64,000 bases of DNA, from positions 6,490-70,489 of the forward strand of contig DASZDK010000089.1 of assembly GCA_035942035.1 (NCBI GenBank). Reading direction: 5' to 3'. The notes under the pieces are model-generated. The model saw only the letters and a list, made by a program, of their open reading frames with translations. It was not told the DNA's origin and did no database searches. Source of the stretch: Acidimicrobiales bacterium (GTDB lineage: Bacteria > Actinomycetota > Acidimicrobiia > Acidimicrobiales > CADCSY01). Made by a program: the position numbers and the translations under genes. Shown here in pieces: positions 1 to 64,000 of the stretch (position 1 is the first letter of the stretch; each line of letters opens with the position of its first letter).

Positions 1-957
1 GCCGGCGGGTGGGACGCGGTCGTCGTCGGTGGTGGTCCCGCCGGCCTGAGCGCCGCCACCTGGCTGGCCCGCTACCGCCGCCGCACGCTCGTGCTCGACG
101 CCGGCGAGCAGCGCAACCGGATGGTCGAGCACACCCACGGGTACCTGACGATGGACGGTGCCACTCCCGAGGCCATCCTCACCACCGCAGTCACCGGCGT
201 CGACGCCTACTCGTGCGTCGAGCGTCGGCGGGCGGAAGCCGTCTCCGTGGAGGGGTCGGAAGGCAGCTTTGTGGTGGGCCTGTCCGACGGTGGGCGGGTC
301 GAGGGCAAGCGGGTGGTCCTGGCCACGGGGGTGGTCGATGCCGTGCCCGACATCGAGGGCTTCGACGAGCACTACGGGGCGGACATCTTCCACTGCCCGT
401 CGTGCGATGGGTTCGAGGCTGCCGGCTGTGACGTGGTCGTGCTGGGTTGGAGCGCCCATGTGGCCGGCTTCGGCCTGGAGCTGCTCGACTGGGCGGCCAG
501 CGTGACCGTGGTGACCGACGGCCGTCGCTTCGAGGGTGACGACCGGCACCACCGGGCGCTGGCCGCTCACGGGATCGAGCTGCTGGAGGACGACGCCGTC
601 GCCCTGGTGGGCCGGCGGGGCGAGCTGCGCGAGGTGCTGTTGCGCAGTGGGCGCCGGCTCGACTGCCAGATGGCGTTCTTCTCGCTGGGCCATCAACCCC
701 GCACGCCGTTGGCCGAGAAGCTGGGCTGCGAACGCACCGGCGACGGCTACCTGTCGGTCGACGAGCACGGCAAGACGTCGGTCTCCGGCGTCTACGCCGC
801 CGGAGACGTCACGCCGGGGCTCCAGCTGCTGCAGGTGGCGGCGGCCAAGGGCGCGACCGCCGGCGTCGGTTGCGCCATGTCGCTGCGTCGGGAGCCTCCC
901 CTGCCCAACGGCCCCCGGCGGGCGCCCGACGTCGGCGACGCCCTGGACGAGGGCTAG
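1..957 (+). CDS. FAD-dependent pyridine nucleotide-disulfide oxidoreductase, thioredoxin-reductase-like (5' end at or beyond window edge)
   Basis: Frame 1 is open from base 1 (AGGWDAVVVGGGPAGLSAATWLARY...), so the GGGPAG FAD dinucleotide motif lies upstream of the first in-frame ATG at 91. Redox CxxC motif HCPSCDG. Second Rossmann-like segment VVVLGWSAHVAG. C-terminal GVYAAGD motif. Confidence 0.8.
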   Translation, partial: AGGWDAVVVGGGPAGLSAATWLARYRRRTLVLDAGEQRNRMVEHTHGYLTMDGATPEAILTTAVTGVDAYSCVERRRAEAVSVEGSEGSFVVGLSDGGRVEGKRVVLATGVVDAVPDIEGFDEHYGADIFHCPSCDGFEAAGCDVVVLGWSAHVAGFGLELLDWAASVTVVTDGRRFEGDDRHHRALAAHGIELLEDDAVALVGRRGELREVLLRSGRRLDCQMAFFSLGHQPRTPLAEKLGCERTGDGYLSVDEHGKTSVSGVYAAGDVTPGLQLLQVAAAKGATAGVGCAMSLRREPPLPNGPRRAPDVGDALDEG

Positions 958-970
958 CAACCGAAAAACC

Positions 971-1750
971 GTGCTGTTCGTCGGGACCTCGGGTTGGCAG
1001 TACCGCGACTGGCGGGGGACCTTCTACCCCTCAGGCGTGCCCACCCGCCGCTGGCTCGAGCACTACGCACACCGGTTCCGCACCGTGGAGGTCAACAACA
1101 CCTTCTACCGGCTGCCGCCGGCGGAGACCTTCGCGGCGTGGCGCGCCACCCTGCCCGATGACTTTGTGATGGCGCTGAAGCTGAGCCGTTACCTCACCCA
1201 CTACAAGCAGCTGCGGGAGCCGGAGGAGCCGGTCGAGCGGTTCCTGCGCCACGCCGCCCCGCTCGGCCCCCGCGTGGGCCCGCTGCTGCTCCAACTGCCA
1301 CCCACCCTGGCGGCCAACCGGTCCCGCCTGGCCGACACCCTCGACCGCTTCCCGGCCCCGGTGCGGGTGGCGGTCGAGTTCCGCCACCCGTCGTGGTTCG
1401 ACGACGAGACCCTGTCGCTGCTGGCCGCCCGCAACGTCGCCTTGGTCCTGGCCGACCGGCGGTCACGGCCGCTGGGCCTGGTGGAGCGCACCGCCGACTG
1501 GGGCTACGTGCGCTTCCACGAGGGACGGGCCAAGCCCTGGCCGTGCTACGGCGACCAGGCGCTGGCCCGGTGGACGGAGCGCCTGGCCGCTCGGTGGCGC
1601 CCCGAGGACGACGTGTTCGTCTACTTCAACAACGACCCCGGCGGTTGCGCCGTGCGCGACGCGTGCCGCTTCGCCACTCTCGCCGAGCGCCAGGGCCTGC
1701 GACCGACGCGCGTGCCGGCACCGGAAGAGGTCGACGTGGCGATCAGGTAG
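971..1750 (+). CDS. DUF72 (YecE-like) family protein
   Basis: GTG at 971 is in frame with ORF 536..1750. N-terminal VGTSGWQYRDWRGTFYP and VEVNNTFYRLP are typical DUF72 motifs. The upstream part of the long ORF overlaps the preceding gene in another frame and is discounted. Confidence 0.8.
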   Translation: MLFVGTSGWQYRDWRGTFYPSGVPTRRWLEHYAHRFRTVEVNNTFYRLPPAETFAAWRATLPDDFVMALKLSRYLTHYKQLREPEEPVERFLRHAAPLGPRVGPLLLQLPPTLAANRSRLADTLDRFPAPVRVAVEFRHPSWFDDETLSLLAARNVALVLADRRSRPLGLVERTADWGYVRFHEGRAKPWPCYGDQALARWTERLAARWRPEDDVFVYFNNDPGGCAVRDACRFATLAERQGLRPTRVPAPEEVDVAIR

Positions 1751-1846
1751 CGGACCGCTGCCGGTCATATCAGTCGGTATGCAATGCGAACGCGGTGAGG
1801 TCTCGCATAGGCAACTGGGCAGGAACGTCTGATTGGTGTACGTGCG

Positions 1847-2614
1847 GTGAAGCCGATCGAAACCTCATTGGAATTCGGCGGCGGAGAGCTGGGCATGCCG
1901 GCCCACGAAGGAGCTGATGATGCAACTTTGCCGGACGAATTTCTCAGGCAGTTGCCTCGCTATTGGTGGTTTTCGCCCTCCCCGTCGTTTCGTCCAGCAC
2001 CGCCTCAGCAGCACCATCGGGAACAGAGCTTCTTGAACTTCCGCGTAACCGCGACCCGTACCGGAAAGTTGTGGATCGGCGAGCACGTGAGAGAACTGGC
2101 CAACGGTTGCTCTCGCCCACGGCAGATCACGGCGTCATGGCTTGGCCTTGGCGTCGAGACCCACGACGTGTGCGACAGGACCTCGCCCCCCGATCCTGTG
2201 GTGCTGCACGGTGGACCACCCACGAGCGAACAGCCGCGAACGGATGACTTCTCGACGGCAAGTCACGTTGTCGGCTGTGCCATTCAATTGTCGGATTCGC
2301 CCTCGCCTCTGCTGCTGTCATCGCCAGCGGTGGCTCAATGTTCTGGCGGGGCATTGCCGCACTTGGATGGTCGAGGGTGGCCTTTGTTCATAGGTGCGGC
2401 CAAGGTGGTCAGTGTCGCATCGAAGAAGCACAATGGTTGGGGTCACGACCACAGATATGCGATCGGTCTACGACTCACATGGATAGCCCTCGTCATTTCC
2501 ACCATTGCTGTGTATGTCTACAGCTGGGTAGGCGGAGTGTGGCCGAAAACGTTCGTCTTAGCGGTCGCGGGATCGTCGGTGCTGGGCGTCATCACCGTCG
2601 TTGCCGTCGTCTAG
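1847..2614 (+). CDS. Orphan hypothetical protein with two C-terminal hydrophobic segments
   Basis: Longest ORF in a visibly more AT-rich ~1 kb stretch. No motif recognised. The C-terminus (LTWIALVISTIAVYVYSWVGG...FVLAVAGSSVLGVITVVAVV) looks like two TM helices. Codon third-position bias is weaker than in neighbours, so coding status is uncertain. Confidence 0.3.
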   Translation: MKPIETSLEFGGGELGMPAHEGADDATLPDEFLRQLPRYWWFSPSPSFRPAPPQQHHREQSFLNFRVTATRTGKLWIGEHVRELANGCSRPRQITASWLGLGVETHDVCDRTSPPDPVVLHGGPPTSEQPRTDDFSTASHVVGCAIQLSDSPSPLLLSSPAVAQCSGGALPHLDGRGWPLFIGAAKVVSVASKKHNGWGHDHRYAIGLRLTWIALVISTIAVYVYSWVGGVWPKTFVLAVAGSSVLGVITVVAVV

Positions 2615-2758
2615 GAGCGGCCGGGTATGGGCACCGGCGCCATCTTGCACGCCACCTTCGTAACGGCGCTTCTCCGCTCTGGCCCTGTGACAGTCGCGGG
2701 GTGAAGAGGCCGTAGCCGCATTGCGGCCGCCCCCGCCGGCTACTCGGGTGATGACGAG

Positions 2759-3196
2759 CTACCCGACCGGGGAGGTCTGCTCCCGGACCTGGCGCTTGAG
2801 GTGGCCGAGGATGGCGCCCATCCCCCGCAGGCGGAGGGTGGAGATGGCCTCGTCGAGGCCCATCTGGCTGTAGAAGTCGTTGGGCACGGCCAGGACCTCT
2901 TCGGCCGTCGCCCCGTTCAGGCCCTCGGCCAGGATCCCGGCAAAGCCCCGGGTGGTCGGTGCCTGGGGCGGGCAGTCGAACCACACGGCGACCCGGCCGT
3001 CGCCGTCGACCTCGGTGGAGAGGAAGAACGGGGTCTGGCACTCCTCGACCTGCTCCATGGAGCCCTGCTTGCCCTCGAGGTGCGGGGGCAGGGGGGGGAG
3101 CTTGCGGGAGTACTCCAGCAGCGCCTCGAGGCGCAGGTCCTTGGGGGCGCCGGCGAACAGCTCGACGATGCGCTGGAGCTTGGGGGGAGACGCCAT
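2759..3196 (-). CDS. sufE: SufE-like cysteine desulfuration (sulfur acceptor) protein
   Basis: Internal ATG (CAT at 3194-3196) gives MASPPKLQRIVELFAGAPKDLRLEALLEYSRKLPPLP, the typical SufE/CsdE N-terminus. Conserved Cys in VEECQTPFFL. C-terminal RLRGMGAILGHLK. Confidence 0.8.
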   Translation of the reverse strand: MASPPKLQRIVELFAGAPKDLRLEALLEYSRKLPPLPPHLEGKQGSMEQVEECQTPFFLSTEVDGDGRVAVWFDCPPQAPTTRGFAGILAEGLNGATAEEVLAVPNDFYSQMGLDEAISTLRLRGMGAILGHLKRQVREQTSPVG

Positions 3197-3221
3197 GACG
3201 AACCTCGAATCTTGACCAGAC

Positions 3222-3243
3222 TTATCGGGTATTGACACGATAA
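3222..3243. promoter_or_regulatory. Inverted repeat TTATCG-N10-CGATAA in the divergent sufE/rhodanese intergenic region (possible operator)
   Basis: Read directly in the most AT-rich part of the 112-bp intergenic region. It overlaps a TTGACA hexamer. A tandem direct repeat CCAACGAGTC x2 follows at 3262-3282. No regulator is assigned. Confidence 0.2.
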
Positions 3244-3308
3244 CCCTAGACTCGGCCCGAACCAACGAGTCCCAACGAGTCCTGACCGCAGGAACGAGAG
3301 GAGTGCCC

Positions 3309-4220
3309 ATGGCACCAGACGTCGCCCCCGACACCGACCAGAAGCTCCAAGCTTACGCCCATCCCGAGAAGCTCGTCACCACCGAGTGGCTGGCCGAGCA
3401 CCTCGACGATCCCCAGGTGGTGGTGGTGGAGTCGGACGAGGACGTCTTGTTGTACGACACGGGCCACATTCCGGGCGCGGTGAAGATCGACTGGCACACC
3501 GACCTGCAAGACCCGGTGGCCCGCGACTACCTCAACGGCGAGGAGTTCTCCAAGCTGATGTCGGCCAAGGGCATCTCCCGTGACACGACGGTGGTGTTCT
3601 ACGGCGACAACTTCAACTGGTGGGCCGCCTATGCCCTGTGGGTGTTCAGCCTCTTCGGCCACCCGGACACCCGGCTGCTCGACGGCGGCCGCCAGAAGTG
3701 GCAGGAAGAGGGCCGGCCGATGACGACCGACGTGCCCACCCCCCAGGCCACCGACTACCCCGTGGTCGAGCGCGACGACGCCCCCATCCGCGCCTTCGCC
3801 GACGACGTGCGCGCCCACATCCGCTCGCAGGGGCGGCTGGTCGACGTGCGCTCGCCCCAGGAGTACTCCGGTGAGCTGCTGCACATGCCGGCCTACCCTC
3901 AGGAGGGCGCCCTCCGCGGCGGGCACATCCCCGGAGCGGCGAGCGTGCCCTGGAAGAGGGCGGCCAACGACGACGGCACCTTCAAGAGCGCCGACGAGCT
4001 GCGCGCTCTCTACGAGCAGGAGGTCGGGCTCAAGGAGGACGACGACGTCATCGCCTACTGCCGCATCGGCGAGCGCTCCAGCCACACGTGGTTCGCGCTG
4101 CACCACCTGCTGGGCTACCCCAAGGTGCGCAACTACGACGGGTCGTGGACCGAGTGGGGGAACCAGGTTCGGGCACCCATCGAGAAGCCGGGGCACCCGG
4201 TGCGTCCCGAGGTCGCCTGA
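3309..4220 (+). CDS. Thiosulfate/3-mercaptopyruvate sulfurtransferase (tandem rhodanese domains)
   Basis: Active-site loop [19 protein letters not shown] motifs in both halves, and SseA/CysA-like overall length. ATG at 3309 sits 6 nt after AGGAG. GTG at 3303 is an alternative start. Confidence 0.85.
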
Positions 4221-4254
4221 GCCTCTCGCACCGCTGACCGGTACACCCTCCTCG

Positions 4255-4296
4255 CTACCGGGGGCCGCCGCCGGCGGCCCCCGGTAGCCTGTTTTT
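4255..4296 (+). terminator. Rho-independent terminator after the rhodanese gene
   Basis: Perfect 15-bp stem CTACCGGGGGCCGCC / GGCGGCCCCCGGTAG with a 3-nt loop, followed by CCTGTTTTT. Confidence 0.7.
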
Positions 4297-4328
4297 CCGG
4301 CGAAGGCGGCACGGCGGAAGGGGAGCGC

Positions 4329-5414
4329 ATGGCAGTCGAGGCCCGGGCGGTGGTGGCCGCCGCCAAGGGAGCGCCGGTCTCGGTGGAGACGATCCTCGTC
4401 CCCGATCCGGGCCCGGGCGAGGTGAAGGTGCGCGTCCAGGCCTGCGGCGTGTGCCATACCGACCTGCACTACCGGGAGGGCGCCATCACCGACGACTTCC
4501 CGTTCCTTCTCGGCCACGAGGCGGCGGGGACGGTGGAGGCCGTCGGTGACGGCGTCAGCGAGGTGGCGCCGGGTGACTACGTCGTGCTGGCGTGGCGGGC
4601 GCCGTGTGGGCGGTGCCGCTCGTGCCGCCGGGGTCGCCTCCACCACTGCTTCGACAGCGCCAACGCCACGCAGCCCATGACGCTCGCCGACGGGACGCCC
4701 CTGACCGCGGCACTGGGGATCGGCGCCTTCGCGGAACGAACGCTCGTGGCCGCCGGCCAAGCCGTGCGCGTCGACCCCGCGGCCCGTCCGGAGGCGGCGG
4801 GACTGGTCGGCTGCGGGGTGATGGCGGGCTTCGGTGCCGCCGTCAACACCGGCGCGGTGGGGCTGGGCGACTCGGTGGCGGTCATCGGCTGCGGTGGTGT
4901 GGGCAACGCCGCGGTGGCCGCCTCGGCGCTGGTGGGCGCCCGCCGGGTCATCGCCGTCGACCTCGATGTCCGCAAGCTCGAGTGGGCGGTGGGCTTCGGG
5001 GCCACCCACACGGTCGACGCCTCGGAAGTCGACACCGTGGAGGCCGTCCGGGAGCTGACCGACGGCTTCGGAGCCGATGTCGTCATCGACGCCGTCGGCC
5101 TGGCCTCCACCTACCGGCAGGCCTTCTACGCCCGCGACCTGGCCGGGACGCTGGTGCAGGTGGGGGTTCCCGATCCCATGGCGACCATCGACCTGCCGCT
5201 GATCGACCTGTTCGGACGGGGCGGGGCCCTCAAGTCGTCGTGGTACGGCGACTGCCTACCTTCGCGGGACTTCCCCATGCTGATCGACCTCTACCTCCAA
5301 GGGAAGTTCGACCTCGACGGCTTCGTCACCGAGACCGTGGCCCTCGACCAGGTCGAGGCGGCGTTCGACAAGATGGGCGCAGGCGACGTCCTGCGCTCGG
5401 TCGTCGTCCTGTGA
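4329..5414 (+). CDS. Class III zinc alcohol dehydrogenase, probable S-(hydroxymethyl)mycothiol dehydrogenase
   Basis: [22 protein letters not shown], structural-zinc Cys cluster [15 protein letters not shown], and GCGGVG NAD motif. It is followed by an MBL hydrolase, as in the mycobacterial mscR locus. Confidence 0.8.
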
Positions 5415-6070
5415 CCCCCGTGGGCGGCGACGTGGCGGTGGCCGTGGAGCGGGTGCGGACGTCGGGGACCTTCTCCCTCGACGGGCAGCACTTCGACGTC
5501 GAGAACAACGTCTGGCTCGTCGGTGAACGGATGGCGGGGGCTCCCGTCGTGGTCATCGACGCCGCCCACGACGCCGGTCCCGTTCTCGAGGCGGTGGGTG
5601 ACCGCCAGGTGGTCGCCGTGGTCTGCACCCATGGGCACAACGACCACGTCAACGCCGCCCTCGACGTGGCCGGTGCCACCGGCGCGCCCGTCGCCCTCCA
5701 CCCGGCCGACCGGATGCTGTGGGACGTCGTCCACCCCGACCGGGCTCCGGACCGGGAGCTGGCCGATGGGGACGAGATCGAGGTGGGGGAGGCCCGCCTG
5801 CACGTGCTGCACACGCCCGGGCACTCCCCGGGCGGCGTCTGCCTGTACCTGCCCGCCCAGGCGATGCTGTTCTCCGGCGACACCCTCTTCCAGGGCGGCC
5901 CCGGCGCCACCGGTCGTTCCTTCTCGGACTTCCCGACCATCATCGACTCCATCCGGCGGCGGCTGCTCCCGCTGCCCGGGGAAACGATCGTGCACACAGG
6001 CCACGGCGACTCGACGACCATCGGCGCTGAGGCGCCGCAGCTCGACGAGTGGGTGCGGCGGGGTCACTGA
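5411..6070 (+). CDS. MBL-fold metallo-hydrolase
   Basis: GTG at 5411 overlaps the upstream stop (GTGA). HxHxDH motif CTHGHNDHV, then HTPGHSPGG and HTGHGD. Confidence 0.85.
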
Positions 6071-6073
6071 GCC

Positions 6074-6772
6074 GTGCCGCGCTGGGAGGTGGCAGCGTCG
6101 CTGGTGGGCGGGGCCTGGGCACCGGGCGACTACGACGTGGGCGACCTCGTCCGCCTGCGGCCGCGACCCGACGACGTGGCCAGCCTGGGGCCCGAGCAGG
6201 CCCGTTTGGCGGCGATCGTCCGCCTGGCCAACTCGGTGACCTTCGCCGTAGCCCTCGCCCTGCTCCTGGTGCGGATGGTGCCTGTGAGCGCCGCTGAGTT
6301 CGAGTTCCGGCCGTGGGCGCAGCGCGACCTCGTGATCGTGGACGAGACCGACGACCCCGGCTGGCAGCGGGCCACCCGGCACGCGGTGGAGGTGTGGAAC
6401 CGCTCCGGTGCCGACCTGCGCCTCACCTGGGTCGCCGGCGAGCCCGGCGGTGAGTGCCGTGGCCAAGGGAGCCGAATCGCGGTGTGCCCGGCCCACGAGC
6501 AGAGCCTGGAGGGAATCTTGGACTTCCAGGGACGCGCGTCCCAGGAGCCCGGCGGTGACCATCCGAAGTCGGCGTTCGTGGAGGTGTGCACCGACTGCGG
6601 GCTCGACGACACCCTCCGGCGGGTGGTGGCCACCCACGAGATCGGGCACGCCCTGGGCCTGCCCCACAACTCCCTGCTCGGTTCGGTCATGTACCCCACC
6701 GGGGGCACCGACCAGCCCGACGAGATCGACTACGCCGACCTGCGAGCCCTCTACCCCATTGCGCGGGACTGA
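6074..6772 (+). CDS. Membrane-anchored matrixin-like (M10) zinc metalloprotease
   Basis: HEIGHALGLPH zinc-binding motif followed by a Met-turn-like SVMYP. N-terminal hydrophobic segment LANSVTFAVALALLLVRMV. Starts 3 nt after the MBL gene stop. Confidence 0.75.
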   Translation: MPRWEVAASLVGGAWAPGDYDVGDLVRLRPRPDDVASLGPEQARLAAIVRLANSVTFAVALALLLVRMVPVSAAEFEFRPWAQRDLVIVDETDDPGWQRATRHAVEVWNRSGADLRLTWVAGEPGGECRGQGSRIAVCPAHEQSLEGILDFQGRASQEPGGDHPKSAFVEVCTDCGLDDTLRRVVATHEIGHALGLPHNSLLGSVMYPTGGTDQPDEIDYADLRALYPIARD

Positions 6773-6784
6773 CGGCGCCGGCCC

Positions 6785-9700
6785 TCAGCGAGCGATGAAG
6801 TACTTGGCCCGGGGGTGGTGGCAGATGATGGCCGAGGTGGTCTGCTCGGGCTGGTACTGGTAGCCCGTCTCCTCGCTCACCACCAGGCCGATGCGCTCAC
6901 CCTCGAGCAGATCCCACACGGTGACGTTGTCCTCCAGGTCGGGGCAGGCGGGATAACCCCAGGAGTAGCGACTGCCCCGGTACTGCTGGCGGAACAGCCC
7001 CTTGAGCGTCGGCCCATCCTCGTCGGCGAAGCCCCACTCCTCGCGGATGCGGCGGTGCCAGTACTCGGCCAGGGCCTCGGCCATCTCCACCCCGAGACCG
7101 TGGAGCAACAGGTACTTGGAGTACTCGTCCTCGGCGAAGAGCCGGCCGGCGGCCTCGGACACGGCGCCGCCCATGGTGACGATGTGGAAGGCGGCGTAGT
7201 CGGCCTCGCCCGAGTCCAGCGGGCGGAAGAAGTCGGCGATGCACAGGAACGGATCCTCCTGCTGGCGAGGGAACGAGAAGCGGCCCCACTCGGCGGTCCG
7301 GCTGTCGTCGGTCCAGATCACCACGTCGTTGCCGTCACCGTTGGCGGGGAAGAAGCCGTAGACGACCTGGGGCACGAGGATCCCCGATGCCTTGGCCTCG
7401 GCCAACTGCTCCCGCAGCACCGGGCGGATGCGGTCCTTGAACACCTCGTCGGACTCCCCCTTCTCGGGTCGGTAGCCCCACTGGTTGCGGAAGAGGGCGG
7501 TCTCGTTCACGTAGGCGGCGATCTCGTCGAGGGAGATGCCCTTGACCACCCGGGAACCGAGGAACGGCGGCTTGAACACCCCGTTGTCGGTGGCGACCTC
7601 GGGAGAGCGGGGCGGGACCTCCACATTGGGATCGGGGGTGCGCTGGCTGCGCCGGGGGAGCAGCACCCGCCCTCCCGGCACCCGGCCGAAGTCGGGGTCG
7701 TCGGCGCCCGTGCGCTTGAGCTCGTTCAGGCGATCGAGCGTGCGCAGACCCTCGAAGGCGTCCTTGCCGTAGAACAGCCGGCCCTCGTAGACCTCCCTGA
7801 GGTCACGCTCGACGTACGAGCGGGTGAGGGCGGCGCCGCCGAGCAGCACGGGGATGCGATCCAGACCCTGGGCATTGAGCTCCTCGAGGTTCTCGCGCAT
7901 GATCAACGTGGACTTGACCAGCAGCCCACTCATGCCGATGGCGTCGGCCTTGACCTCGAGCGCCTTGGCCACCATGTCGGTGATCGAGACCTTGATGCCC
8001 AGGTTGAACACCTCGTAGCCGTTGTTGGTGAGGATGATGTCGACCAGGTTCTTGCCGATGTCGTGGACGTCGCCCTTCACCGTGGCCAGCACCACCCTGC
8101 CCTTGCCTCCCTGGTCGGCCTTCTCCATGTGGGGCTCCAGCCAGGCCACCGCCCGCTTCATGGTCTCGGCCGACTGCAGCACGAAGGGCAGCTGCATCTG
8201 GCCGGAACCGAACAGCTCGCCCACCACCTTCATGCCCGCCAGCAGGTCGTCGTTGACGATGGCGAGCGCCGGCTTGGCCGCCAGGGCCTCCTCCAACTCG
8301 GCCTCCAGCCCGTCGCGGTCGCCGTCGATGATCCGCGCCTTCAGGCGCTCGGCGACGGGCCAGTCGCTGCGGTCCTCGTTCTCCACCGCCGCCGAGGTGA
8401 CCCCCTCGAAGGCGGCGAGCAGTTCCTGGAGTGGGTCGTAGCCCGGCCGGCGGCGGTCGTAGATCAGGTCGAGGCAGATCTCCCGGACTCGCTCGTCGAT
8501 CTTGTTGAGCGGCATGATGCGCCCCGCGTGGACGATGGCGGCGTCGAGACCCGCCTCCAGGCACTCGTGCAGGAACATCGAGTTGAGGACGTGGCGGGCG
8601 GCGGGGTTGAGCCCGAAGCTGACGTTCGACAGCCCGAGGATGGTCGACACTCCCGGCAGCTCGGCCTTGATCCGACGGATGCCCTCGATGGTCTCGATCC
8701 CGTCGCGCCGGCTCTCCTCCATCCCCGTCGACAGGGGCAGCGCCAGAGGGTCGAACAGGAGATCGGACGGTTCGAGCCCGTAGCGCTCGACGGCCAGGTC
8801 GTGGATGGCCCGTGCCGCCCGCAGCTTCCAGTCGGCCGTGCGGGCTTGGCCCTCGGTGTCGATGCAGGTGCACACCACGGCGGCGCCGTACTCGCGGGCG
8901 AGGCTCAGGAAGCGGTCGAGGCGTGTCCCGGGCGCGTCGCCGTCCTCCAGGTTGACCGAGTTCAGCACCGGCCGACCGCCGATCCATCGCAGCCCGGTCT
9001 CGATGACGTCGGGCTCGGTGGAGTCGAGCATGAGCGGCTGCGACGACTGCGTGGCGAAACGCTGGGCGATCTGCTCCATGTCGGCCACGCCGTCCTCACC
9101 CGTGTAGTCGACGCAGACGTCGAGCACGTGGGCGCCCTCCTTGACCTGGTCCTTCGCCATGGCCACACAGGTCTCCCAGTCGTCGTCCAGCATGGCCTCG
9201 CGGAACCTCCGCGACCCGTTGGCGTTGGTGCGCTCGCCCACCACCAGGAAGCTCGTGTCCTGGCGGAACGGGACGGCGGTGTAGATGGACGCCGCGCCGG
9301 CCTCGTGCACGGGGGAGCGCGGTGCGGGCGTGAGCTCGGCACAGCGCTCGACCACCGCCCGCAGGTGCTCGGGCGTCGTCCCGCAGCAGCCGCCCACGAC
9401 CGACACGCCCAGCTCGGTAACGAAGCGGTGGTGGTACTCGGCCAGCTGGTCGGGGCTCAAGTCGTAGTGCATCTTGCCGTCGACCACCGAGGGCAGGCCA
9501 GCGTTGGGCAGGCACGACAGCGGCATGCGGGCGGCGGCGCTCAGGTGGCGGAGGTGCTCGTGCATCTCGGCCGGACCGGTGGCGCAGTTGACGCCGAGGA
9601 CGTCGGGGCGCATGGGGTCGAGTGCGGTGAGGGCAGCGGCGATCTCGGTGCCGGGCAGCATGCGACCGGTGAGCTCCACGGTCACCTGGACCTGGAGGGG

Positions 9701-10252
9701 GACGGTGCGCCCGGCGGCGGCCATGGCCCGCCGACACGCCACGATGGCCGCCTTGGCCTGCAGGAGGTCGAAGACCGTCTCGATCAACAGCAGGTCGACG
9801 CCCCCGGTCAGCAGCCCCCGGGCCTGGACCTCGTAGGCGTCGCGCAGCTCGGCGAAGCGGATGTTGCCGAGCGACGGGAACTTGGTGCCGGGGCCGATGG
9901 AGCCGGCGACCCAGCGGGGACGGTCGGGGGTGGAGAAGTCGCTGGCCACCGAGCGGGCGATGCGGGCCGCGGTCTCGTTGAGCTCCTCGGTCCGGTCGGC
10001 GATCCCGTACTCGCTGAGTGGGACGGCGAAGGCTCCGAAGGTGTTGGTCTCGACCACGTCACAGCCCACCTCGAAGAACGACGCGTGCAGCTCGGCCACC
10101 ACGTCGGGTCGGGTGGCGACGAGGATCTCGTTGCAGCCCTCCAGCGCCGGCCCCCCGAAGTCGTCCGGCCCCAGCTCTCGCAACTGGAGGTTCGTGCCGA
10201 CGGCCCCGTCGAACACGACCACCCGCTCCCGTGCGGCTCCGAGGAAATCCAT
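6785..10252 (-). CDS. metH: Cobalamin-dependent methionine synthase
   Basis: Start at MDFLGAARERVVVFDGAVGTNLQ (CAT at 10250-10252). Homocysteine-binding and pterin-binding regions. B12-binding DxHxxG motif GDVHDIGKNLV. C-terminal AdoMet activation domain. About 1155 aa. Confidence 0.95.
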   Translation of the reverse strand: MDFLGAARERVVVFDGAVGTNLQLRELGPDDFGGPALEGCNEILVATRPDVVAELHASFFEVGCDVVETNTFGAFAVPLSEYGIADRTEELNETAARIARSVASDFSTPDRPRWVAGSIGPGTKFPSLGNIRFAELRDAYEVQARGLLTGGVDLLLIETVFDLLQAKAAIVACRRAMAAAGRTVPLQVQVTVELTGRMLPGTEIAAALTALDPMRPDVLGVNCATGPAEMHEHLRHLSAAARMPLSCLPNAGLPSVVDGKMHYDLSPDQLAEYHHRFVTELGVSVVGGCCGTTPEHLRAVVERCAELTPAPRSPVHEAGAASIYTAVPFRQDTSFLVVGERTNANGSRRFREAMLDDDWETCVAMAKDQVKEGAHVLDVCVDYTGEDGVADMEQIAQRFATQSSQPLMLDSTEPDVIETGLRWIGGRPVLNSVNLEDGDAPGTRLDRFLSLAREYGAAVVCTCIDTEGQARTADWKLRAARAIHDLAVERYGLEPSDLLFDPLALPLSTGMEESRRDGIETIEGIRRIKAELPGVSTILGLSNVSFGLNPAARHVLNSMFLHECLEAGLDAAIVHAGRIMPLNKIDERVREICLDLIYDRRRPGYDPLQELLAAFEGVTSAAVENEDRSDWPVAERLKARIIDGDRDGLEAELEEALAAKPALAIVNDDLLAGMKVVGELFGSGQMQLPFVLQSAETMKRAVAWLEPHMEKADQGGKGRVVLATVKGDVHDIGKNLVDIILTNNGYEVFNLGIKVSITDMVAKALEVKADAIGMSGLLVKSTLIMRENLEELNAQGLDRIPVLLGGAALTRSYVERDLREVYEGRLFYGKDAFEGLRTLDRLNELKRTGADDPDFGRVPGGRVLLPRRSQRTPDPNVEVPPRSPEVATDNGVFKPPFLGSRVVKGISLDEIAAYVNETALFRNQWGYRPEKGESDEVFKDRIRPVLREQLAEAKASGILVPQVVYGFFPANGDGNDVVIWTDDSRTAEWGRFSFPRQQEDPFLCIADFFRPLDSGEADYAAFHIVTMGGAVSEAAGRLFAEDEYSKYLLLHGLGVEMAEALAEYWHRRIREEWGFADEDGPTLKGLFRQQYRGSRYSWGYPACPDLEDNVTVWDLLEGERIGLVVSEETGYQYQPEQTTSAIICHHPRAKYFIAR

Positions 10253-10366
10253 GGCCGCAAGGGTACTGACCGCCCTCCCGCCGGCAGAGGGGCCAGGCCC
10301 GAGCGCCGGCAGCAGATGGGCTCGCCGGTAGGGTCGCGACGAAAGCGAACCCCCCTGGGAGGACCC

Positions 10367-11842
10367 ATGCCCCTCACCGTCACCGCCGCACCCGACCTGC
10401 CCGACGGCGTGGAGGTGGTCGGCATCCCCGTGGCCGAAGGGCCCACCGTGCAGGGTGACGGCCATGGCGTCGAACCGGGGCAACTCGAGGCCCGGGGCTT
10501 CGAGGCCAAGGTGGGCGAGACCGTCGCCCTGCCGGGGCGGGGTGACGCCACGGTGGTGGCCGTGGGCGTGGGGCCGGCTGCCGACGTCGGCCCCGACGTG
10601 CTCCGCCGGGCGGCGGCGGCCCTGGTGCGGGCCGCCTGGAAGCGGGACTTGATGGCCACCACCCTGCTCGCCGCCGTGCCCGATGGCGGCGACCGGGCGG
10701 CGGCGGCGCGGGCGGCGGCCGAGGGGGCGGCGCTGGCCGCCTACCGCTTCACCCGTTACAAGTCCGACCCGGACCAGTGCCGTCTCGACGGCGTGGTGCT
10801 CGTGGCGCCCGATGCCGACGAGCTGGAGGAACCCCTGCGGCGGACGACCACGGTCGTGGAGGCGGTGGAGCTGGCCCGTGACCTGGTGAATGAGCCGGGT
10901 GGCTCCCTCAGCCCGTCGGAGCTGGCCGACCGGGCTCGACGGGCGGCGGAGGCGGCCGGCCTAGGCGTCGAGGTGCTCGACGAGGTGGCGGCGTCCGAGC
11001 TCGGGCTCGGGGGGCTGTTGGGTGTGGCCGCCGGTTCGCACGAGCCCCCGCGCCTGATCCAACTGACGTACGACCCTCCCGGGGCACAGGCCACCGTGGC
11101 CCTCGTCGGCAAGGGCATCACCTTCGACTCGGGCGGGCTGTCCATTAAGACGGCCGAGGGCATGATGACGATGAAGACCGACATGGGCGGAGGTGCAGCG
11201 GTCATCGCCGCCATGGCGGCGCTGCCGGCACTGGCGCCGCCGGTGAAGGTGCTGGGCTTCGTCCCCGCCACCGAGAACATGCCGGGAGGCCGGGCCACCA
11301 GGCCGGGTGACGTACTGCGGACCCGCAACGGCACCACCGTGGAGGTGCTCAACACCGACGCCGAGGGCCGCTTGGTGCTGGCCGACGGCTTGGCCCTGGC
11401 CGTGGAGGAGGAGCCGGACGCCATCGTCGACCTGGCCACGTTGACCGGAGCCTGCATCACCGCCCTCGGGAACAAGATCATGGGCCTGATGGGCAACGAC
11501 GACGGTCTCATCGACCAGGTGCGGTCGGCGGCGGAGCGAGCGGGTGAGCCGGCGTGGCCCCTGCCGCTGCCCCAGGCCTACCGCAAGCAGCTCGACTCCG
11601 AGGTCGCCGACCTGAAGAACATCGGCGGTCGCTCTGCCGGTGCCCTCACCGCCGGGCTGTTCCTCCAGGAGTTCGTCGGCGAGGTGCCCTGGGTCCACCT
11701 CGACATCGCCGGGCCGTCCCGCGCCGACGAGGACGACGGACCGGTGGCCAAGGGGGCCACCGGCGTCGGTGTCCGGACCCTGCTCGAGCTCCTGGCCGGC
11801 GACCCTGGTTTCCCCGGTTCGCCCGGTGGGAACACGACCTGA
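10367..11842 (+). CDS. pepA: Leucyl aminopeptidase (M17)
   Basis: ATG at 10367 preceded by GGGAGG. Signature NTDAEGRLVLAD, plus VGKGITFDSGGLSIK and MKTDMGGGAAV. The 5' 1180 codons of ORF 6815..11842 are an antisense shadow of metH. Confidence 0.93.
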   Translation: MPLTVTAAPDLPDGVEVVGIPVAEGPTVQGDGHGVEPGQLEARGFEAKVGETVALPGRGDATVVAVGVGPAADVGPDVLRRAAAALVRAAWKRDLMATTLLAAVPDGGDRAAAARAAAEGAALAAYRFTRYKSDPDQCRLDGVVLVAPDADELEEPLRRTTTVVEAVELARDLVNEPGGSLSPSELADRARRAAEAAGLGVEVLDEVAASELGLGGLLGVAAGSHEPPRLIQLTYDPPGAQATVALVGKGITFDSGGLSIKTAEGMMTMKTDMGGGAAVIAAMAALPALAPPVKVLGFVPATENMPGGRATRPGDVLRTRNGTTVEVLNTDAEGRLVLADGLALAVEEEPDAIVDLATLTGACITALGNKIMGLMGNDDGLIDQVRSAAERAGEPAWPLPLPQAYRKQLDSEVADLKNIGGRSAGALTAGLFLQEFVGEVPWVHLDIAGPSRADEDDGPVAKGATGVGVRTLLELLAGDPGFPGSPGGNTT

Positions 11843-11870
11843 ACAGAATCGCCGAGGGAAAGAGGGAGAG

Positions 11871-12275
11871 ATGCCGAACTACGAGGAAGGCATGGGCACC
11901 ACTCATGTCGCCGGGGACGACACGACCCACGAGCCCGGTCAGGAGCCCGGCAAGTCGGGAACGTCGAAGACGCTGGATTACTCCGAGCTGGCGGACAAGG
12001 ACGTGAACACCCCGCAGCAGCGGGACCAGTCGTGGACGCCCGAGGAACCGACCGGCCCTCGCGCCGAGGAGCCGCTGCGGCAGGAGGCCAAGCCGGTCGA
12101 GCCGCTCCCGCAGCCGGCGCAGGACAAGCTGGAGGAAGTGAAGGCGAACCCCCACTCCGACGCCCAGGACACCACCGATACCCAGGGTGAGCCCGGTCCG
12201 CTCGGCGGTATGGAGAAGACCGGCAGCGGGGACCAGGACCCGATGCGCAACGCCCAGGGCTCGGGCTCCGAGTAG
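11871..12275 (+). CDS. Hypothetical acidic, low-complexity (probably disordered) protein
   Basis: ATG at 11871 preceded by GAGGGAGAG. 134 aa rich in E/D/P/T/Q with no hydrophobic core or recognisable motif. Confidence 0.5.
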   Translation: MPNYEEGMGTTHVAGDDTTHEPGQEPGKSGTSKTLDYSELADKDVNTPQQRDQSWTPEEPTGPRAEEPLRQEAKPVEPLPQPAQDKLEEVKANPHSDAQDTTDTQGEPGPLGGMEKTGSGDQDPMRNAQGSGSE

Positions 12276-12347
12276 AGGCATCGCCACCGCCGGCCGCGAC
12301 TGACGACCGTCACCACCCGCACCTCGCACTGACTGTCTGAGCTCGAC

Positions 12348-13670
12348 GTGGCCGGCGGTGGCGGGTACTCCCTACGGCATCTGGCCGACCGTTCGCGCCG
12401 GCTGGCACCTCGAGCTCTCGGGGCCGCCGGCGTGGCGGCGGTTGGGGTGTACGCCGGCCAGGCAGCCAAGTACCGTCGCCACGCCCGGCGGATGCTCGAG
12501 CTCCCTCAGCCGGCGGCTCCGGGCACTGCGGCGTTCTCGCGCTGGGTGGAAGGCGCCTGTGCCGCTCCCCTGCGCGAGGGCAACCGGGTGTCGGTGCTGC
12601 GCAACGGCGACGAGATCGCACCGTCGATGATCGACGCCATCGCCGGCGCCCGCCGGTCGGTCGACCTGTCCAACTACATCCTGTGGTCCGGGCCCATGGC
12701 CCGAGACTTCGTCGACGCCCTCGCCGACGCCGCCCGCCGCGGGGTGGAGGTCAACGTGCTCCTCGACGCCTGGGGCTCGGCCAAGCGCAACGCCGAGCTG
12801 GCCGCCGACCTGGAGCGAGCGGGAGTGTCCCTGGCCTGGTTCCGCCCGCCGCGGTGGTACCAGTTCGACCAGTTCAACAACCGCATGCACCGGCGGGTGC
12901 TCGTGGTCGACGGCACGGTCGGCTTCACCGGTGGCTTCGGCATCGCCGACGAGTGGATGGGCGACGCCGAGGGAGTCGGGTGCTGGCGGGACACCCACCT
13001 GCGCCTGGAAGGGCCCGTGGTGCGGGACCTGGCCGGGGCGTTTGCCGACAACTGGGTGGACGCCACCGGCCGGGTGCTGGACCCGGAGCACTTTCCCGGC
13101 CTGGATGCTCTGCCCGGTGGCGTCCCGGTGCAGCTGAGCCGCAGCTCGCCAGGGCACGGCCCCGCCGCGGTCGAATTGCTGTTCCTCGCCGCCGTGTCCG
13201 GTGCCCGGGAGCGGCTGTGGGTCACCACCGCCTACTTCGCCCCCCGCCGGGGCGTGGTCGAGGCGCTCGTGGAAGCTGCCGGCCGCGGCGCGGAGGTCCG
13301 CTTGCTGGTCAACGGCACCGAGATCGACAAGCCACCGGTGCGGCGCGCCGGACAACGCGACTACGACCGCCTGCTGGAGGCGGGGGCCAGGATCTTCGAG
13401 TACCAACGCACGATGATGCACGCCAAGGTCCTCCTGGTCGACGGCGGCTGGGCCAACGTGGGCTCGGCCAACTGGGACAACCGCTCCATGGCCCTCCAGG
13501 AGGAGATCAACTGCTCAGTGGTCGACCCCGGCGTGGTCGCCGAGCTCGAGAAGGACTTCCTCCGAGACTTCGACGACGCCGAGGAGGTCGATCTCGCCCG
13601 GTGGCGTCGGCGCCCGGTGCGGGATCGGGCCCTCGAGGCGGCCAGTGCCGCCTTCCGCCACTCTTTGTAG
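12348..13670 (+). CDS. cls: Phospholipase D family protein, probable cardiolipin synthase
   Basis: Two PLD-type motifs: MHRRVLVVDGTVGFTGGFGI (first, degenerate) and MHAKVLLVDGGWANVGSANWDNRS (canonical HKD). One N-terminal hydrophobic segment. Confidence 0.8.
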   Translation: MAGGGGYSLRHLADRSRRLAPRALGAAGVAAVGVYAGQAAKYRRHARRMLELPQPAAPGTAAFSRWVEGACAAPLREGNRVSVLRNGDEIAPSMIDAIAGARRSVDLSNYILWSGPMARDFVDALADAARRGVEVNVLLDAWGSAKRNAELAADLERAGVSLAWFRPPRWYQFDQFNNRMHRRVLVVDGTVGFTGGFGIADEWMGDAEGVGCWRDTHLRLEGPVVRDLAGAFADNWVDATGRVLDPEHFPGLDALPGGVPVQLSRSSPGHGPAAVELLFLAAVSGARERLWVTTAYFAPRRGVVEALVEAAGRGAEVRLLVNGTEIDKPPVRRAGQRDYDRLLEAGARIFEYQRTMMHAKVLLVDGGWANVGSANWDNRSMALQEEINCSVVDPGVVAELEKDFLRDFDDAEEVDLARWRRRPVRDRALEAASAAFRHSL

Positions 13671-13734
13671 CGGCACGTTCGCTGCCTGTCGCCAACGGGT
13701 AAGAATCCGCCAAGCGACAAAAGGGAGGCTTCGC

Positions 13735-13890
13735 ATGGGGCTCGTGGTTCTGCTGTTGGTCCTCGCCCTGCTCTTGGGAGGCGTCGGTCTGTTCGTCGAG
13801 GGCCTCAAGTGGCTCCTCATCATCGCCCTCGTCCTTTTGGTGGTCGGGGCGCTCAGCGGGTCCCGTCTGGGTGGTCGGACCCGGCTCTAG
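13735..13890 (+). CDS. Small hydrophobic membrane protein (51 aa)
   Basis: ATG at 13735 preceded by AAGGGAGG. The sequence MGLVVLLLVLALLLGGVGLFVEGLKWLLIIALVLLVVGALSG predicts two TM helices. Confidence 0.5.
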   Translation: MGLVVLLLVLALLLGGVGLFVEGLKWLLIIALVLLVVGALSGSRLGGRTRL

Positions 13891-13901
13891 CACCACCTGA
13901 A

Positions 13902-13961
13902 GCCGCCGGTCCTTACGGCGGCGCGCGCGCCGGCCCGGTGCCAAGGGGACGCTGGGCCGGC
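13902..13961. terminator. Two GC-rich hairpins between convergent genes (possible bidirectional terminator)
   Basis: GCCGCCG-N7-CGGCGGC at 13902-13922 and GCCGGCCC-N17-GGGCCGGC at 13929-13961. No clear U-tract. Confidence 0.3.
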
Positions 13962-13974
13962 GTGGAGGGTGTGC

Positions 13975-14628
13975 TCAGGCGGCGGCGGGACCGTCGTCAG
14001 CGGAGGCGTCCGAGGCGCGGGCGGCAGCCAGCGCGGCGACGTGTCGCTCCCAGGCCCACTGCGCCGACTCCTGGCACAAGGCCGGGTGGAAGTTCCAGCG
14101 CAGGAGCTGGCGCTCGGTGGCTTCGAGATCCTCTCCCAGCTCCAGCAGCGACAGCGCCAGTCGCCGTGAACGGCGCCGCAGCTTCTCGACCGGCGGTGTG
14201 CGCAGCTCGCTCTCCTGCCACTGCTCGTGCTCTGCCTGTACCGCCTCGGGGAGCCGGGCCAGCTGGCGCCGGTTGAGCGGCGGCAGCTTTCGGCGCACGC
14301 ACAGCACGCCCTCGTCCTCGGCCAGCGCCAGCTGGAACTGGCAGCACCGGGTGAGCGCTCGCACGAATGGTGAGCTTCGGCCCTCGCCACCGAGGCCCAG
14401 GGAGCGGGCGGTCTCGGCCAGTGGCAGGTCGAAGCCGGCCGGTTCGGCCTCGAGCTGGGCCGCCAGCCGGCGCAGGAGCCAGGTCGTGGACGGACCCAAC
14501 ACGCCCAACCAGAATCGCTCGACGTAGGCGGAACGTGGGTCGTGGCCCAAGCGGTCGATGACCGGATCGGGCCAGGGCCGGATGTGGAGGCTGGCGGCGG
14601 GCAACGACGGAAAGGCAGCGGCGGGCAT
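13975..14628 (-). CDS. Conserved-looking hypothetical protein (function unknown)
   Basis: 217-aa ORF with good GC3 bias. No catalytic motif recognised. The central segment FWLGVLGPSTTWLLRRLAAQL could be helix-turn-helix-like. Confidence 0.6.
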   Translation of the reverse strand: MPAAAFPSLPAASLHIRPWPDPVIDRLGHDPRSAYVERFWLGVLGPSTTWLLRRLAAQLEAEPAGFDLPLAETARSLGLGGEGRSSPFVRALTRCCQFQLALAEDEGVLCVRRKLPPLNRRQLARLPEAVQAEHEQWQESELRTPPVEKLRRRSRRLALSLLELGEDLEATERQLLRWNFHPALCQESAQWAWERHVAALAAARASDASADDGPAAA

Positions 14629-14773
14629 CGGACGGTCCTCCCAGCGGGGCGGTGCAGAGATCGAGTCGGGGAAGTGCGAGACTTTCGTTCCGTTCGACGT
14701 ATCTCATTGTGTCCGGTGACTCTGGCACGGTCGCCGGGCGCCGGTCAAGGGGCGATGACGCCATCCTGGGGCA

Positions 14774-15586
14774 GTGACGGATGGCGAGCTGCTCCTGGTC
14801 CGAGCCCGCCACTGGGTCGACGAGGCCCAGCGAGTGGTGGCGTTGACCGGCGCGGGGATCTCCACCGATTCCGGCATCCCCGACTTCCGGGGGCCGCAGG
14901 GCGTGTGGACCAAGGACCCGGCCGCCGAGCGGTCGTCGCACATCTCCGCCTACCTGGCCGACCCGGACGTGCGCCGGCGCACCTGGCACTCCCGGCTGCA
15001 CTCGCCGGCGTGGCACGCTCGTCCCAACGCGGGCCATCTCGCCCTGGTCCATCTGGAGCGCCGGGGCAAACTCGACGTCCTCGTCACCCAGAACATCGAC
15101 GGGCTGCACCAGTTGGCCGGCAGCCACCCGGGGCGGGTGCTCGAGGTCCACGGCACGCTGCGCCGCTACGCCTGCCTGTCGTGCGGCGCCGGTGGTCCCA
15201 TGGAGGTCGTGCTCGACCGGCTGCGGGCGGGGGACGCGGATCCCACCTGCGCCGAGGCCGGCTGTGGTGGGATCCTGAAATCAGCCACCGTCTCGTTCGG
15301 CCAGCCGCTGCCCGCCGACGTGCTCGACCGGGCGTTCGACGCCGTGCAACGCTGCGACGTGCTCCTGGCGGTGGGCACCAGCCTGACCGTCCAGCCCATC
15401 GCCTCGGCCGTCCCACTGGCGTTGCAGGCGGGGGCGAGGGTGGTGGTGGTCAACGCCTCGCCCACGCCCTACGACGAGGTGGTCGACGTCGTGGTCCCCG
15501 GGCCAATCAGCGACGTGCTGCCCGTCATCGTGGGGTCGACGTCGCCGGCGCCGGCGCCCGATGGCGAAAGCCGACCTGACACGTAG
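14774..15586 (+). CDS. cobB: NAD-dependent protein deacylase, Sir2 family
   Basis: GAGISTDSGIPDFRGPQG, TQNIDGLH, catalytic VHGTL, and Zn-binding cysteines CLSC...C...GC. Confidence 0.88.
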   Translation: MTDGELLLVRARHWVDEAQRVVALTGAGISTDSGIPDFRGPQGVWTKDPAAERSSHISAYLADPDVRRRTWHSRLHSPAWHARPNAGHLALVHLERRGKLDVLVTQNIDGLHQLAGSHPGRVLEVHGTLRRYACLSCGAGGPMEVVLDRLRAGDADPTCAEAGCGGILKSATVSFGQPLPADVLDRAFDAVQRCDVLLAVGTSLTVQPIASAVPLALQAGARVVVVNASPTPYDEVVDVVVPGPISDVLPVIVGSTSPAPAPDGESRPDT

Positions 15587-15596
15587 ACTTTTGCTC

Positions 15597-16760
15597 ATGC
15601 CGAGCTTCAGGGAGCTGCTCAGCTCCACCAAGGAACGCATCCGAGAGGTCGACACCGCCGACGCCGAGGAGGCCATCGGCCGGGGCGCGGTCGTGCTCGA
15701 CGTGCGGGAGCCCGACGAGTACGAGCAGGGTGCCCTGCCCGGAGCGGTGCACATCCCCCGGGGACACCTCGAGAGCCAGATCGAGAACCGGGTGCTCGAT
15801 CGCGACGCGCCGATCGTGGTCCACTGCGCCGGCGGCACCCGCTCCGCCTTCGCCGCCGAGACGCTCACCCAACTCGGCTACACCGACGTCGTCTCCATGG
15901 CCGGAGGCTTCAACAAGTGGAAGGACGAGGGGCGCACGTGGAGCGTGCCGCGTGTCCTCTCCGCCGAGCAGCGCAACCGCTACCAGCGCCACCTGCTCCT
16001 GCCCGAGGTGGGAGAAGCCGGCCAGCAGCGCCTGCTCGACGCCAAGGTGCTCCTGCTCGGCGCCGGCGGCCTGGGCTCGCCGGCGGCGCTGTACCTGGCC
16101 GCCGCCGGCGTGGGCACGGTCGGCATCGTCGACATGGACGTGGTCGACGAGTCGAACCTCCAGCGCCAGATCCTCCACAACCTCGACCGGATCGGCGAGC
16201 GCAAGGTCGACTCGGCCAAGAAGACGCTGACCGCCATCAACCCCGACGTCGACGTGGTCGCCCACGACGTGCGCCTGGGGGCCGACAATGTCCTCGACGT
16301 CTTCCGCGGCTACGACGTGATCGTCGACGGCACCGACAACTTTCCCACCCGCTACCTCGTCAACGACGCCTCCCTCAAGCTGCGCATCCCCGTGGTGCAC
16401 GGGTCGATCTTCCGCTTCGAGGGCCAGGCCACCGTCTTCCACCCCTACGTGGGCCCCTGCTACCGGTGCCTGTTCCCCCAGCCGCCTCCGGCCGAGCTGG
16501 CGCCGTCGTGTTCCGAGGCCGGCGTGCTCGGCGTGCTCCCCGGCATCATCGGGTCCATCCAGGCCATGGAGGCCATCAAGGTGCTCCTCGACCTGGGCGA
16601 GACCCTCACCGGGCGGATCCTGACCTACGACGCCATGGACGAGAGCTTCCGCACCCTCCGGTCCCGCCGGGACGAGCACTGCCCGGCTTGCAGCATCGAC
16701 CCCGACGACTTGGTCATCGCCGAGTACGACGAGCTGTGCATGCCCCACCCGCGGTCCTGA
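15597..16760 (+). CDS. Rhodanese-ThiF/MoeB fusion (sulfur-carrier adenylyltransferase/sulfurtransferase, MoeZ-like with permuted domain order)
   Basis: N-terminal rhodanese domain with active-site loop HCAGGTRS. Then the E1-like domain RYQRHLLLPEVG, LLLGAGGLGSP, DESNLQRQ and two CxxC pairs (YRCLFP...CSEAG and HCPAC). ATG at 15597 avoids overlap with cobB; ATG at 15561 is an alternative. Confidence 0.88.
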   Translation: MPSFRELLSSTKERIREVDTADAEEAIGRGAVVLDVREPDEYEQGALPGAVHIPRGHLESQIENRVLDRDAPIVVHCAGGTRSAFAAETLTQLGYTDVVSMAGGFNKWKDEGRTWSVPRVLSAEQRNRYQRHLLLPEVGEAGQQRLLDAKVLLLGAGGLGSPAALYLAAAGVGTVGIVDMDVVDESNLQRQILHNLDRIGERKVDSAKKTLTAINPDVDVVAHDVRLGADNVLDVFRGYDVIVDGTDNFPTRYLVNDASLKLRIPVVHGSIFRFEGQATVFHPYVGPCYRCLFPQPPPAELAPSCSEAGVLGVLPGIIGSIQAMEAIKVLLDLGETLTGRILTYDAMDESFRTLRSRRDEHCPACSIDPDDLVIAEYDELCMPHPRS

Positions 16761-16823
16761 TCTCCCCGACGTTGCCGTGGCCGGCGCAGGGGTGCCGGCA
16801 GGGGCGATGGGTAGCGTGACAGG

Positions 16824-18182
16824 GTGACGGTGCGGTTCGTGATTCTCGGCGGGGGGCCGGCGGGCAACACCGCCGCCACCCACGCCGCCCGCCTCGGGGC
16901 CCAGGTGACCTTGGTCGAGCGAGACCTGCTGGGCGGCGCCGCCCACCTGCTCGACTGCATCCCCTCCAAGGCCATGATCGCCACGGGGGCGGCCATGGCG
17001 CTGACCCGCAGAGCCGGGGCCATGGGGCTCGAGCAGCTGGACGCCGCCCTCGACTTCGACGCGGTGCGGGCCCGCAACGACGCCATCGTCGGCCGGCTCA
17101 ACGCCTCGGTGCGCACCCTGCTCGAGAGCCAGGGCGTGCGCCTGCTGCACGGCACCGGTCGGATGAAGGGGCCGCACCAGGTGGTGGTCGACACCGCCGA
17201 CGAGGTGGTCGAGCTGGAGGCCGACGCCGTCCTGGTCGCCACCGGCAGCCGGCCCCGGATCCCGCCGTGGGCGGAGGTCGACGGCGTCCGGGTGCTGACC
17301 ACCCGTGACGCCTACCCTCCGCCCGAGGTCCCCGAGCACCTGGTCGTGATCGGCTCCGGGGTGACCGGCGTGGAGTTCGTGCACATGTTCGCCTCGTTCG
17401 GCTCGCGGGTGAGCCTGGTGGTCAGCGGCCAGCAGGTGCTCCCGAGGAAGGACCCCGACGTGGCCGCCGCCCTGGAGGCCGACTTCCTGTCCCGGGGCGT
17501 GACCCTGGTCAAGGGGGCGCGGGCCGAGGCCATCGACCGCACCGAGGACGGGGTGATGGTGCGCTGCGACGACGGCCGGCGCATCGCCGCCAGCCACGCC
17601 CTGCTGGCCATCGGGTCGGTGCCCAACAGCGAGGGTCTCGGCCTCGACGCCGCCGGCGTGGAGACCGAGCGGGGCTTCGTCCCGGTGAACCACCACTGCC
17701 AGTCGAACGTGAGCCATGTCTACGCCGCCGGCGACGTGTCCGGGAAGCTGCCCCTGTCGTCGGTGGCCTCCATGCAGGGACGCAAGATCGCCGAGCACGT
17801 CATGGGCCTGCACACCCTGTCCCACCGCCACCTGGCCTACGACCAGGCGGCCTCGGCCATCTTCACCGAGCCCGAGATCGCCGACGTGGGCCTGGCCGAG
17901 GTGGACGCCTTCGCCGAGGGCCGCAAGATCCGGGTCACCAAGGTGCCCTTCGCCGCCTCGGCCCGGGCGCTGATCGACGGGGACGCCCGCGGGTTCGTCA
18001 AGATCGTCTCCGATCCGGCCACCGGCGTGGTGCTGGGCGGCTCGATCGTGGGCCGCAGCGCCTCGGAGCTCATCTCGGTCATCGCCCTGGCCGTCACCGC
18101 CGGCCTGCGGGTCACCGACATCGTCGAGAGCCTGCTGGTGCACCCGTCCCTGGCCGAGGCCCTGGCCGACGCCGCCGAGTAA
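16824..18182 (+). CDS. Lpd-like pyridine nucleotide-disulfide oxidoreductase (NAD(P)H quinone reductase type, single Cys at the redox site)
   Basis: ILGGGPAGNTAA FAD motif and a second GxGxxG (VIGSGVTGVEF). The redox-centre region reads LLDCIPSK, with one Cys instead of CxxxxC. C-terminal dimerisation-domain motifs. Confidence 0.8.
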   Translation: MTVRFVILGGGPAGNTAATHAARLGAQVTLVERDLLGGAAHLLDCIPSKAMIATGAAMALTRRAGAMGLEQLDAALDFDAVRARNDAIVGRLNASVRTLLESQGVRLLHGTGRMKGPHQVVVDTADEVVELEADAVLVATGSRPRIPPWAEVDGVRVLTTRDAYPPPEVPEHLVVIGSGVTGVEFVHMFASFGSRVSLVVSGQQVLPRKDPDVAAALEADFLSRGVTLVKGARAEAIDRTEDGVMVRCDDGRRIAASHALLAIGSVPNSEGLGLDAAGVETERGFVPVNHHCQSNVSHVYAAGDVSGKLPLSSVASMQGRKIAEHVMGLHTLSHRHLAYDQAASAIFTEPEIADVGLAEVDAFAEGRKIRVTKVPFAASARALIDGDARGFVKIVSDPATGVVLGGSIVGRSASELISVIALAVTAGLRVTDIVESLLVHPSLAEALADAAE

Positions 18183-18214
18183 CGGTGGCTCTGGTGTGAG
18201 CTGCCTGCCCGCCG

Positions 18215-20002
<1,788 letters not shown>

Positions 20003-20024
20003 GGCCGCCCTATCGTTCCAGACC

Positions 20025-20810
20025 ATGCTCCCCCAGGGGGAAACCGCCCGGTTCGGCGACGTGCGGAGGCGAGAACGGACCGACTCCACCAATCGGGAGG
20101 TCCTGGACCTGGCCCGGGCCGGAGCGCCCGAGGGCGTGGTGGTGGTGGCCGACCACCAGACCGCCGGCCGGGGACGGCGGGGGCGGGCATGGGTGGCGCC
20201 GCCGGGGACGGCGCTGATGGCGTCGGTGCTGTTGCGCCCGGCCATGGAGCCCGGCGCGGCGCACCTGGCCGTCGCCTGCGTGGCGCTGGCGGCCGCCGAG
20301 GCGTGCGAGGCAGTGGCCGCGGTGCGCCCGGCACTGAAGTGGCCCAACGACCTGGTGGTCGACGACGCCGGCGGCGGCACCGGGAAGCTGGCCGGCATCC
20401 TGGCCGAGACGCTGGTGAACGGGAGCCGTCTCGACGCCGTGGTGGTGGGGATGGGTTTGAACGTGGTGCGAACCCCGGATCCTCCGGCTGGCGCCGTGTT
20501 CCTGGAGGACCTCGCCGGCGGGGCCGTCGATCGGGACGGGTTGCTGCGGGCGTGGCTCGACCGGCTCGACCGGCGGTACCCCTTGCTGGGGGCCCCGGCG
20601 GGGCGTCGGGCCCTGCTCGACGACTACCGCCGGCGCTGCGCCACGCTCGGTCGGCGGGTGCGGGTGGCACTGGACGACGGGGCGCTCGAGGGGCGTGCGG
20701 TGGGCCTGACCGGCGCCGGCCACCTGGTCGTGGAGGGCGCCGGCGGCCGCCACGAAATCGGTGCCGGCGACGTGGTCCACCTGCGCACGGTGGAACCGCC
20801 GGCCCGGTAG
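20025..20810 (+). CDS. birA: Biotin-[acetyl-CoA-carboxylase] ligase, no N-terminal HTH domain
   Basis: GRGRRGRAW biotin-binding loop, STN...L motif and LKWPNDL. The start is ATG 20025 or ATG 20001; the latter would overlap the accA start codon on the other strand. Confidence 0.85.
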   Translation: MLPQGETARFGDVRRRERTDSTNREVLDLARAGAPEGVVVVADHQTAGRGRRGRAWVAPPGTALMASVLLRPAMEPGAAHLAVACVALAAAEACEAVAAVRPALKWPNDLVVDDAGGGTGKLAGILAETLVNGSRLDAVVVGMGLNVVRTPDPPAGAVFLEDLAGGAVDRDGLLRAWLDRLDRRYPLLGAPAGRRALLDDYRRRCATLGRRVRVALDDGALEGRAVGLTGAGHLVVEGAGGRHEIGAGDVVHLRTVEPPAR

Positions 20811-20813
20811 CCG

Positions 20814-21644
20814 CTACGGGTCGAGGTCGGAGGCAATTAGCTCGGCGAAGCGCGCCATGGCCGCGGCCGTCAGCGGCCCCGGCGGATCGGGCAGGCGGTG
20901 GCCGTCGACGGTGGCGATGGGCTGGACCTCGCGGGTGGTCGAGGTGAGGAACGCCTCCTCGGCGTCGACCAGGGTCGACAGCGGGAGGGCCTGCTCCTCG
21001 ACACCACACCGCTCCAGGACCAGCGCCCGGGTGACCCCGGCCAGGCACCCCGACGACAGCGGCGGGGTCAGCAGGCGGCCGCCGACGCCCACCACCACGT
21101 TCGTGCCGGTCCCTTCGCACAGCTCGCCGCGGGTGTTGGCGAACACCGCCTCGCCGGCGCCGGCCGCCGCCGCCCGGGCCAGCGCCACCACGTTCTCGGC
21201 GTAGGAGGTCGTCTTCAGCCCGGCCACCGCGCCCCGCTCGTTGCGGGGCCAGGGCACCACGGCGACGTCGGCGGTGGGGGGCACGGGGTCGAGGGGAGCC
21301 ACGGCGGCGATGACGGTGGGGGGGCCGGTGCCGCGCCCCGAGCCGAGCGGCGCCGGCCCGCCGGTGACGGTGAGGCGCAAGCGGGCCTCGGCCAGCCCGG
21401 AGGCGGCCAGCACCTCGGCCAGCGCCCCCTCCAGCGTGGAGCGACCGGGCAGGGCCAGGCCCAGGCCGGCGGCCGAGTGGCCCAGGCGGTCGAGGTGTCG
21501 GCGCAGGGCGAAGGGCGTCCCCCGGTAGACCCGCATCGTCTCGAACACGCCGTCGCCTACCACCACGCCGTGGTCGAAGGCCGAGACGGCGGCCTGGTCG
21601 GCGGGCAGGAGGCGGCCGTTCACCCACACCGGCGGGGCGCTCAC
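20814..21644 (-). CDS. pabC: Class IV aminotransferase family, probable aminodeoxychorismate lyase
   Basis: GTG at 21644 lies 10 nt after the pabB stop and is preceded by GGTGAGGG. Fold-type IV motifs FDHGVVVGDGVFETMRVY, LKTTSY and EAFLTSTTREVQPI. Confidence 0.75.
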   Translation of the reverse strand: MSAPPVWVNGRLLPADQAAVSAFDHGVVVGDGVFETMRVYRGTPFALRRHLDRLGHSAAGLGLALPGRSTLEGALAEVLAASGLAEARLRLTVTGGPAPLGSGRGTGPPTVIAAVAPLDPVPPTADVAVVPWPRNERGAVAGLKTTSYAENVVALARAAAAGAGEAVFANTRGELCEGTGTNVVVGVGGRLLTPPLSSGCLAGVTRALVLERCGVEEQALPLSTLVDAEEAFLTSTTREVQPIATVDGHRLPDPPGPLTAAAMARFAELIASDLDP

Positions 21645-21654
21645 CAGGTCGCCC

Positions 21655-22686
21655 TCACCGCCGCGTCGCCGCCGCCGGGGAGGAGCTGGCCACCGCCAGC
21701 AGCCGGTGGGCCTTGAGCTCGGTCTCCTCCCACTCGGCGCCGGCCTCGGACGCCCAGGTGATGCCCCCGCCCGTGCCCAGGTGTACCTGCCCCTCGTCGA
21801 ACCAGAAGGTGCGGATGGCGACGTTGAGGTCACCGGTGCCGGCGTCGGCGTCGACCCAGCCGACGGCGCCGCAGTAGGGGCCCCGGGGCACCGGCTCGAG
21901 CCGGGCGATGAGATCGAGGGCGGCCACCTTGGGGGCGCCGGTCACCGAGCCCGGAGGGAAGGTGGCGTCGAGCAGCTCGGGCCAGCCCACGCCCGGCCGT
22001 AGCCGCCCTCGCACCGTGCTGACCAGGTGGACGAGACCGGGGTGGTGCTCGGGATGGCACAGGGCGGGCACCGTGACCGACCCCCACTCGCACACCCGCC
22101 CGAGGTCGTTGCGGACCAGGTCGACGATCATCACGTTCTCGGCCCGGTCCTTGGCCGACAAGCTCCGGACGTCCGGGGCGGTCCCCTTGATGGGACGGGA
22201 CTCCACCACCGCGCCGGAGCGGCGGAGGAAGCGTTCGGGGGACGCGGAGGCGATGTGGAGCTCGTGCGCCGGCAGGTGGACCACGGCGGCGTGGGGGGCG
22301 GGGTTGCCCCGGGCCAGGGCGTCGCCCAGCGGCAGCACGTCGGCGCCGGCGGGCAGCGGGGCCGACAGCCGGCGGGTGAGGGTCACCTGGTGGGCGCCGC
22401 CGGCGGCGATGGCGGCCCGGATCGACTCCACGCCCCGCACGAAGTCGTCGCGGCCGAGGCTGGTGGACCAGTCGCCGGCGGCGGGCCCCCGCCAGCGTCC
22501 CATCGGCCCCGGAGCGAACGGCTGCCGACGGGCGAAGCGGGCGCAGACTGGTCGCCCGGCAAAGGGCACGGTCACCACCCAGAAGCCCCGACCGTCCAGG
22601 GCAGACAGGTCCGAGGTGACGTCCAACAGCCCGGTGGCCGCCCAGCCACCGACCACGGCCATGGGGGCGGCGACGTCGGCGGGCAC
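21655..22686 (-). CDS. pabB: Chorismate-binding enzyme, probable aminodeoxychorismate synthase component I (short form)
   Basis: C-terminal chorismate-binding motifs: RPIKGT, MIVDLVRND, GSVTGAPK, PRGPYCGAVGW and GGGITWAS. Confidence 0.8.
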   Translation of the reverse strand: MPADVAAPMAVVGGWAATGLLDVTSDLSALDGRGFWVVTVPFAGRPVCARFARRQPFAPGPMGRWRGPAAGDWSTSLGRDDFVRGVESIRAAIAAGGAHQVTLTRRLSAPLPAGADVLPLGDALARGNPAPHAAVVHLPAHELHIASASPERFLRRSGAVVESRPIKGTAPDVRSLSAKDRAENVMIVDLVRNDLGRVCEWGSVTVPALCHPEHHPGLVHLVSTVRGRLRPGVGWPELLDATFPPGSVTGAPKVAALDLIARLEPVPRGPYCGAVGWVDADAGTGDLNVAIRTFWFDEGQVHLGTGGGITWASEAGAEWEETELKAHRLLAVASSSPAAATRR

Positions 22687-22797
22687 GCTGGGATCCTACG
22701 ATCGCCGCCGGCCCGGATCCCCACGGAGGATGGGGAGGCGGGCCTGGGTGTCGGCGGTAGGCGGTGCCAGCGGGCGCCCTGGCTACCATGGCCCCGA

Positions 22798-24264
22798 ATG
22801 GACGTCGTCGGCAGTGGCGCGCGCCTGCGCCGGACCTGGCCGCAGCGCCTGCTCATCACCTTCAACTGCTCGCTGATCGCGGTGTGCGTCCTCGCCGCCA
22901 GCATGGTCGGCTACTCGTACTACCGATTCGGCAACATCCCCCGCGTCGCCCTGGGTGGCTCCCTCGCCGGCAAGGCCCCCGGGGCGCCGCAGAACTACCT
23001 GCTGGTCGGCAGCGACTCCCGCGCCTTTGTGGAGGACGACCAGGACCGGGAGTCCTTCGGCGGGGAGGGTGACGCCGGGCCGCAGAAGGCCGACACCATC
23101 CTCCTGGTCCGCATCGACCCCAAGGCGGAGACGGCGGCCATGCTCTCGTTCCCGCGGGATCTGTGGGTGGAGATCCCCGGCACGGGCGAGCGCAACCGCA
23201 TCAACACCGCCTTCCAGGACGGCGCGGCACAGCTGGTGGAGACCATCCAGGCGAACTTCAACGTGCCCATCCACCACTACGCCCAGGTCGACTTCGCCGG
23301 GTTCCGGGGCCTGGTCGACGCCGTGGGCGGGGTGGAGATGTACCTGCCGGCGCCGGTCCGGGACTACAACGCCGCCGAGGGCAACAACCCCAGCGGCCTG
23401 AACATCGAGGACACCGGTTGCGTCACCCTCGACGGCCAACAGGCGCTGGCCTACGTGCGCAGCCGGCACTTCCAGCGGTTCATCGACGGCAAGTGGCAGG
23501 CCGACCCGACCGGCGACATCGGGCGCATCGGGCGCCAGCAGAGCTTCATCGCCAGCGCCGCCCGTGCGGCGCTGGCCAAGGGGCTCACCAACCCGGCCAA
23601 GCTCAACCAGCTGATCGGCGTGGCCGAGCGCAACCTCACCCTCGACGAGGAGCTCGACCCCCAGGACCTGCTCCGGTTGGGCCAGCGCTTCCAGTCGCTC
23701 GACCAGGGAGCACTGCGCCGGTTCCGGCTACCCACCGAGCCGGGGCGCACGGCGGGCGGCGCCCTCGTCGAGTACCTGAAGGAGGACGAGGCCGAGGAGA
23801 TCCTCGACGTGTTCCGGGGAGTCGAGGGCGACGGCGAGGTGGTGCAGCCGTCGTCGGTGACCGTCCAGGTGCTCAACGGCTCGGGGCGCGAGGGAGAGGC
23901 CAGCGAGGCGGCGCAGGCGCTGTCGGGGGCGGGCTTCAACGTGGGCGGCGGGGTGGGCAACGCCACGTCCACCAGGGAGACCACCACCGTCCGCTACGCA
24001 CCCGGGCACGAGGCGCAGGCCGAGCTTCTCGCCCGGTACCTCGAGCAGGAGCCGCAGCTCCAGGAGGACCCCCAGCTCAAGGCGGTCGACGTGGCGCTGG
24101 TGACCGGGTCGGACTACACCGGCATTCTGCAGTCGCCTCGTGAGACCCCACCCGCCCCGCCGCCTCCCGCCGGCGAGCCCCCCGCCGGCGAGCCTCCGGC
24201 TGACGGCGCCCCGGCTCCCGATCAGGGTTCCGAGCCCGAACCGGAGCCCGAGCCCGAGTGCTGA
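22798..24264 (+). CDS. LytR-CpsA-Psr (LCP) family glycopolymer-peptidoglycan ligase with LytR_C-like domain
   Basis: N-terminal TM, then NYLLVGSDSR, ADTILLVRIDP, SFPRDLWV and INTAF. C-terminal VTVQVLNGSGREGEA (LytR_C-like) and a Pro/Glu-rich tail. Confidence 0.9.
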   Translation: MDVVGSGARLRRTWPQRLLITFNCSLIAVCVLAASMVGYSYYRFGNIPRVALGGSLAGKAPGAPQNYLLVGSDSRAFVEDDQDRESFGGEGDAGPQKADTILLVRIDPKAETAAMLSFPRDLWVEIPGTGERNRINTAFQDGAAQLVETIQANFNVPIHHYAQVDFAGFRGLVDAVGGVEMYLPAPVRDYNAAEGNNPSGLNIEDTGCVTLDGQQALAYVRSRHFQRFIDGKWQADPTGDIGRIGRQQSFIASAARAALAKGLTNPAKLNQLIGVAERNLTLDEELDPQDLLRLGQRFQSLDQGALRRFRLPTEPGRTAGGALVEYLKEDEAEEILDVFRGVEGDGEVVQPSSVTVQVLNGSGREGEASEAAQALSGAGFNVGGGVGNATSTRETTTVRYAPGHEAQAELLARYLEQEPQLQEDPQLKAVDVALVTGSDYTGILQSPRETPPAPPPPAGEPPAGEPPADGAPAPDQGSEPEPEPEPEC

Positions 24265-25862
24265 CCGAAGTGGCGGTCGAGGAGGCCGCCCACGAGAACC
24301 AGGCGCCGGCGCCCGAGCCCCCTGCCCGGTCCGCCTGGGGTTCCCCGCTGCTCGTCGTGGCCGGGTTGCTCGGCCTCACGGTGGTCTCCCTCCTGCTCAG
24401 CCTGCGGGGGATGGGCGTCTCGCTGTGGCTCGACGAGGGCCTCTCGGTCGGCATCGCCTCGCACCCGTGGGCGGACATCCCCGGGCTGCTGGCCCAGGAC
24501 GGCTCGCCGCCGCTGTACTACCTGGTCCTCCACGCCTGGATGGAGGCGTTCGGACGTTCGGAGGAGGCGGTCCGGGCCCTGTCCCTGGTCTTCGCACTGG
24601 TCACGGTGCCGGTGGCCTTCTGGCTCACCGGGACGCTGTTCGACCGCCGGACGGCATGGGTCGCCGCCACGCTCGCCGCCACCAGCGGCTACCTCACCTA
24701 CTACGGCCGGGAGGCACGGATGTACAGCCTCCTGGTGCTGCTGGCGCTGGTGGCCGTGGTCGCCTTCGTGCACGTCGTGGTCCTCGGCCGGCGCCGGTGG
24801 CTGCCCCTGCTGGTGGCGGGCCTGGCCCTGGCTCTCTACACCCACAACTGGGCCCTGTACCTGGTGGCCGGCCTGGGGGTGGCCACGGTGTGGCTGCTCG
24901 TGACCGGCGCTGACCGCCGGCGGGTCCTCGTCGACGCGGCGGTCCCCTTCGGCGCCCTCGCCCTCCTCTACGCCCCGTGGGTCCCGACCCTGTTGTTCCA
25001 GGCCGCCCACACCAGCGCTCCGTGGTCCCAGCGCCCGGACCCCGCCTACCTGCTGGGCGCGCTGGGATCGGTGCTGAGCGACCAGCGGGTGGTGGTCGTC
25101 CTCGTGCTGGTGGCCCTGCCGGCGCTGTTCCAGGCGGTTCGGCGGGGCGGGGAGCAGGCCACGGCCTCGGCCGTCATCGCCCTCGCCGTGGTGCTGGTGG
25201 CGACGCTGCTCGCCGCCTGGGCTTCCTCGCAGCTCCGCCCGGCGTGGGCGAGCCGCTACTTCGGGCTGTTCCTGCCCCCCCTGCTCCTGCTCGCCGCCCT
25301 AGGCCTTGCCCGGGCGGGACGGCGGGGGCTGGTCGCCCTGGCGCTGATCGTGGGCTTGTGGGCCCAGCCGGTGGCCGCCTCCTTCGTCCCGGACCGCCAG
25401 CTGCCGCAGAAGAGCAACGTCCGGCGGGCCACCTCGGTGGTCGCCCCCGTCCTGGAGGACGGTGACCTGGTGGTCTCGGCGCACATGGAGCACGTGCCGC
25501 TGCTCCACTACTACCTCGGGCCGGAACTGCGCTACGCCGACCCGACCGGACTGGTCGCCGACCCCGCCATCGCCGACTGGCGGGACGCCGTGGAGCGCCT
25601 GGCGTCGGCTGAGCCGCGCACCGGGCTCCTCCCGCTGGTGGCCGAGCTCGACGCCGGCGGCCACGTGGCCCTGGTGTGCCCCCGCTACGACGTCGACCCG
25701 GACGATCTCGAGTGGTTCCAGATCATGGATCGCAATTGCGCGGCGTGGCGCACCGCCCTCGACACCGAACCGTCGCTCGAGCCACTGCTGGGGCCGGTTG
25801 CCCCGCCGCCGCTGAAGTCGCCGGGCGCCTCCATCTCGGTCCGGGTCTACGAGAAGACTTGA
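24258..25862 (+). CDS. Polytopic GT-C glycosyltransferase, GT39/ArnT-like (paralogue of 54490..56295)
   Basis: GTG at 24258 overlaps the LCP stop. First-loop acidic motif LWLDEGLSVGIASHP, then DGSPPLYYLVLHAW and REARMYSL. Many TM segments. Confidence 0.8.
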   Translation: MLTEVAVEEAAHENQAPAPEPPARSAWGSPLLVVAGLLGLTVVSLLLSLRGMGVSLWLDEGLSVGIASHPWADIPGLLAQDGSPPLYYLVLHAWMEAFGRSEEAVRALSLVFALVTVPVAFWLTGTLFDRRTAWVAATLAATSGYLTYYGREARMYSLLVLLALVAVVAFVHVVVLGRRRWLPLLVAGLALALYTHNWALYLVAGLGVATVWLLVTGADRRRVLVDAAVPFGALALLYAPWVPTLLFQAAHTSAPWSQRPDPAYLLGALGSVLSDQRVVVVLVLVALPALFQAVRRGGEQATASAVIALAVVLVATLLAAWASSQLRPAWASRYFGLFLPPLLLLAALGLARAGRRGLVALALIVGLWAQPVAASFVPDRQLPQKSNVRRATSVVAPVLEDGDLVVSAHMEHVPLLHYYLGPELRYADPTGLVADPAIADWRDAVERLASAEPRTGLLPLVAELDAGGHVALVCPRYDVDPDDLEWFQIMDRNCAAWRTALDTEPSLEPLLGPVAPPPLKSPGASISVRVYEKT

Positions 25863-25952
25863 CGGGGTGAGCGCACCCCGCCCGTCCCCGCCGGCCGTGC
25901 CCGCCGAGCGGCCATGGGAGCGGCCGTCCCCCCGGGGCCTAACCTCTAGCCG

Positions 25953-27248
25953 GTGACCGCCACCGTCGCCGTCATCGGCACCGGCTACGTCGGCCTGACC
26001 ACCGGCGCCTACCTCGCCCATCTGGGCCACACGGTCGTGTGCGCCGACGTGGTCCCCGAGAAGGTCGAACGGCTCAACCGGGGAGAGGTCCCGATCTTGG
26101 AGGCGGGCCTGGAGGAGCTCGTCCGTGAGGGCCTCGACGCCGGCCGCCTGGCGTTCGTCCTCGGGGCCGCCGCCGCCGTAGGCGAAGCCGAGTTCGTCTT
26201 CTTGTGCGTGCCCACGCCCCAGGGCGACGACGGCTCGGCGGACCTCACGTACCTCCGGGGGGCCGTCGAGCAGATCGCGCCGGCGCTCCAGCCGGAGTGC
26301 ATCGTCATCAACAAGTCGACCGTGCCAGTGGGCTCGACCCGGGTGGTGGAGCAGGCGCTCGGGCGTGACGACGTGTTCGTGGTCTCCAACCCCGAGTTCC
26401 TGCGGGAAGGCTCGGCGGTGCACGACTGCCTCCACCCCGACCGCATCGTCATCGGCAGCGAGGACCAGGCCGCGGCCATGCGGGTGGCCGGGCTGTTCGA
26501 ACGCCTGCGGGCGCCACTGGTCATCACCGACCCCCCGTCGGCGGAGACGATCAAGTACGCCTCCAATGCCTTCCTCGCCACCAAGGTCAGCTTCGTCAAT
26601 GCCCTGGCCAACGTGTGTGAGGCGGTGGGCGCTGACGTGCGCGAGGTGGTGTTGGGCATGGGCTACGACCGGCGCATCGGCTTCGAGTTCCTCCGGCCCG
26701 GGCCCGGCTGGGGGGGTTCGTGCTTCCCCAAGGACACGCGAGCCATGGTGCGCATCGCCGAGGACGCCGGCTACGACTTCGACCTCCTGCGGGGCGTGAT
26801 CGCCGTCAACGACGAGCAGTACGAGCGCATGGCCGACAAGGTGGAGCGCATGGCCGGCGGCTCGCTGGAGGGCACGGTCGTGGCCGCCTGGGGGCTCACC
26901 TTCAAGGCCCGCACCGACGACCTGCGGGACTCGCCGGCCATCGAGGTCATCCGCCGCCTGCGCCGACGCGGCGCCCGTGTCCGGGCCTACGACCCGGCGG
27001 TCGACCACCATGCTGCCGGCGACGTTCCGCGGCTGGAGGGCATCGAGGTGGCCGCCGACCTCTATGCCGCCTGCGACGGCGCCGAGGTTCTGGTGCTGCT
27101 CACCGAGTGGGACGAGTTCCGCTGGGCCGACTTCGAGAAGGTGGCCGCGGTCATGCGCCGGTCGCGCGTCGTGGACACCCGCAACCTGCTCGACGCCCCG
27201 GCGCTGCGCCGGCAGGGGTTCGACTACACCGGGTTGGGGCGCCGGTGA
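25953..27248 (+). CDS. ugd: UDP-glucose 6-dehydrogenase
   Basis: [13 protein letters not shown], catalytic-Cys region [10 protein letters not shown], and a C-terminal UDP-binding domain ([13 protein letters not shown]). Confidence 0.92.
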
Positions 27249-28192
27249 CCGGGCGCCGCCGGCGGGTGGTGGTGACGGGCGGCGCCGGGTTCCTCGGGTC
27301 CCACCTGTGCGACCGCCTGCTCGAGCGAGGGGACGAGGTGGTGGCCATCGACAACCTGGCCACCGGTCGGCTGGCCAACATCGAGCACCTCTTCGGTCTC
27401 GACGGCTTCACCTTCGTCCGCCACGACGTGAGCCAGTACGTCTGGGTCCCGGGGCCGGTCGACGCCGTGTTGCACTTCGCCAGCCCGGCGTCGCCCAAGG
27501 ACTACCTGGAGCTTCCCATCCAGACCCTGAAGGTGGGCAGCCTCGGCACCCACAACACCTTGGGCTTGGCCAAGGACAAAGGTGCCCGGTACCTGCTGGC
27601 GTCGACCAGCGAGGTCTACGGCGACCCCCAGGTGCACCCCCAACCGGAGGAGTACTGGGGACACGTCAACCCGGTGGGCCCCCGAGGGGTCTACGACGAG
27701 GCGAAGCGCTTCGGCGAGGCCATGGCCATGGCCTACCACCGGGCCCACGGCCTCGATGTCCGGATCGCCCGCATCTTCAACACGTACGGCCCCCGGATGC
27801 GTCCCGCCGACGGGCGGGTGATCGCCAACTTCCTGGTCCAGGCGCTCGAGGGCAAGCCGATCACCGTCTACGGCGACGGCACCCAGACTCGCAGCTTCTG
27901 CTACGTGGACGACGAGGTCGGAGGGCTGCTGGCCCTGCTCGACTCCGATTACGTGGGCCCGGTCAACATCGGCAACCCCACGGAGCACACCGTCACCGAC
28001 CTGGCCGAGGTGGTGCTGGAGGTGACCGGCTCGGCGTCGTCGCTGGTGTTCGAGCCCCTCCCCGTCGACGACCCGACGCAGCGCCGGCCCGACATCACCC
28101 TGGCCCACCGGGTGCTGGGCTGGGAGCCCGAGGTGTCGTTGCGGGAGGGCCTGGCCCGCACCGCCGGCTGGCTGGCGGCGACGGCGACGTGA
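27245..28192 (+). CDS. uxs: UDP-glucuronate decarboxylase (UDP-xylose synthase family)
   Basis: GTGA overlap with ugd. [57 protein letters not shown] and [11 protein letters not shown]. Confidence 0.9.
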
Positions 28193-29070
28193 CGGGCGGG
28201 AGCCCCCCTGCTCGGGTGGCGGCGGTGATCGTCAGCTACAACGTCCGCGACCTCCTGCTGCAGTGCATCGCCAGCCTCCGTGCCGACGGCGTGGACGACA
28301 TCGTGGTGGTCGACAACCACTCCCACGACGGCTCGGCGGAGGCGGTCCGCCGGCACGATCCCGGCGTCGACGTGCTCGGATTGGCCGTCAACCTCGGCTT
28401 CGGCGCCGGCGCCAACCGCGGAGTGGCGCGGACCACGACGCCCTACGTCGCCGTCATGAACCCCGACGTGGTCGTGCAACCGGGCTCCACCAAGGCTCTG
28501 GTCGAGGCGCTCGAGCGCGAGCCGCAGCTGGCGGTGGTGGGCCCGCGGATCGAGACGCCGGACGGCAGCCTGTACCCCTCGGCCCGCACCTTCCCCGACC
28601 TCGTCGACGCCGCCGGCCATGCCTTCCTCCACTTCGTGTGGCCGGGCAACCGCTTCAGCCGCCGGTACCGAATGCTCGACTGGGACCACGACGCGCCCGC
28701 TCACGTCGACTGGGTGGCGGGGACCCACCTCGTCGCCCGCCGCAGCGCCTGGGACGAGGTCGGAGGCTTCGACGAGGGCTTCTTCATGTACCTCGAGGAC
28801 GTCGACCTGTGCTGGCGGCTGCGCCAGAAGGGGTGGCGCACGGGCTACGAGCCGGCCGCGGTGGTGACCCACGCCATCGGCCGCTCCACCGACCAGACCC
28901 CCTACCGCATGATCGCCGCCCACCACCGGTCGCTGTGGCGTTACGCCACCAAGACCGCCACCGGGTGCCGCCGGCTGCTGCTGCCGGTCATCGCCGTGGC
29001 CCTGGCCGTGCGCACGGGGTTGGCGTGGGTGCAGCGGGCCGCTCGCGGCCGCCCTCACGCCGCCGTCTGA
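28189..29070 (+). CDS. GT2 glycosyltransferase, WbbL-like (rhamnosyltransferase-type)
   Basis: GTGA overlap with uxs. [30 protein letters not shown] and [13 protein letters not shown]. Confidence 0.85.
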
Positions 29071-29143
29071 CCCTCCCACCGGTCGAGGTGGCTCCAGGAC
29101 CGGTCGCGGCGCCCCGCGTGGAGGTCGTTACAGTGGGCCGGCC

Positions 29144-29929
29144 ATGGGCAGGGCATCCTCCAACAAAAAGGTGTCGCGAGCAGCGCGAGCGGCGGGCCGG
29201 GACAAGAAGAAGTCGCGTAACCTCGCCTGGCCGCTGGCCCTGGCCGCCGTGGTCGTCCTCGGGTCGGTGCTGATCTTCCTGTCCCGGCCCAAGCAGTCGG
29301 AGGCCGAGCCCCCCAAGCTCGGTGACCACTGGCACGTGGCCTACGGCGTGTACGTGTGCGACGGGTTCCTTCCGCCCCTGGCCGACGTCCAGCGGGACGC
29401 CAGCGGCATCCACACCCACCAGGACGGCCTGATCCACATCCATCCCTTCAGCACCCGCTACACCGGTGACGGCGCCAACCTCGAGGCCTTCGCCCGCCAG
29501 GTCGGGCTCGAGCTCAGCGACGACGGGATCTCGTTGCCTGGTGGTGACGCCCTGCGCAACGGCGACGACTGCGGGGGCGAGCCCGGCGTGGTCCAGGTCA
29601 AGGTATGGGACGGCGTCGCCGATGCCGAAGGGCGGCTGGTCGAGAGCGACGTCGCCCAGTTCGCTCTGCCGGAGGGCTCGCTGGTGACCATCGCCTTCGC
29701 ACCCGAGGGCGCCGACATCCCCAAGCCGCCGTCGGCCGGGACGGTCCCCGGCGACGTGCCCGGCGGGGCGCCGGTGGGTGGAGGCCCCGCGGCCGGGAGC
29801 CAGGCGCCGGCCCCTCCTGACGGCGACGCAGCCGAGGGCGAGGGCGACGAGCAGGAAGAGGGCTCCCGGGGGGACACCCCGGAGGCCGACACCCCCGAGG
29901 GCGACACCACCGCCACGACGTCCCCGTGA
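29144..29929 (+). CDS. Membrane-anchored hypothetical protein with His-rich motif set
   Basis: Basic N-terminus plus one TM (WPLALAAVVVLGSVLIFL). DHWHVAYGVYVC...GIHTHQDGLIHIHPF. Acidic Pro/Gly-rich C-terminal tail. Confidence 0.65.
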   Translation: MGRASSNKKVSRAARAAGRDKKKSRNLAWPLALAAVVVLGSVLIFLSRPKQSEAEPPKLGDHWHVAYGVYVCDGFLPPLADVQRDASGIHTHQDGLIHIHPFSTRYTGDGANLEAFARQVGLELSDDGISLPGGDALRNGDDCGGEPGVVQVKVWDGVADAEGRLVESDVAQFALPEGSLVTIAFAPEGADIPKPPSAGTVPGDVPGGAPVGGGPAAGSQAPAPPDGDAAEGEGDEQEEGSRGDTPEADTPEGDTTATTSP

Positions 29930-30933
29930 GGGCCGTCGTCCTCGTCGGCGGCTTCGGGACCCGCCTCCGCCCGCTCACGCTGTCCACGCCCAAACAGATG
30001 CTGCCGGTGGCGGGCAGGCCGATGATCGAGTGGGTCGTGGCCCACCTCGCCGCCCACGGGGTCGACGAGGTGGTGTTGTCGCTCGGCTACCGCCCCGACG
30101 CCTTCCGTCGGGCCTACCCCGACGCCACCTGCGCCGGTGTCCGCCTGGTGTACGCCGTCGAGCCGGAGCCGCTGGACACTGCCGGCGCCATCCGCTTCGC
30201 CGCCGGCGCGGCCGGCATCGACGAGCGCTTCCTGGTGGCCAACGGCGACGTGCTCACCGACATCGACCTCAGCGCCCTCATGGAGTTCCACGCGCGGGTC
30301 GGCGCCTCCGGCACCCTTCAACTGACCCCGGTCGAGGACCCGTCCTCGTTCGGCGTGGTGGCCACCGACGACGACGGACGGGTGCGGGCGTTCGTCGAGA
30401 AGCCGGCGCCCGGGGAGGCGCCCTCCAGCCTGATCAGCGCCGGCTTCTACGTGCTCGAGCCCGAGGTGCTCGACCGCATCCCCGAGGGCGGGCGGGTCAA
30501 CGTCGAGCGGGAGGTCTTCCCCGGCATGGTCGGCGACGGGGTGCTGTGGGCCCGGGCCGAGCAGGCGTGGTGGATCGACGTGGGCACGCCCGACCGCTAC
30601 CTGCAGGCCTCGCTCGACCTCCTCGACCGTGAGCCGCCGCCCTCGGTGGTGCGTAGCGTCGACGCCATGGTCGCCACCAGCGCCGTCGTGCGCCGTTCGG
30701 CGATCGGCCCCGGCGCCAGGGTGGGGCCACGGGCCGTGGTGGAGGACTCGGTGGTGTTCGCGCGCGGCGTCGTAGAATCCGACGCGGTGGTGCGCAGGTC
30801 GGTCGTGGGGTCTGCGGCGGTGGTCGGGCGGGGCGCGGTGGTGCGCGACGTGTCGGTGCTGGGCAACGGCACCGAGGTGGCCGAAGGCGCCGAGCTCGCC
30901 GGGGTGCTGGTCCCCGGGCCCGAATCGTGGTGA
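29926..30933 (+). CDS. Sugar-1-phosphate nucleotidyltransferase, probable mannose-1-phosphate guanylyltransferase
   Basis: GTGA overlap with the upstream gene. VLVGGFGTRLRPLT signature and a C-terminal left-handed beta-helix-like repeat region. It sits next to a WbbL-like GT, as in mycobacterial manB/wbbL synteny. Confidence 0.88.
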   Translation: MRAVVLVGGFGTRLRPLTLSTPKQMLPVAGRPMIEWVVAHLAAHGVDEVVLSLGYRPDAFRRAYPDATCAGVRLVYAVEPEPLDTAGAIRFAAGAAGIDERFLVANGDVLTDIDLSALMEFHARVGASGTLQLTPVEDPSSFGVVATDDDGRVRAFVEKPAPGEAPSSLISAGFYVLEPEVLDRIPEGGRVNVEREVFPGMVGDGVLWARAEQAWWIDVGTPDRYLQASLDLLDREPPPSVVRSVDAMVATSAVVRRSAIGPGARVGPRAVVEDSVVFARGVVESDAVVRRSVVGSAAVVGRGAVVRDVSVLGNGTEVAEGAELAGVLVPGPESW

Positions 30934-30964
30934 CCGTGGGCACGGGCCCCGGCGGGCGGCGCCG

Positions 30965-31933
30965 GTGCCGGAGCGGGGGCGGGTGAAGGCGCTGGTCACC
31001 GGGGGGGCGGGGTTCATCGGCTCCACCCTCGTCGACCGCCTGCTGGCCGAGGGCCACGCCGTCGACGTCGTCGACAACCTGTCGACCGGGTCGTTGGCCA
31101 ACCTGGCCGAGGCCCGTGCCGACCGCGACCACGACCTGCGGGTGCACCAGCTCGACGTCCGCTCGCCGGCGGTGGTCGAGCTCATCGAGCGCCGGCGTCC
31201 CGACGTCGTGTTCCATCTGGCCGCCCAGGCCGATGTGCGGGTCTCGGTCGCCGATCCCCTCCTCGACGCCCAGGTGAACGTGGTGGGGAGCCTCAACGTG
31301 ATGGAGGGGGCTCGGGCGGCCGGTTGCCCCAAGGTGGTCTTCGCCTCCAGCGGCGGCACCATCTACGGCGACCCCGACCCCGCGGACCTTCCGGTGACCG
31401 AGTCCCACCCCCAGCGCCCGCTGTCCCCGTACGGGGTGGCCAAGAAGGCGGTGGGGGACTACCTCTACGCCTACCGGGCATTGCACGGGCTGGAGTTCGT
31501 CGTGCTCGCCCTGGCCAACGTGTACGGCCCCCGCCAAGACCCTCACGGCGAGGCCGGCGTGGTCGCCATCTTCGCCGGCAAGTTGCTGGCCGGCGAGGTG
31601 TGCACCGTCTTCGGCGACGGCCTCCAGACGCGCGACTTCGTCTACGTCGACGACGTGGTCGACGCCTTCGTCCGGGCCGCCGACCGGGGCAGCGGCCTCC
31701 TTTGCAACATCGGCACCGGCATCGAGACGTCGGTGCTGCGCCTGCACCAACTCATGGCCGGCGCTGCCGGGGTGCCCCGGGCGGCGGTCTCGTTCGCCGC
31801 GGCCCGGCCCGGGGAGCTGGCACGTTCGGCCCTCGACCCCACCCGTGCCCGCCTGCATCTCGGGTGGGCTCCCTGGACGAGCATGGAAGACGGGGCCGGC
31901 GCCGTCTTGGAATGGTTCGCCGCCCGTCGATGA
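30965..31933 (+). CDS. NAD-dependent epimerase/dehydratase, GalE-like
   Basis: VTGGAGFIGSTLVDRLL and a YxxxK catalytic motif (PYGVAKK). Extended SDR length. The start may be GTG 30965 or GTG 30983. Confidence 0.85.
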   Translation: MPERGRVKALVTGGAGFIGSTLVDRLLAEGHAVDVVDNLSTGSLANLAEARADRDHDLRVHQLDVRSPAVVELIERRRPDVVFHLAAQADVRVSVADPLLDAQVNVVGSLNVMEGARAAGCPKVVFASSGGTIYGDPDPADLPVTESHPQRPLSPYGVAKKAVGDYLYAYRALHGLEFVVLALANVYGPRQDPHGEAGVVAIFAGKLLAGEVCTVFGDGLQTRDFVYVDDVVDAFVRAADRGSGLLCNIGTGIETSVLRLHQLMAGAAGVPRAAVSFAAARPGELARSALDPTRARLHLGWAPWTSMEDGAGAVLEWFAARR

Positions 31934-32002
31934 GCCGGGCGACCGTGCGTCGACTGCGACCGCCGGGTTCCACCCAGTGGCGCTGACGGGCGTGGTCCAC
32001 CG

Positions 32003-34216
32003 CTACCGAACGAGCTCGACGGGGCGCAGCGTGACCTCGCCGGGGGCGCCCTCCATGGCGAACACGTCGACGGTGTTGGCGCCCGGGCGGAGCAATGACT
32101 CGGGCACCAGCACTGCGAATCGGGTCGACCAGACGGTCAAGTGTGCCTCGAGACTGCCCCAGCCGCCGATCACGCCATTGACCGCCACCACGACTCGCCG
32201 TAGCTCCGTGTCGGCTTCTTCCACCTCACCGGACACGTAGACGGGCAGGATAGGCGCCTGGAGATCCACGTCGTCGTACTGCTCCGGGTCGACGAGGCGA
32301 GCCTTCCAGTCGGCCGGTGGACCCTGGGGAAGTTCGACGACCGGTGTGCCGGTGAACTCGACGTGCGGCGGCAGGCGGTACAGGGCGAGGGGATCGTCGC
32401 TAGGGACCGCTGACGCCGGTTGCGCGGCGAGCATGTTGGCGAGCCCCTCGACCGCGTCGATGGTCGCGTACGCCTTGCCGTCGTCCGGCTCGATGGTGCT
32501 GTGCTCGCTTGGGACGAACCGCTTGTCGTCAGCGTGTCGAAGCGCGGGGTTCAACAGAGAACGGCCGTCGACCTCCCAGCCCATCCCGATGCCGGTGGCG
32601 TCGGCGATGGTCGGGACCAGATCGACGATCTCGGTGTTCACGTCAGTGATCCGGCCTTCGACCTGGCCTGGGGCCTTGATCAACAGGGGCACCCACAGGA
32701 GCTCGTGAGCGTTGTTCCGCGAGACACCTCGCCAGAACTCCTCCTCCTGGAACGAGAGGCCATGGTCAGCGACGACTATGACATAGGAGTCGTCGTAGCG
32801 ATCGAGTTCAGCCAAGCGGTCGAGCATCCTCCCTACCTGCTTGTCGGTGTACTGCAGCTGCAGCAGGTGCCGCTGTCGCCCGAGCTGACCCGCAGTCTCG
32901 GTGGTCCACCGCGGGCCCAGGAGGCCGAGCGGATGTGGGTCGCCGGTGTGACTTTGGCCGTCGGGAAGGACCTGCCAGGGCACGTGGGGCAGAAGCAGGT
33001 GGGCGAAGTCCAATTGGGGCCGGCCGTCGTCGGGCTGGAGTGACTCCAGGAAATCGTCGAGGTGCTCGAACCGGCCGGCGATCAGCCCGAGAAGCGCCTC
33101 AAAGGAGGTTTCCCCGACCCCGTCGCCCAAGGACGTCTGAGCCGGGGACGTCACGATTCCTGTCCATAGATCCCAGGCCAGGGACAGGAGGCGTCCGATG
33201 GCCGTGGGATCGGAGGCCTGGTCACACCGCGACGGTGGGCACAGCGACGTGATCGCCTCGTGAACGTTGAGGTCATGGCTGTCGCCGAGGAGGGTGAAGA
33301 GGTTCTCGACGTAGTCATCTCGCACCGCCTTGGCCTCGGTATGGATGCGCCCGGTCAGGAGGGAGGGGACTGCGAGGTCGGTGAAGGTGGCCACCGTCGT
33401 GGTGTTCCGGTAGAACGTGGCGTCGTCAGCGAACCGGGCGAGGTTGGGGAAAAGCTCGGCGTCGATTCGACCGTCGCCGTCGAGCAGCGACATGGTGGGC
33501 AACTCGTCGAGCACCAGGACCACGAACGACGGCTGGCCCGCCGCCGCCGCCTCCGGCGACGCCGGCGCCGGAGGGGATGCCGGTGAGGGCGTGAAGATCA
33601 GGTTGGCAACCGGCGAGAACGCCAGGAAGACCACGAGGAACGCAGCCGGTGCGGCCGACAAGAACACCAGGTACAGCCGGGCGGCCTCGAACCGTTCGTA
33701 GAGGAAGGCGGCGGCGAGCCCGGCAGCCACCGCCGCGACGAGCACCCACGCCGGTCCCGGCAGCAGGGGGCGGGCGAACCACGAGATGAACAGGCCCAGA
33801 AGAAGACCGACAGCTGCCGATTGGCCCACCCGCCGCGCCCGGCCACCGACCAGACCGGTCGCCGCCGCCAGCGCCCACACTGCCAGCGCCGGCAGCACCG
33901 CAACGCCGATGCCGAACATCACGATGGTGCGTAGGGAGGCGTGGGTGGCGACGAAGGTCTCCGGTGAGTCTCCGAAGGACCCCAGCACGGGCTGCGCCAC
34001 GGCGAAGCCGCTCACCGCCAGGATCTCGAGGAAGTAGCGCCCTTCGCGTCGCCACCACGGCCGGCCCGGCCGGCCCGGTGAACGATTCGTCGATGCCCGT
34101 GGCTGCGGCGGCCGCAGTGGTGGTGTCGCAGGCCCGGGGTCGTCGAGGACCACGACGCCGACGACGACTGCGATGGAAACGGCGACGATGAGGAGGACGA
34201 CGATGACCGTGAACAT
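32003..34216 (-). CDS. Membrane-anchored sulfatase-like (alkaline phosphatase superfamily) transferase, LtaS/EptA-like architecture
   Basis: About 6 N-terminal TM segments. Then VVLVLDELPTMSL (metal/nucleophile region), TFTDLAVPSLLTG and VVADHGLSF. Confidence 0.8.
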   Translation of the reverse strand: MFTVIVVLLIVAVSIAVVVGVVVLDDPGPATPPLRPPQPRASTNRSPGRPGRPWWRREGRYFLEILAVSGFAVAQPVLGSFGDSPETFVATHASLRTIVMFGIGVAVLPALAVWALAAATGLVGGRARRVGQSAAVGLLLGLFISWFARPLLPGPAWVLVAAVAAGLAAAFLYERFEAARLYLVFLSAAPAAFLVVFLAFSPVANLIFTPSPASPPAPASPEAAAAGQPSFVVLVLDELPTMSLLDGDGRIDAELFPNLARFADDATFYRNTTTVATFTDLAVPSLLTGRIHTEAKAVRDDYVENLFTLLGDSHDLNVHEAITSLCPPSRCDQASDPTAIGRLLSLAWDLWTGIVTSPAQTSLGDGVGETSFEALLGLIAGRFEHLDDFLESLQPDDGRPQLDFAHLLLPHVPWQVLPDGQSHTGDPHPLGLLGPRWTTETAGQLGRQRHLLQLQYTDKQVGRMLDRLAELDRYDDSYVIVVADHGLSFQEEEFWRGVSRNNAHELLWVPLLIKAPGQVEGRITDVNTEIVDLVPTIADATGIGMGWEVDGRSLLNPALRHADDKRFVPSEHSTIEPDDGKAYATIDAVEGLANMLAAQPASAVPSDDPLALYRLPPHVEFTGTPVVELPQGPPADWKARLVDPEQYDDVDLQAPILPVYVSGEVEEADTELRRVVVAVNGVIGGWGSLEAHLTVWSTRFAVLVPESLLRPGANTVDVFAMEGAPGEVTLRPVELVR

Positions 34217-34308
34217 CTAGCGGGGAGGGTGGTGTCGGGTCGGGCGGGCGCGCGTATCCTCCGAGGAACCCATCTCGCGGGCTCGATTCCTCAGTGCCAC
34301 CCCTTGGT

Positions 34309-35700
34309 CTAGGGCTCGCACAGGTACAGGGTGCGTGTCCCGCTCGGCACCACCTGGCGCTCTGCGATGTGGAATCGGGCGGCCAGGAGCTCTTCGAAGT
34401 GGTCGATGCGGTAGTCGTCGAACAGCCCGGCCGGCTTGTTGGACAGCAGCCGACGGGTCATGGGATCGGGGCGGTCCACGAACTCGACCACCAAGCGGGC
34501 TCCGAACTCGTGCAGCCAGTCGACGACCTCGGGCAGGGGCACGTTGGCGGTGATGGCGAGGTGGTGGACCAGGGCCAGGCTCAGCACGACGTCGGGTCGC
34601 ACCCGCGCCGCGAACGGGGCCCGCTCCCGGTTTCGCCACCCGAGCCCCGGCGACGGGTCGGACAGGTCCATCACCAACGGGAGGACGTTGGCGACGCCGT
34701 CGTGACGGAGCCGTCGGTACAGACCGTCGATCACGGCCTCGTCGCCGTCGACCGCCACCACCTGCTGGGCGTAACTGGCGGCGAGCATCGAATAGGCTCC
34801 GTCGTTGGCGCCGAGGTCGAGGACGCACCGTGACGGCCGGGCCGCCAGCGCCGCTTCCACGAAGGCGCGCTTGGCAGCGGCGTCGTCGTCGGTGTAGGAG
34901 CAGGTGTCGCGGTAGTCGGACCACGCCGTGCGGGAGCGCTTGACCTCGAGGCGACGCACCAGCTTGAGGGTCTTGGCCACGGTGGCCTTGGCCAACTCCG
35001 TCCCGAAGCCGGCTCGGCCCAGCTCGGCCTTGACGCTCTCGGAGCTGGAGGTGACCCGTCGCTCGGCCACGCTGTGGAGGTACACGTGGCGGAAGACTCC
35101 CCGCCTGAAGCGGCGCAGGCCCCCGAACATCCCCCGCACGTCGACCGGCTGGAGGCCGTCGAGGCTGCCGCGCAACAGGCCCTGGTAGGCGATGCGCAGG
35201 TGCGCCTGGATGAGCAGCGGGAACAGGAAGGTCTGGCAGAACTGGCGGTACCCCGGCCACGGGCCGCTGGCCGCCTCGAACGAGCCGAGGTCGACGAACA
35301 CCGGCCGGCTGCCCACGAACTGGACGTTGTAGGCGGTGCCGTCCTTGGTGGTGATGTTCTCCTCGAGGGCGGCGAGCAGCACCTCGAGGTGGCAGATGGC
35401 GGCCTCTCGCAGCATGGCAAAGGGCCACTCGAAGGGGTAGGAGACCACCGGGATGCGCTCGTGCTCGAGCACCAGTGACCACGATTGGCCCCGGGGCCCC
35501 GGCGGCGCTTCGGCCTGGTACGGAGCGGTGCGCACGATCTGGCCCTGGTCGACCAAGCGGGGGAAGAAGTCGGTGCCGGCCAGCTGGCGCCAGTCGGAAG
35601 CTCCCTGCTCGCTCAGTCCCCGCAGCACCCGCCCGTCGGCGTAGAAGACGGCCGAATCGGGGTCGCGGAACGACGCCGGCTCCGGGAGGACACTACCCAC
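34309..35700 (-). CDS. Two-domain protein: N-terminal protein-kinase-like domain fused to a C-terminal class I SAM-dependent methyltransferase
   Basis: C-terminus: VLDLGANDGAYS (SAM motif I), VVAVDGD and LALVHHL. N-terminus: TKDGTAYN (D-x4-N) followed 17 residues later by VDLGSF (DFG-like). Start GTG 35700 lies 13 nt after the upstream small-ORF stop; ATG 35793 is an alternative. Confidence 0.75.
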   Translation of the reverse strand: MGSVLPEPASFRDPDSAVFYADGRVLRGLSEQGASDWRQLAGTDFFPRLVDQGQIVRTAPYQAEAPPGPRGQSWSLVLEHERIPVVSYPFEWPFAMLREAAICHLEVLLAALEENITTKDGTAYNVQFVGSRPVFVDLGSFEAASGPWPGYRQFCQTFLFPLLIQAHLRIAYQGLLRGSLDGLQPVDVRGMFGGLRRFRRGVFRHVYLHSVAERRVTSSSESVKAELGRAGFGTELAKATVAKTLKLVRRLEVKRSRTAWSDYRDTCSYTDDDAAAKRAFVEAALAARPSRCVLDLGANDGAYSMLAASYAQQVVAVDGDEAVIDGLYRRLRHDGVANVLPLVMDLSDPSPGLGWRNRERAPFAARVRPDVVLSLALVHHLAITANVPLPEVVDWLHEFGARLVVEFVDRPDPMTRRLLSNKPAGLFDDYRIDHFEELLAARFHIAERQVVPSGTRTLYLCEP

Positions 35701-35713
35701 TCCGGACGCTGCG

Positions 35714-35932
35714 TCAGGCCCGCGGTTCGGCTGGCGCGTCGGCGCGCTCCGACACTGTCGAGTCGTGGTCGCCTGGCCCCTGCGCGGCCGCACGTTGCGC
35801 CTCAGCGCGCTGCTTCGGTGAGAAGAAGCCGACGATGCGCCGCCAGCTCATGCGCAATACCACACCGAGACCGGCGGCGCCGGCCACCACCGCTGAAACG
35901 ATCAGGCTGCCGGTGCCGGCGTCGAGATACAT
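35714..35932 (-). CDS. Small membrane protein (72 aa) heading the methyltransferase/sulfatase-like operon
   Basis: ATG at 35932. MYLDAGTGSLIVSAVVAGAAGLGVVLRMSWRRIVGFF gives one TM plus a basic stretch. The N-terminal motif resembles mini-proteins I recall from polysaccharide loci (recollection only). Confidence 0.4.
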   Translation of the reverse strand: MYLDAGTGSLIVSAVVAGAAGLGVVLRMSWRRIVGFFSPKQRAEAQRAAAQGPGDHDSTVSERADAPAEPRA

Positions 35933-36164
35933 CAGTTGCTGTTTCAAAAGGGTTCTCCTACGAGCGGTCGTGGTCCGTCCGGCGACCATTGCCGGAACGT
36001 CACATGACCACGAACTGTAGCCACCAGGGCGGCTGCGGCCAAGAAATGGGCACGCCCAGCACCGGCCCGAGCACAGCGCGTGGAGGCAGCGTCACCGCCG
36101 CCCCCCTCCCCCGCAGGCGAGTGCGCGGCCTCGCGGAGGCGGGAAGGATGGGGGCTAACGTCGC

Positions 36165-36929
36165 TTGCCAGTGAAGAACGCGTTGGGTGAGCCACAGTCC
36201 GTCCTCGTCCTCGGAGGAACCTCCGAGATCGCACTGGCCACGGTGCGGACCATGGCCCAGCGGCGGCTGCAGTCGGTAGTGCTCGCCGGTCGCAACACCG
36301 ACGCGCTGGCCCTGGCCGCTGACGAGCTGCGCGGCCTCGGGCTGGCGGTCGAGATGGAGCCGTTCGACGCCCTGGACACCGACAGCCACGCCGGCCTGGT
36401 CGAGCGGGTGTTCGATCGTCACGGTGACATCGACGTCGCCCTGGTCGCCTTCGGCGTCCTCGGCGATCAGGACGAGGCCCTGCGTTCCGTGGCCGAGGCC
36501 CGGCGCATCGTGGCCACCAACTACCTCGGGGCGGTGACCACGTGCCTGCCCCTCGCCCGACGCATGACCGCCCAGGGCCACGGCACCATCGTGGTGCTGT
36601 CGTCGGTGGCGGGGGAGCGGGCCCGCAAGGCCAACTTCGTCTACGGCTCCTCCAAGGCCGGTGTCGACGCCTTCGCCCAGGGGTTGGGCGACTCGCTGGT
36701 CGGCACGGGCGTCGGCGTGCTGGTGGTCCGCCCCGGCTTCGTGCGCACCAAGATGACCGCTGGTCGGGAGGAGGTCCCGCTGTCGACCACGCCCGAGGCC
36801 GTCGCCGACGCCATCGTGTCCGGGCTGGCCAAGGGCGCCGAGGTGGTGCACGTGCCGGCGGCGCTGCGTTACGTCTTCACGGTCGTGCGTCACCTCCCCC
36901 GGCCGTTGTTCCGAAAGATCCCGATGTGA
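36165..36929 (+). CDS. dprE2: Decaprenylphospho-2-keto-ribose reductase-type SDR
   Basis: [20 protein letters not shown] catalytic motif and [11 protein letters not shown]. It closely resembles the mycobacterial DprE2 N-terminus (..PQ.VL.LGGTSEI). The start is TTG 36165 or GTG 36171. Confidence 0.88.
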
Positions 36930-36939
36930 CGGGCGGGGG

Positions 36940-38373
36940 ATGTCGGTGTCGACACCTCGTTCGGCTCCTCTTGTCCGTGACCACGTTCGCCGTCGGCGGC
37001 GTCTACCAGCCGTGACCACGGTGGCGCGCCGGCCCCTCAGCGGGTGGGGCCGCACGGCCGTTACGACCTCGGTCGTGGTGGCCCCCCGCAACGCCGGCCT
37101 GGTGGCCGATGCGCTGGCCGCGGGTCCGCCGCGGGGGGCGATCGCCCGGGGGCTGGGGCGCAGCTACGGCGATTCCGCCCAAAACGCCGGTGGCGTGGTG
37201 CTCGACTGCACCTCGCTGGCGGGCATCCGGGCGCTCGATCTGGAGGGGGGCCTGGTCGTCGTCGAGGCGGGCATCAGCCTCGACACCCTGATACGCCGGC
37301 TCCTTCCTCTGGGGTGGTTCGTGCCCGTGAGCCCGGGGACACGGTTCGTCACCGTGGGGGGCGCCGTGGCCAGCGACATCCACGGCAAGAACCACCACGT
37401 CGACGGCAGCTTCTGCCGCTGGGTCGAGTCGCTCAGCCTCCAGCTCCCGAACGGGCACCGGCGGCGGATCGGCCCCGACGGGCCCTCGGGGGAGCTGTTC
37501 TGGGCCACGGCCGGCGGGATGGGGCTCACCGGCGTGGTGCTCGAGGCCGACGTGCGCCTGCACCCGGTCACGACCGCCTCGATGGTGGTCGACACCGAGC
37601 GGGCCAGCGACCTCGACGACTGCATGGCCCGCATGGAGTCGGGCGACGACCGCTACCGCTACTCGGAGGCGTGGATCGACTGCACGGCCACAGGCCCCGA
37701 GCTGGGGCGGTCCGTCCTTACCCGGGGCGACCACGCCGGCGTGGACGACCTGCCCCCCAAGCAGCGGGAGACGCCGTTGCACTTCGCGCCCGCCCAGCGG
37801 CTGTCGGCGCCGCCGTGGGTGCCGCCCGGCCTGCTCAACCGCGCCACGGTGACTGCCTTCAACGAGCTGTGGTTCCGCAAGGCCCCGCGCCGGCGCGAGG
37901 GCGAGCTCCAGGGCATCGCCTCGTTCTTCCACCCCCTCGACGGCGTGGGCGGGTGGAACCGCTTCTACGGCCCCCGAGGGTTGCTCCAGCACCAGTGCGT
38001 GGTCCCCTTCGGGGCCGAGGCGACGCTGCGGCGCATCGTCGAGCGCTTGGCCGCGTCCGGGGCGGCGTCGTCCCGGGCCGTGCTCAAGCGCTTCGGCGAG
38101 GCCGATCCCGGACCCCTGTCGTTCCCCATGTCGGGGTGGACGCTGGCCCTCGACCTCCCCGCCGGCGCCGCCGGCCTCGGGCCCCTGCTCGACGACGTTG
38201 ACGAGATGGTGGTGGAGGCCGGCGGGCGGCTGTACCTGGCCAAGGACTCCCGCATGCGCCCCGAGCTCCTCGGCGCCATGTACCCCCGGCTCGGCGAGTG
38301 GCGGGAGGTCCGGGCGCGGGTGGACCCCCACGGGGTGTTGCGCTCCGACCAGTCGCGACGCCTGGGGCTCTGA
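36940..38373 (+). CDS. dprE1: Decaprenylphosphoryl-beta-D-ribose 2'-oxidase-type FAD flavoenzyme
   Basis: [21 protein letters not shown] (FAD-binding PCMH domain), [16 protein letters not shown] and a C-terminal alditol-oxidase-like domain. ATG 36940 or GTG 37012. Confidence 0.9.
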
Positions 38374-38669
38374 CGGCGGGAGGTTGCGAGAGCCCGGCGG
38401 TGAGTGAGGATGAGGGCGTGGCGAACGCGGAACGCCCGCCGCCATCCTGATCGGCCGTGTCGCCGCCGAGCGCAGAGACGCCGGCGGCGGCTCAGGCCGA
38501 CAAGCTGCCGCTCGCACCCGAAGTGCGGGCGCGCCTCCTCGGTCGATCTGGTCCGCAGGTGGCGCTTCTCGTACCGGCAGCACCACGCTGACGTCGTGTC
38601 GGCCTCGTCGGCGCCGTCGCCAGGAGCCCGTGCTCGATCACTCATCCGGCGACGGGCGTCGTGGCTCGG

Positions 38670-39380
38670 TCAACGGAACAGGTCCTCGCCCGGAGGACGG
38701 ACGATCTCGGCCCGCACCGACGACTCCCGGAGCCACGACCGGTCGACGCCGCGGACGATGGCCACGGGCACACTGCTCGCCTTGCCCATCACCAGCTCGG
38801 CGGCGGCGGCCAGCTCGTCGGCCACCGCCACCTCGGTGACCTCCAGCCGACGCCCGGAGGCGTCGGTGGTGCCCCGGAGGTCGACCACGGCGGCCACGCC
38901 GGCGCAGCCGATGGCCACGTCGGCGGCGCCCCGCCGCCACGGCCGCCCGAAGGTGTCGGAGACGATCACGCCCACCTCCACCCCGGCTCGGGCCCGCAAG
39001 CCGTCGCGGACGCGGCGGGCCGAGCGGTCCGGGTCGACGGGCAGGAGGGCGGCGTGGCCCCGGTCCACGTTGGACGAGTCGACGCCGGCGTTGGCGCACA
39101 CGAAGCCGTGGCGGGTCTCGGTGATGAGCAGCTCCCCCCGCCGGCGCAGCACCCGCACCGCCTCCGCCTCGACCAGGCGGCGGACCGAGTTCGGGTCGTC
39201 GGGGTCGACCGTGACCATCCTCCCCTCGGCCTTGGAGACGATCTTCTGGGTGACCACCACCACGTCGCCGTCCTGCAGCCCCGGCTCGTCGCCGGCGGCG
39301 GCGGCCACCAGCTCGGCGAGGACGTCACCGGGCCGCACCTCGGGCATGCCCGTCACCGGCAGCAGCTGCACCCCGGTCAT
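38670..39380 (-). CDS. cofE: Coenzyme F420:L-glutamate ligase, stand-alone CofE domain
   Basis: ATGA overlap with the cofD stop. VVVTQKIVSKAEGR, HGFVCANAGVD and SDTFGRPWR. 236 aa ending right after the ligase domain. Confidence 0.88.
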   Translation of the reverse strand: MTGVQLLPVTGMPEVRPGDVLAELVAAAAGDEPGLQDGDVVVVTQKIVSKAEGRMVTVDPDDPNSVRRLVEAEAVRVLRRRGELLITETRHGFVCANAGVDSSNVDRGHAALLPVDPDRSARRVRDGLRARAGVEVGVIVSDTFGRPWRRGAADVAIGCAGVAAVVDLRGTTDASGRRLEVTEVAVADELAAAAELVMGKASSVPVAIVRGVDRSWLRESSVRAEIVRPPGEDLFR

Positions 39381-40330
39381 GCCAAAGCGGCCATCGCCGC
39401 CCGGGCCAAGGCGGCGGCCTCGTCGGGCCCGTGCATCACCGATGGCGTGACCACGCACCTCATACCTGCGGCCTCGACCTCGGGCGCCAGCGCGGCGTCG
39501 GCCTCGTCGACCACCAGGGTGCCGGCCACGTCGGCCCACAGCCGGGCCACACCCACCACCGAAGCCTCGTGACCGAGCTCGGCCATGAGGCGGGCGGCCG
39601 GGCCCTTCAGGGCGGCGCCGGCGACGATGGGGGAGACGGCGACCACCTGCCGGCGCCGGGCCCGGAGCCGGTCGCGCACCCCCGCCACGGCCAGCACCGG
39701 GGCGATCGAGACGATGGGGTTGGAGGGGGCGATCACCACGCCGTCGGCTCCGTCGAAGGCGGCGAGCACACCGGGGGCGGGGCGGGCCTGGTCGATCCCG
39801 GCGAAGCGTACCGACGAGGCGGCGACGTCGTGGCGGCGCTGGACGAAGTACTCCTGGAAGCCGATCTCGCCCTCGCCGGCGACCGTGACGCGGGTCTGCA
39901 CCGGGTCCTCGGTCATGGGCACCAGCGTCGCCTCCACGCCCCAGGCGGCAACCACCTCGGCGGTCACCACGGCCAAGCCGGCGCCCTCACCCAGCCGGGC
40001 GGTGCGGTAGAGGTGGGTGGCCAGGTCCCGGTCACCCAGGCGAAACCACGTCAGGCCGGCGGCCGACCCGCTCGGTGCCACCGCAGCGAAGCGCTCCAGG
40101 GCTTCCATGACGTGCCAGGTCTCCCCGGCCAGCCCCCACCCCGTGCGGGGATGGACGGCGCCGGCCAGGGTGTAGGTGACCGTGTCGAGGTCCGGGCAGA
40201 CGCGCAGCCCGTGCAGGGTGACGTCGTCGGCGGTGTTGACCACGGCGGTGACGGAGGTGGGCGGAGTCACCCGGACCAGGCCGGAGAGGAAGCGGGCGGC
40301 GCCCACGCCACCGGCGAGCACGGTGATCAC
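39377..40330 (-). CDS. cofD: 2-phospho-L-lactate (or EPPG) transferase for F420 biosynthesis
   Basis: GTGA overlap with the upstream GT4 stop. VLAGGVGAARFLSGL, LGDRDLATHL and APSNPIVSIAPVL. Confidence 0.9.
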   Translation of the reverse strand: MITVLAGGVGAARFLSGLVRVTPPTSVTAVVNTADDVTLHGLRVCPDLDTVTYTLAGAVHPRTGWGLAGETWHVMEALERFAAVAPSGSAAGLTWFRLGDRDLATHLYRTARLGEGAGLAVVTAEVVAAWGVEATLVPMTEDPVQTRVTVAGEGEIGFQEYFVQRRHDVAASSVRFAGIDQARPAPGVLAAFDGADGVVIAPSNPIVSIAPVLAVAGVRDRLRARRRQVVAVSPIVAGAALKGPAARLMAELGHEASVVGVARLWADVAGTLVVDEADAALAPEVEAAGMRCVVTPSVMHGPDEAAALARAAMAALA

Positions 40331-41460
40331 CGGGCGGCGCTCACGGCCCTCCGGTAGGCCTCGACGTGCCGGCGGGCGCCACGGTCCCAGCTGTACTCGG
40401 CCGCCACGCGCGGGCCCTGCTCGCGCAGCCGGTCGATCTCGCTGCCGCCGGCGAGGGCCGCTTCGGTGGCCTCGGCCAGGGCCTCGTCGTCGCCGGGCGG
40501 CACGAGCAGCGCCGCCCCCCCGGTCACGTCCTCCATGGCCGAGCCGCTGGTGGTGACCAGCGCCGCCCCGCACGCCAGCGCCTCGAGGGCGGGAAGCCCG
40601 AAGCCCTCCTCGAGGGACGGGTAGACGACCACCGCCGCCTGGCGGAACAGGGCGGGGACGACCTCGTCTGTGGTGTACCCGAGCTCGACGATGCGGTCGG
40701 CCACGTTGCTCATGGCCACGGCGGCGTGGATGGGCCCGACACCCCACCCGGGGGTGCCGGCCAGCACCAACTGGAGGTCGGGGTGGACCGGCGCCAGGTG
40801 GCCGAAGGCCCGCACCAGTGCCGGGACGTTCTTGCGGGGCTCGAGCGTGCCGGTGAACGCCAGGAACGGCGGCCGCACCCCGAGGCTGGCCAGCAGCTCG
40901 AGGTCGTGATCGGGCGGGGCGGGACGGAAGCGGTCGTGGTCGACGCCGTGAGGGATGACCTCGACGGGGGAGGTCGGAGCCAGCACAGCGTCGAGCCGAC
41001 GGGCGGTGTGCTGGCTGACGCAGACGAGGAGGTCGGCCTGCTGGGCGCTGATGCGGATCATGCGCCGGAAGTAGGCGAGCTTGGCCCGCTCGTGCCACTC
41101 GGGATGGTCGAAGAAGGTGAGGTCGTGAATGGTCACCACGGTGGGCAGGTCAGCCCGCACCGGCATGGTGTAGTGCGGCCCGTGCCACAGGTCGCCGCCC
41201 AGCCGCCGGGCCAGGGCCGGAGCCCGCGTCTGCTCCCACAGCAGTCGTGCGGGCCGGCGGGCGGGGACCTCGGCGTGGACCTCGGCGCCGGGTGCCAGCC
41301 GGCGCCAGCGGGCGGCGTCGCCGGTGGCGGCGACCAGGCCCAGCTCGATCTCGCCGGCGGCGGCCAGTGCCTCCACCGTCTGGCGCACGTAGACGCCCGC
41401 CCCGGCCGGTTGGGCGGGGATGGCGGAGACGTCGAGGGTGACCCGGAGCCGGTCGTTCAT
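40327..41460 (-). CDS. GT4 (GT-B fold) glycosyltransferase, mannosyltransferase-like
   Basis: FTGTLEPRKN and the EX7E-type motif PSLEEGFGLPALEALACG. 4-nt overlap with the upstream gene. Confidence 0.88.
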   Translation of the reverse strand: MNDRLRVTLDVSAIPAQPAGAGVYVRQTVEALAAAGEIELGLVAATGDAARWRRLAPGAEVHAEVPARRPARLLWEQTRAPALARRLGGDLWHGPHYTMPVRADLPTVVTIHDLTFFDHPEWHERAKLAYFRRMIRISAQQADLLVCVSQHTARRLDAVLAPTSPVEVIPHGVDHDRFRPAPPDHDLELLASLGVRPPFLAFTGTLEPRKNVPALVRAFGHLAPVHPDLQLVLAGTPGWGVGPIHAAVAMSNVADRIVELGYTTDEVVPALFRQAAVVVYPSLEEGFGLPALEALACGAALVTTSGSAMEDVTGGAALLVPPGDDEALAEATEAALAGGSEIDRLREQGPRVAAEYSWDRGARRHVEAYRRAVSAAR

Positions 41461-42530
41461 TCCCGCCTCGACGCCGCCGAGGCATAGGCGGCGGCGTGGG
41501 CCCGGGCGCTGGCCTCCCAGGAGAAGCCGGCGGCGCGCCGGCGTCCGGCCGCCACCATCCGCTCACGGTGGTCGGGGTCGGAGAGGATGCGCTCGAGGGC
41601 GCCGGCCAGGGCTTCGACGTCGCCCACCGGCACCAGCTCGGCGGCTCCGCCGGTCACCTCGGGCAGGCAGGCGGCGTCGGTGGTGACGACCGGGCAGCCC
41701 CTGGTCATGGCCTCCAGCACGGGCAGGCCGAAGCCCTCGTAGCGACTGGGCAGGGCAAGGGCCACGGCGGCACGGTACAGGGCGTCGAGTTGGGCGTCGT
41801 CGACCGAGCCGAGGGGTACGACGCCGGGCGCCGACAGCTCGAGCGGCGGTCCCCACCCGGCGGGTCCGGCCAGGACCAGGCCCAGGTCGGGAGCGGCGGC
41901 TCGCAGGGCGGCGTGGGCGTCGAGCAAGTCGCTTACCCCCTTGCGCGGCTCGAGGGTCCCCACGAACAGTACGAAGGGAACGTCGACCTTCAGACGCCAC
42001 AGCTGAGCGGCCGTGACGCCGGCGTCGGGGGCCGCCGGCGTCTCGACGCCGTGGTGGGCGACGTGGATCCGCTCGGGCTCGAACCCCTCGTCGGCCAGCT
42101 CCTGGCGGCCGAAGGCGGTGGGCACGACGACGACGGCCGCCTCACGCCGCGCCACCGCCAGGCCCCGCCGGTGGAAGGAGACGCCCCGGGGCGTGAGGTG
42201 CTCTGGTTGGCGGAGGAAGACCAGGTCGTGGACGGTGACCACCAGCGGTCGCCGACCGGGTGGGGGCACGGCCAGGCTGGTGGCGTGCACCACGTCGGCG
42301 GGCACGCGAAGGGCCGGACGTCGCAGCCGGTGCCATGCCTCGTAGCGAAGCGATCCTCCCGGCCGTCCCAGGTCGACGTAGGTATCGACGCCCGGAGGAC
42401 GGACGCCGGCGGCGAACGCCACCGGATCGACGCCGACGCCGGGAAGGCCGGCCAGCAGGGCGCGGACGTAGCGCCCGATGCCTCCGGGCACGGGCTGGAG
42501 CAGCTGGCCGACGTGGACGGCGACACGCAC
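41457..42530 (-). CDS. GT4 (GT-B fold) glycosyltransferase
   Basis: GTG at 42530 (VRVAVHVGQLL). VGTLEPRKG and PSRYEGFGLPVLEAMTRGCP. Confidence 0.85.
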   Translation of the reverse strand: MRVAVHVGQLLQPVPGGIGRYVRALLAGLPGVGVDPVAFAAGVRPPGVDTYVDLGRPGGSLRYEAWHRLRRPALRVPADVVHATSLAVPPPGRRPLVVTVHDLVFLRQPEHLTPRGVSFHRRGLAVARREAAVVVVPTAFGRQELADEGFEPERIHVAHHGVETPAAPDAGVTAAQLWRLKVDVPFVLFVGTLEPRKGVSDLLDAHAALRAAAPDLGLVLAGPAGWGPPLELSAPGVVPLGSVDDAQLDALYRAAVALALPSRYEGFGLPVLEAMTRGCPVVTTDAACLPEVTGGAAELVPVGDVEALAGALERILSDPDHRERMVAAGRRRAAGFSWEASARAHAAAYASAASRRE

Positions 42531-42573
42531 GGGGCCACTGTCGCACGAAGCTCGCCCGCCGCGGCAGCCGGCG

Positions 42574-43710
42574 TCACGACCGCTCGGCCGCCGCCCGCCG
42601 GTAGAGGTCGACCATGGCGCCGGCGGTGTGCTCCCAGCGGTAGGCGCCCACCCGCCGCCGGCCCGCAGCCACGCGCTGGCGGCGCACGCCGGCATCGTCC
42701 AGGAGGGCGGCCAGCGCCTGGGCGAGGGCGTCCAGGTCGCCCACGGGCACCAGCGTGGCGGCGTCACCGAGCACCTCCGGGAGCGCCCCGGCGGTGGTGG
42801 CCACCACTGGCACACCGGCGGCCATGGCCTCGAGCGGGGGGAAGCCGAAGCCCTCGTAGCGGGATGGGTAGGCGACCACGGCGGCACCTCGCAGCAACCC
42901 GGCACGGGACTCGTCGTCCACCCACCCGAGTCGCACGATCCGGTCGCCGTGGCGCGACTCGGCCATGGCCCGCCGCAGCGCGTCGGCGCCCCACCCGTCG
43001 GGGCCGGCGAGCACCAGGCGCACATCGGGCCTGGACCCGGCCACGGCGTCGAAGGCCTGCACGAGGAGGGGGAGGTCCTTCCTCGGCTCCACCGTCCCCA
43101 GCGCCAGCAGGTAGCGCTCCGCCCCGGCCAGGCGCTGCCCGAGGCCGGCATCGGCGGGGGCGACCGCCGGCACGCCGGACGGGATGGCGATCACGCGCTC
43201 GGCATCGGCCCCGAGGTGCCGGACGACTTCCGCAGCCACGAACCGCGAGGGGGTGTGGACCCATGCGCCCCGGGCGATGGCTCGTCGCACTAGTGACGGG
43301 AAGGCCAGCGTGGCGGCGTCGCACAGCTCCGGGTAGTGCACCGGCGTCAGGTCGTGCACGGTGACCACTGACGCTGCGCCGGCGGCGGGGGGCACCACGA
43401 AGTTGGTGCCGTGGACGACGTCGACCGGCCCGGTCCACCACTCGATCGGAGGCCGGTTCCCTCGTTGCCACGCCATCCGCAGCGGGCGGGCGGCCATCGG
43501 CCGGCGGCTCGTGCGCACGCCGGCCGGCACTGCGCCGGCCAGGTACTGCCGCCCCCGCCAGGTGAGCCCGTAGGCGGTCACCTCCACCTCGGGCCGATCG
43601 GCGAGGTGCTCGAGGAGGGCAGCGGTGAAGGCGCCGATCCCCGTGCGGGCGCCCAGCAACGGGGTTGCGTCGACGGCGGCCCGTAGGGGAGCCGAACGCC
43701 CGCCGGCCAC
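42574..43710 (-). CDS. GT4 (GT-B fold) glycosyltransferase
   Basis: LGTVEPRKD and PSRYEGFGFPPLEAMAAGVP. Confidence 0.85.
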   Translation of the reverse strand: MAGGRSAPLRAAVDATPLLGARTGIGAFTAALLEHLADRPEVEVTAYGLTWRGRQYLAGAVPAGVRTSRRPMAARPLRMAWQRGNRPPIEWWTGPVDVVHGTNFVVPPAAGAASVVTVHDLTPVHYPELCDAATLAFPSLVRRAIARGAWVHTPSRFVAAEVVRHLGADAERVIAIPSGVPAVAPADAGLGQRLAGAERYLLALGTVEPRKDLPLLVQAFDAVAGSRPDVRLVLAGPDGWGADALRRAMAESRHGDRIVRLGWVDDESRAGLLRGAAVVAYPSRYEGFGFPPLEAMAAGVPVVATTAGALPEVLGDAATLVPVGDLDALAQALAALLDDAGVRRQRVAAGRRRVGAYRWEHTAGAMVDLYRRAAAERS

Positions 43711-43746
43711 CTCAGTAGGACAGGTGACCGGCGCCGGCGCCGACGT

Positions 43747-44784
43747 TCAGGACAGCCACTTGAGGAGGCGGATGACCCCCATCTTCGCCGGCTGGCGATG
43801 CGCCGATACATCGGTACGGCTGTGGATCTCCTCGAAGTCGCGCGCGTACCCCTGGTAGGCCTTGACGAGCATCTCCTCGTTGGTGAGCGACGGCTTCCAC
43901 GACAGTTCTGCCTTGATCTTCGACGTGTCGAACATGAAGTCCTCGGCGATCATGCGCCAGTGGTAGGGGCCGAGGGGCGACAGCTTGAGGGCCCCCGCGA
44001 CCCGCATGGCGGTCAGAACTGGAGTTTCGGGAAGCGAGGCGACCCTCGCGCCGGTGCCGGCCTCGGCGATGACGTGCTCGTAGACCTCGCGCAGCGGTTT
44101 CACGTCGTCGGACCCGACGTTGTAGCACGTCGACCCGGACGCCCCGAGGGCGCGCACGCAGGCGTCGGCAAGATCGGGGGCGTAGACGAACTGGTAGCGG
44201 TTGTCGCCCTTGCCGACCACCCACACCCGGCGCCCCTCCCGGATGAAGTCGAAGAGGATGGCCAGCAGGCCCAGCCGGCCAGTGTCGATGATGGTCGGGC
44301 TCCGCAGGATCACGGCGTCGAAGTCGTCGGAATGCCGCTCGAGGACCCGCTCAGCGGCCCACTTCGACCTGCCGTAGATCTCGACCGGCTCCGGCTCGTC
44401 CTGCTCGACGACGGGGCGGTGGAAGCTCCTGGCCCAGAGGCAGTTGGAGGAGATGAAGACCAGCTTGGGCACGCCGTGCTTCGCCGTCAGCCGGGCCACC
44501 ACCGCGGTCCCGTCCACGTTGGAGGTCCAGAGGAAGTCCTTGTCCTTCACCGCGTGGGCCAGCATGGCGGCGCAGTGGAACACGGCGTCGAAGCGGTGTC
44601 GGGAGAAGAGCTCGTCGACCAGGCCGGCATCGCGGATGTCGCCCCGCACCGAGCGCAGCCGCGGGTGGGTCATGGGGTCGGGCTGGAGGTCGATGCTCAC
44701 GCAGTCGAAGCCGTCTTCCAGCAGCCGCCGCTTGAGCACGTCGCCGAAGAACCCCGCGCCGCCGGTCACCAGGACACAGCTCAT
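43747..44784 (-). CDS. NAD-dependent epimerase/dehydratase (extended SDR)
   Basis: Start MSCVLVTGGAGFFGDVL. YGRSK catalytic motif. About 345 aa. Visibly lower GC3 than the upstream GT4 genes. Confidence 0.85.
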   Translation of the reverse strand: MSCVLVTGGAGFFGDVLKRRLLEDGFDCVSIDLQPDPMTHPRLRSVRGDIRDAGLVDELFSRHRFDAVFHCAAMLAHAVKDKDFLWTSNVDGTAVVARLTAKHGVPKLVFISSNCLWARSFHRPVVEQDEPEPVEIYGRSKWAAERVLERHSDDFDAVILRSPTIIDTGRLGLLAILFDFIREGRRVWVVGKGDNRYQFVYAPDLADACVRALGASGSTCYNVGSDDVKPLREVYEHVIAEAGTGARVASLPETPVLTAMRVAGALKLSPLGPYHWRMIAEDFMFDTSKIKAELSWKPSLTNEEMLVKAYQGYARDFEEIHSRTDVSAHRQPAKMGVIRLLKWLS

Positions 44785-44951
44785 CTCTGAGCCCCGTACG
44801 ACGGCCACGTGCAGTTGGACGAGTTGGGAAGCCGGCCCGGCATTCGGGCATCCTATCCCTGATCTACGGGTGGGTCTCGGGCGTGGCGTTCTGCCGAGGG
44901 TTCCGTGCGCGTACCTCCGTGGTGCGCCGATGGCCGCCCCAGTCCGCGCCT

Positions 44952-46586
44952 TCAGCCTCCACCGACACGAGCGGCCCTCTCCTCGCTGGTCCCGTCGTGC
45001 CGACCGGCCGCACCGGGGCGGCCCGAGCCGCTCTCCTCTGCCGCGGCGGGGCCTGGGCGATCCGCTGGTCTGCCAGGCGACCTGAGCGCCAGCACACCGG
45101 CGACGGCAGCCGGCGGCCCCAAGGCGAGGACGGGCAGCGAATACCGGTAGTCGAAGCTGGACGCGGCTGCCGGGACCAGCCACATGAGGACGCCCGATAC
45201 GCTCAGCATGACCGCTGCACCGACGAGCCGACGAGGTGCTGACCGGAGACGGCGGACGGCCACCAGGCCCAGCAGAAGGGACAGCCCGAGGAACGGGCCA
45301 GGAGCATGGACGAGCTTCTGGTAGGCGCGTAGCGGGCGGGCGAGCCCCGGCTCGATCTCCGGTGAGATCTGCCGGTCGTGGAAGCCATGACTCGCAGGGA
45401 TGCGCGAGTACTGCACGACCTCACCCGGCCAGGTCCAGTTCCAGAGGTACGGGTCGCTGGGCGGGGTCGCCGGGTACCACGGACCGGTCGGGAACGAGGT
45501 CGGGAACTCCAGCAGCTCCGCCGGACCCTCGCGCGGTCCCGTCCTCCGCAACGGCTGCACGTAGTGCCACAGGTCGCCCGCCACGGTGCGCACGTAGTCC
45601 ACCGGCTGCGCCGCGATGGCTTTGAGGGCGAAGGACTGCGCAATGGCCTCACGGTCGGTCCCTGGGGGCATCTCCGGGTCCCGCAGTGGTGAATCCGGGT
45701 TCCATACGTACCAGTCGGAGCCCTCGCGGTCCACGGGAGCACGCGGGTCGCACAGCCGCCGCTCGTCTGGGGTGAGGTCCAGCTGCGTGCAGTCGGCGAA
45801 GGGAGATACCCGGCCGTAGAGGTAGTAGCCGTCGTAGGCCACGATCCCGTAGCTGCCGTGCAGCGAGTGGAACCATCCCACGTAGGCGAGGAGGGGCAAG
45901 GTCCACGTGGCGAGGAAGGCGACGAGGACCTTCAGGGGGACCCGACGTAGCAGCAGGTACCCGAGCGCCGGAACGAGCAGGACCACGCCGTTCGTCCTCG
46001 TCAGCGCCGTCGCAGCAAGGAGCAGGCCCGCACCTCCGGCAGCCAGCCAGCCAGGTAGCTCTCGCCACAGGAGCAGGGCGAAGGCGGCGACGAACAACGC
46101 CTGGAAGAGGGCCTCGCTCAGCACGAAGTGCTCCACTGCCACCTGGTACCCGTCGAGCACGAGCGGCGCAGCACCGGCGGCGCCGAGCCATCGTCCGGCG
46201 CCCATGCGGCGCAGCACCACGTACAGCAGCACTCCTGCACCGAGTGCCAGCAGGTGTTGTGTCAGCGGGACGACGCGGAAGTGCGGGTCTGCGATGCTCA
46301 GGATCCGCAAGAACAGGGCGTAACCGATCGGCCGGATGACGTCGGGCTGCAGGTGGTCTGCGTTGTAGAGGTAGCTGAAGGAGTCCTGGACGAACTCGAA
46401 GGCCGGCCGGTAGGCGACCATGGTGCCCAGGCGGACCAATCCGCCCACGACGAGCACGGCGATGATGGGTGCGTGGTGGTGCGCCGCACGCCACAGAAGG
46501 GCTCCGCGGCCTGGGGTGCGGCGGTCGAGCTCAGGCACGGTGCGCTTCGGGAGCGTCCTGCGACCGGTGCGAGACGGACAGGACAC
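44952..46586 (-). CDS. Polytopic membrane protein, GT-C-like glycosyltransferase candidate
   Basis: About 9 predicted TM segments followed by a large soluble/periplasmic-looking domain and one more TM. No named family is recognised with certainty. Alternative start GTG 46538 gives an 8-nt overlap with the upstream stop. Confidence 0.65.
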   Translation of the reverse strand: MSCPSRTGRRTLPKRTVPELDRRTPGRGALLWRAAHHHAPIIAVLVVGGLVRLGTMVAYRPAFEFVQDSFSYLYNADHLQPDVIRPIGYALFLRILSIADPHFRVVPLTQHLLALGAGVLLYVVLRRMGAGRWLGAAGAAPLVLDGYQVAVEHFVLSEALFQALFVAAFALLLWRELPGWLAAGGAGLLLAATALTRTNGVVLLVPALGYLLLRRVPLKVLVAFLATWTLPLLAYVGWFHSLHGSYGIVAYDGYYLYGRVSPFADCTQLDLTPDERRLCDPRAPVDREGSDWYVWNPDSPLRDPEMPPGTDREAIAQSFALKAIAAQPVDYVRTVAGDLWHYVQPLRRTGPREGPAELLEFPTSFPTGPWYPATPPSDPYLWNWTWPGEVVQYSRIPASHGFHDRQISPEIEPGLARPLRAYQKLVHAPGPFLGLSLLLGLVAVRRLRSAPRRLVGAAVMLSVSGVLMWLVPAAASSFDYRYSLPVLALGPPAAVAGVLALRSPGRPADRPGPAAAEESGSGRPGAAGRHDGTSEERAARVGGG

Positions 46587-48156
46587 CGGCCGCCACGAGC
46601 GCCGCCGCCGCTGCCAGCGCGAGCAACGCCCACGGCTGCCAGCCGCCTGGCGGAACCCACTGCGATCTCCCCATGAACATCGCTGGGCCGCTCGTCCCGA
46701 CCGCGTAACGACGGGCGTTCGCCCACAGCGCGACGACGTGCACGGTCGCCACGAGGACGGCGAGGCCCAGTGGAGCCGCTCTCCGGACCCGGGCAGGAAT
46801 GCGGAAGGACTGCCGGGTCAGGACCTCACCTGCGGCGAGCGGCACGACCACGACCAAGGCGAGCAAGTACCGACCGAACACCGGGAACCGGGTCTGCTGG
46901 AACACCAGGACGTCGAGCGCGATCCCCAGCACGGTCGTGCCGGCGAGGACGAGGGCGAGTAACCGCCGCTGCGCCGACGAGGCAACCGCGAGGGCAACCG
47001 AAACCAGCGCGACGACGGCCGCAAGCCACAGGGTCGTGGACCACGTCGGCATGGGGACGCTCGACCAGCCGAAGATGCCGACCCACTGGTGTGCCCACAC
47101 GGTCACGTCGGACGGCAGCTGCCGCAGCCCTTCCCAAGCGACGGCGAGGTCGACGCCGGGGTGCGGCTGGTAGAGCACTTCCCACGCCGCGGTGGCAAGG
47201 AGACCGGCGGCGATGACCGCCAGCGCCGGCAGAGCGCGCCGCGGCCGTGCGGCGACGGCGCGCCAGGCGCCCCGAGGACCGACCTGGTAGACGGCGATCG
47301 CCCCGGCGACGACGACCCAGGCCGGTCCTGTCGAGCGCGAGGTCGCCAGCAGCAGGCCGGCGAACGCCGCGCCGGGCCAGGCCCACCAGGGGGCCTCCCC
47401 GGGGCGGCCGCTGCGCAGGGCGATCGTCAGCAGGCAAAGACTGGCGGAGATCTCGAGACCGTTGGTACCCAAGGCAGACCCCAGGAAGAGCGCCGTCGGC
47501 GTCGCTGCGAGCAGGACTCCCGAGACCGAAAGCAGCCCGCCGCTCCGGTCCCAGGCGGCCAGGCACGCCAGTGACAGCAGTGCCGCCACCAGCACGGCAT
47601 TGACCGTCCGACCCGCGTACAGCGCCTCCCGGGCTTCGTCCATCTGCACCATGACGACGCCCGATATGGCGTATAGGTACGGCTCGTAGGTGCCGACGTA
47701 GGCGACCGCCCCCTCGACCGCCGGCGGACGGGGCCGGTCGCCGTTCAGGCAGGTCACCGGTTCGTGGTTCTCGAACAGCTGGCAGGGGTACCCCGAGGTG
47801 TACGGGTCCAGCCCCTCTGGCAGGTCGAACACGCGGGTGGCGGCGTTGATCCACGCCTCCCGGGTCTCCTTTCCGGGCCCGTCGCCGAAGGCGAGCACCG
47901 GGAGCTGTCCCGGGTCCCCCCGCCACTGCCCGGTCCCGGCGCCGATGGCCTTGACCTGGTGCACCTGCTCGTCAGGCGCGAACCCGGGCGGGTTGCTGCC
48001 CACCCACGCGAGGAGCAACAGAACGAGCGCGATGACGGCCAGCAGAGGCGCCACCGGGCGGTGCAGGAGTCGATGTCGGCGGGGGCCGGGTCGGCCGGGG
48101 CCGGGGTGCGCGTCGTCCGACGCTGGCGGGGCTCTCCGCACCGGAGCAACTGTCAC
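46531..48156 (-). CDS. DUF2142-like polytopic membrane protein
   Basis: N-terminal TM followed by FAPDEQVHQVKA (the PDE..H motif I associate with DUF2142), then more than 10 TM segments. 4-nt overlap with the upstream gene. Confidence 0.7.
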   Translation of the reverse strand: MTVAPVRRAPPASDDAHPGPGRPGPRRHRLLHRPVAPLLAVIALVLLLLAWVGSNPPGFAPDEQVHQVKAIGAGTGQWRGDPGQLPVLAFGDGPGKETREAWINAATRVFDLPEGLDPYTSGYPCQLFENHEPVTCLNGDRPRPPAVEGAVAYVGTYEPYLYAISGVVMVQMDEAREALYAGRTVNAVLVAALLSLACLAAWDRSGGLLSVSGVLLAATPTALFLGSALGTNGLEISASLCLLTIALRSGRPGEAPWWAWPGAAFAGLLLATSRSTGPAWVVVAGAIAVYQVGPRGAWRAVAARPRRALPALAVIAAGLLATAAWEVLYQPHPGVDLAVAWEGLRQLPSDVTVWAHQWVGIFGWSSVPMPTWSTTLWLAAVVALVSVALAVASSAQRRLLALVLAGTTVLGIALDVLVFQQTRFPVFGRYLLALVVVVPLAAGEVLTRQSFRIPARVRRAAPLGLAVLVATVHVVALWANARRYAVGTSGPAMFMGRSQWVPPGGWQPWALLALAAAAALVAAGVLSVSHRSQDAPEAHRA

Positions 48157-49727
48157 CCGACGGACCGCTTGTTCCGGATCTCCGTCGAGCCGGCGGGGGG
48201 CGTCACCTCATCGTTGCCGGCCACCGACGTGGTCGGCTTCGGACCTTGCTCGTGGTAATCGGCCTCCACGTTGACCGTCCAGATGTCGTGCTGTGAGCCG
48301 GTGATGATGTTCTCCGCCGTCAGCATCGCGGTGAGCATCGAGTGGTCCTGGTTGTTGTAGCGGTGCATGCCGTTGCGGCCGACGGGGTGCACGTTGGGCA
48401 CCTCGGCGTCCATCCACTTGCGGATGGTCTCGACGGCGGCGGCGTAGGTTTCGTCGTAGATGGGATAGGCCTTGGGCATTCGCACGACGAAGCCTCGCTC
48501 GACGTCATGCTCCTGTACCAGTCCCAGGTCCGCGAGCTCCCGCTTCGCCAGGGCGATCAGCTCACCGTCGTCCATGGTCCACAGCCGGTCGCCCACCGTG
48601 ACGAAGTACTCGAGGCCGAGGCAGGTGCGCCCCTCCTTGACCAGGTACGGTGACCATGAGCCGTAGTTCTGGATGCGGCCCACGTTCACCTCTGGGGAGT
48701 GGATGTAGATCCAGTTGTCCGGGAATCCCCGCTCCTCGGGCACGACCAGGGCCACGGTGAGGAAGTCGCGAAACTTCAAGGCGCGCGCCGCGTCCTGGAC
48801 GTGCGCTGGTGCGGGCGGGTCCATGGAGAGGACCAGCGAGGGCAGCGCCATCGAGGAGATCACGTGGTCGGCCTCGTAGCGGTGCTCCTGCCCGAGATCA
48901 GTGCGCCTGGCCTCAGGTGCACCTGCCCCAGGGCCGTAACCACCCGTGACCTGCGTGGTCACGGCCACCGCGCCCTTGCCGGGTTCGCGGTGGACGGCCC
49001 GGACCTTCTCTTCCAGCACGACCTTGCCGCCCTGCGCCGTGACCTTCTGCCCGGCCGCCTCCCACATCATCCCGGGCCCGTACTTCGGGTATTGGAACTC
49101 CTCGATGAGAGATGTGATGTCTTTCCGGTTGCGCTTCGGTATCAGCGCGTTGAGGATCGCGTTCGACAGATTGAGGTTCTTGATGCGCTGCGCCGCCCAG
49201 TCGGCCTGGATCTCGGTCGCCTTCATGCCCCACAGCTTCTCGGTGTAGGTCTTGAAGAAGATCCGGTAGAGCCGCCAGCCGAAGCGCGCTGCCGTCCAGC
49301 CCTCGAAGTTCGACTGGTCCTTGGGCGGGTGCACGCGCACCCACGCGTAGGAGAGAACGCAGAGCACGGCCTGAAGAAGCCCGAGGTTCTTCAGCGCATT
49401 CGACGCCTTCAATGGGTAGTCGTACAGCTTCCCCTTGTAGAAGATCCGCGACATGCGCGGACGCATCATGAAGTCCTCGTCGGGAAGGATCTCGTGCCAA
49501 AGGGCTTCTACCTCGGGAACCTTCGTGAAGAAGCGGTGGCCGCCGATATCGAATCGCCAGCCCTCCCGCTCGGCGGTGCGGCTGATGCCGCCCACCATGG
49601 CATCGCCTTCGAGCACCGTGACGGCGACGTCGTGCTGGCTGAGGACGTAGGCGGCGGTGAGACCGGCGGGGCCGGCACCTATGACAACGACCTCCGGTCG
49701 GCCGGCCTGCACAGGACTGGTTGCCAC
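48153..49727 (-). CDS. FAD-dependent oxidoreductase of the amine-oxidase/UDP-galactopyranose-mutase-like superfamily
   Basis: VVVIGAGPAGLTAAYVL...LEGDAMVGGISRT dinucleotide-binding motif, plus GGHRFF and FKTYTEKLWG segments reminiscent of UGM-type enzymes. 524 aa. Confidence 0.8.
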   Translation of the reverse strand: MATSPVQAGRPEVVVIGAGPAGLTAAYVLSQHDVAVTVLEGDAMVGGISRTAEREGWRFDIGGHRFFTKVPEVEALWHEILPDEDFMMRPRMSRIFYKGKLYDYPLKASNALKNLGLLQAVLCVLSYAWVRVHPPKDQSNFEGWTAARFGWRLYRIFFKTYTEKLWGMKATEIQADWAAQRIKNLNLSNAILNALIPKRNRKDITSLIEEFQYPKYGPGMMWEAAGQKVTAQGGKVVLEEKVRAVHREPGKGAVAVTTQVTGGYGPGAGAPEARRTDLGQEHRYEADHVISSMALPSLVLSMDPPAPAHVQDAARALKFRDFLTVALVVPEERGFPDNWIYIHSPEVNVGRIQNYGSWSPYLVKEGRTCLGLEYFVTVGDRLWTMDDGELIALAKRELADLGLVQEHDVERGFVVRMPKAYPIYDETYAAAVETIRKWMDAEVPNVHPVGRNGMHRYNNQDHSMLTAMLTAENIITGSQHDIWTVNVEADYHEQGPKPTTSVAGNDEVTPPAGSTEIRNKRSVG

Positions 49728-49858
49728 AGAGCACCTCGCGTAGAGAGGGAGCGCGTGCGTCGGCTGACAGGGCGCGCCGACATCGGACTCCGAACGTTCG
49801 ACTGAAGTTCCAGGTTAACGAACTGCGTGTCGGGAGCAACGATCGGGGGTGAAGCGCT

Positions 49859-50722
49859 GTGACAGCCCACACTGTGGACAGAAGTCCAACGTTGATGAAC
49901 CCGAGCGGTGACGGGCGGCGGGCACCCGTCGCCCCAGGCCGGGCAACTACGCTGTCCTGGGTGTCTACCGTCCTTGCGTCCACACCGGTGTTCGAGGGGG
50001 CCACCATCGTCCTGCCGGTGGTGACCGAGACGGACGCGCTGGAAGAGACGGTGCGGCGCCTGTGGGAGACCAGCGAAGCCGACATCGCCGAGATGCTGAT
50101 CGTGGTCTGCGACCGGACGTCGTCCGAGAGCCTCGAGCGGTGCCACCGTCTCCAAGCCGATGCCGCCAACCGGGTGCGGCTCCATCATCAGCGCCTGCCG
50201 TTCCTCGGCGGCGCCATGCGGGAGGCGTTCGAGCTCGCCGCCGGCAGCCACGTCGTGATGATGGCCAGCGACCTCGAGACCGACCCGGCCACCGTCCCCC
50301 GCTTGATCCAGGTCGCCAAGGAGCACCCCAATGCCATGGTCACCGCCTCCCGGTGGAGAGCGAGCGGTGGGTTCTCGGGCTACGGGCGTCTGCGAGTGGG
50401 CCTCAACTGGGCGTTCCAACGTCTCACCTCGGTGGTCTACCGCACACAGCTGACCGACGCCACCTACGGGTTTCGGTTGTTCCCGGCCGCGCTCCTTCGG
50501 GCCATCAGTTGGGAGGGGCTCCGCCACGAGTTTCTCCTGGAGACGCTGCTCAAGCCTCTGCGGTTGGGCGTGGAGGTCTTCGAGGTGCCCACCCGATGGA
50601 CCCCGCGCCAGGAAGGCCAGTCCCAGAACTCACTGTCCACGCAGGCCCGCTATCTGACGACCCTCGTGCGTACTCGCGTCGCCACGCCCGAGCGCTTGCT
50701 CCGCGTCAACCACCCCGTTTGA
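49859..50722 (+). CDS. GT2 glycosyltransferase, Dpm1/GtrB-like (polyprenyl-phosphate sugar synthase candidate)
   Basis: ATIVLPVVTE, VMMASDLETDP (DxD-like) and YGFRLF. No C-terminal TM. The true start may be downstream of 49859. Confidence 0.78.
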   Translation: MTAHTVDRSPTLMNPSGDGRRAPVAPGRATTLSWVSTVLASTPVFEGATIVLPVVTETDALEETVRRLWETSEADIAEMLIVVCDRTSSESLERCHRLQADAANRVRLHHQRLPFLGGAMREAFELAAGSHVVMMASDLETDPATVPRLIQVAKEHPNAMVTASRWRASGGFSGYGRLRVGLNWAFQRLTSVVYRTQLTDATYGFRLFPAALLRAISWEGLRHEFLLETLLKPLRLGVEVFEVPTRWTPRQEGQSQNSLSTQARYLTTLVRTRVATPERLLRVNHPV

Positions 50723-50736
50723 GGAGGCTCCCCCTC

Positions 50737-51648
50737 GTGAGCAACGTCATCGTCACCACCACCATCAATGCGCCTACGAAAGCGGTGGAGCTCTTCGACG
50801 CTCTTCCCGGATGGGAGCTGGTGGTGATCGGTGACCGCAAGACCCCCGATGACTACCGGCTTCAGCACGGTACCTACGTCGGCGTCGCCGACCAGGAGAA
50901 GATCGACAAGGAGCTGTCCGACCTCATCGGCTGGAACTGCATCCAGCGCCGCAACTTCGGGTTGCTGGTCGCCCACCAGATGGGTGCCGAGACCGTTGCC
51001 GTGGTCGACGACGACAACATCCCGTACGAGGGCTGGGGCAGCGATCTGCTGCTCGGCCGAGAGGTGGAGGCGACTGTCTACCGCGCCGGGCTCCCGGCTT
51101 TCGACCCAGTCGGCGCTACCAACCACCCGCAGCTGTGGCACCGGGGCTATCCCCTGCAGTTGCTTCCGCGCCGCGACTACTCCGACAGCACCCGAACGAT
51201 GGTCCGTGCTGACGTCCAGGCCGACTTCTGGGACGGCGACCCCGACATTGATGCCATCTGCCGGATGCAGTTCGCTCCCGACTGCCGGTTCGATCCCAAC
51301 TGCTTCCCCATGGCGTCCGACGGCATCAGCCCGTTCAATTCGCAGAACACCTTTCTCTCCGCTCGCTGGCTCCCCGACTACTTCCTGTTCCCCCACGTCG
51401 GCCGCATGGACGACATCTGGGCCTCCTACTACCTCCAGGGCAAGGGGGCGCGGGTCGTCTACGGCAAGCCTTCGGTGTTCCAAGAGCGCAACCCGCACGA
51501 CCTCGTGGTCGACATGAAGCGGGAATATCTCGGTTACGAGAACAACCTGGCCATCGTCGAGGCGGTGGCCGACGACCCCGAGGCCCTGCTCCGCTTCCTT
51601 CCTCCGGAGTCGCGAGCCGCCTTCGACCGGTACCGCAGCCACTTCTGA
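50737..51648 (+). CDS. STELLO/DUF288-like putative glycosyltransferase
   Basis: GTG at 50737 preceded by GAGGAGG. VIVTTTINAPT, VVIGDRKTP, RRNFGLL and VVDDDNIP match my recollection of the DUF288/STELLO motif order. Confidence 0.6.
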   Translation: MSNVIVTTTINAPTKAVELFDALPGWELVVIGDRKTPDDYRLQHGTYVGVADQEKIDKELSDLIGWNCIQRRNFGLLVAHQMGAETVAVVDDDNIPYEGWGSDLLLGREVEATVYRAGLPAFDPVGATNHPQLWHRGYPLQLLPRRDYSDSTRTMVRADVQADFWDGDPDIDAICRMQFAPDCRFDPNCFPMASDGISPFNSQNTFLSARWLPDYFLFPHVGRMDDIWASYYLQGKGARVVYGKPSVFQERNPHDLVVDMKREYLGYENNLAIVEAVADDPEALLRFLPPESRAAFDRYRSHF

Positions 51649-51672
51649 CCGCGGTGGGCGCGGCCGTGGTGG

Positions 51673-52674
51673 TCAGGCTGAGGTGGCCTCGAGGTGCTCG
51701 AGCGTCCGGTTGATGCCTTCCTTGAGCGGGATACACGGAGAGAAGCCGAAGGCACATTGCTTGGTGGTGTCCCCGCCGCGGGCGAAGACGCCCTCCGGCT
51801 TGTCCGACATGCCGACGACCCGTGGCTCGTAGCCGCAGGCCGCTGCCGCCTCGGCCGCCAACGCCTTCATGCTGGTGAAGATGCCGGTCGACAAGTTGAG
51901 AGCGCTGCCGTCATCGATCTGGTCCATCGTCAGCAAAACGCCGCGGACGCAGTCGTCGATGTGGATGAAGTCACGCATCTGCTCGCCGCTTCCCCAGACC
52001 ACCAGCTCGGGCGCCCCCCGATGCTGCATGGCACGCAGGCAGATGCTCGGGAAGGGATAGGTGAGGTCCTGGTCCTCGCCGTAGCCGGAGAACGGTCGGT
52101 AGGTGACCGACCGGAGCCCATGACGTTGGTAGGCGAGCCGTCCGAGGTACTCATGCGTCAGCTTGGCCCACCCATAGGAGAGGTCCGGCACGCCGAACGT
52201 CGGCGCATCGCCCTCGAAGCTGATGAGCTCCTCTTTGAGGAGCACGTAGTGCTCGGGCCGCTGGAGGCCGATGGGGTAGGCGGCGCTGGAGCTGAAGCAC
52301 ACCGACTTGGCCGGGCGGGTCCTGGCTGCCCACTGCCAGTACGCGGCGTCGATTCCTAAGTCGTCTGCCACGGCGAGCGGGTTGGCCTCGATCACCGCCC
52401 GCCCGCCCACGATGGCCGCGAGGTGGAACGCGTAGTCGAAGTCGTCGTCGACGCGCTCCTGGAAGAACTGGCGGCAGTCAACCGGCGTGAAGTTGAACTG
52501 CGGATCGTCGCGGGGGTCGAAGAAGGGCCAGCCGGCCGCCGGGTCGATCGCTCCCGTCAGCGGTGCCAGGCTGTCGACTGCGTGCACCTCGTCGCCACGT
52601 TCGAGCAGCTGACGCACCAGGTGCCGCCCCACGAACCCCGCCGCTCCCGTCACCAGTACCTTGGCCACGACCAC
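51673..52674 (-). CDS. NAD-dependent epimerase/dehydratase (extended SDR)
   Basis: VLVTGAAGFVGRHLVRQLL and YGWAK catalytic motif. AGGGAG RBS upstream. Start GTG 52674 or 52668. Confidence 0.85.
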   Translation of the reverse strand: MVVAKVLVTGAAGFVGRHLVRQLLERGDEVHAVDSLAPLTGAIDPAAGWPFFDPRDDPQFNFTPVDCRQFFQERVDDDFDYAFHLAAIVGGRAVIEANPLAVADDLGIDAAYWQWAARTRPAKSVCFSSSAAYPIGLQRPEHYVLLKEELISFEGDAPTFGVPDLSYGWAKLTHEYLGRLAYQRHGLRSVTYRPFSGYGEDQDLTYPFPSICLRAMQHRGAPELVVWGSGEQMRDFIHIDDCVRGVLLTMDQIDDGSALNLSTGIFTSMKALAAEAAAACGYEPRVVGMSDKPEGVFARGGDTTKQCAFGFSPCIPLKEGINRTLEHLEATSA

Positions 52675-54352
52675 CCGCTCCCTGTCGACCCTGTGGAGAC
52701 CCTAGCGCCGGCCTGCCTCCGGCGGCCGAGTCAGGCGCTAACCCACACGGCTTCATCTCGATCGCATGGTCGAAGCGCAGCACTTCGCCGTCTTCGTGGC
52801 AGCTGTCCCGCTCCCGCCGCCGAGCCAGCCAGCGTACGGCGAGGGCGACGACCAGCAACAAGACCAGCGGTTCGGTGTACAGGCGGAAGCGATCGTTCTC
52901 TCCGACCTCGAGGAGGTTGCTCACGGCGACGACGTAGGCGACCGTCGACCAAAGGAAGGGCAGCAGGAGGGAGCTGTGCCCAGGACGTCGGCGACCGCGC
53001 CTGCGGCACAGCTCGATCGCTCCACCGACCAGCGCGACGACATAGAGCACAATGGACAGCCACCCGGTTCGAGGGGGCCCCTGCCGGTACTGCTGAGCCA
53101 CGTCCGGGAAGCCCGAAACGGGGTCTCCGCTGGCCACGACACCATAGAAGAGCCGGTTGTACAGCCGGTTGTACTCGGCGATGTGCGTACGGTTCTCGCG
53201 CAGAGTGAAGAAGTCGCTGGGCGGTCGAAAGAACAACTCCGTCGCGGTGGCCACGCCCCGGGCGTAGGCGTCGGGACGCGTACGGAGCGTCCGCACCGCA
53301 TCGTCGAGGTACGCCTCGGACACCTTCGCGTAGAGGAGGTTGTTGTAGTTGATCCGGGTCGTTCCGTCAGCGAAGGTCTTCACCTCGTCGTCGAGCACCG
53401 GAACGCCAGTCGTGGGCGCCGGCGGCACCACTCCTGCATAGTCGGGAACCGGCGCCTGCGGGGGGACCAAGGCGAGCGGTGAGAGCGCACCCTGGTTGAC
53501 CATGGCCCGGCGCTCGGCCTCCGGGAGCTGGAAGGTCGTGACCTTCGCCAGGCTTATGCCGAGGGAGGTGCTGGACGTGAACGAACCAGCGACGCGGAGG
53601 GTGTTGGCGTAGACGGCCACGATGGCGAGTAAGGGCACTGATGCGACGATGGCTACGTGCTTCCAGTCGGCGCGTCGCCGGTGTACCAGCAGCACGGCGG
53701 TCCAGACCAGGAACCAGACGAGCTGAAACATGCTCCTCGTCAGGACCAGCAGACCGATCAGGCCGAAGAACACGGCGACGTGCCGAAGGCGATGGCCGTC
53801 CTCGTAGCGTTGCAGGGCGAGGACCGACAGGCACAGGAGCAGGACGACGAGGTAGTCGTAGTGCGCCCAGTTCTCGAAGAGGATGTTGGCCGGGCTCAGC
53901 GTCACGACCAGGCTGAGCAGCACGGCCAGGGAGCGTCGGAGGCCCAGGCGAACCAGCACAACGAAGATGGTCAGCGCCATCGAAAGCCCGGCGCCCAGGT
54001 AGACCAGGCGGAACACAGGCTGCTCCCAGGCTTGTGGCAAACGAAGCACCAACCCGATGAAGAGGTTGAACAGCGGGGGCTGAGCGTGGAGGTGAGTCAG
54101 GCTCCCGAAGAGGTTGTCGCGCAGCTCACTGAGCTCGAGCACCTGGAAGCCGCTGGCCAGAGGGTCGGTGTCGAACCTCACGCCGGCGGCGGCGACGACC
54201 ACCCTGGACACGACGAACCCGACCACGACGACGAGCGCGCCGGGCCACCATGACGGGCGAGCCCCCGGTGATCGGTCCCGGGGGCCCTCTTGCCGCAGTG
54301 AGACGTCGTCCCTCGCTGGTCCGGCCCCTCGTCCCGCGGTCGCAATGGGCAC
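52478..54352 (-). CDS. Polytopic membrane protein, GT-C-like candidate. The 3' end overlaps the next gene by 197 nt, so a frameshift is possible
   Basis: Start GTG 54352 (or TTG 54361), inferred because the upstream gene ends at 54490 and there is no in-frame ATG. About 9 TM segments plus a periplasmic-type domain. The last ~100 codons are low-complexity G/R/A-rich and lie over the epimerase N-terminus in another frame. Confidence 0.55.
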   Translation of the reverse strand: MPIATAGRGAGPARDDVSLRQEGPRDRSPGARPSWWPGALVVVVGFVVSRVVVAAAGVRFDTDPLASGFQVLELSELRDNLFGSLTHLHAQPPLFNLFIGLVLRLPQAWEQPVFRLVYLGAGLSMALTIFVVLVRLGLRRSLAVLLSLVVTLSPANILFENWAHYDYLVVLLLCLSVLALQRYEDGHRLRHVAVFFGLIGLLVLTRSMFQLVWFLVWTAVLLVHRRRADWKHVAIVASVPLLAIVAVYANTLRVAGSFTSSTSLGISLAKVTTFQLPEAERRAMVNQGALSPLALVPPQAPVPDYAGVVPPAPTTGVPVLDDEVKTFADGTTRINYNNLLYAKVSEAYLDDAVRTLRTRPDAYARGVATATELFFRPPSDFFTLRENRTHIAEYNRLYNRLFYGVVASGDPVSGFPDVAQQYRQGPPRTGWLSIVLYVVALVGGAIELCRRRGRRRPGHSSLLLPFLWSTVAYVVAVSNLLEVGENDRFRLYTEPLVLLLVVALAVRWLARRRERDSCHEDGEVLRFDHAIEMKPCGLAPDSAAGGRPALGSPQGRQGAGGRGQGTGDGSGGVRGAAPGASAARTWRRGARSRQPGTADGSDRPGGRLALLRPPRRSAVQLHAG

Positions 54353-54489
54353 GAAGGGCAACGCTATCGGTTGCCCTGCGAGGCCACCGTTGCGGCTTCG
54401 TCGCCATCGGCCTTGACGCTCAAGAGGCGCTGGAGACCAGGGCGGAACGGAGGCAGTGCTGACCAATGCGCGAGTCGGCCCGAGACGGC

Positions 54490-56295
54490 TCAGCCCACCT
54501 TTGTCAGCAACAATCCCTCGACGGGAGTCCAAGTGATCCCGGTCAAGGGCTCGATCTTCTGGTCCAGGCGAAGTCGAGGGTGCTCCAGCAGCAGCAAGGC
54601 GGTCTCGTCGCAGCGGCGGCCGATCAGCCGGTGGAACAGCGTGATCTCCTCGGGTGCGATGGGGACGTCGGCCGATGACCCGTCGCCCCGGTCTCCTCCT
54701 CCGAGGCCACCGACGGCCGTACGGGAAGCGGCGTCGGACTCGAAGGGGCTTGCCACCCGCTGTCTCAGGGTGGCGATGTCGCGGGAACCGGTGGGCGGGC
54801 ACAGAAGAACGGCGTGCGCGCCGGGAGGGAGCTCGTCGACCACGGCCGGCAGGGTGCGCGTAGGGTCGCCGTCCCGTAGTCGCTCCACGATGCCGCGCCA
54901 GTCGACGACTCGCTCGTCAGGCACCGGGCCGGCGGTGGTGACGTAGCGGAGGCCCGTCGGAAGGTAGTGGGACAGAAGGGGCGGCAACTGCGGATCCGGG
55001 GAGAGAACCACGTCACCCGGCCGCAGGGCGGAAGCAACCTGCGCGGCCGCCGCCTTGGCGTTGCTCTTCTGATAGGGAGGTGTTCTGACCGCGATGGGCG
55101 CGGTCAAGAACGCGACCACGGCGAGTGCCGCCACTCCCGTCCGACCGCCCCTGGCCAGCCCGGCCCCGGCGAGGAGTACCAGGGGGGCCACGACGACGGC
55201 GAGGTACCGGTAGGCGAAGAGGGAGGTGGCCCAGGCGCCGGCGACGACGACGATCGGCACGACGGCCATCCCGAACAGGGCCAGCCCTTCACGGTTCCAC
55301 GGCCAGCGCAGCATCGTCGCCAGCCCCACTCCCGCCCCGACGCCGAGCGCCACGGCGCCCTCCACGCCCCCCACCAGTGCCGCGACCTCGTTGCGAATGA
55401 GGAACAGGGTGGGCTTCTCGGCCCAGGGCTGGAGCTGCGCTGCATGCTGGTACAGCAGCGTTGGCAACCACGGCAGGTACAGCAGGCCGACGGCCCCGAA
55501 CGCCAGGGCGCCGTCGCGCAGCGTCCTGCGCCGCTCGGTTCCACTGGCGAGGACGAGCAAGACGACGAAGGTGACGGCACACCCCACGCCCACCAGCAGG
55601 CCCCAGTTGTGGGTGTAGAGCAGCAGCACGAGCGACGCGGCGAACCCGATGAGGTGCCCACGGCGACGGAAGACGAAGCCATGGGCGAAGGTCGCGACGA
55701 CGAAGAGCGTGAGCAGCACCACCAGCGAGTACATGCGCGTCTCGTTGGCGTAGTAGGCGATGAACGGGTTCACGCTGGCCACGAGAGCGCACATCCAGCC
55801 CGCTCGCCGCCCGAACAGGCTCCAGCCGGCCCACAGGGCTGTCGGCACCGTGGCCAGGGCGAAGATCAGCGACAGGAGGTGGGTGGCGCTCTCCGACGAT
55901 CCGAAGAGGGACATCCACACGTGGAGAAGCCCGTAGTAGAGCGGCGGGGAGCCGTCCTGTCGCAGCAGTTCGGGGATGCTCCCGAGGGGGTGCGAGGAGA
56001 TGCCGACGGCGATCCCTTCGTCCAGCCAGTACCACGCGCCCGACCCCCGTCCCCACAAGAAGGCGAGGAGCCCGACGAGACCGATCATCGCCACGACGTC
56101 GCGATGCAGGCGAAGTCGGGCGGGATGGGCGCGGCATCCGTTCCGAATCAGCGGCAACAGGCGCGTCGAGCGCCCGTTGACGCGCTCGACCCCTTCTTCG
56201 GGGGTCTTCTCGGCCAGCTCTGGGCGCTGTGTCAAGACCGTCTCACGTTGTCGCTCGGTTCCGGTTCCGTGGCCTGTCACTCCCGTCCACCCCAC
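54490..56295 (-). CDS. Polytopic GT-C glycosyltransferase, GT39/ArnT-like (paralogue of 24258..25862)
   Basis: YWLDEGIAVGISSHP, DGSPPLYYGLLHVW, NETRMYSL and LLLYTHNWGLL align motif-for-motif with the 24258 gene product. The start is uncertain. Confidence 0.8.
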   Translation of the reverse strand: MGWTGVTGHGTGTERQRETVLTQRPELAEKTPEEGVERVNGRSTRLLPLIRNGCRAHPARLRLHRDVVAMIGLVGLLAFLWGRGSGAWYWLDEGIAVGISSHPLGSIPELLRQDGSPPLYYGLLHVWMSLFGSSESATHLLSLIFALATVPTALWAGWSLFGRRAGWMCALVASVNPFIAYYANETRMYSLVVLLTLFVVATFAHGFVFRRRGHLIGFAASLVLLLYTHNWGLLVGVGCAVTFVVLLVLASGTERRRTLRDGALAFGAVGLLYLPWLPTLLYQHAAQLQPWAEKPTLFLIRNEVAALVGGVEGAVALGVGAGVGLATMLRWPWNREGLALFGMAVVPIVVVAGAWATSLFAYRYLAVVVAPLVLLAGAGLARGGRTGVAALAVVAFLTAPIAVRTPPYQKSNAKAAAAQVASALRPGDVVLSPDPQLPPLLSHYLPTGLRYVTTAGPVPDERVVDWRGIVERLRDGDPTRTLPAVVDELPPGAHAVLLCPPTGSRDIATLRQRVASPFESDAASRTAVGGLGGGDRGDGSSADVPIAPEEITLFHRLIGRRCDETALLLLEHPRLRLDQKIEPLTGITWTPVEGLLLTKVG

Positions 56296-56556
56296 GGCCG
56301 GAAAGGTCGTTCGCGTGGGCGGTGGACAAGGCTGTCAGACGGACGTCTGTCGCGACACATCCTCGTGACGTTGGGCCTTGCGCGGTCCTCCCGGGGCTGG
56401 AAAGGACGAGTTGGCCGGACACGGGTGACGGCCCTGCACCACCGCCGCGGGGTGCCATTCCAGGCAGAACGTAGTTGATGCTCGGGAGCGGGACAAAACC
56501 CCGTTCGATCGGCAGTTCCCGGCTTGTGGTCTGCGCGGCGACGGTAGCGTCGCGGC

Positions 56557-58080
56557 GTGTTCCCGGTGCCCGCCCGGCAGCCACTTCCGGGAACCGAGGA
56601 CCAGATGCGGAAGCACGATGTCACGTCACCAAACTCCCGTCTCCGCACGGGGCGACCGCATCGGCGCCTGGGGGAACCGATCGTGGCAGCATCTCTCGGC
56701 CTGCTGGGAGTGCTCGCAGCCCTGCTCCAGCTGTTCTGGGGTCAAGACATCGGCCTCGCTGACAACGGCGACGGCTTCCGGCTGATGTGCCACTTCCGCT
56801 TGGAGAAGGCGGCGGACGTAATCGCTGACCCGCTCCTGCTCCACTACCGTCCGGTGTCCGTCCATTGCCCGCCGGGGCTGGCGTACCTGTCGTCGCAGCA
56901 GTGGTTGGTCCGCCCGGCGGTGTGGATCTACCAGCTGCGCTACGAATCAGGCTTCGACCTCCGGGTTCTGGGCATCCTGCACTCGGCGCTGTTCGGGCTG
57001 CTCCTCGCCGCGCTGTATCTCGCCCTGCCCGGGCGCCGCCACGCTCGGGTGGTCACGGTCGTGGTGGCTGCGGTCATGCTTGCCGATGTCACCTTCGTGA
57101 CCTACTTCGTGTCCCCGTTCAGTGAGCCAGCGACCTTCTTGGGGCTCCTGGCGATGGTGGCAGCCACGGCTTGGTATGTCCGAGCCCCGGGGAGTCCGTG
57201 GGTGCCGCTCGTGGTCGTGACCTTGGCCACGGCGTTCCTGATTTTGGCCAAGTCGCAGACCTTCGTGTTTGCTTTTCTGGTCGTACCCGTCCTGCTGTCG
57301 AGAACGGTGGAGACAAGGGCTCTTTCGGGGCCGTGGAGCGGCCGCATCGTGCCCGCAGCCGCCGGTGCGGTGCTTGTTGTCACGGCGGCGGGGAACCTAC
57401 TGCAACAGCCGACGTACTTTCTCGAGGGCAACAACCACAATCTGGTGTTTCACACCCTGCTCGTCGACTCGCCGGACCCTCGGTCCGTCCTGCGCTCATT
57501 GGGCGTGTCGGATGATCTCGTGCGCTATCGGGGCACGGGGTACTTCGATCCAGCGGCTGCCGGCAAGGCCGAGGACCCTCAGTACCAAGAGTTCGTTCGG
57601 GTCGTAGGCCGGCGGGAGCTGCTGGTGTACCTCGCCACCCACCCGCATCACTGGCCGCCCCTACTACAGGCCGGTGCGGAGGCCGTGGCCGAGCTCCGGA
57701 CCACCTACCTTTCCAACTACCCGGAGCCCCGTCCGAACGGCGACATCCTCGCCACCCGGCCGAACCCCACCGAGCGGCTGATCGGCTTGCTCCGCCCGGT
57801 CAGCTGGCCCCTGCTGCCGGTGATCTGGCTGGCGGCAATGGTCGGTGGTGCCGTCGCCTTGTTCCGGCGCTCGTCGCAGCGCGATGCCCGGGCGTTGGGG
57901 GCCGTCTGCTTCCTCCTCGGCGCCACGGCAGCGAGCCAAGTCGTCGTCGCCGTGGTTGGCGACGGCTACTACGAACTGGTGAAGCACACCGTGCTCGCCG
58001 GGTACGCCACCGCCCTGCTCCTCGCCGTGGGCGTCGGTGCCCTCGTGCCCGTGGTGGGACGCCGTCTGCGGCGTCGATGA
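56557..58080 (+). CDS. Polytopic membrane protein of unknown family (GT-C-like candidate)
   Basis: 507-aa ORF with about 9 TM segments. Acidic first-loop motif GLADNGDGF. Alternative start ATG 56605. Confidence 0.6.
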   Translation: MFPVPARQPLPGTEDQMRKHDVTSPNSRLRTGRPHRRLGEPIVAASLGLLGVLAALLQLFWGQDIGLADNGDGFRLMCHFRLEKAADVIADPLLLHYRPVSVHCPPGLAYLSSQQWLVRPAVWIYQLRYESGFDLRVLGILHSALFGLLLAALYLALPGRRHARVVTVVVAAVMLADVTFVTYFVSPFSEPATFLGLLAMVAATAWYVRAPGSPWVPLVVVTLATAFLILAKSQTFVFAFLVVPVLLSRTVETRALSGPWSGRIVPAAAGAVLVVTAAGNLLQQPTYFLEGNNHNLVFHTLLVDSPDPRSVLRSLGVSDDLVRYRGTGYFDPAAAGKAEDPQYQEFVRVVGRRELLVYLATHPHHWPPLLQAGAEAVAELRTTYLSNYPEPRPNGDILATRPNPTERLIGLLRPVSWPLLPVIWLAAMVGGAVALFRRSSQRDARALGAVCFLLGATAASQVVVAVVGDGYYELVKHTVLAGYATALLLAVGVGALVPVVGRRLRRR

Positions 58081-58084
58081 GCAG

Positions 58085-58630
58085 CTACGGCCGCCGCACC
58101 ACTCCGACGGTGTCGGTGCGGTTGCCGTCCCAGTCGCCGATGACCGGGACGTCACCGGGGTCGCCGTAGCTCAGGCTCACGTCCCCCACGCCGGTGGTGT
58201 TGGCGTTGCGCAGGTACCAGGTGCCGCCTCGCTTGACCCCGACGCTGTCGGTGCGGTTGCCGTCCCAGTCGCCGATGACCGGGACGTCACCGGGGTCACC
58301 GTAGCCCAGGCTCACGTCGCCCACGCCGGTGGTGTTGGCGTTGCGCAGGTACCAGGTGCCGCCCCGCTTGACCCCGACGGTGTCGGTCCCGTTGCCGTCC
58401 CAGTCCCCACAGATGGGGACGTCATCGGCGTTCCCGTAGAAGAAGCTCGTCTCGGCCGACGTGGGGGCGCTGGACGTCCGCAGGGAGAACCTCCCCGACG
58501 TGAAGGTGCCGGGGGTGTCGACGCCGTCGCCGTTCCAATCGCAGCTGAGCACGTGGGCGTCGGGGGGGCCGTAGGCGAACGACACGTCGGCAATTCCCGT
58601 CGTCAAGGAGTTCCGCAGGTACCACGTCGC
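58085..58630 (-). repeat. In-frame tandem 135-bp (45-aa) repeats, FG-GAP-like D-x-D-G-N-G-x-D motif
   Basis: Unit landmarks (TGTCGG) at 58111, 58246 and 58381. Units 58111-58245 and 58246-58380 are nearly identical. Consensus GDWDGNxTDxVGVKRGGTWYLRNANTTGVGDVSLxYGDPGDVPVI. Confidence 0.9.
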
Positions 58631-59863
58631 CTGCCGTCGCGCCGGTGCGGCGACGAAGAACCAGTCGGAGCGCAGGCCGAACTGTGCCCGGAACTGGGCA
58701 CCGGTCCGGGTGACCGAGCCGGAAGCGCCGCGGACCACCACCTCCAGCACCCGCCCGCCGCCAGCGCCGAGGCCGTTGCGCCGGGTGACGTCGACCGCTT
58801 GGAGGGAGCCGATGGTCGGGAAGGCCGACTCGATGGAGGCGACCGGGATGCTGGCCCTCCAGTTGTGGTTGGGCGATCGGGTGTCGCCCCGGTCCTCCAC
58901 CGCGGGGAAGGTGCCGCCGGCGCTCCAGCCGCCGGTGGAGGACGAGAACTCCGTGGTGGCCACCGCCCCAGACGGGAAGCGACGAACCTCGGCGAAGGTC
59001 TCGCGGATGGCGAGGTCGGTGTTGGCCTGCTCGACGGCCGTGACCGTGCCGTTGGGGGCCGCCGTCGCCACCCCCCCGTAGACCTGGCACGACGTGGTGT
59101 CGCAGGTCTTGGCGAAGGGGTACCGGCCCTGGCTCTGTGCGTACGAACGGGCGGCCACCGCCTGGGCGCGCAAGGCATGCATGCCCAGCCCACCCCCGAG
59201 GTTCCCCCACGACGTCGGCGACTCCAGGGGGACGACGCCTCTCAGGTACGACTCCATGGAGAGGTGGTTGATCGTCCTGGTCACGCCCGCGCTGTCGAGG
59301 ACCTGGAGGCTGCCTCGAAGCCAGCGGCGGGTGCCGTCTGGCTCGCAGGCCTGGATCATCGAGCCACGGTCGTCCCCGGAAGGCGCCTGGGGGAAGAAGG
59401 TGACGGGTCCCGCCACCTGGGCCAGCGGGAACCAGGGCGCGCCGCAGCCGGCGGACTGCTCGACGGCGAAGGTGTTGGCTCCGACCCGGCGGGCCCGGAG
59501 GGCGGCGTAGGAGCCGGCGGCAGCGCTCGTGCCCAGTTGGCCCCGTTCCTGCATCACCGCCGTGTCCCGTCCGTCGAAGCGGATGAGTCGCACGCTCATG
59601 GGCACGTCTGCTCCGAGCGAGCCCGCCGTGGTACCGCCGTAGTAGTGGTTCAGGATCCGGTCGTAGGTCCACCCGTGGTCGAGCGCGTACCCCAGCGCCC
59701 CCCACTGGCCCAGCCCCCGGCCGTGGCCCCAGCCGTGGCCGGTCAGCTCGACGGTGGGGGAAGGGTAGGCGTGGGCCACCGGTGCAATCGCGCCCAGCAG
59801 CCCGGCACAGACCAGAACGGCGGCGGCAAGCCGCCGGGCAACGGGCAGCCTCGCATCAGCCAC
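58085..59863 (-). CDS. Secreted SpoIID/LytB-domain protein with C-terminal 45-aa repeat array
   Basis: GTG at 59863 overlaps the upstream stop by 8 nt (GTGGCTGA). Signal peptide VADARLPVARRLAAAVLVCAGLLGAIAPVAHA. GHGWGHGRGLGQWGA and ALRAQAVAARSYA SpoIID motifs. Four to five C-terminal repeats. Confidence 0.88.
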   Translation of the reverse strand: MADARLPVARRLAAAVLVCAGLLGAIAPVAHAYPSPTVELTGHGWGHGRGLGQWGALGYALDHGWTYDRILNHYYGGTTAGSLGADVPMSVRLIRFDGRDTAVMQERGQLGTSAAAGSYAALRARRVGANTFAVEQSAGCGAPWFPLAQVAGPVTFFPQAPSGDDRGSMIQACEPDGTRRWLRGSLQVLDSAGVTRTINHLSMESYLRGVVPLESPTSWGNLGGGLGMHALRAQAVAARSYAQSQGRYPFAKTCDTTSCQVYGGVATAAPNGTVTAVEQANTDLAIRETFAEVRRFPSGAVATTEFSSSTGGWSAGGTFPAVEDRGDTRSPNHNWRASIPVASIESAFPTIGSLQAVDVTRRNGLGAGGGRVLEVVVRGASGSVTRTGAQFRAQFGLRSDWFFVAAPARRQATWYLRNSLTTGIADVSFAYGPPDAHVLSCDWNGDGVDTPGTFTSGRFSLRTSSAPTSAETSFFYGNADDVPICGDWDGNGTDTVGVKRGGTWYLRNANTTGVGDVSLGYGDPGDVPVIGDWDGNRTDSVGVKRGGTWYLRNANTTGVGDVSLSYGDPGDVPVIGDWDGNRTDTVGVVRRP

Positions 59864-60494
59864 GCAGGTACCACCCGATCCCGCGCCGGAAGCCGACGCT
59901 GTCGGTGCCGTTCCCGTCCCAGTCACCGGTGACGGGGGTGTCACCGGGCTCGCCGTAGTGCACGTGAAGGTGGGCCACGCCGGTGGTGTTGGCGTTGCGC
60001 AGGTACCAGGCGCCGCCCCGGTGCACCCCGACGGTGTCGGTGCGGTTGCCGTCCCAGTCACCGATGACCGGGACGTCACCGGGGTCGCCGTAGCCCAGGC
60101 TCACTTCCCCCACGCCGGTGGTGTTGGAGTTGCGCAGGTACCAGGTGCGGCCTCGCTTGACGCCGACGGTGTCGGTGCGGTTGCCGTCCCAGTCGCCGAC
60201 GACCGGGACGTCACCGGGGTCGCCGTAGCCCAGGCTCACGTCCCCCACGCCGGTGGTGTTGGAGTTGCGCAGGTACCAGGTGCCGCCTCGCCTGACCCCG
60301 ACGGTGTCGGTGCCGTTGGCGTCCCAGTCGCCGCACAGCGGGATGTCGTCGGGGTTGCCGTAGTTGAACGCCCACACCTCCGGGCCGTCGTTGCGGAGGT
60401 AGAAGCGACCCCGGCGGAACACGCCGGGCGTGTCGGTGCCGTTGCCGTCCCAGTCGCACGCCAGGGGCACGTCGTCGGCGTTGCCGTAGAGGAG
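59856..60494 (-). repeat. In-frame tandem 135-bp (45-aa) repeats homologous to 58085..58630
   Basis: Unit landmarks (TGTCGG) at 59900, 60035, 60170 and 60305 (period 135), then 60431. Units at 60035 and 60170 match those at 58111/58246 over most of their length. Confidence 0.9.
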
Positions 60495-61613
60495 TGGCCC
60501 TCCGCCGGTGTGCTCGGCGGCGACGTCAGCACGGAGCCGCTCCAGCTGCCGGTACGTGAGGTCGCCCGGGCACACCGTGGTGCTCACGTCACGGTGGCCG
60601 CTGATGGTGCTCAACGTCACCTTGGTCCCCGCGGCGTAGCGGGAACTTCCGGCGGAGGTGACCGTGACCGAGTCGTCTGCCGCCACACCGTGGAGGGACA
60701 GCTTCCACCCCAGGAGGGAGACCAGGCCGGAGTAGGCCTCCGCCGGTAGGGTGCTGTCCTGGAAGGACCCGAGCACGGCCACCCCGGTGCTGCCGCTGTT
60801 GAAGCCGCCGGCGTGGGCACCGACGACGGCTCGGTCGATCCCGCCGGCCCGGCCCTCGAACACCTGCCCGTAGCGGTCGACCACGAAGTTGTACCCGATG
60901 TCGCACCACTTGTTGGTGTGGGTGTGGAAGTAGTAGATGCCGCGGACGGCGGCGGCGGCGTCGCTGCGGGCGTAGGCATTGGACGAGGCGGTGTGGTGGA
61001 TGATGGCGTTGCGCACGGTGCTGGCGTACTCGGGCCGGCCGTCGCAACCCGGGGCGACCGTCCGCCAGCTCTCGTTGGCGCCCCACTGGCTCCGGCTGAT
61101 CACCGGCGGTTGGGCGACGGCCGCCCCGGCCGGCCGGGTCCCCACCCCGGCGGCCTCCTCGCTGTCGATGGCGTGCATCTTGAGGTCGCGCAGCCGTCCC
61201 TTGCCCACCCGCACCTGGACCTGGCGCACGTCGTGGCCCACCCAAGCCGGTCCCGCCGACGTACGGCCGCGGTCCTCCAACGAGCCGGGGTCCGGCGCTT
61301 CGTCCAGGCCGCCCTCGACGTGGAGCCACTCGCTCCAGCCGCGCTCCTGGCGGACTCGCATCTCGACCTCGCCGGGGGCGTGGCCCTGCCAGTCGAAGCC
61401 GATCATCTCGGCACCGAGGCCGGTCTCGAGCTGGCGCTCCCAGCCTCGGGTCACCTCGCCGGCGCTCAACGGCGTCGTCTTGCCCTCGACGGAGGGACGG
61501 GGCTGGGCCGGCGGAGCCAGTAGCCCGGTGGCGACCAGGGTCACCACCATGGTCAGGGTCACGGCCCTGGGGGCCAGAGGGCGGAGGAGAGGGGTTCGAT
61601 GCGATGGCGGCAT
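59856..61613 (-). CDS. Secreted N-acetylmuramoyl-L-alanine amidase (Amidase_2/PGRP domain) with C-terminal 45-aa repeat array
   Basis: Signal/anchor segment VTLTMVVTLVATGLLAPPA. IIHHTAS, WCDIGYNFVVDRYG and GAHAGGFNSGSTGVAVLG amidase motifs. Five C-terminal repeats of the same family as in the downstream gene. Confidence 0.88.
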   Translation of the reverse strand: MPPSHRTPLLRPLAPRAVTLTMVVTLVATGLLAPPAQPRPSVEGKTTPLSAGEVTRGWERQLETGLGAEMIGFDWQGHAPGEVEMRVRQERGWSEWLHVEGGLDEAPDPGSLEDRGRTSAGPAWVGHDVRQVQVRVGKGRLRDLKMHAIDSEEAAGVGTRPAGAAVAQPPVISRSQWGANESWRTVAPGCDGRPEYASTVRNAIIHHTASSNAYARSDAAAAVRGIYYFHTHTNKWCDIGYNFVVDRYGQVFEGRAGGIDRAVVGAHAGGFNSGSTGVAVLGSFQDSTLPAEAYSGLVSLLGWKLSLHGVAADDSVTVTSAGSSRYAAGTKVTLSTISGHRDVSTTVCPGDLTYRQLERLRADVAAEHTGGGPLLYGNADDVPLACDWDGNGTDTPGVFRRGRFYLRNDGPEVWAFNYGNPDDIPLCGDWDANGTDTVGVRRGGTWYLRNSNTTGVGDVSLGYGDPGDVPVVGDWDGNRTDTVGVKRGRTWYLRNSNTTGVGEVSLGYGDPGDVPVIGDWDGNRTDTVGVHRGGAWYLRNANTTGVAHLHVHYGEPGDTPVTGDWDGNGTDSVGFRRGIGWYLRG

Positions 61614-61682
61614 GGGACTCCTTGCCCGAGCGGGTGGACCATGATGGCATCCCCGCGGTCATGCGCCGGCCACAAGGGCGGT

Positions 61683-62891
61683 TCAGCTGCCGGGCGCTCC
61701 GGGACCGAGGTGCCACACGCCCCCGAGGGAGACCAGCCCGCCCTCGGTCTCGTGGGGGGTGCCGGGGTCCACGTCGAAGCGGACGGCCCGGTGGCGATGA
61801 TCGTAGGTGTGCAGGGCGGCGTAGTCGGTGACGGAGGCGGAGGCGTCGTAGGTGCCGGGGAGGAGAAGGAGGCGGTCGACGACGAGGTCCACCACCCCGT
61901 CGCCTTCGATGCGCTCGGGCACCAACCCGGACTGGCGGGTGGTGGGGTGGGTGAGCTCGACGCCTTGGAGCGTGTGCAGCGCCATGGCGAACACCGGCCG
62001 TTCGACGGGCTGGCTGGCGGCGTAGTGCATGCGGAAGGTGACGGCGTCGCCGGTACGGGCCCTGGTCACGGGTTCGCCTGAGGCGTCGAGCACCTCGAGC
62101 TGCTCCACCACCACCTCGCCCGATCCCCAGCGGGAGCCCAGTCCACCCTCGTCGGCCCGCCCGACGTGGACGTGGTCGAGATAGGCGTCGACCACCTCGT
62201 CGGCGGGCCCGATGTGGCGTAACCGGCCCTCGTCGACCCAGCCGACCACGTCACACAGCGAGCGCACGGAGCCGAGGTCGTGGGTGACGATGACGATGGT
62301 GATGCCCTGAGCCTTGAGCTGGAAGAACTTCTCGTTGCACTTGCGCTGGAACTGCTCGTCCCCCACGGCCAGGACCTCGTCGACGAGGAGCACGTCGGGG
62401 CCGACGTTGATGGCCACCGAGAAGCCCAGCCGCACGTACATGCCCGACGAGTAGTTCTTGACCGGGCTGTCGATGAAGCGCTGGAGGCCGGCGAAGGCGA
62501 CGATGTCGTCGAACTTGCGATCGAGCTCCTTGCGGCCCAGGCCGAGGATCGAGCCGTTGAGGTAGACGTTCTCCCGGCCGGAGAGCTCGGGGTGGAAGCC
62601 GGCCCCGAGCTCGAGCAGGGCCGACACCTTCCCCTCCACCGAGATGTGGCCCGAGTCCGGCCGCAGGATCTTGGCGATGCACTTGAGCAGCGTGCTCTTG
62701 CCCGAGCCGTTCTCGCCGATGAAGCCGAAGGTCTTGCCGGAGGGGATCTCCAGGGAGACGTCGCGCAGCGCCCAGTGCTCCTCGTAGCGGCTGCGGCCTC
62801 GCCGCATGAGGGTGGCCTTCAGGCTCTGGTTGCGCTCCTGGTAGAGCCGGAAGCGCTTGGAGACGGCGTCGACGGTGACGGCGGCGCTCAT
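61683..62891 (-). CDS. wzt: Polysaccharide ABC exporter ATP-binding protein (Wzt/TagH type) with ~150-aa C-terminal extension
   Basis: Start MSAAVTVDAVSKRF. Walker A GENGSGKST, signature YSSGM, Walker B LLVDEVLAVGD. The C-terminal region GEVVVEQLEV...VTFRMHY...LLPGTY looks like a Wzt_C-type beta-sandwich. Confidence 0.9.
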   Translation of the reverse strand: MSAAVTVDAVSKRFRLYQERNQSLKATLMRRGRSRYEEHWALRDVSLEIPSGKTFGFIGENGSGKSTLLKCIAKILRPDSGHISVEGKVSALLELGAGFHPELSGRENVYLNGSILGLGRKELDRKFDDIVAFAGLQRFIDSPVKNYSSGMYVRLGFSVAINVGPDVLLVDEVLAVGDEQFQRKCNEKFFQLKAQGITIVIVTHDLGSVRSLCDVVGWVDEGRLRHIGPADEVVDAYLDHVHVGRADEGGLGSRWGSGEVVVEQLEVLDASGEPVTRARTGDAVTFRMHYAASQPVERPVFAMALHTLQGVELTHPTTRQSGLVPERIEGDGVVDLVVDRLLLLPGTYDASASVTDYAALHTYDHRHRAVRFDVDPGTPHETEGGLVSLGGVWHLGPGAPGS

Positions 62892-62913
62892 CGTCGCCGT
62901 GGGGCTCGACAGG

Positions 62914-63738
62914 TCACAGCTCCTCGGCCAGCTTGGGCTCGAGGCGGTTGAAGACCAGCAGCCCGATGGCCAGGGCCAGCGCCGACACGACCAGCAGGTA
63001 GCCCAGGTCACCCACCGGAGGAATGCGCAGGTCATAGAGCAGGTCGCGGTAGGCCTCCACGAAGCGGACCATGGGGTTGAGCTCGTAGATGGCCCTGAGG
63101 GGCAGGTCGAACCCGAACAGCTCGACGGTCGTCGGCACCACGGTCAGCGGATAGACGATGGGGGTGCTGTAGAACCAGAGCTGCAGCAGGATCGCCATGA
63201 GGTGCTGCACGTCACGAAAGTAGACGTTGAGCACGCTGAGGAGCAGGCCGATCCCGACCACGAACATCGCTTGCACGGCCACCAGCACGACGACCGCCGG
63301 CAACCACGGCAGCACCATGTTGCCGGCGATCAGCAGGGCCACGGCGAACACCGCCAGCTCGATCAACAGCGACACCAGCCAGGACGCCACGTTGGCGGCC
63401 ACCAGGATCTCCCGGGGGAAGTAGACCTTCTGGATCAGCGTGGCGTTGTTGATCAGGGCGGTCATCCCCCCGTTCATGCCGTTGGCCAGGAAGTTCCACG
63501 GAAGCAGGCCGCAGAGCAGGTAGAAGGCGAAGACGTTCATCCCACTGGGGTCACCCGGGGGAATGCGAACCCTCAGGAACACCAGGAACACCACGGTGAA
63601 GATGGCCATGGTGACCAGCGGGTTGAACAGCGACCACGTCCAGCCGAGGATCGAGCGCTTGTACTTGCCCCGGAGCTCCCGGAGCGTGAGGTTGACCATG
63701 AGCTCCCGGGCGTTCGAGAGTTCGGTCAGCGTGGCCAT
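62914..63738 (-). CDS. wzm: ABC-2 type polysaccharide exporter permease (Wzm/TagG type)
   Basis: LTLRELRGKYKRSILGWTWSLFNP N-terminal signature and six TM segments. ATG 63738 (GTG 63756 alternative). Confidence 0.9.
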   Translation of the reverse strand: MATLTELSNARELMVNLTLRELRGKYKRSILGWTWSLFNPLVTMAIFTVVFLVFLRVRIPPGDPSGMNVFAFYLLCGLLPWNFLANGMNGGMTALINNATLIQKVYFPREILVAANVASWLVSLLIELAVFAVALLIAGNMVLPWLPAVVVLVAVQAMFVVGIGLLLSVLNVYFRDVQHLMAILLQLWFYSTPIVYPLTVVPTTVELFGFDLPLRAIYELNPMVRFVEAYRDLLYDLRIPPVGDLGYLLVVSALALAIGLLVFNRLEPKLAEEL

Positions 63739-64000
63739 GAGCGTTCTCCGGGGCACGGGGCCGCAGGGGATGCGGCGCTGATGCCCGCGTCCAGAAGCGC
63801 CGATGATGCCACGGCCCTCGCGGCGGCGGGCGAATCGGTGCCGGTAGCCGGCGGCGTGCTGGGTGACGCCCTGGCTCCAGGCGGAGCCGGGGCTAGGGTG
63901 GCCGGCGATCAGGTCGTCGAGGCGGGTCGGGTGGAATTGACAGACGTCAAGCAGCCGGGGACCAGTGACGATCTCAGGCTCGTCGAGGCCTTCCGTGTCC

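Follow-up and report, generated by a model that had tools for sequence, protein, structure and literature searches.

What does a predicted kinase fused to a methyltransferase do in an actinobacterial cell wall locus? The question is raised by a gene in the middle of the 64,000-nucleotide stretch of Acidimicrobiia DNA analysed here (the window). The initial annotation recognized the two halves of its product and proposed that the protein terminates an exported glycan in the manner of WbdD, the bifunctional enzyme of E. coli O9a. The sections below deal with the protein, the family to which it belongs, the genes that accompany it, the exporter of the window, and the pathway in which the protein may act.

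The kinase-methyltransferase protein

The gene and its parts are as follows.

34309-35700, minus strand: kinase-methyltransferase gene of the NoeA/Lani_1194 family, 463 aa, bifunctional
34951-35700, minus strand: atypical protein-kinase-like domain, about residues 1-250 (domain model and Foldseek)
35278-35346, minus strand: equivalents of the catalytic loop and Mg-loop, K119-D120-G-T-A-Y-N125 ... V-D137-L-G-S-F141 (invariance and secondary-structure order)
34312-34923, minus strand: class I SAM-dependent methyltransferase domain, about residues 260-463 (Foldseek, weak Pfam)
34798-34824, minus strand: motif I of the methyltransferase, VLDLGANDG (read from the sequence)

The reading frame has a high GC3 of 0.91. 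Its longest form extends to 35793 and would encode 494 aa. The 463-aa form, which starts at GTG 35700, is preferred because homologs are 463-470 aa long and a 93%-identical relative carries a separate gene call of 463 aa. The product is a soluble cytoplasmic protein that joins an atypical kinase-like domain to a class I SAM methyltransferase, and the fusion that had been proposed is thus borne out by the kinase-like fold of the domain model and by the methyltransferase matches. The full-length AlphaFold2 model has a pTM of 0.83. When this model is compared by Foldseek, all 50 listed matches bear the annotation of a methyltransferase or a SAM-dependent enzyme, class I in nearly every case, with E values of about 1e-6 and a probability of 1.0. 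Pfam matches to Methyltransf_25, Methyltransf_23, and Methyltransf_12 are weak (E about 1e-3) and lie under the curated cut-offs. VLDLGANDG occupies residues 293-301 and VVAVDGD residues 313-319. D295 and G297 of motif I are invariant among homologs, and N299, G301, D318, and D320 are conserved in at least 90%.

Since the matches listed for the full-length model reflect only the methyltransferase half, the kinase-like domain was modelled separately (pLDDT 90, pTM 0.88). The best 50 Foldseek matches of this domain-only model of residues 1-250 in the PDB are all protein-kinase-like folds, and 78 PDB matches have E values of 1e-3 or lower; the TM-scores of the kinase matches are modest (0.30-0.44), with approximately 145-170 core columns aligned. 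The N-terminal half has no match in Pfam, NCBIfam, or the PDB sequences, and a 33-sequence profile of the domain finds nothing among the PDB sequences at E <= 10, so that the likeness to kinases is seen only in fold and motif. The motif had been placed exactly: TKDGTAYN supplies D120 and, at +5, N125, and VDLGSF supplies D137, at +17 from D120. These three residues are invariant across 94 homologs, down to 33% identity, and therefore do not form a chance motif; their invariance survives the addition of NoeA from Ensifer. S10, R27, E91, W92, W148, L159, P161, and G182 are also invariant in the 94 homologs. The secondary-structure order of the domain (a long helix, a strand, the D..N loop, two strands, and D-x-G) matches, in the model, the alphaE-beta6-catalytic loop-beta7-beta8-DFG order of kinases. 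The N-terminal domain is represented by 3,652 cluster representatives, mostly of 460-480 aa, which implies that it is nearly always fused to the methyltransferase.

The canonical ion pair between the beta3 Lys and the alphaC Glu is not present. The beta3 position, in the second strand, is occupied by the invariant R27, corresponding to the Arg that replaces PKA K72 in Lani_1194, whereas PKA D166, N171, and D184 have their counterparts in D120, N125, and D137. No alphaC Glu is identifiable either, as the invariant E91 sits before the long helix and not in an alphaC-like helix; the Glu was likewise not identified in Lani_1194 (PMC9758233). With Arg in place of Lys and the Glu missing, a chemistry other than phosphotransfer is conceivable. 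The domain might catalyse another nucleotide-dependent transfer, such as AMPylation or glutamylation, or it might be a pseudokinase that binds the substrate for the methyltransferase, and its remoteness from the solved kinases, with the TM-scores given above, also fits such a role. SelO and SidJ illustrate that the kinase fold can carry other chemistries. However, the Asp/Asn/Asp set of phosphotransfer is invariant across phyla, which speaks against a dead domain, although it does not separate phosphotransfer from other nucleotide chemistries. On balance, we regard a function other than phosphotransfer as improbable.

The NoeA/Lani_1194 family

The protein almost certainly belongs to the NoeA/Lani_1194 family of kinase-methyltransferases. 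It aligns end to end with NoeA of Ensifer (Sinorhizobium) by BLASTP (32% identity over 460 aa, E 2e-76), and the D/N/D residues coincide in the alignment. Besides this homology, it shares with the family the kinase-like fold with Arg and D/N/D, the C-terminal methyltransferase, and the same-strand neighbours described below. A tblastn search recovered 65 plasmid records, each with at least 80% coverage, and "nodulation protein NoeA" is among the source names of the homologs. More than 6,800 homologs are found, and the family is present in at least 599 species-representative genomes. A role in Nod-factor synthesis was rejected for the window, which holds no nod genes.

The family was described computationally in 2022 (PMC9758233). 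That description already gives the kinase-like nature of the proteins, their domain architecture reversed relative to WbdD, and their abundance in Actinobacteria (Micromonosporales). No biochemical characterization of NoeA/Lani_1194-family proteins was found in the literature searched. What the window contributes is the placement of this widespread family inside a cell-wall glycan locus, and a sharper definition of the cassette in which the family travels.

A mobile cassette of three genes

The kinase-methyltransferase gene occupies the centre of a mobile cassette of three genes, flanked on the same strand by a micro-protein gene and by a gene for an enzyme of the alkaline-phosphatase (AP) superfamily.

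35714-35947, minus strand: micro-protein gene (Lani_1193-like), 72-77 aa, (MKQQL)MYLDAGTGSLIVSAVVAGAAGLGVVLRMSWRRIVGFF... (read from the sequence; HMM)
32003-34216, minus strand: NoeB/Lani_1195-like membrane-anchored AP-superfamily enzyme, 737 aa (Pfam, ortholog profile)

Beyond these three genes, the gene contexts differ completely among loci, which identifies the cassette as a mobile unit. Unbiased clustering of the neighbouring ORFs gave no partner in more than 15 of the 81 loci besides the cassette genes themselves. The recurring neighbours are a small class I methyltransferase and a DPM1-like GT2, each in 13 of the 81 loci.

The micro-protein has a single predicted TM helix followed by a basic tail. 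Translation may start at TTG 35947, with AGGAGA at 35959-35954, or at ATG 35932, and the TGA stop (35716-35714) lies 13 nt ahead of the start of the kinase-methyltransferase gene. The protein matches an HMM of homologous upstream mini-ORFs (E 4e-13). An adjoining micro-protein copy on the same strand precedes the kinase-methyltransferase gene in 74 of 78 loci, and independent gene calls place a gene of 60-101 aa at this position in all five close relatives. The copies share the motif A-Y-L-D-[PA]-G-[ST]-G-S, with Y and D present in 79 of 80 and the final S in 78 of 80. The window copy has DAG where DPG is expected, so a strict regular expression misses it while the HMM recovers it. The micro-protein of the window corresponds to Lani_1193, a hypothetical protein of approximately 65 aa. 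Across 816 neighbourhoods, Lani_1193 was reported in 65% and Lani_1195 in 38% (PMC9758233). The higher frequency of the micro-protein found here, in about 95% of loci, probably reflects the under-annotation of small genes.

Near-universal co-occurrence, a spacing that suggests translational coupling, and hydroxyl residues conserved at two positions of the motif could mean that the micro-protein (or another protein) is itself the substrate. The Ser/Thr of YLD(P/A)G(S/T)GS would then be phosphorylated and further modified by the methyltransferase, as part of a peptide-modification system. The topology argues otherwise. Under the positive-inside rule, the basic tail behind the TM helix is expected to be cytoplasmic, so that the N-terminal motif would reach the outer face or extend past it, remote from the cytoplasmic enzyme. 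Moreover, the entire peptide is conserved and not the leader alone, unlike typical precursors of modified peptides, and the cassette holds no protease or export genes. We consider protein modification of this kind highly improbable.

The downstream partner has approximately five to six hydrophobic N-terminal segments, predicted to be TM, before residue 211, followed by a soluble catalytic domain that matches Pfam Sulfatase (E 2e-18). A profile built from 32 orthologs finds phosphonate monoester hydrolase (PMH; 3e-25), choline and aryl sulfatases, LtaS (2e-12), and YejM. Among these orthologs, D237 and H406 are invariant, and T279 is retained in 31 of 32, as is D484-H485. In the alignment, T279 falls at the position of the formylglycine Cys of PMH and of the sulfatases, and the conserved Thr nucleophile implies that the partner is not a true sulfatase. 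No conserved CxPxR motif is found in the 32 orthologs. CPPSR at residue 326 was considered as a formylglycine sulfatase motif and rejected, since its Arg is not conserved, the motif lies off the nucleophile position, and the two conserved Cys have the appearance of a disulfide pair. From its sequence, the partner is predicted to be a Thr-nucleophile enzyme of the AP superfamily, similar to LtaS, EptA, and PMH. It has the TM bundle, the metal-binding Asp, the Thr nucleophile, and the Asp-His pair of LtaS/EptA-type enzymes; its best PDB matches are hydrolases (PMH and sulfatases). Lani_1195 matches EptA, YejM, and MCR-1 (PMC9758233).

In 41 of 69 loci, the gene directly downstream of the kinase-methyltransferase gene, on its strand, is a partner homolog, and 55 of 69 have one within 10 kb on either side; the partner also adjoins the gene in four of the five close relatives. 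At the threshold used, approximately 20-40% of loci have no detectable adjacent AP-superfamily gene. The cassette can thus be defined by a micro-protein in about 95% of loci and by an AP-fold partner with a probable Thr nucleophile.

The resemblance of the partner to transferases of phospho-head groups (LtaS, and EptA/MCR-1 in the case of Lani_1195) raises another interpretation. An alcohol could be phosphorylated as by an ethanolamine or choline kinase and then N-methylated, and the AP-superfamily partner would transfer the resulting group to an envelope glycan. Phosphoethanolamine and phosphatidylethanolamine N-methyltransferases are among the listed Foldseek matches, at ranks 17 and 44, and were also a Phyre2 result (PMC9758233); however, matches to class I methyltransferases are non-specific. 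The cassette also holds no cytidylyltransferase or lipid-synthase gene. Known enzymes of the EptA/LtaS type draw their head groups from phospholipids and not from soluble phospho-alcohols. Phospho-alcohol transfer is therefore given a low probability.

The cell-wall glycan surroundings

The region around the cassette in the window encodes DprE1/DprE2, GT-C enzymes, NDP-sugar enzymes, and an LCP ligase. The genes that matter here are listed below.

36165-36929, plus strand: dprE2 (NCBIfam equivalog, 334 bits against a cut-off of 250), divergent from the cassette
36940-38373, plus strand: dprE1 (NCBIfam equivalog, 615 bits against a cut-off of 500), divergent from the cassette
40327-43710: three GT4 glycosyltransferase genes
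29926-30933: NTP-transferase gene

The initial annotation had described three tandem mannosyltransferase-like GT4 genes and a ManC-like gene. The three GT4 genes are present, yet they are not assignable as mannosyltransferases. The supposed ManC is an NTP-transferase that is nearest to an Rv-type mannose-1-P guanylyltransferase, at a score below the cut-off. The arrangement of dprE2 and dprE1 is kept in the 93%-identical relative and occurs in 0-1 of the 81 loci of the wider family. In the same relative, genes for PhoD, DsbA, and a sigma factor stand where the window has its GT4 side. Other loci have glycan genes of their own near the cassette: GT4 and NDP-sugar genes in two (L003 and L008), AftB_C, GT2, and PMT_2 in a third (L083), and GT-C_AftD in a fourth (L084). 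Two further contexts are without glycan genes (L085 and L086).

The Wzm/Wzt exporter and the proposal of chain capping

A scan for Walker-A motifs, confirmed with Pfam, found one Wzm/Wzt pair in the window.

61683-63035, minus strand: Wzt with a Wzt_C module (Pfam Wzt_C, 87 bits against a cut-off of 30.4; ABC_tran)
62914-63756, minus strand: Wzm (Pfam ABC2_membrane)

The C-terminal extension that had been noticed on Wzt is a genuine Wzt_C module. The pair is nearest to teichoic-acid and galactan exporters, below the cut-offs for these. The segment 14774-16760 was also considered as Wzm/Wzt and rejected, as it encodes SIR2 plus ThiF/rhodanese.

With this exporter, a pathway like that of WbdD can be drawn up for the window. 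The GT4 enzymes would build a polymannose-like glycan, the kinase-methyltransferase would close its non-reducing end with a methyl-phosphate cap that stops polymerization, and Wzt_C would read this cap for export. A kinase-like domain and a methyltransferase are the activity pair of WbdD, a real Wzt_C module implies some terminal signal, and no second candidate for either a kinase or a methyltransferase is visible in the 64-kb window. In one related locus (L063), orthologous Wzm/Wzt genes lie approximately 8.5 kb from the cassette.

The genomic evidence, however, points away from such a link. In the window, Wzm/Wzt is separated from the cassette by 26 kb that contain unrelated genes (F420 ligase, amine-oxidase-like, SpoIID, and amidase genes), and the upstream genes of the Wzm/Wzt operon run off the window. 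The expected co-occurrence with the exporter did not hold, as Wzm/Wzt homologs are found within 10 kb on either side in only one of the 81 related loci, namely L063, and in none of the five close-clade loci with independent Pfam-labelled gene calls. Any ABC ATPase at all is found within this distance of the kinase-methyltransferase gene in at most 10 of the 81 loci. Synteny with the 93%-identical genome does not extend to the GT4 side, and no mannose specificity can be assigned to its enzymes. The constant partners of the family are the micro-protein and the AP-superfamily enzyme, and NoeA sits in a Nod-factor operon without Wzm/Wzt.

The protein itself gives little reason to group it with WbdD. 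A phmmer and profile search of all PDB sequences, including WbdD, finds no match to the kinase-like domain at E <= 10, and WbdD is missing from the best 50 Foldseek matches of either model. The predicted secondary structure has no long C-terminal helix; residue 463 closes both the methyltransferase domain and the protein, which has no coiled coil or C-terminal recruitment region. With the exporter not co-located, other partners conserved, and no WbdD likeness detectable in sequence, a role as a WbdD-style terminator appears very unlikely. Cap-and-export in an actinobacterium would, if true, extend the quality control of the Gram-negative O-antigen to Gram-positive cell-wall polymers, but the link is unsupported.

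A proposed decoration module for envelope glycans

The observations as a whole are best explained by the NoeA/Lani_1194 cassette acting as a module for the decoration of envelope glycans, an explanation that we consider probable. We infer that the cassette is such a module and not a chain-length terminator of the WbdD type tied to Wzm/Wzt. Since the cassette lies within a cell-wall glycan region, its target is likely to be a cell-wall glycopolymer or the lipid-linked precursor of one.

The mechanistic part of this explanation is tentative. At the cytoplasmic face, the kinase-like domain would use ATP to phosphorylate a hydroxyl of a membrane-associated envelope glycoconjugate, and the fused methyltransferase would next methylate that phosphate or a neighbouring group, in a two-step chemistry as in WbdD. 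The micro-protein might tether or organize the soluble enzyme at the membrane. The substrate would then be exported, and the AP-superfamily partner may act on the phosphoester at the outer face.

A stronger version of the decoration module can be proposed, although we hold it to be rather unlikely. In it, the three genes would encode a single trans-membrane machine for modification, present across many phyla, with the micro-protein as the obligatory link. The cytoplasmic enzyme would add methyl-phosphate or a related phosphoester to a lipid-linked glycan, and the outer enzyme would use or edit this ester, either forming a phosphodiester linkage or removing an export tag. In the Acidimicrobiia genome of the window, Wzt_C could read such a tag. 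If true, the machine would be a previously uncharacterized pathway of envelope decoration and would explain the 30-year-old host-range phenotype of NoeA/NoeB.

Comparison with known systems

The order of events proposed for the decoration module has a parallel in the enterobacterial LPS core. WaaP, a cytoplasmic sugar kinase of the kinase fold, makes a phospho-sugar there, which after export is elaborated by EptC/CptA, a membrane-anchored transferase of the AP superfamily. By these described roles, the logic is the same as that suggested for the cassette. WaaP and EptC/CptA are encoded by separate genes, without a methyltransferase or a micro-protein, and both the donor and the acceptor of the partner enzyme are known in that system.

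WbdD of E. coli O9a (PDB 4AZS family; PMC3482155), is, like the window protein, a single polypeptide with both a kinase-like domain and a class I methyltransferase. It is the sole characterized precedent for the action of a kinase and then a methyltransferase on a glycan, with methyl-phosphate as the product. The order of domains differs: in WbdD, an N-terminal methyltransferase is followed by the kinase and a coiled coil, whereas the window protein has the two enzymatic domains reversed. WbdD has 708 aa, as against 463, and includes a region for coiled-coil formation, trimerization, and recruitment to the membrane and WbdA that the window protein does not have. At the equivalent position, WbdD has Lys and the window protein Arg. 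Unlike WbdD, the window gene is not beside Wzm/Wzt or a polymerizing glycosyltransferase, and its conserved partners are different.

Lcin_0519, with the order kinase-methyltransferase-coiled coil, is a further bacterial protein that unites a kinase-like domain with a methyltransferase, and it too is a predicted modifier of envelope glycans. In its family, the coiled coil is common and the neighbourhoods contain Wzm, Wzt, and glycosyltransferase genes (PMC9758233). The WbdD-like role linked to Wzm/Wzt was assigned to this family and not to that of Lani_1194 (PMC9758233). The window protein has neither the coiled coil nor adjacent Wzm/Wzt genes, which argues against its membership in the Lcin_0519 family.

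The closest systems are those of NoeA, in the nodL-noeA-noeB operon of Sinorhizobium/Ensifer, and of Lani_1194 in Legionella anisa. Both proteins, like that of the window, consist of a kinase-like domain followed by a methyltransferase and have the Arg and Asp/Asn/Asp pattern in the active site. The flanking genes are also alike, with a small hypothetical TM protein upstream and a membrane protein of the alkaline-phosphatase fold downstream. In Ensifer, a 71-aa hypothetical protein, noeA, and noeB follow each other in the same order as in the cassette. The partner enzyme of the window has no more than a weak similarity to NoeB itself (E 7e-6), and the window gene has no adjoining acetyltransferase of the NodL or OafA type, unlike NoeA and Lani_1194. 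The hosts and settings differ as well: NoeA and Lani_1194 are found in a nod operon and a Legionella locus, whereas the window places the same cassette in the class Acidimicrobiia, in a cell-wall glycan region with DprE1/DprE2 and GT-C enzymes.

Kinase-like and methyltransferase halves

34309-35700, minus strand: kinase-methyltransferase ORF, with codon bias as in real genes (GC3 0.91)

The longest form of this ORF extends to 35793. With GTG 35700 as the start, the protein has 463 aa, which agrees with homologs of 463-470 aa, and the gene was independently called, also at 463 aa, in a 93%-identical relative. The G+C content of the window is about 71%. The initial annotation described a kinase-like domain fused to a class I methyltransferase, and the motifs it named are present: TKDGTAYN contains D120 and N125, VDLGSF contains D137 at the spacing given, and the C-terminal half has both VLDLGANDG and VVAVDGD. 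A 90%-clustered protein collection yielded more than 6,800 homologs, mostly named 'class I SAM-dependent methyltransferase' at source, with one 'nodulation protein NoeA'. When the N-terminal 250 residues were the sole query, 3,652 cluster representatives were retrieved. These are mostly 460-480 aa long, and thus the two halves are nearly always fused. Across 94 aligned sequences, with identities as low as 33%, invariance in the N-terminal half is limited to S10, R27, E91, W92, D120, N125, D137, W148, L159, P161, and G182. The D120/N125/D137 triad remains invariant when rhizobial NoeA is added. As judged from the alignment, this motif pattern exceeds chance.

Pfam matches to the methyltransferase half are weak and under the cut-offs, and its motif I is conserved in the alignment that includes NoeA. 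Using a full-length AlphaFold2 model (pTM 0.83) in a Foldseek search of the PDB, the 50 listed matches are all annotated as methyltransferase or SAM-dependent, nearly all of class I. The N-terminal half has no match in Pfam, NCBIfam, or PDB sequences, nor does its family profile match PDB sequences. A domain-only model made from a diverse alignment is confident (pLDDT 90, pTM 0.88). Its best 50 Foldseek matches in the PDB all have the protein-kinase-like fold and include Ser/Thr and Tyr kinases, PknG, CK2, APH(2''), Rio2, and AceK. At E <= 1e-3 the search gave 78 hits; their TM-scores are modest (0.30-0.44), and the aligned core spans about 150 residues. In the domain model, the predicted secondary structure near the motifs follows the kinase arrangement of a long helix, a strand, the D-x4-N loop, two strands, and D-x-G. 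The conserved triad, the fold matches, and this modeled topology confirm the fusion of a remote, atypical protein-kinase-like domain with a methyltransferase.

The NoeA/Lani_1194 family

Krysinska et al. (2022; PMC9758233) described the family of Lani_1194, a Legionella anisa protein. The N-terminal domain is atypical kinase-like, with Arg at the position of PKA K72; the equivalents of D166, N171, and D184 are kept, and the ion-pair Glu is not identifiable. The C-terminal class I methyltransferase is retained in 94% of about 2,000 homologs. Micromonosporales (Actinobacteria) are the largest host group, and Sinorhizobium NoeA belongs to the family. Two neighbors are kept: Lani_1193, a hypothetical protein of about 65 aa according to the supplement, in 65% of neighborhoods, and Lani_1195/NoeB, with an alkaline-phosphatase fold and supplementary matches to EptA, YejM, and MCR-1, in 38%. 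The authors explicitly set the family against WbdD, and a separate family, Lcin_0519, is the one adjoining Wzm/Wzt (PMC9758233).

Along its whole length, the window protein can be aligned to Ensifer NoeA (E 2e-76; 32% identity), and the D/N/D triad coincides in the two. Literature after PMC9758233 does not mention Lani_1194, and no biochemical characterization was found in the literature on NoeA or NoeB. The window gene is a further member of this computationally described family.

A mobile three-gene cassette

35714-35947, minus strand: micro-protein gene, with a DAG motif variant and AGGAGA ahead of a TTG start
32003-34216, minus strand: downstream partner gene, Pfam Sulfatase

Relatives of the kinase-methyltransferase are encoded in at least 599 species-representative genomes from many phyla. 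We compared 81 loci, 80 from such genomes plus the Ensifer locus. Unbiased clustering of neighbor ORFs pointed to a tiny ORF upstream of the kinase-methyltransferase. With a micro-protein HMM, an adjacent same-strand copy was found in 74 of the 78 loci having upstream sequence, together with two divergent copies. The micro-protein carries the signature A-Y-L-D-[PA]-G-[ST]-G-S ahead of a hydrophobic helix, and its tail is basic (K/R..W.R). In the window, the micro-protein stop codon lies 13 nt ahead of the kinase-methyltransferase start. Across loci, the protein has 50-100 aa and one TM helix, and it is directly upstream in about 95% of loci versus the published 65%. It matches no family in Pfam or NCBIfam and is probably under-annotated because the gene is so small.

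A partner homolog lies within 10 kb on either side of the kinase-methyltransferase in 59/81 loci. Of the 69 loci whose sequence extends 2 kb or more downstream, 41 have it as the next downstream gene on the same strand, and 55 have it anywhere within ±10 kb. Five close relatives with independent gene calls have the small upstream gene in all cases and the Sulfatase gene in four. The cassette moves between unrelated contexts. Two or three tandem partner paralogs lie downstream in six loci (L005, L057, L070, L071, L074, L086), which suggests diversification of the outer-face enzyme alongside a single-copy cytoplasmic one. Two further genes are each found in 13/81 loci, mainly in Thermoleophilia and Solirubrobacterales genomes, oriented divergently upstream of the cassette: one for a small free-standing class I methyltransferase, the other for a DPM1-like GT2 of the polyprenyl-phosphate glycosyltransferase type (e.g., L067:5217-5960 and L045:8390-9571, both minus strand).

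A profile of 32 partner orthologs matches phosphonate monoester hydrolases (PMH), choline and aryl sulfatases, LtaS, and YejM. All 32 have D237 and H406, and 31 have D484-H485. T279 (31/32) sits where sulfatases and PMH have the formylglycine Cys, and the 32 orthologs share no conserved CxPxR motif; a true sulfatase was therefore rejected. Together with five to six hydrophobic segments N-terminal to the catalytic domain, these features make the partner an LtaS/EptA-type phosphoester enzyme that is anchored in the membrane and has a Thr nucleophile, either transferase or hydrolase. Residues 326-331 (CPPSRC) superficially resemble a formylglycine motif. C326 and C331, both nearly invariant, resemble a conserved disulfide pair, as would suit an extracytoplasmic position.

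Cell-wall surroundings and the proposed chain capping

36165-38373, plus strand: DprE2/DprE1
22027-25862, plus strand: GT-C
46531-48156, minus strand: LCP ligase
61683-63756, minus strand: Wzm/Wzt
44952-46586 (minus strand) and 52478-58080 (both strands): large TM ORFs (orf45, orf53, orf55, orf57)

DprE2 and DprE1 make decaprenyl-phospho-arabinose, and the window proteins are true equivalogs. UDP-glucose dehydrogenase, epimerases, GT-C proteins (PMT_2 and DUF2142 types), and an LCP ligase are also encoded. DprE2/DprE1, the GT-C proteins, the LCP ligase, and the Wzm/Wzt pair together resemble an arabinogalactan-like pathway for the cell wall, here outside Mycobacteriales in an apparent Acidimicrobiia genome. 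The four large ORFs have no Pfam match and 8-9 predicted TM segments each; they may belong to this cell-wall pathway as polymerases or as GT-C-type glycosyltransferases not yet classified, although orf53 failed the GC3 filter and is perhaps not a genuine gene. Region 27250-29900 received no annotation from the GC3 and Pfam passes. Genes for a GT2 and an NAD-dependent epimerase are probably present here, since the 93%-identical relative has both at the syntenic position (L082:16768-18593).

The initial annotation proposed that the fusion caps a glycan chain as WbdD does, coupled to the Wzm/Wzt exporter. Some premises hold. The Wzt extension is a genuine Wzt_C module, with Wzm adjoining. This pair is closest to the mycobacterial galactan exporter; to our knowledge, mycobacterial Wzt has no Wzt_C module, unlike the window Wzt. 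Three GT4 genes are present, but they cannot be assigned as mannosyltransferases. The 'ManC-like' gene encodes an NDP-sugar pyrophosphorylase closest to mycobacterial-type mannose-1-P guanylyltransferase, albeit below the cut-off. No alternative terminator is visible in the window, as the ORFs still unannotated encode membrane proteins with 8-9 TM segments and no kinase or methyltransferase motifs.

However, Wzm/Wzt lies 26 kb from the kinase-methyltransferase with unrelated genes between, and co-occurrence with the exporter, whose absence the initial annotation named as a refutation, is essentially missing within ±10 kb, the range examined. Wzm/Wzt homologs lie within 10 kb in only 1/81 loci, and in all five close relatives both ABC2_membrane and Wzt_C are missing near the cassette. 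Any ABC ATPase is found within 10 kb in at most 10/81 loci, with no alignment reaching the Wzt_C region. The 93%-identical genome is syntenic across the cassette, dprE2-dprE1, and the NDP-sugar/GT-C side, but past dprE1, genes for PhoD, DsbA, and a sigma factor replace the F420 ligase and GT4 genes. In favor of the model, a 66%-identical relative (L063) does have orthologous Wzm/Wzt close to the cassette, at a distance of about 8.5 kb, as the only such locus. There, the kinase-methyltransferase matches as two overlapping pieces in different frames (L063:10001-11372), suggesting a frameshift, pseudogene, or assembly error, with sulfatase-fold paralogs on either side. The window protein also has no detectable sequence similarity to WbdD, has the opposite domain order, as already noted in the annotation, and lacks both the coiled-coil ruler and the WbdA-recruiting region. 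The earlier interpretation is thus partly supported: the fusion and Wzt_C are real, but an exporter-coupled capping role of WbdD style is not supported and is unlikely.

Proposed function and known systems

In the most likely mechanism, the kinase-like domain and then the methyltransferase would act in the cytoplasm on a membrane-associated envelope glycoconjugate. The micro-protein may serve as a membrane tether or organizer. After export, the outer-face alkaline-phosphatase-superfamily enzyme would act on the resulting phosphoester. The local DprE2/DprE1, GT-C, UDP-glucose dehydrogenase, epimerase, and LCP ligase genes point to a cell-wall glycopolymer as the target in this genome. Arabinofuranosyltransferase-like genes lie near the cassette in two relatives (L083, L084). 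Other family members are in unrelated contexts, so the target may differ between lineages. The lasting value of the finding is a sharper cassette definition, with a near-universal micro-protein and a Thr-nucleophile partner.

WbdD is the only characterized precedent for a kinase-methyltransferase fusion, so by analogy the window gene may share its chemistry without its family membership or role. The proposed cassette logic can be likened to the LPS core, where WaaP acts first, followed by EptC/CptA.

Follow-up and report, generated by a model that had tools for sequence, protein, structure and literature searches.

Two open reading frames were identified on the minus strand of the window (the whole 64,000-nucleotide stretch of DNA that was analysed, originating from an uncultured actinobacterium), at 59856-61613 (gene A) and 58085-59863 (gene B). 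They follow the genes of a Wzm/Wzt system in a wzm-wzt-A-B string, with the following features:

62914..63756, minus strand: Wzm ABC-2 permease, first in the wzm-wzt-A-B string (Pfam ABC2_membrane)
61683..62891, minus strand: Wzt, an ABC ATPase bearing a Wzt_C carbohydrate-binding domain, next gene upstream of A (Pfam ABC_tran, Wzt_C); start set by analogy with 402-aa orthologues
59856..61613, minus strand: gene A, N-acetylmuramoyl-L-alanine amidase, secreted or anchored, 585 aa (ORF, Pfam, AF2, Foldseek); domain order Rv3811_N-like beta-sandwich, Amidase_2/PGRP domain, five-blade propeller
60561..61022, minus strand: Amidase_2 catalytic domain of A (aa 198-351, Pfam 59.9 bits)
59859..60491, minus strand: propeller of A (aa about 375-585), five 45-aa blades with a D-W-D-G-N-G loop each
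60024..60323, minus strand: shared tract, A copy, from the end of blade 2 to blade 4, 284/300 nt identical to the B copy
59856..59863, minus strand: 8-nt overlap of A and B, GTGGCTGA, in which GTG is the start of B and TGA the stop of A
58085..59863, minus strand: gene B, SpoIID/LytB-type protein, secreted, 592 aa, GTG start, four DW-loop blades as assembled
58646..59281, minus strand: SpoIID/LytB catalytic region of B (aa about 195-406; Pfam SpoIID, TIGR02669)
58088..58597, minus strand: propeller of B (aa about 423-592), four DW loops, first strand TWYLRN, last strand TVGVVR
58100..58399, minus strand: shared tract, B copy, from the end of blade 2 to blade 4

The ORFs and their Pfam and TIGR02669 matches confirmed an Amidase_2/PGRP-type gene beside a SpoIID/LytB-type gene, as an initial annotation made from the DNA alone had described. 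The 8-nt overlap that it had reported was likewise found when the minus strand was read, and this arrangement of stop and start points to translational coupling of A and B. The junction was identical or comparably tight (-8 to +23 nt) in loci L005-L010 and in the congeneric genome G002. Signal peptides had been ascribed to both products; B shows AHA-YP, a cleavage motif of the classical type, whereas the N-terminus of A, in which charged residues precede a hydrophobic helix of 17 residues as read from the sequence, is ambiguous and may serve as signal peptide or as signal anchor.

The Amidase_2 match of A (59.9 bits) exceeded the Pfam cut-off of 26, and orthologues of A are annotated with PF27503 (Rv3811_N) and PF01510. 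Residues H206, H207, Y241, H340, T346 and C348 were invariant in 85 homologues. The full-length AF2 model of A, built with 85 homologues, had a mean pLDDT of 89.4 and matched PGRPs in Foldseek (E 1.3e-10, TM 0.85, normalised by target length). A therefore fits the Amidase_2/catalytic PGRP class by its Pfam domain, fold and zinc/catalytic residues. B scored above the cut-offs of both PF08486 SpoIID (65.5 bits, cut-off 23) and TIGR02669 SpoIID_LytB (116.6 bits, cut-off 83.3), and its lytic transglycosylase activity is putative. In addition, a single protein (P0311) joins Amidase_2, SpoIID and the propeller.

Both proteins end in repeats. TRF detected period-135 arrays at 58104-58484 (B) and 59893-60363 (A), in agreement with the earlier description of four to five terminal repeats with a 135-bp period. 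DW(D/N)G(N/D)G loops numbered five in A and four in B, at a spacing of 45 aa except for 42 aa between A1 and A2. All nine units contained the motif as D-W-D-G-N-G or D-W-N-G-D-G, which is of the DxDxDG type and a predicted metal site. Besides this DxDxNG cation loop, each blade has an NxNTxGxxD loop specific to the family. AlphaFold had been suggested as a check for a propeller, and the model of full-length A with its homologue alignment contained a confident array of four-stranded blades (19 propeller strands, four per 45-aa blade, pLDDT about 95); the repeat region alone, modelled without an alignment, gave a pLDDT of 39. The N-terminal strand PLLYG of A probably closes the last blade. Four DW loops, as in B, are unusual for this propeller family, in which blade counts appear to be multiples of five: at 625-650 aa, most B homologues exceed B by about 45 aa, and five loops were confirmed in the paired B orthologues inspected and in P0277.

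Neither Pfam nor NCBIfam yielded a significant model for the repeat, and the full proteins A and B had no FG-GAP_3 match. Against FG-GAP_3 (PF13517), the window repeat region reached 8.3 bits (E 4.8), below the gathering threshold of 26.9; the arrays of relatives exceeded it in P0128 (36.7 bits) and P0123 (30.2 bits), with 26.8 bits in P0299. Using hhalign, a repeat profile (A3) was aligned to the FG-GAP_3-type repeat protein L003, which itself matches FG-GAP_3 weakly (E 0.0032), with a probability of 99.4% and an E value of 3.7e-21 over 141 aligned columns; the window repeat differed by a 7-residue loop insertion. By this profile-level homology, the repeat is assigned to the FG-GAP_3/VCBS propeller supercluster, which upheld the suggestion that its D-x-D-G-x-G-x-D core is FG-GAP-like. 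PDB sequences were searched with one repeat sequence and with a profile of 23 sequences; neither revealed a usable relative, the profile none at E <= 0.1. HMMs of known wall-binding modules (SLH, LysM, CW_binding_1/2, LGFP and SH3b) gave no match in the whole proteins at E <= 1 or in the repeat region at E <= 10. Because the Foldseek query was the full-length A model, amidase matches dominated and those of the propeller part were weak, to PVL (4up4) and AAL2 (4tqm) at E about 1e-3 and TM about 0.33, normalised by target length. PF27503 was considered as a new Pfam model of the repeat and rejected; it is Rv3811_N, which also sits on orthologues with ricin domains but no repeat and is missing from repeat-bearing SpoIID proteins.

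The repeat was found in at least 21,921 protein clusters (50% identity), carried by proteases, CAP domains, dehydrogenases and others besides wall enzymes; it is thus specific neither to wall enzymes nor to the locus in the window. The proposal of a possible new module held in that no curated model fits, but the module is not rare and its supercluster has already been described (PMC8023676, PMC9218822). Among 41 related genomes only three contained the module, and in the host genome it was restricted to A and B. The same architecture was present in cultured Geodermatophilus, Blastococcus, Modestobacter and Quadrisphaera. A CAP protein of locus L009 also bears the same propeller.

The gene order wzm-wzt-(GT)-A-B recurred in all five other loci examined (L005, L006, L008, L009 and L010), so that the pair does accompany this type of locus elsewhere, a point on which the initial annotation had made its interpretation depend. 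Related genomes encode A-type amidases with SLH domains in the position of the propeller, and others with ricin lectin domains; on one contig, A and B alike carry DUF346 repeats.

Near-identity of the central units of A and B over more than 100 bp had been noted, and the comparison revealed a stronger likeness than claimed. The shared tract is gap-free and 94.7% identical (284/300 nt), its 16 differing positions are spread and no exact match exceeds 37 nt; one edge is sharp and the other fades over about 60 nt. The edge units of A and B had 52-70% DNA identity. It had also been remarked that the repeats are far more similar than the catalytic parts, which is trivial, since the two catalytic domains have unrelated folds. 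The tract had a dS of 0.096 between A and B, and the catalytic domains had a dS of 0.53-0.58 between the window and G002. For the segment of units 2-3, A and B were 93.5% identical in the window and 98% identical in G002, and identity between the two genomes was 84-86%. The inner blades A3, A4, B3 and B4 were each other's best matches, and A1, A2 and B1 best matched their orthologues. Judged by these comparisons, exchange of the inner blades between A and B by non-reciprocal recombination, after speciation and within the genus, is well supported; edge blades evolve gene-specifically, and homogenisation of A and B occurs separately in G002. Between species, the inner blades had a dN/dS of 0.44. 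The idea that gene conversion keeps the repeats uniform is accordingly backed by dS and blade matches as regards recombination between the genes, but the uniformity is not general: A and B propellers in 12 other genomes with the pair were 46-56% identical in amino acid sequence, showing no such homogenisation, so that the uniformity is lineage-specific. Uniformity as a functional requirement was rejected on the same grounds.

On balance, we favour the reading that A and B are coupled peptidoglycan hydrolases, that their shared propeller is a probable lectin-type anchor and that the inner blades were exchanged between the two genes. The genes would be co-transcribed and translationally coupled. 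As a PGRP/Rv3811-type zinc amidase, A would strip stem peptides from the glycan, and B may then cleave the stripped glycan strands, by analogy to Bacillus SpoIIP-SpoIID, in which the SpoIID-family enzyme cuts glycan strands already stripped by the amidase. The propeller would hold both enzymes on one envelope glycan, for which the export product of the neighbouring Wzm/Wzt genes is a plausible candidate. In Streptomyces, the UmbA propeller lectins bind teichuronic acid (PMC13274773). Wall targeting by the propeller is what we infer, and the ligand could be peptidoglycan itself. Indirect support for wall targeting comes from the locus synteny, the swapped SLH, ricin and DUF346 modules and the P0311 fusion, and further from the propeller on the L009 CAP protein and from the UmbA lectins. 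Counting against the favoured reading are the spread of the module over proteases, dehydrogenases and other enzymes, its presence in just three of 41 related genomes, the four DW loops of B and the weakness of the lectin fold matches.

That the propeller binds peptidoglycan (GlcNAc or MurNAc) as a LysM-like substrate module unrelated to the glycopolymer locus would accord with its nearest fold matches, PVL and AAL2, which are GlcNAc-specific lectins, with the occurrence of the module across very many lineages and enzyme types, as expected for a universal ligand, and with its confinement to A and B in the host genome. We nevertheless regard this as rather unlikely, given that relatives hold SLH, which binds secondary wall polymers, ricin or DUF346 in the same position, that synteny with Wzm/Wzt was tight in every locus examined, and that the fast divergence of the inner blades (dN/dS 0.44) is easier to reconcile with a variable ligand than with peptidoglycan. 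The replacement modules also bear on whether the propeller is a protein-protein platform, like integrin or WD40, that joins A and B or docks on a membrane partner and is no lectin: SLH and ricin bind carbohydrate or wall material and DUF346 is an uncharacterised repeat, none of them established for protein interaction, and the propeller itself is found on numerous secreted enzymes that are unrelated and share no partner. Although VCBS-supercluster propellers also make protein contacts (PMC9218822) and A and B invariably lie side by side, in some cases fused, such a platform seems very unlikely.

The similarity of the repeats would make the blade number unstable or prone to collapse during assembly, and the number as assembled (five in A, four in B) is uncertain. 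A strain assembly at 99.25% identity had one unit fewer in each of A and B (four and three units), and the G002 contig ends inside the B array; both would be expected if the A-B similarity and the unit numbers were an artefact of short-read metagenome assembly over 135-bp near-repeats, producing chimeric or collapsed contigs. An artefact of this kind is nonetheless highly improbable: the 16 spread differences indicate that the tract copies were not merged, the independently assembled L006 gave the same blade sequences as the window, G002 repeats the pattern with its own species-specific residues, and near-identical inner blades were seen in other assemblies as well.

The favoured reading, of coupled hydrolases with a lectin-type anchor, could be extended to the NxNTxG-loop propeller at large. 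It is conceivable, although doubtful, that this propeller is a major and hitherto unrecognised class of non-covalent anchor for secondary wall polymers in Actinomycetota, functionally equivalent to SLH, that it reads the species-specific Wzm/Wzt polymer, and that blade exchange keeps both enzymes tuned to a rapidly changing polymer. The module is present in upwards of 20,000 protein clusters and is matched by no curated model and no detectable solved structure. If it is a wall-polymer anchor, it would account for the retention and aiming of many secreted enzymes of cultured and uncultured actinobacteria, and a propeller type would join the few known domains that target autolysins.

Like Bacillus SpoIIP-SpoIID, the pair combines an amidase with a SpoIID-family enzyme, here encoded by overlapping genes and fused in P0311. 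Unlike in that system, A is of the Amidase_2/PGRP type and no SpoIIP homologue, both enzymes carry a propeller, and the host is an actinobacterium without evident sporulation context. The Rv3811_N and Amidase_2 architecture annotated on A orthologues is that of the Rv3811 (Csp) amidase of Mycobacterium tuberculosis; in mycobacteria, the C-terminal module of the Rv3811-type amidase consists of LGFP repeats. As with the SLH, LysM, choline-binding, CWB2 and LGFP repeats of autolysins, the repeat module is C-terminal and follows the catalytic domain, but there is no sequence relationship, and a propeller is predicted as opposed to helical or beta-hairpin repeats.

The UmbA proteins of Streptomyces umbrella toxins are likewise actinobacterial secreted propellers with conserved Ca-type loops; they have five, six or seven blades, and the six-bladed UmbA4 was shown experimentally to bind a wall teichuronic acid polymer (PMC13274773). 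In contrast to the propellers of A and B, they sit on trypsin-like domains of a toxin particle aimed at the walls of other species (PMC13274773).

The VCBS/FG-GAP_3 supercluster, which includes 'VCBS actinolectins', PVL and tachylectin-2 (Pereira & Lupas 2021, PMC8023676), shares with the window repeat four-stranded blades of about 40-45 aa, a DxDxDG-type loop, conserved G and W before strand C, and a position beside catalytic domains on secreted bacterial proteins; the blades in the window differ in their extra 7-residue NxNTxGxxD loop and sub-threshold FG-GAP_3 score. Re-amplification of inner blades in VCBS propellers has already been described (PMC8023676, PMC9218822). The re-amplified propellers of Pereira & Lupas (2022, PMC9218822) also have near-identical inner and diverged outer blades, and proteins with over 80% identity differ in their blade counts, as do those of the window and its near-identical strain. 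That paper contains no account of blade sharing between genes, and the term 'gene conversion' is absent from it. Unlike in those propellers, the homogenised blades in the window are common to two genes, 1.9 kb apart, and the A/B pair is a clean natural case of between-gene blade exchange atop the known within-gene re-amplification.

The amidase gene (A) and the SpoIID/LytB gene (B) were located head to tail on the minus strand:

59856-61613, minus strand: gene A, 585 aa; Pfam Amidase_2 at aa 198-351 (59.9 bits)
58085-59863, minus strand: gene B, 592 aa, GTG start; SpoIID (65.5 bits) and TIGR02669 SpoIID_LytB (116.6 bits; cut-off, 83.3 bits)

Their junction on the minus strand (59863-59856) reads GTGGCTGA, so that the start codon of B and the stop codon of A overlap over 8 nt. 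Genes for an ABC-2 permease and for a Wzt_C-bearing ABC ATPase lay 5' of A on the same strand. Together with genes for a GT2 glycosyltransferase, an epimerase, a DUF2142 membrane protein, and a flavoprotein with a faint match to GLF, these indicate a Wzm/Wzt-type glycopolymer locus. The window also encoded two large polytopic membrane proteins without Pfam match (56557-58080, plus strand; 54490-56295, minus strand). The former, whose orthologue in a near-identical strain from another sample (L006) was annotated as YfdI_N, converges on B, with the stop codons 4 nt apart.

Period-135 arrays were detected by TRF at 58104-58484 in B and 59893-60363 in A, and D-W-D-G-N-G loops recurred at 45-aa spacing, five in A (units A1 to A5) and four in B (B1 to B4). 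Positions 58100-58399 of B matched 60024-60323 of A in register at 284 of 300 nt, which confirmed the shared repeats of the initial annotation and made the likeness somewhat stronger than stated there. The longest exact match between the arrays was 37 nt. The tract had an abrupt edge at the 3' end of B, and on the other side identity decayed over about 60 nt; edge units were 52-70% identical in DNA.

The same gene pair was found in a congener (G002, contig C201). DNA identity of the unit 2-3 segment between A and B was 93.5% in the window and 98% in G002, compared with 84-86% for this segment between the two genomes and 82-84% for the catalytic domains. Likewise, dS was 0.096 for the A-B tract and 0.53-0.58 for the orthologous catalytic domains, with dN/dS of 0.44 for the tract and 0.15-0.22 for the catalytic domains. 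Blades A1, A2, and B1 best matched orthologous blades of other genomes, and A3, A4, B3, and B4 were mutual best matches. Read from sequence, this pattern bears the mark of post-speciation, non-reciprocal exchange restricted to the inner blades. The propellers of A and B were 46-56% identical in 12 other paired genomes, where orthologues reached 76-84%; as judged from these comparisons, the exchange is lineage-specific.

Unit number also differed between assemblies. The L006 locus (2702-5960) showed 99.25% DNA identity to the window, and its A and B (540 and 547 aa) were each exactly one 45-aa unit short, with junctions falling within identical stretches of neighbouring units. Either copy number is polymorphic here, or the arrays collapsed during assembly. 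Most B homologues were 625-650 aa long, about 45 aa longer than B of the window, and five loops were confirmed in the paired B orthologues and in the homologous protein P0277.

Searches of whole A and B, and of the isolated repeat region, against Pfam and NCBIfam assigned no significant family to the repeat (FG-GAP_3, 8.3 bits only), and no relative of it was detected in PDB with a single sequence or a 23-sequence profile. PF27503, found on orthologues, was rejected as a repeat model, as it corresponds to the N-terminal domain Rv3811_N. The propeller profile aligned (hhalign probability, 99.4%) with another protein of this genome, whose canonical repeats of the PGDYDGDG type are 38 aa long; the main difference of the 45-aa unit is a loop of 7 residues (NxNTxGxxD). 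Some relatives' arrays passed the FG-GAP_3 threshold. By this homology, the module is a previously undescribed, loop-bearing branch of the VCBS/FG-GAP propeller supercluster of Pereira and Lupas (PMC8023676). The repeat protein of that alignment, the third in this genome (L003; C64:92-526, contig edge), has a Thr-rich linker and then four PGDYDGDGxTD...WY units of 38-40 aa (FG-GAP_3, E 0.0032), homologous to the 45-aa unit and without the 7-residue loop. The product of the adjoining gene contained MSLVGPRP, which we take to be a bacterial sugar-transferase-like motif.

Folded without alignment, the repeat gave a pLDDT of 39; the model built with 85 full-length homologues had a mean pLDDT of 89.4 (about 95 across the repeats) and four predicted strands per unit (aa 382-583). 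Foldseek matched the middle domain to PGRPs (E 1e-10) and, weakly, the propeller part to the GlcNAc lectins AAL2 (4tqm) and PVL (4up4; E about 1e-3). We infer from the model that the propeller would close into a ring. Arrays of 4-5, 9-10, and 15 loops (motif counts) suggest five-blade units.

Indirect but convergent evidence points to the propeller as a targeting module. In A-type amidases of family relatives it was replaced by SLH domains (E 1e-22 and 4e-15), and other A orthologues carried ricin lectin domains. On one 11,245-bp contig, the orthologues of A and B (P0084 and P0343) both had DUF346 repeats in place of the propeller, which indicates that the C-terminal module was switched in the two enzymes together. 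The order wzm-wzt-(GT)-A-B was kept in 5/5 other loci, and a secreted CAP-domain protein ending in a five-blade copy of the propeller was encoded in one of these, the L009 glycopolymer locus (367-1581). Streptomyces UmbA propeller lectins have been shown to bind wall teichuronic acid (PMC13274773); the ligand here could equally be peptidoglycan.

The initial annotation had proposed the repeat as a possible wall-polymer-binding module of this locus, homogenised by recombination. This reading was borne out in part: the repeats and their exchange held up, and there was evidence against specificity for the locus. When 1.84 billion representatives were scanned in full with HMMER, the module was recovered in 21,921 clusters at E <= 1e-3 (4,036 at E <= 1e-30). 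Partners in 83 of the best matches included CAP, PKD, subtilase, glucose/sorbosone dehydrogenase, reprolysin-type metalloproteases, SpoIID, M23, VanY, VanW, polysaccharide deacetylase, and beta-lactamase-like domains, among others, with CAP the commonest among representative matches. Many of these enzymes do not act on the wall, and the module was distributed patchily (3/41 related genomes), both of which argue against locus specificity. Separately, A-type amidases of other relatives (L013, L017, and L020, in G036, G023, and G008, respectively) ended in further unannotated repeat modules, one a YxLDGYGGxH...YWxGWDIAR repeat and the other a triple module of about 100 aa (GSLDLV...VHIYVDG...GFD...C.Y.IN.GPG.N.L.GCR); neither kind matched Pfam.

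Tight coupling of A and B was present at every locus examined, and a metagenomic protein of 998 aa (P0311) combined Amidase_2 (aa 225-377), SpoIID (aa 554-649), and, at its C-terminus, a propeller of at least four DW loops. Both observations suggest that the two enzymes act together. In Bacillus, the amidase SpoIIP is paired with the SpoIID enzyme. By analogy, amidase A may strip the glycan, and B would then cut the stripped glycan.

A and B fit best with two groups already known, autolysins whose C-terminal repeats bind glycans and propeller lectins of the VCBS type. Homogeneity within a gene and varying blade number have been reported for VCBS propellers (PMC9218822); compared with these, the additional element here is that the blades are common to two genes.
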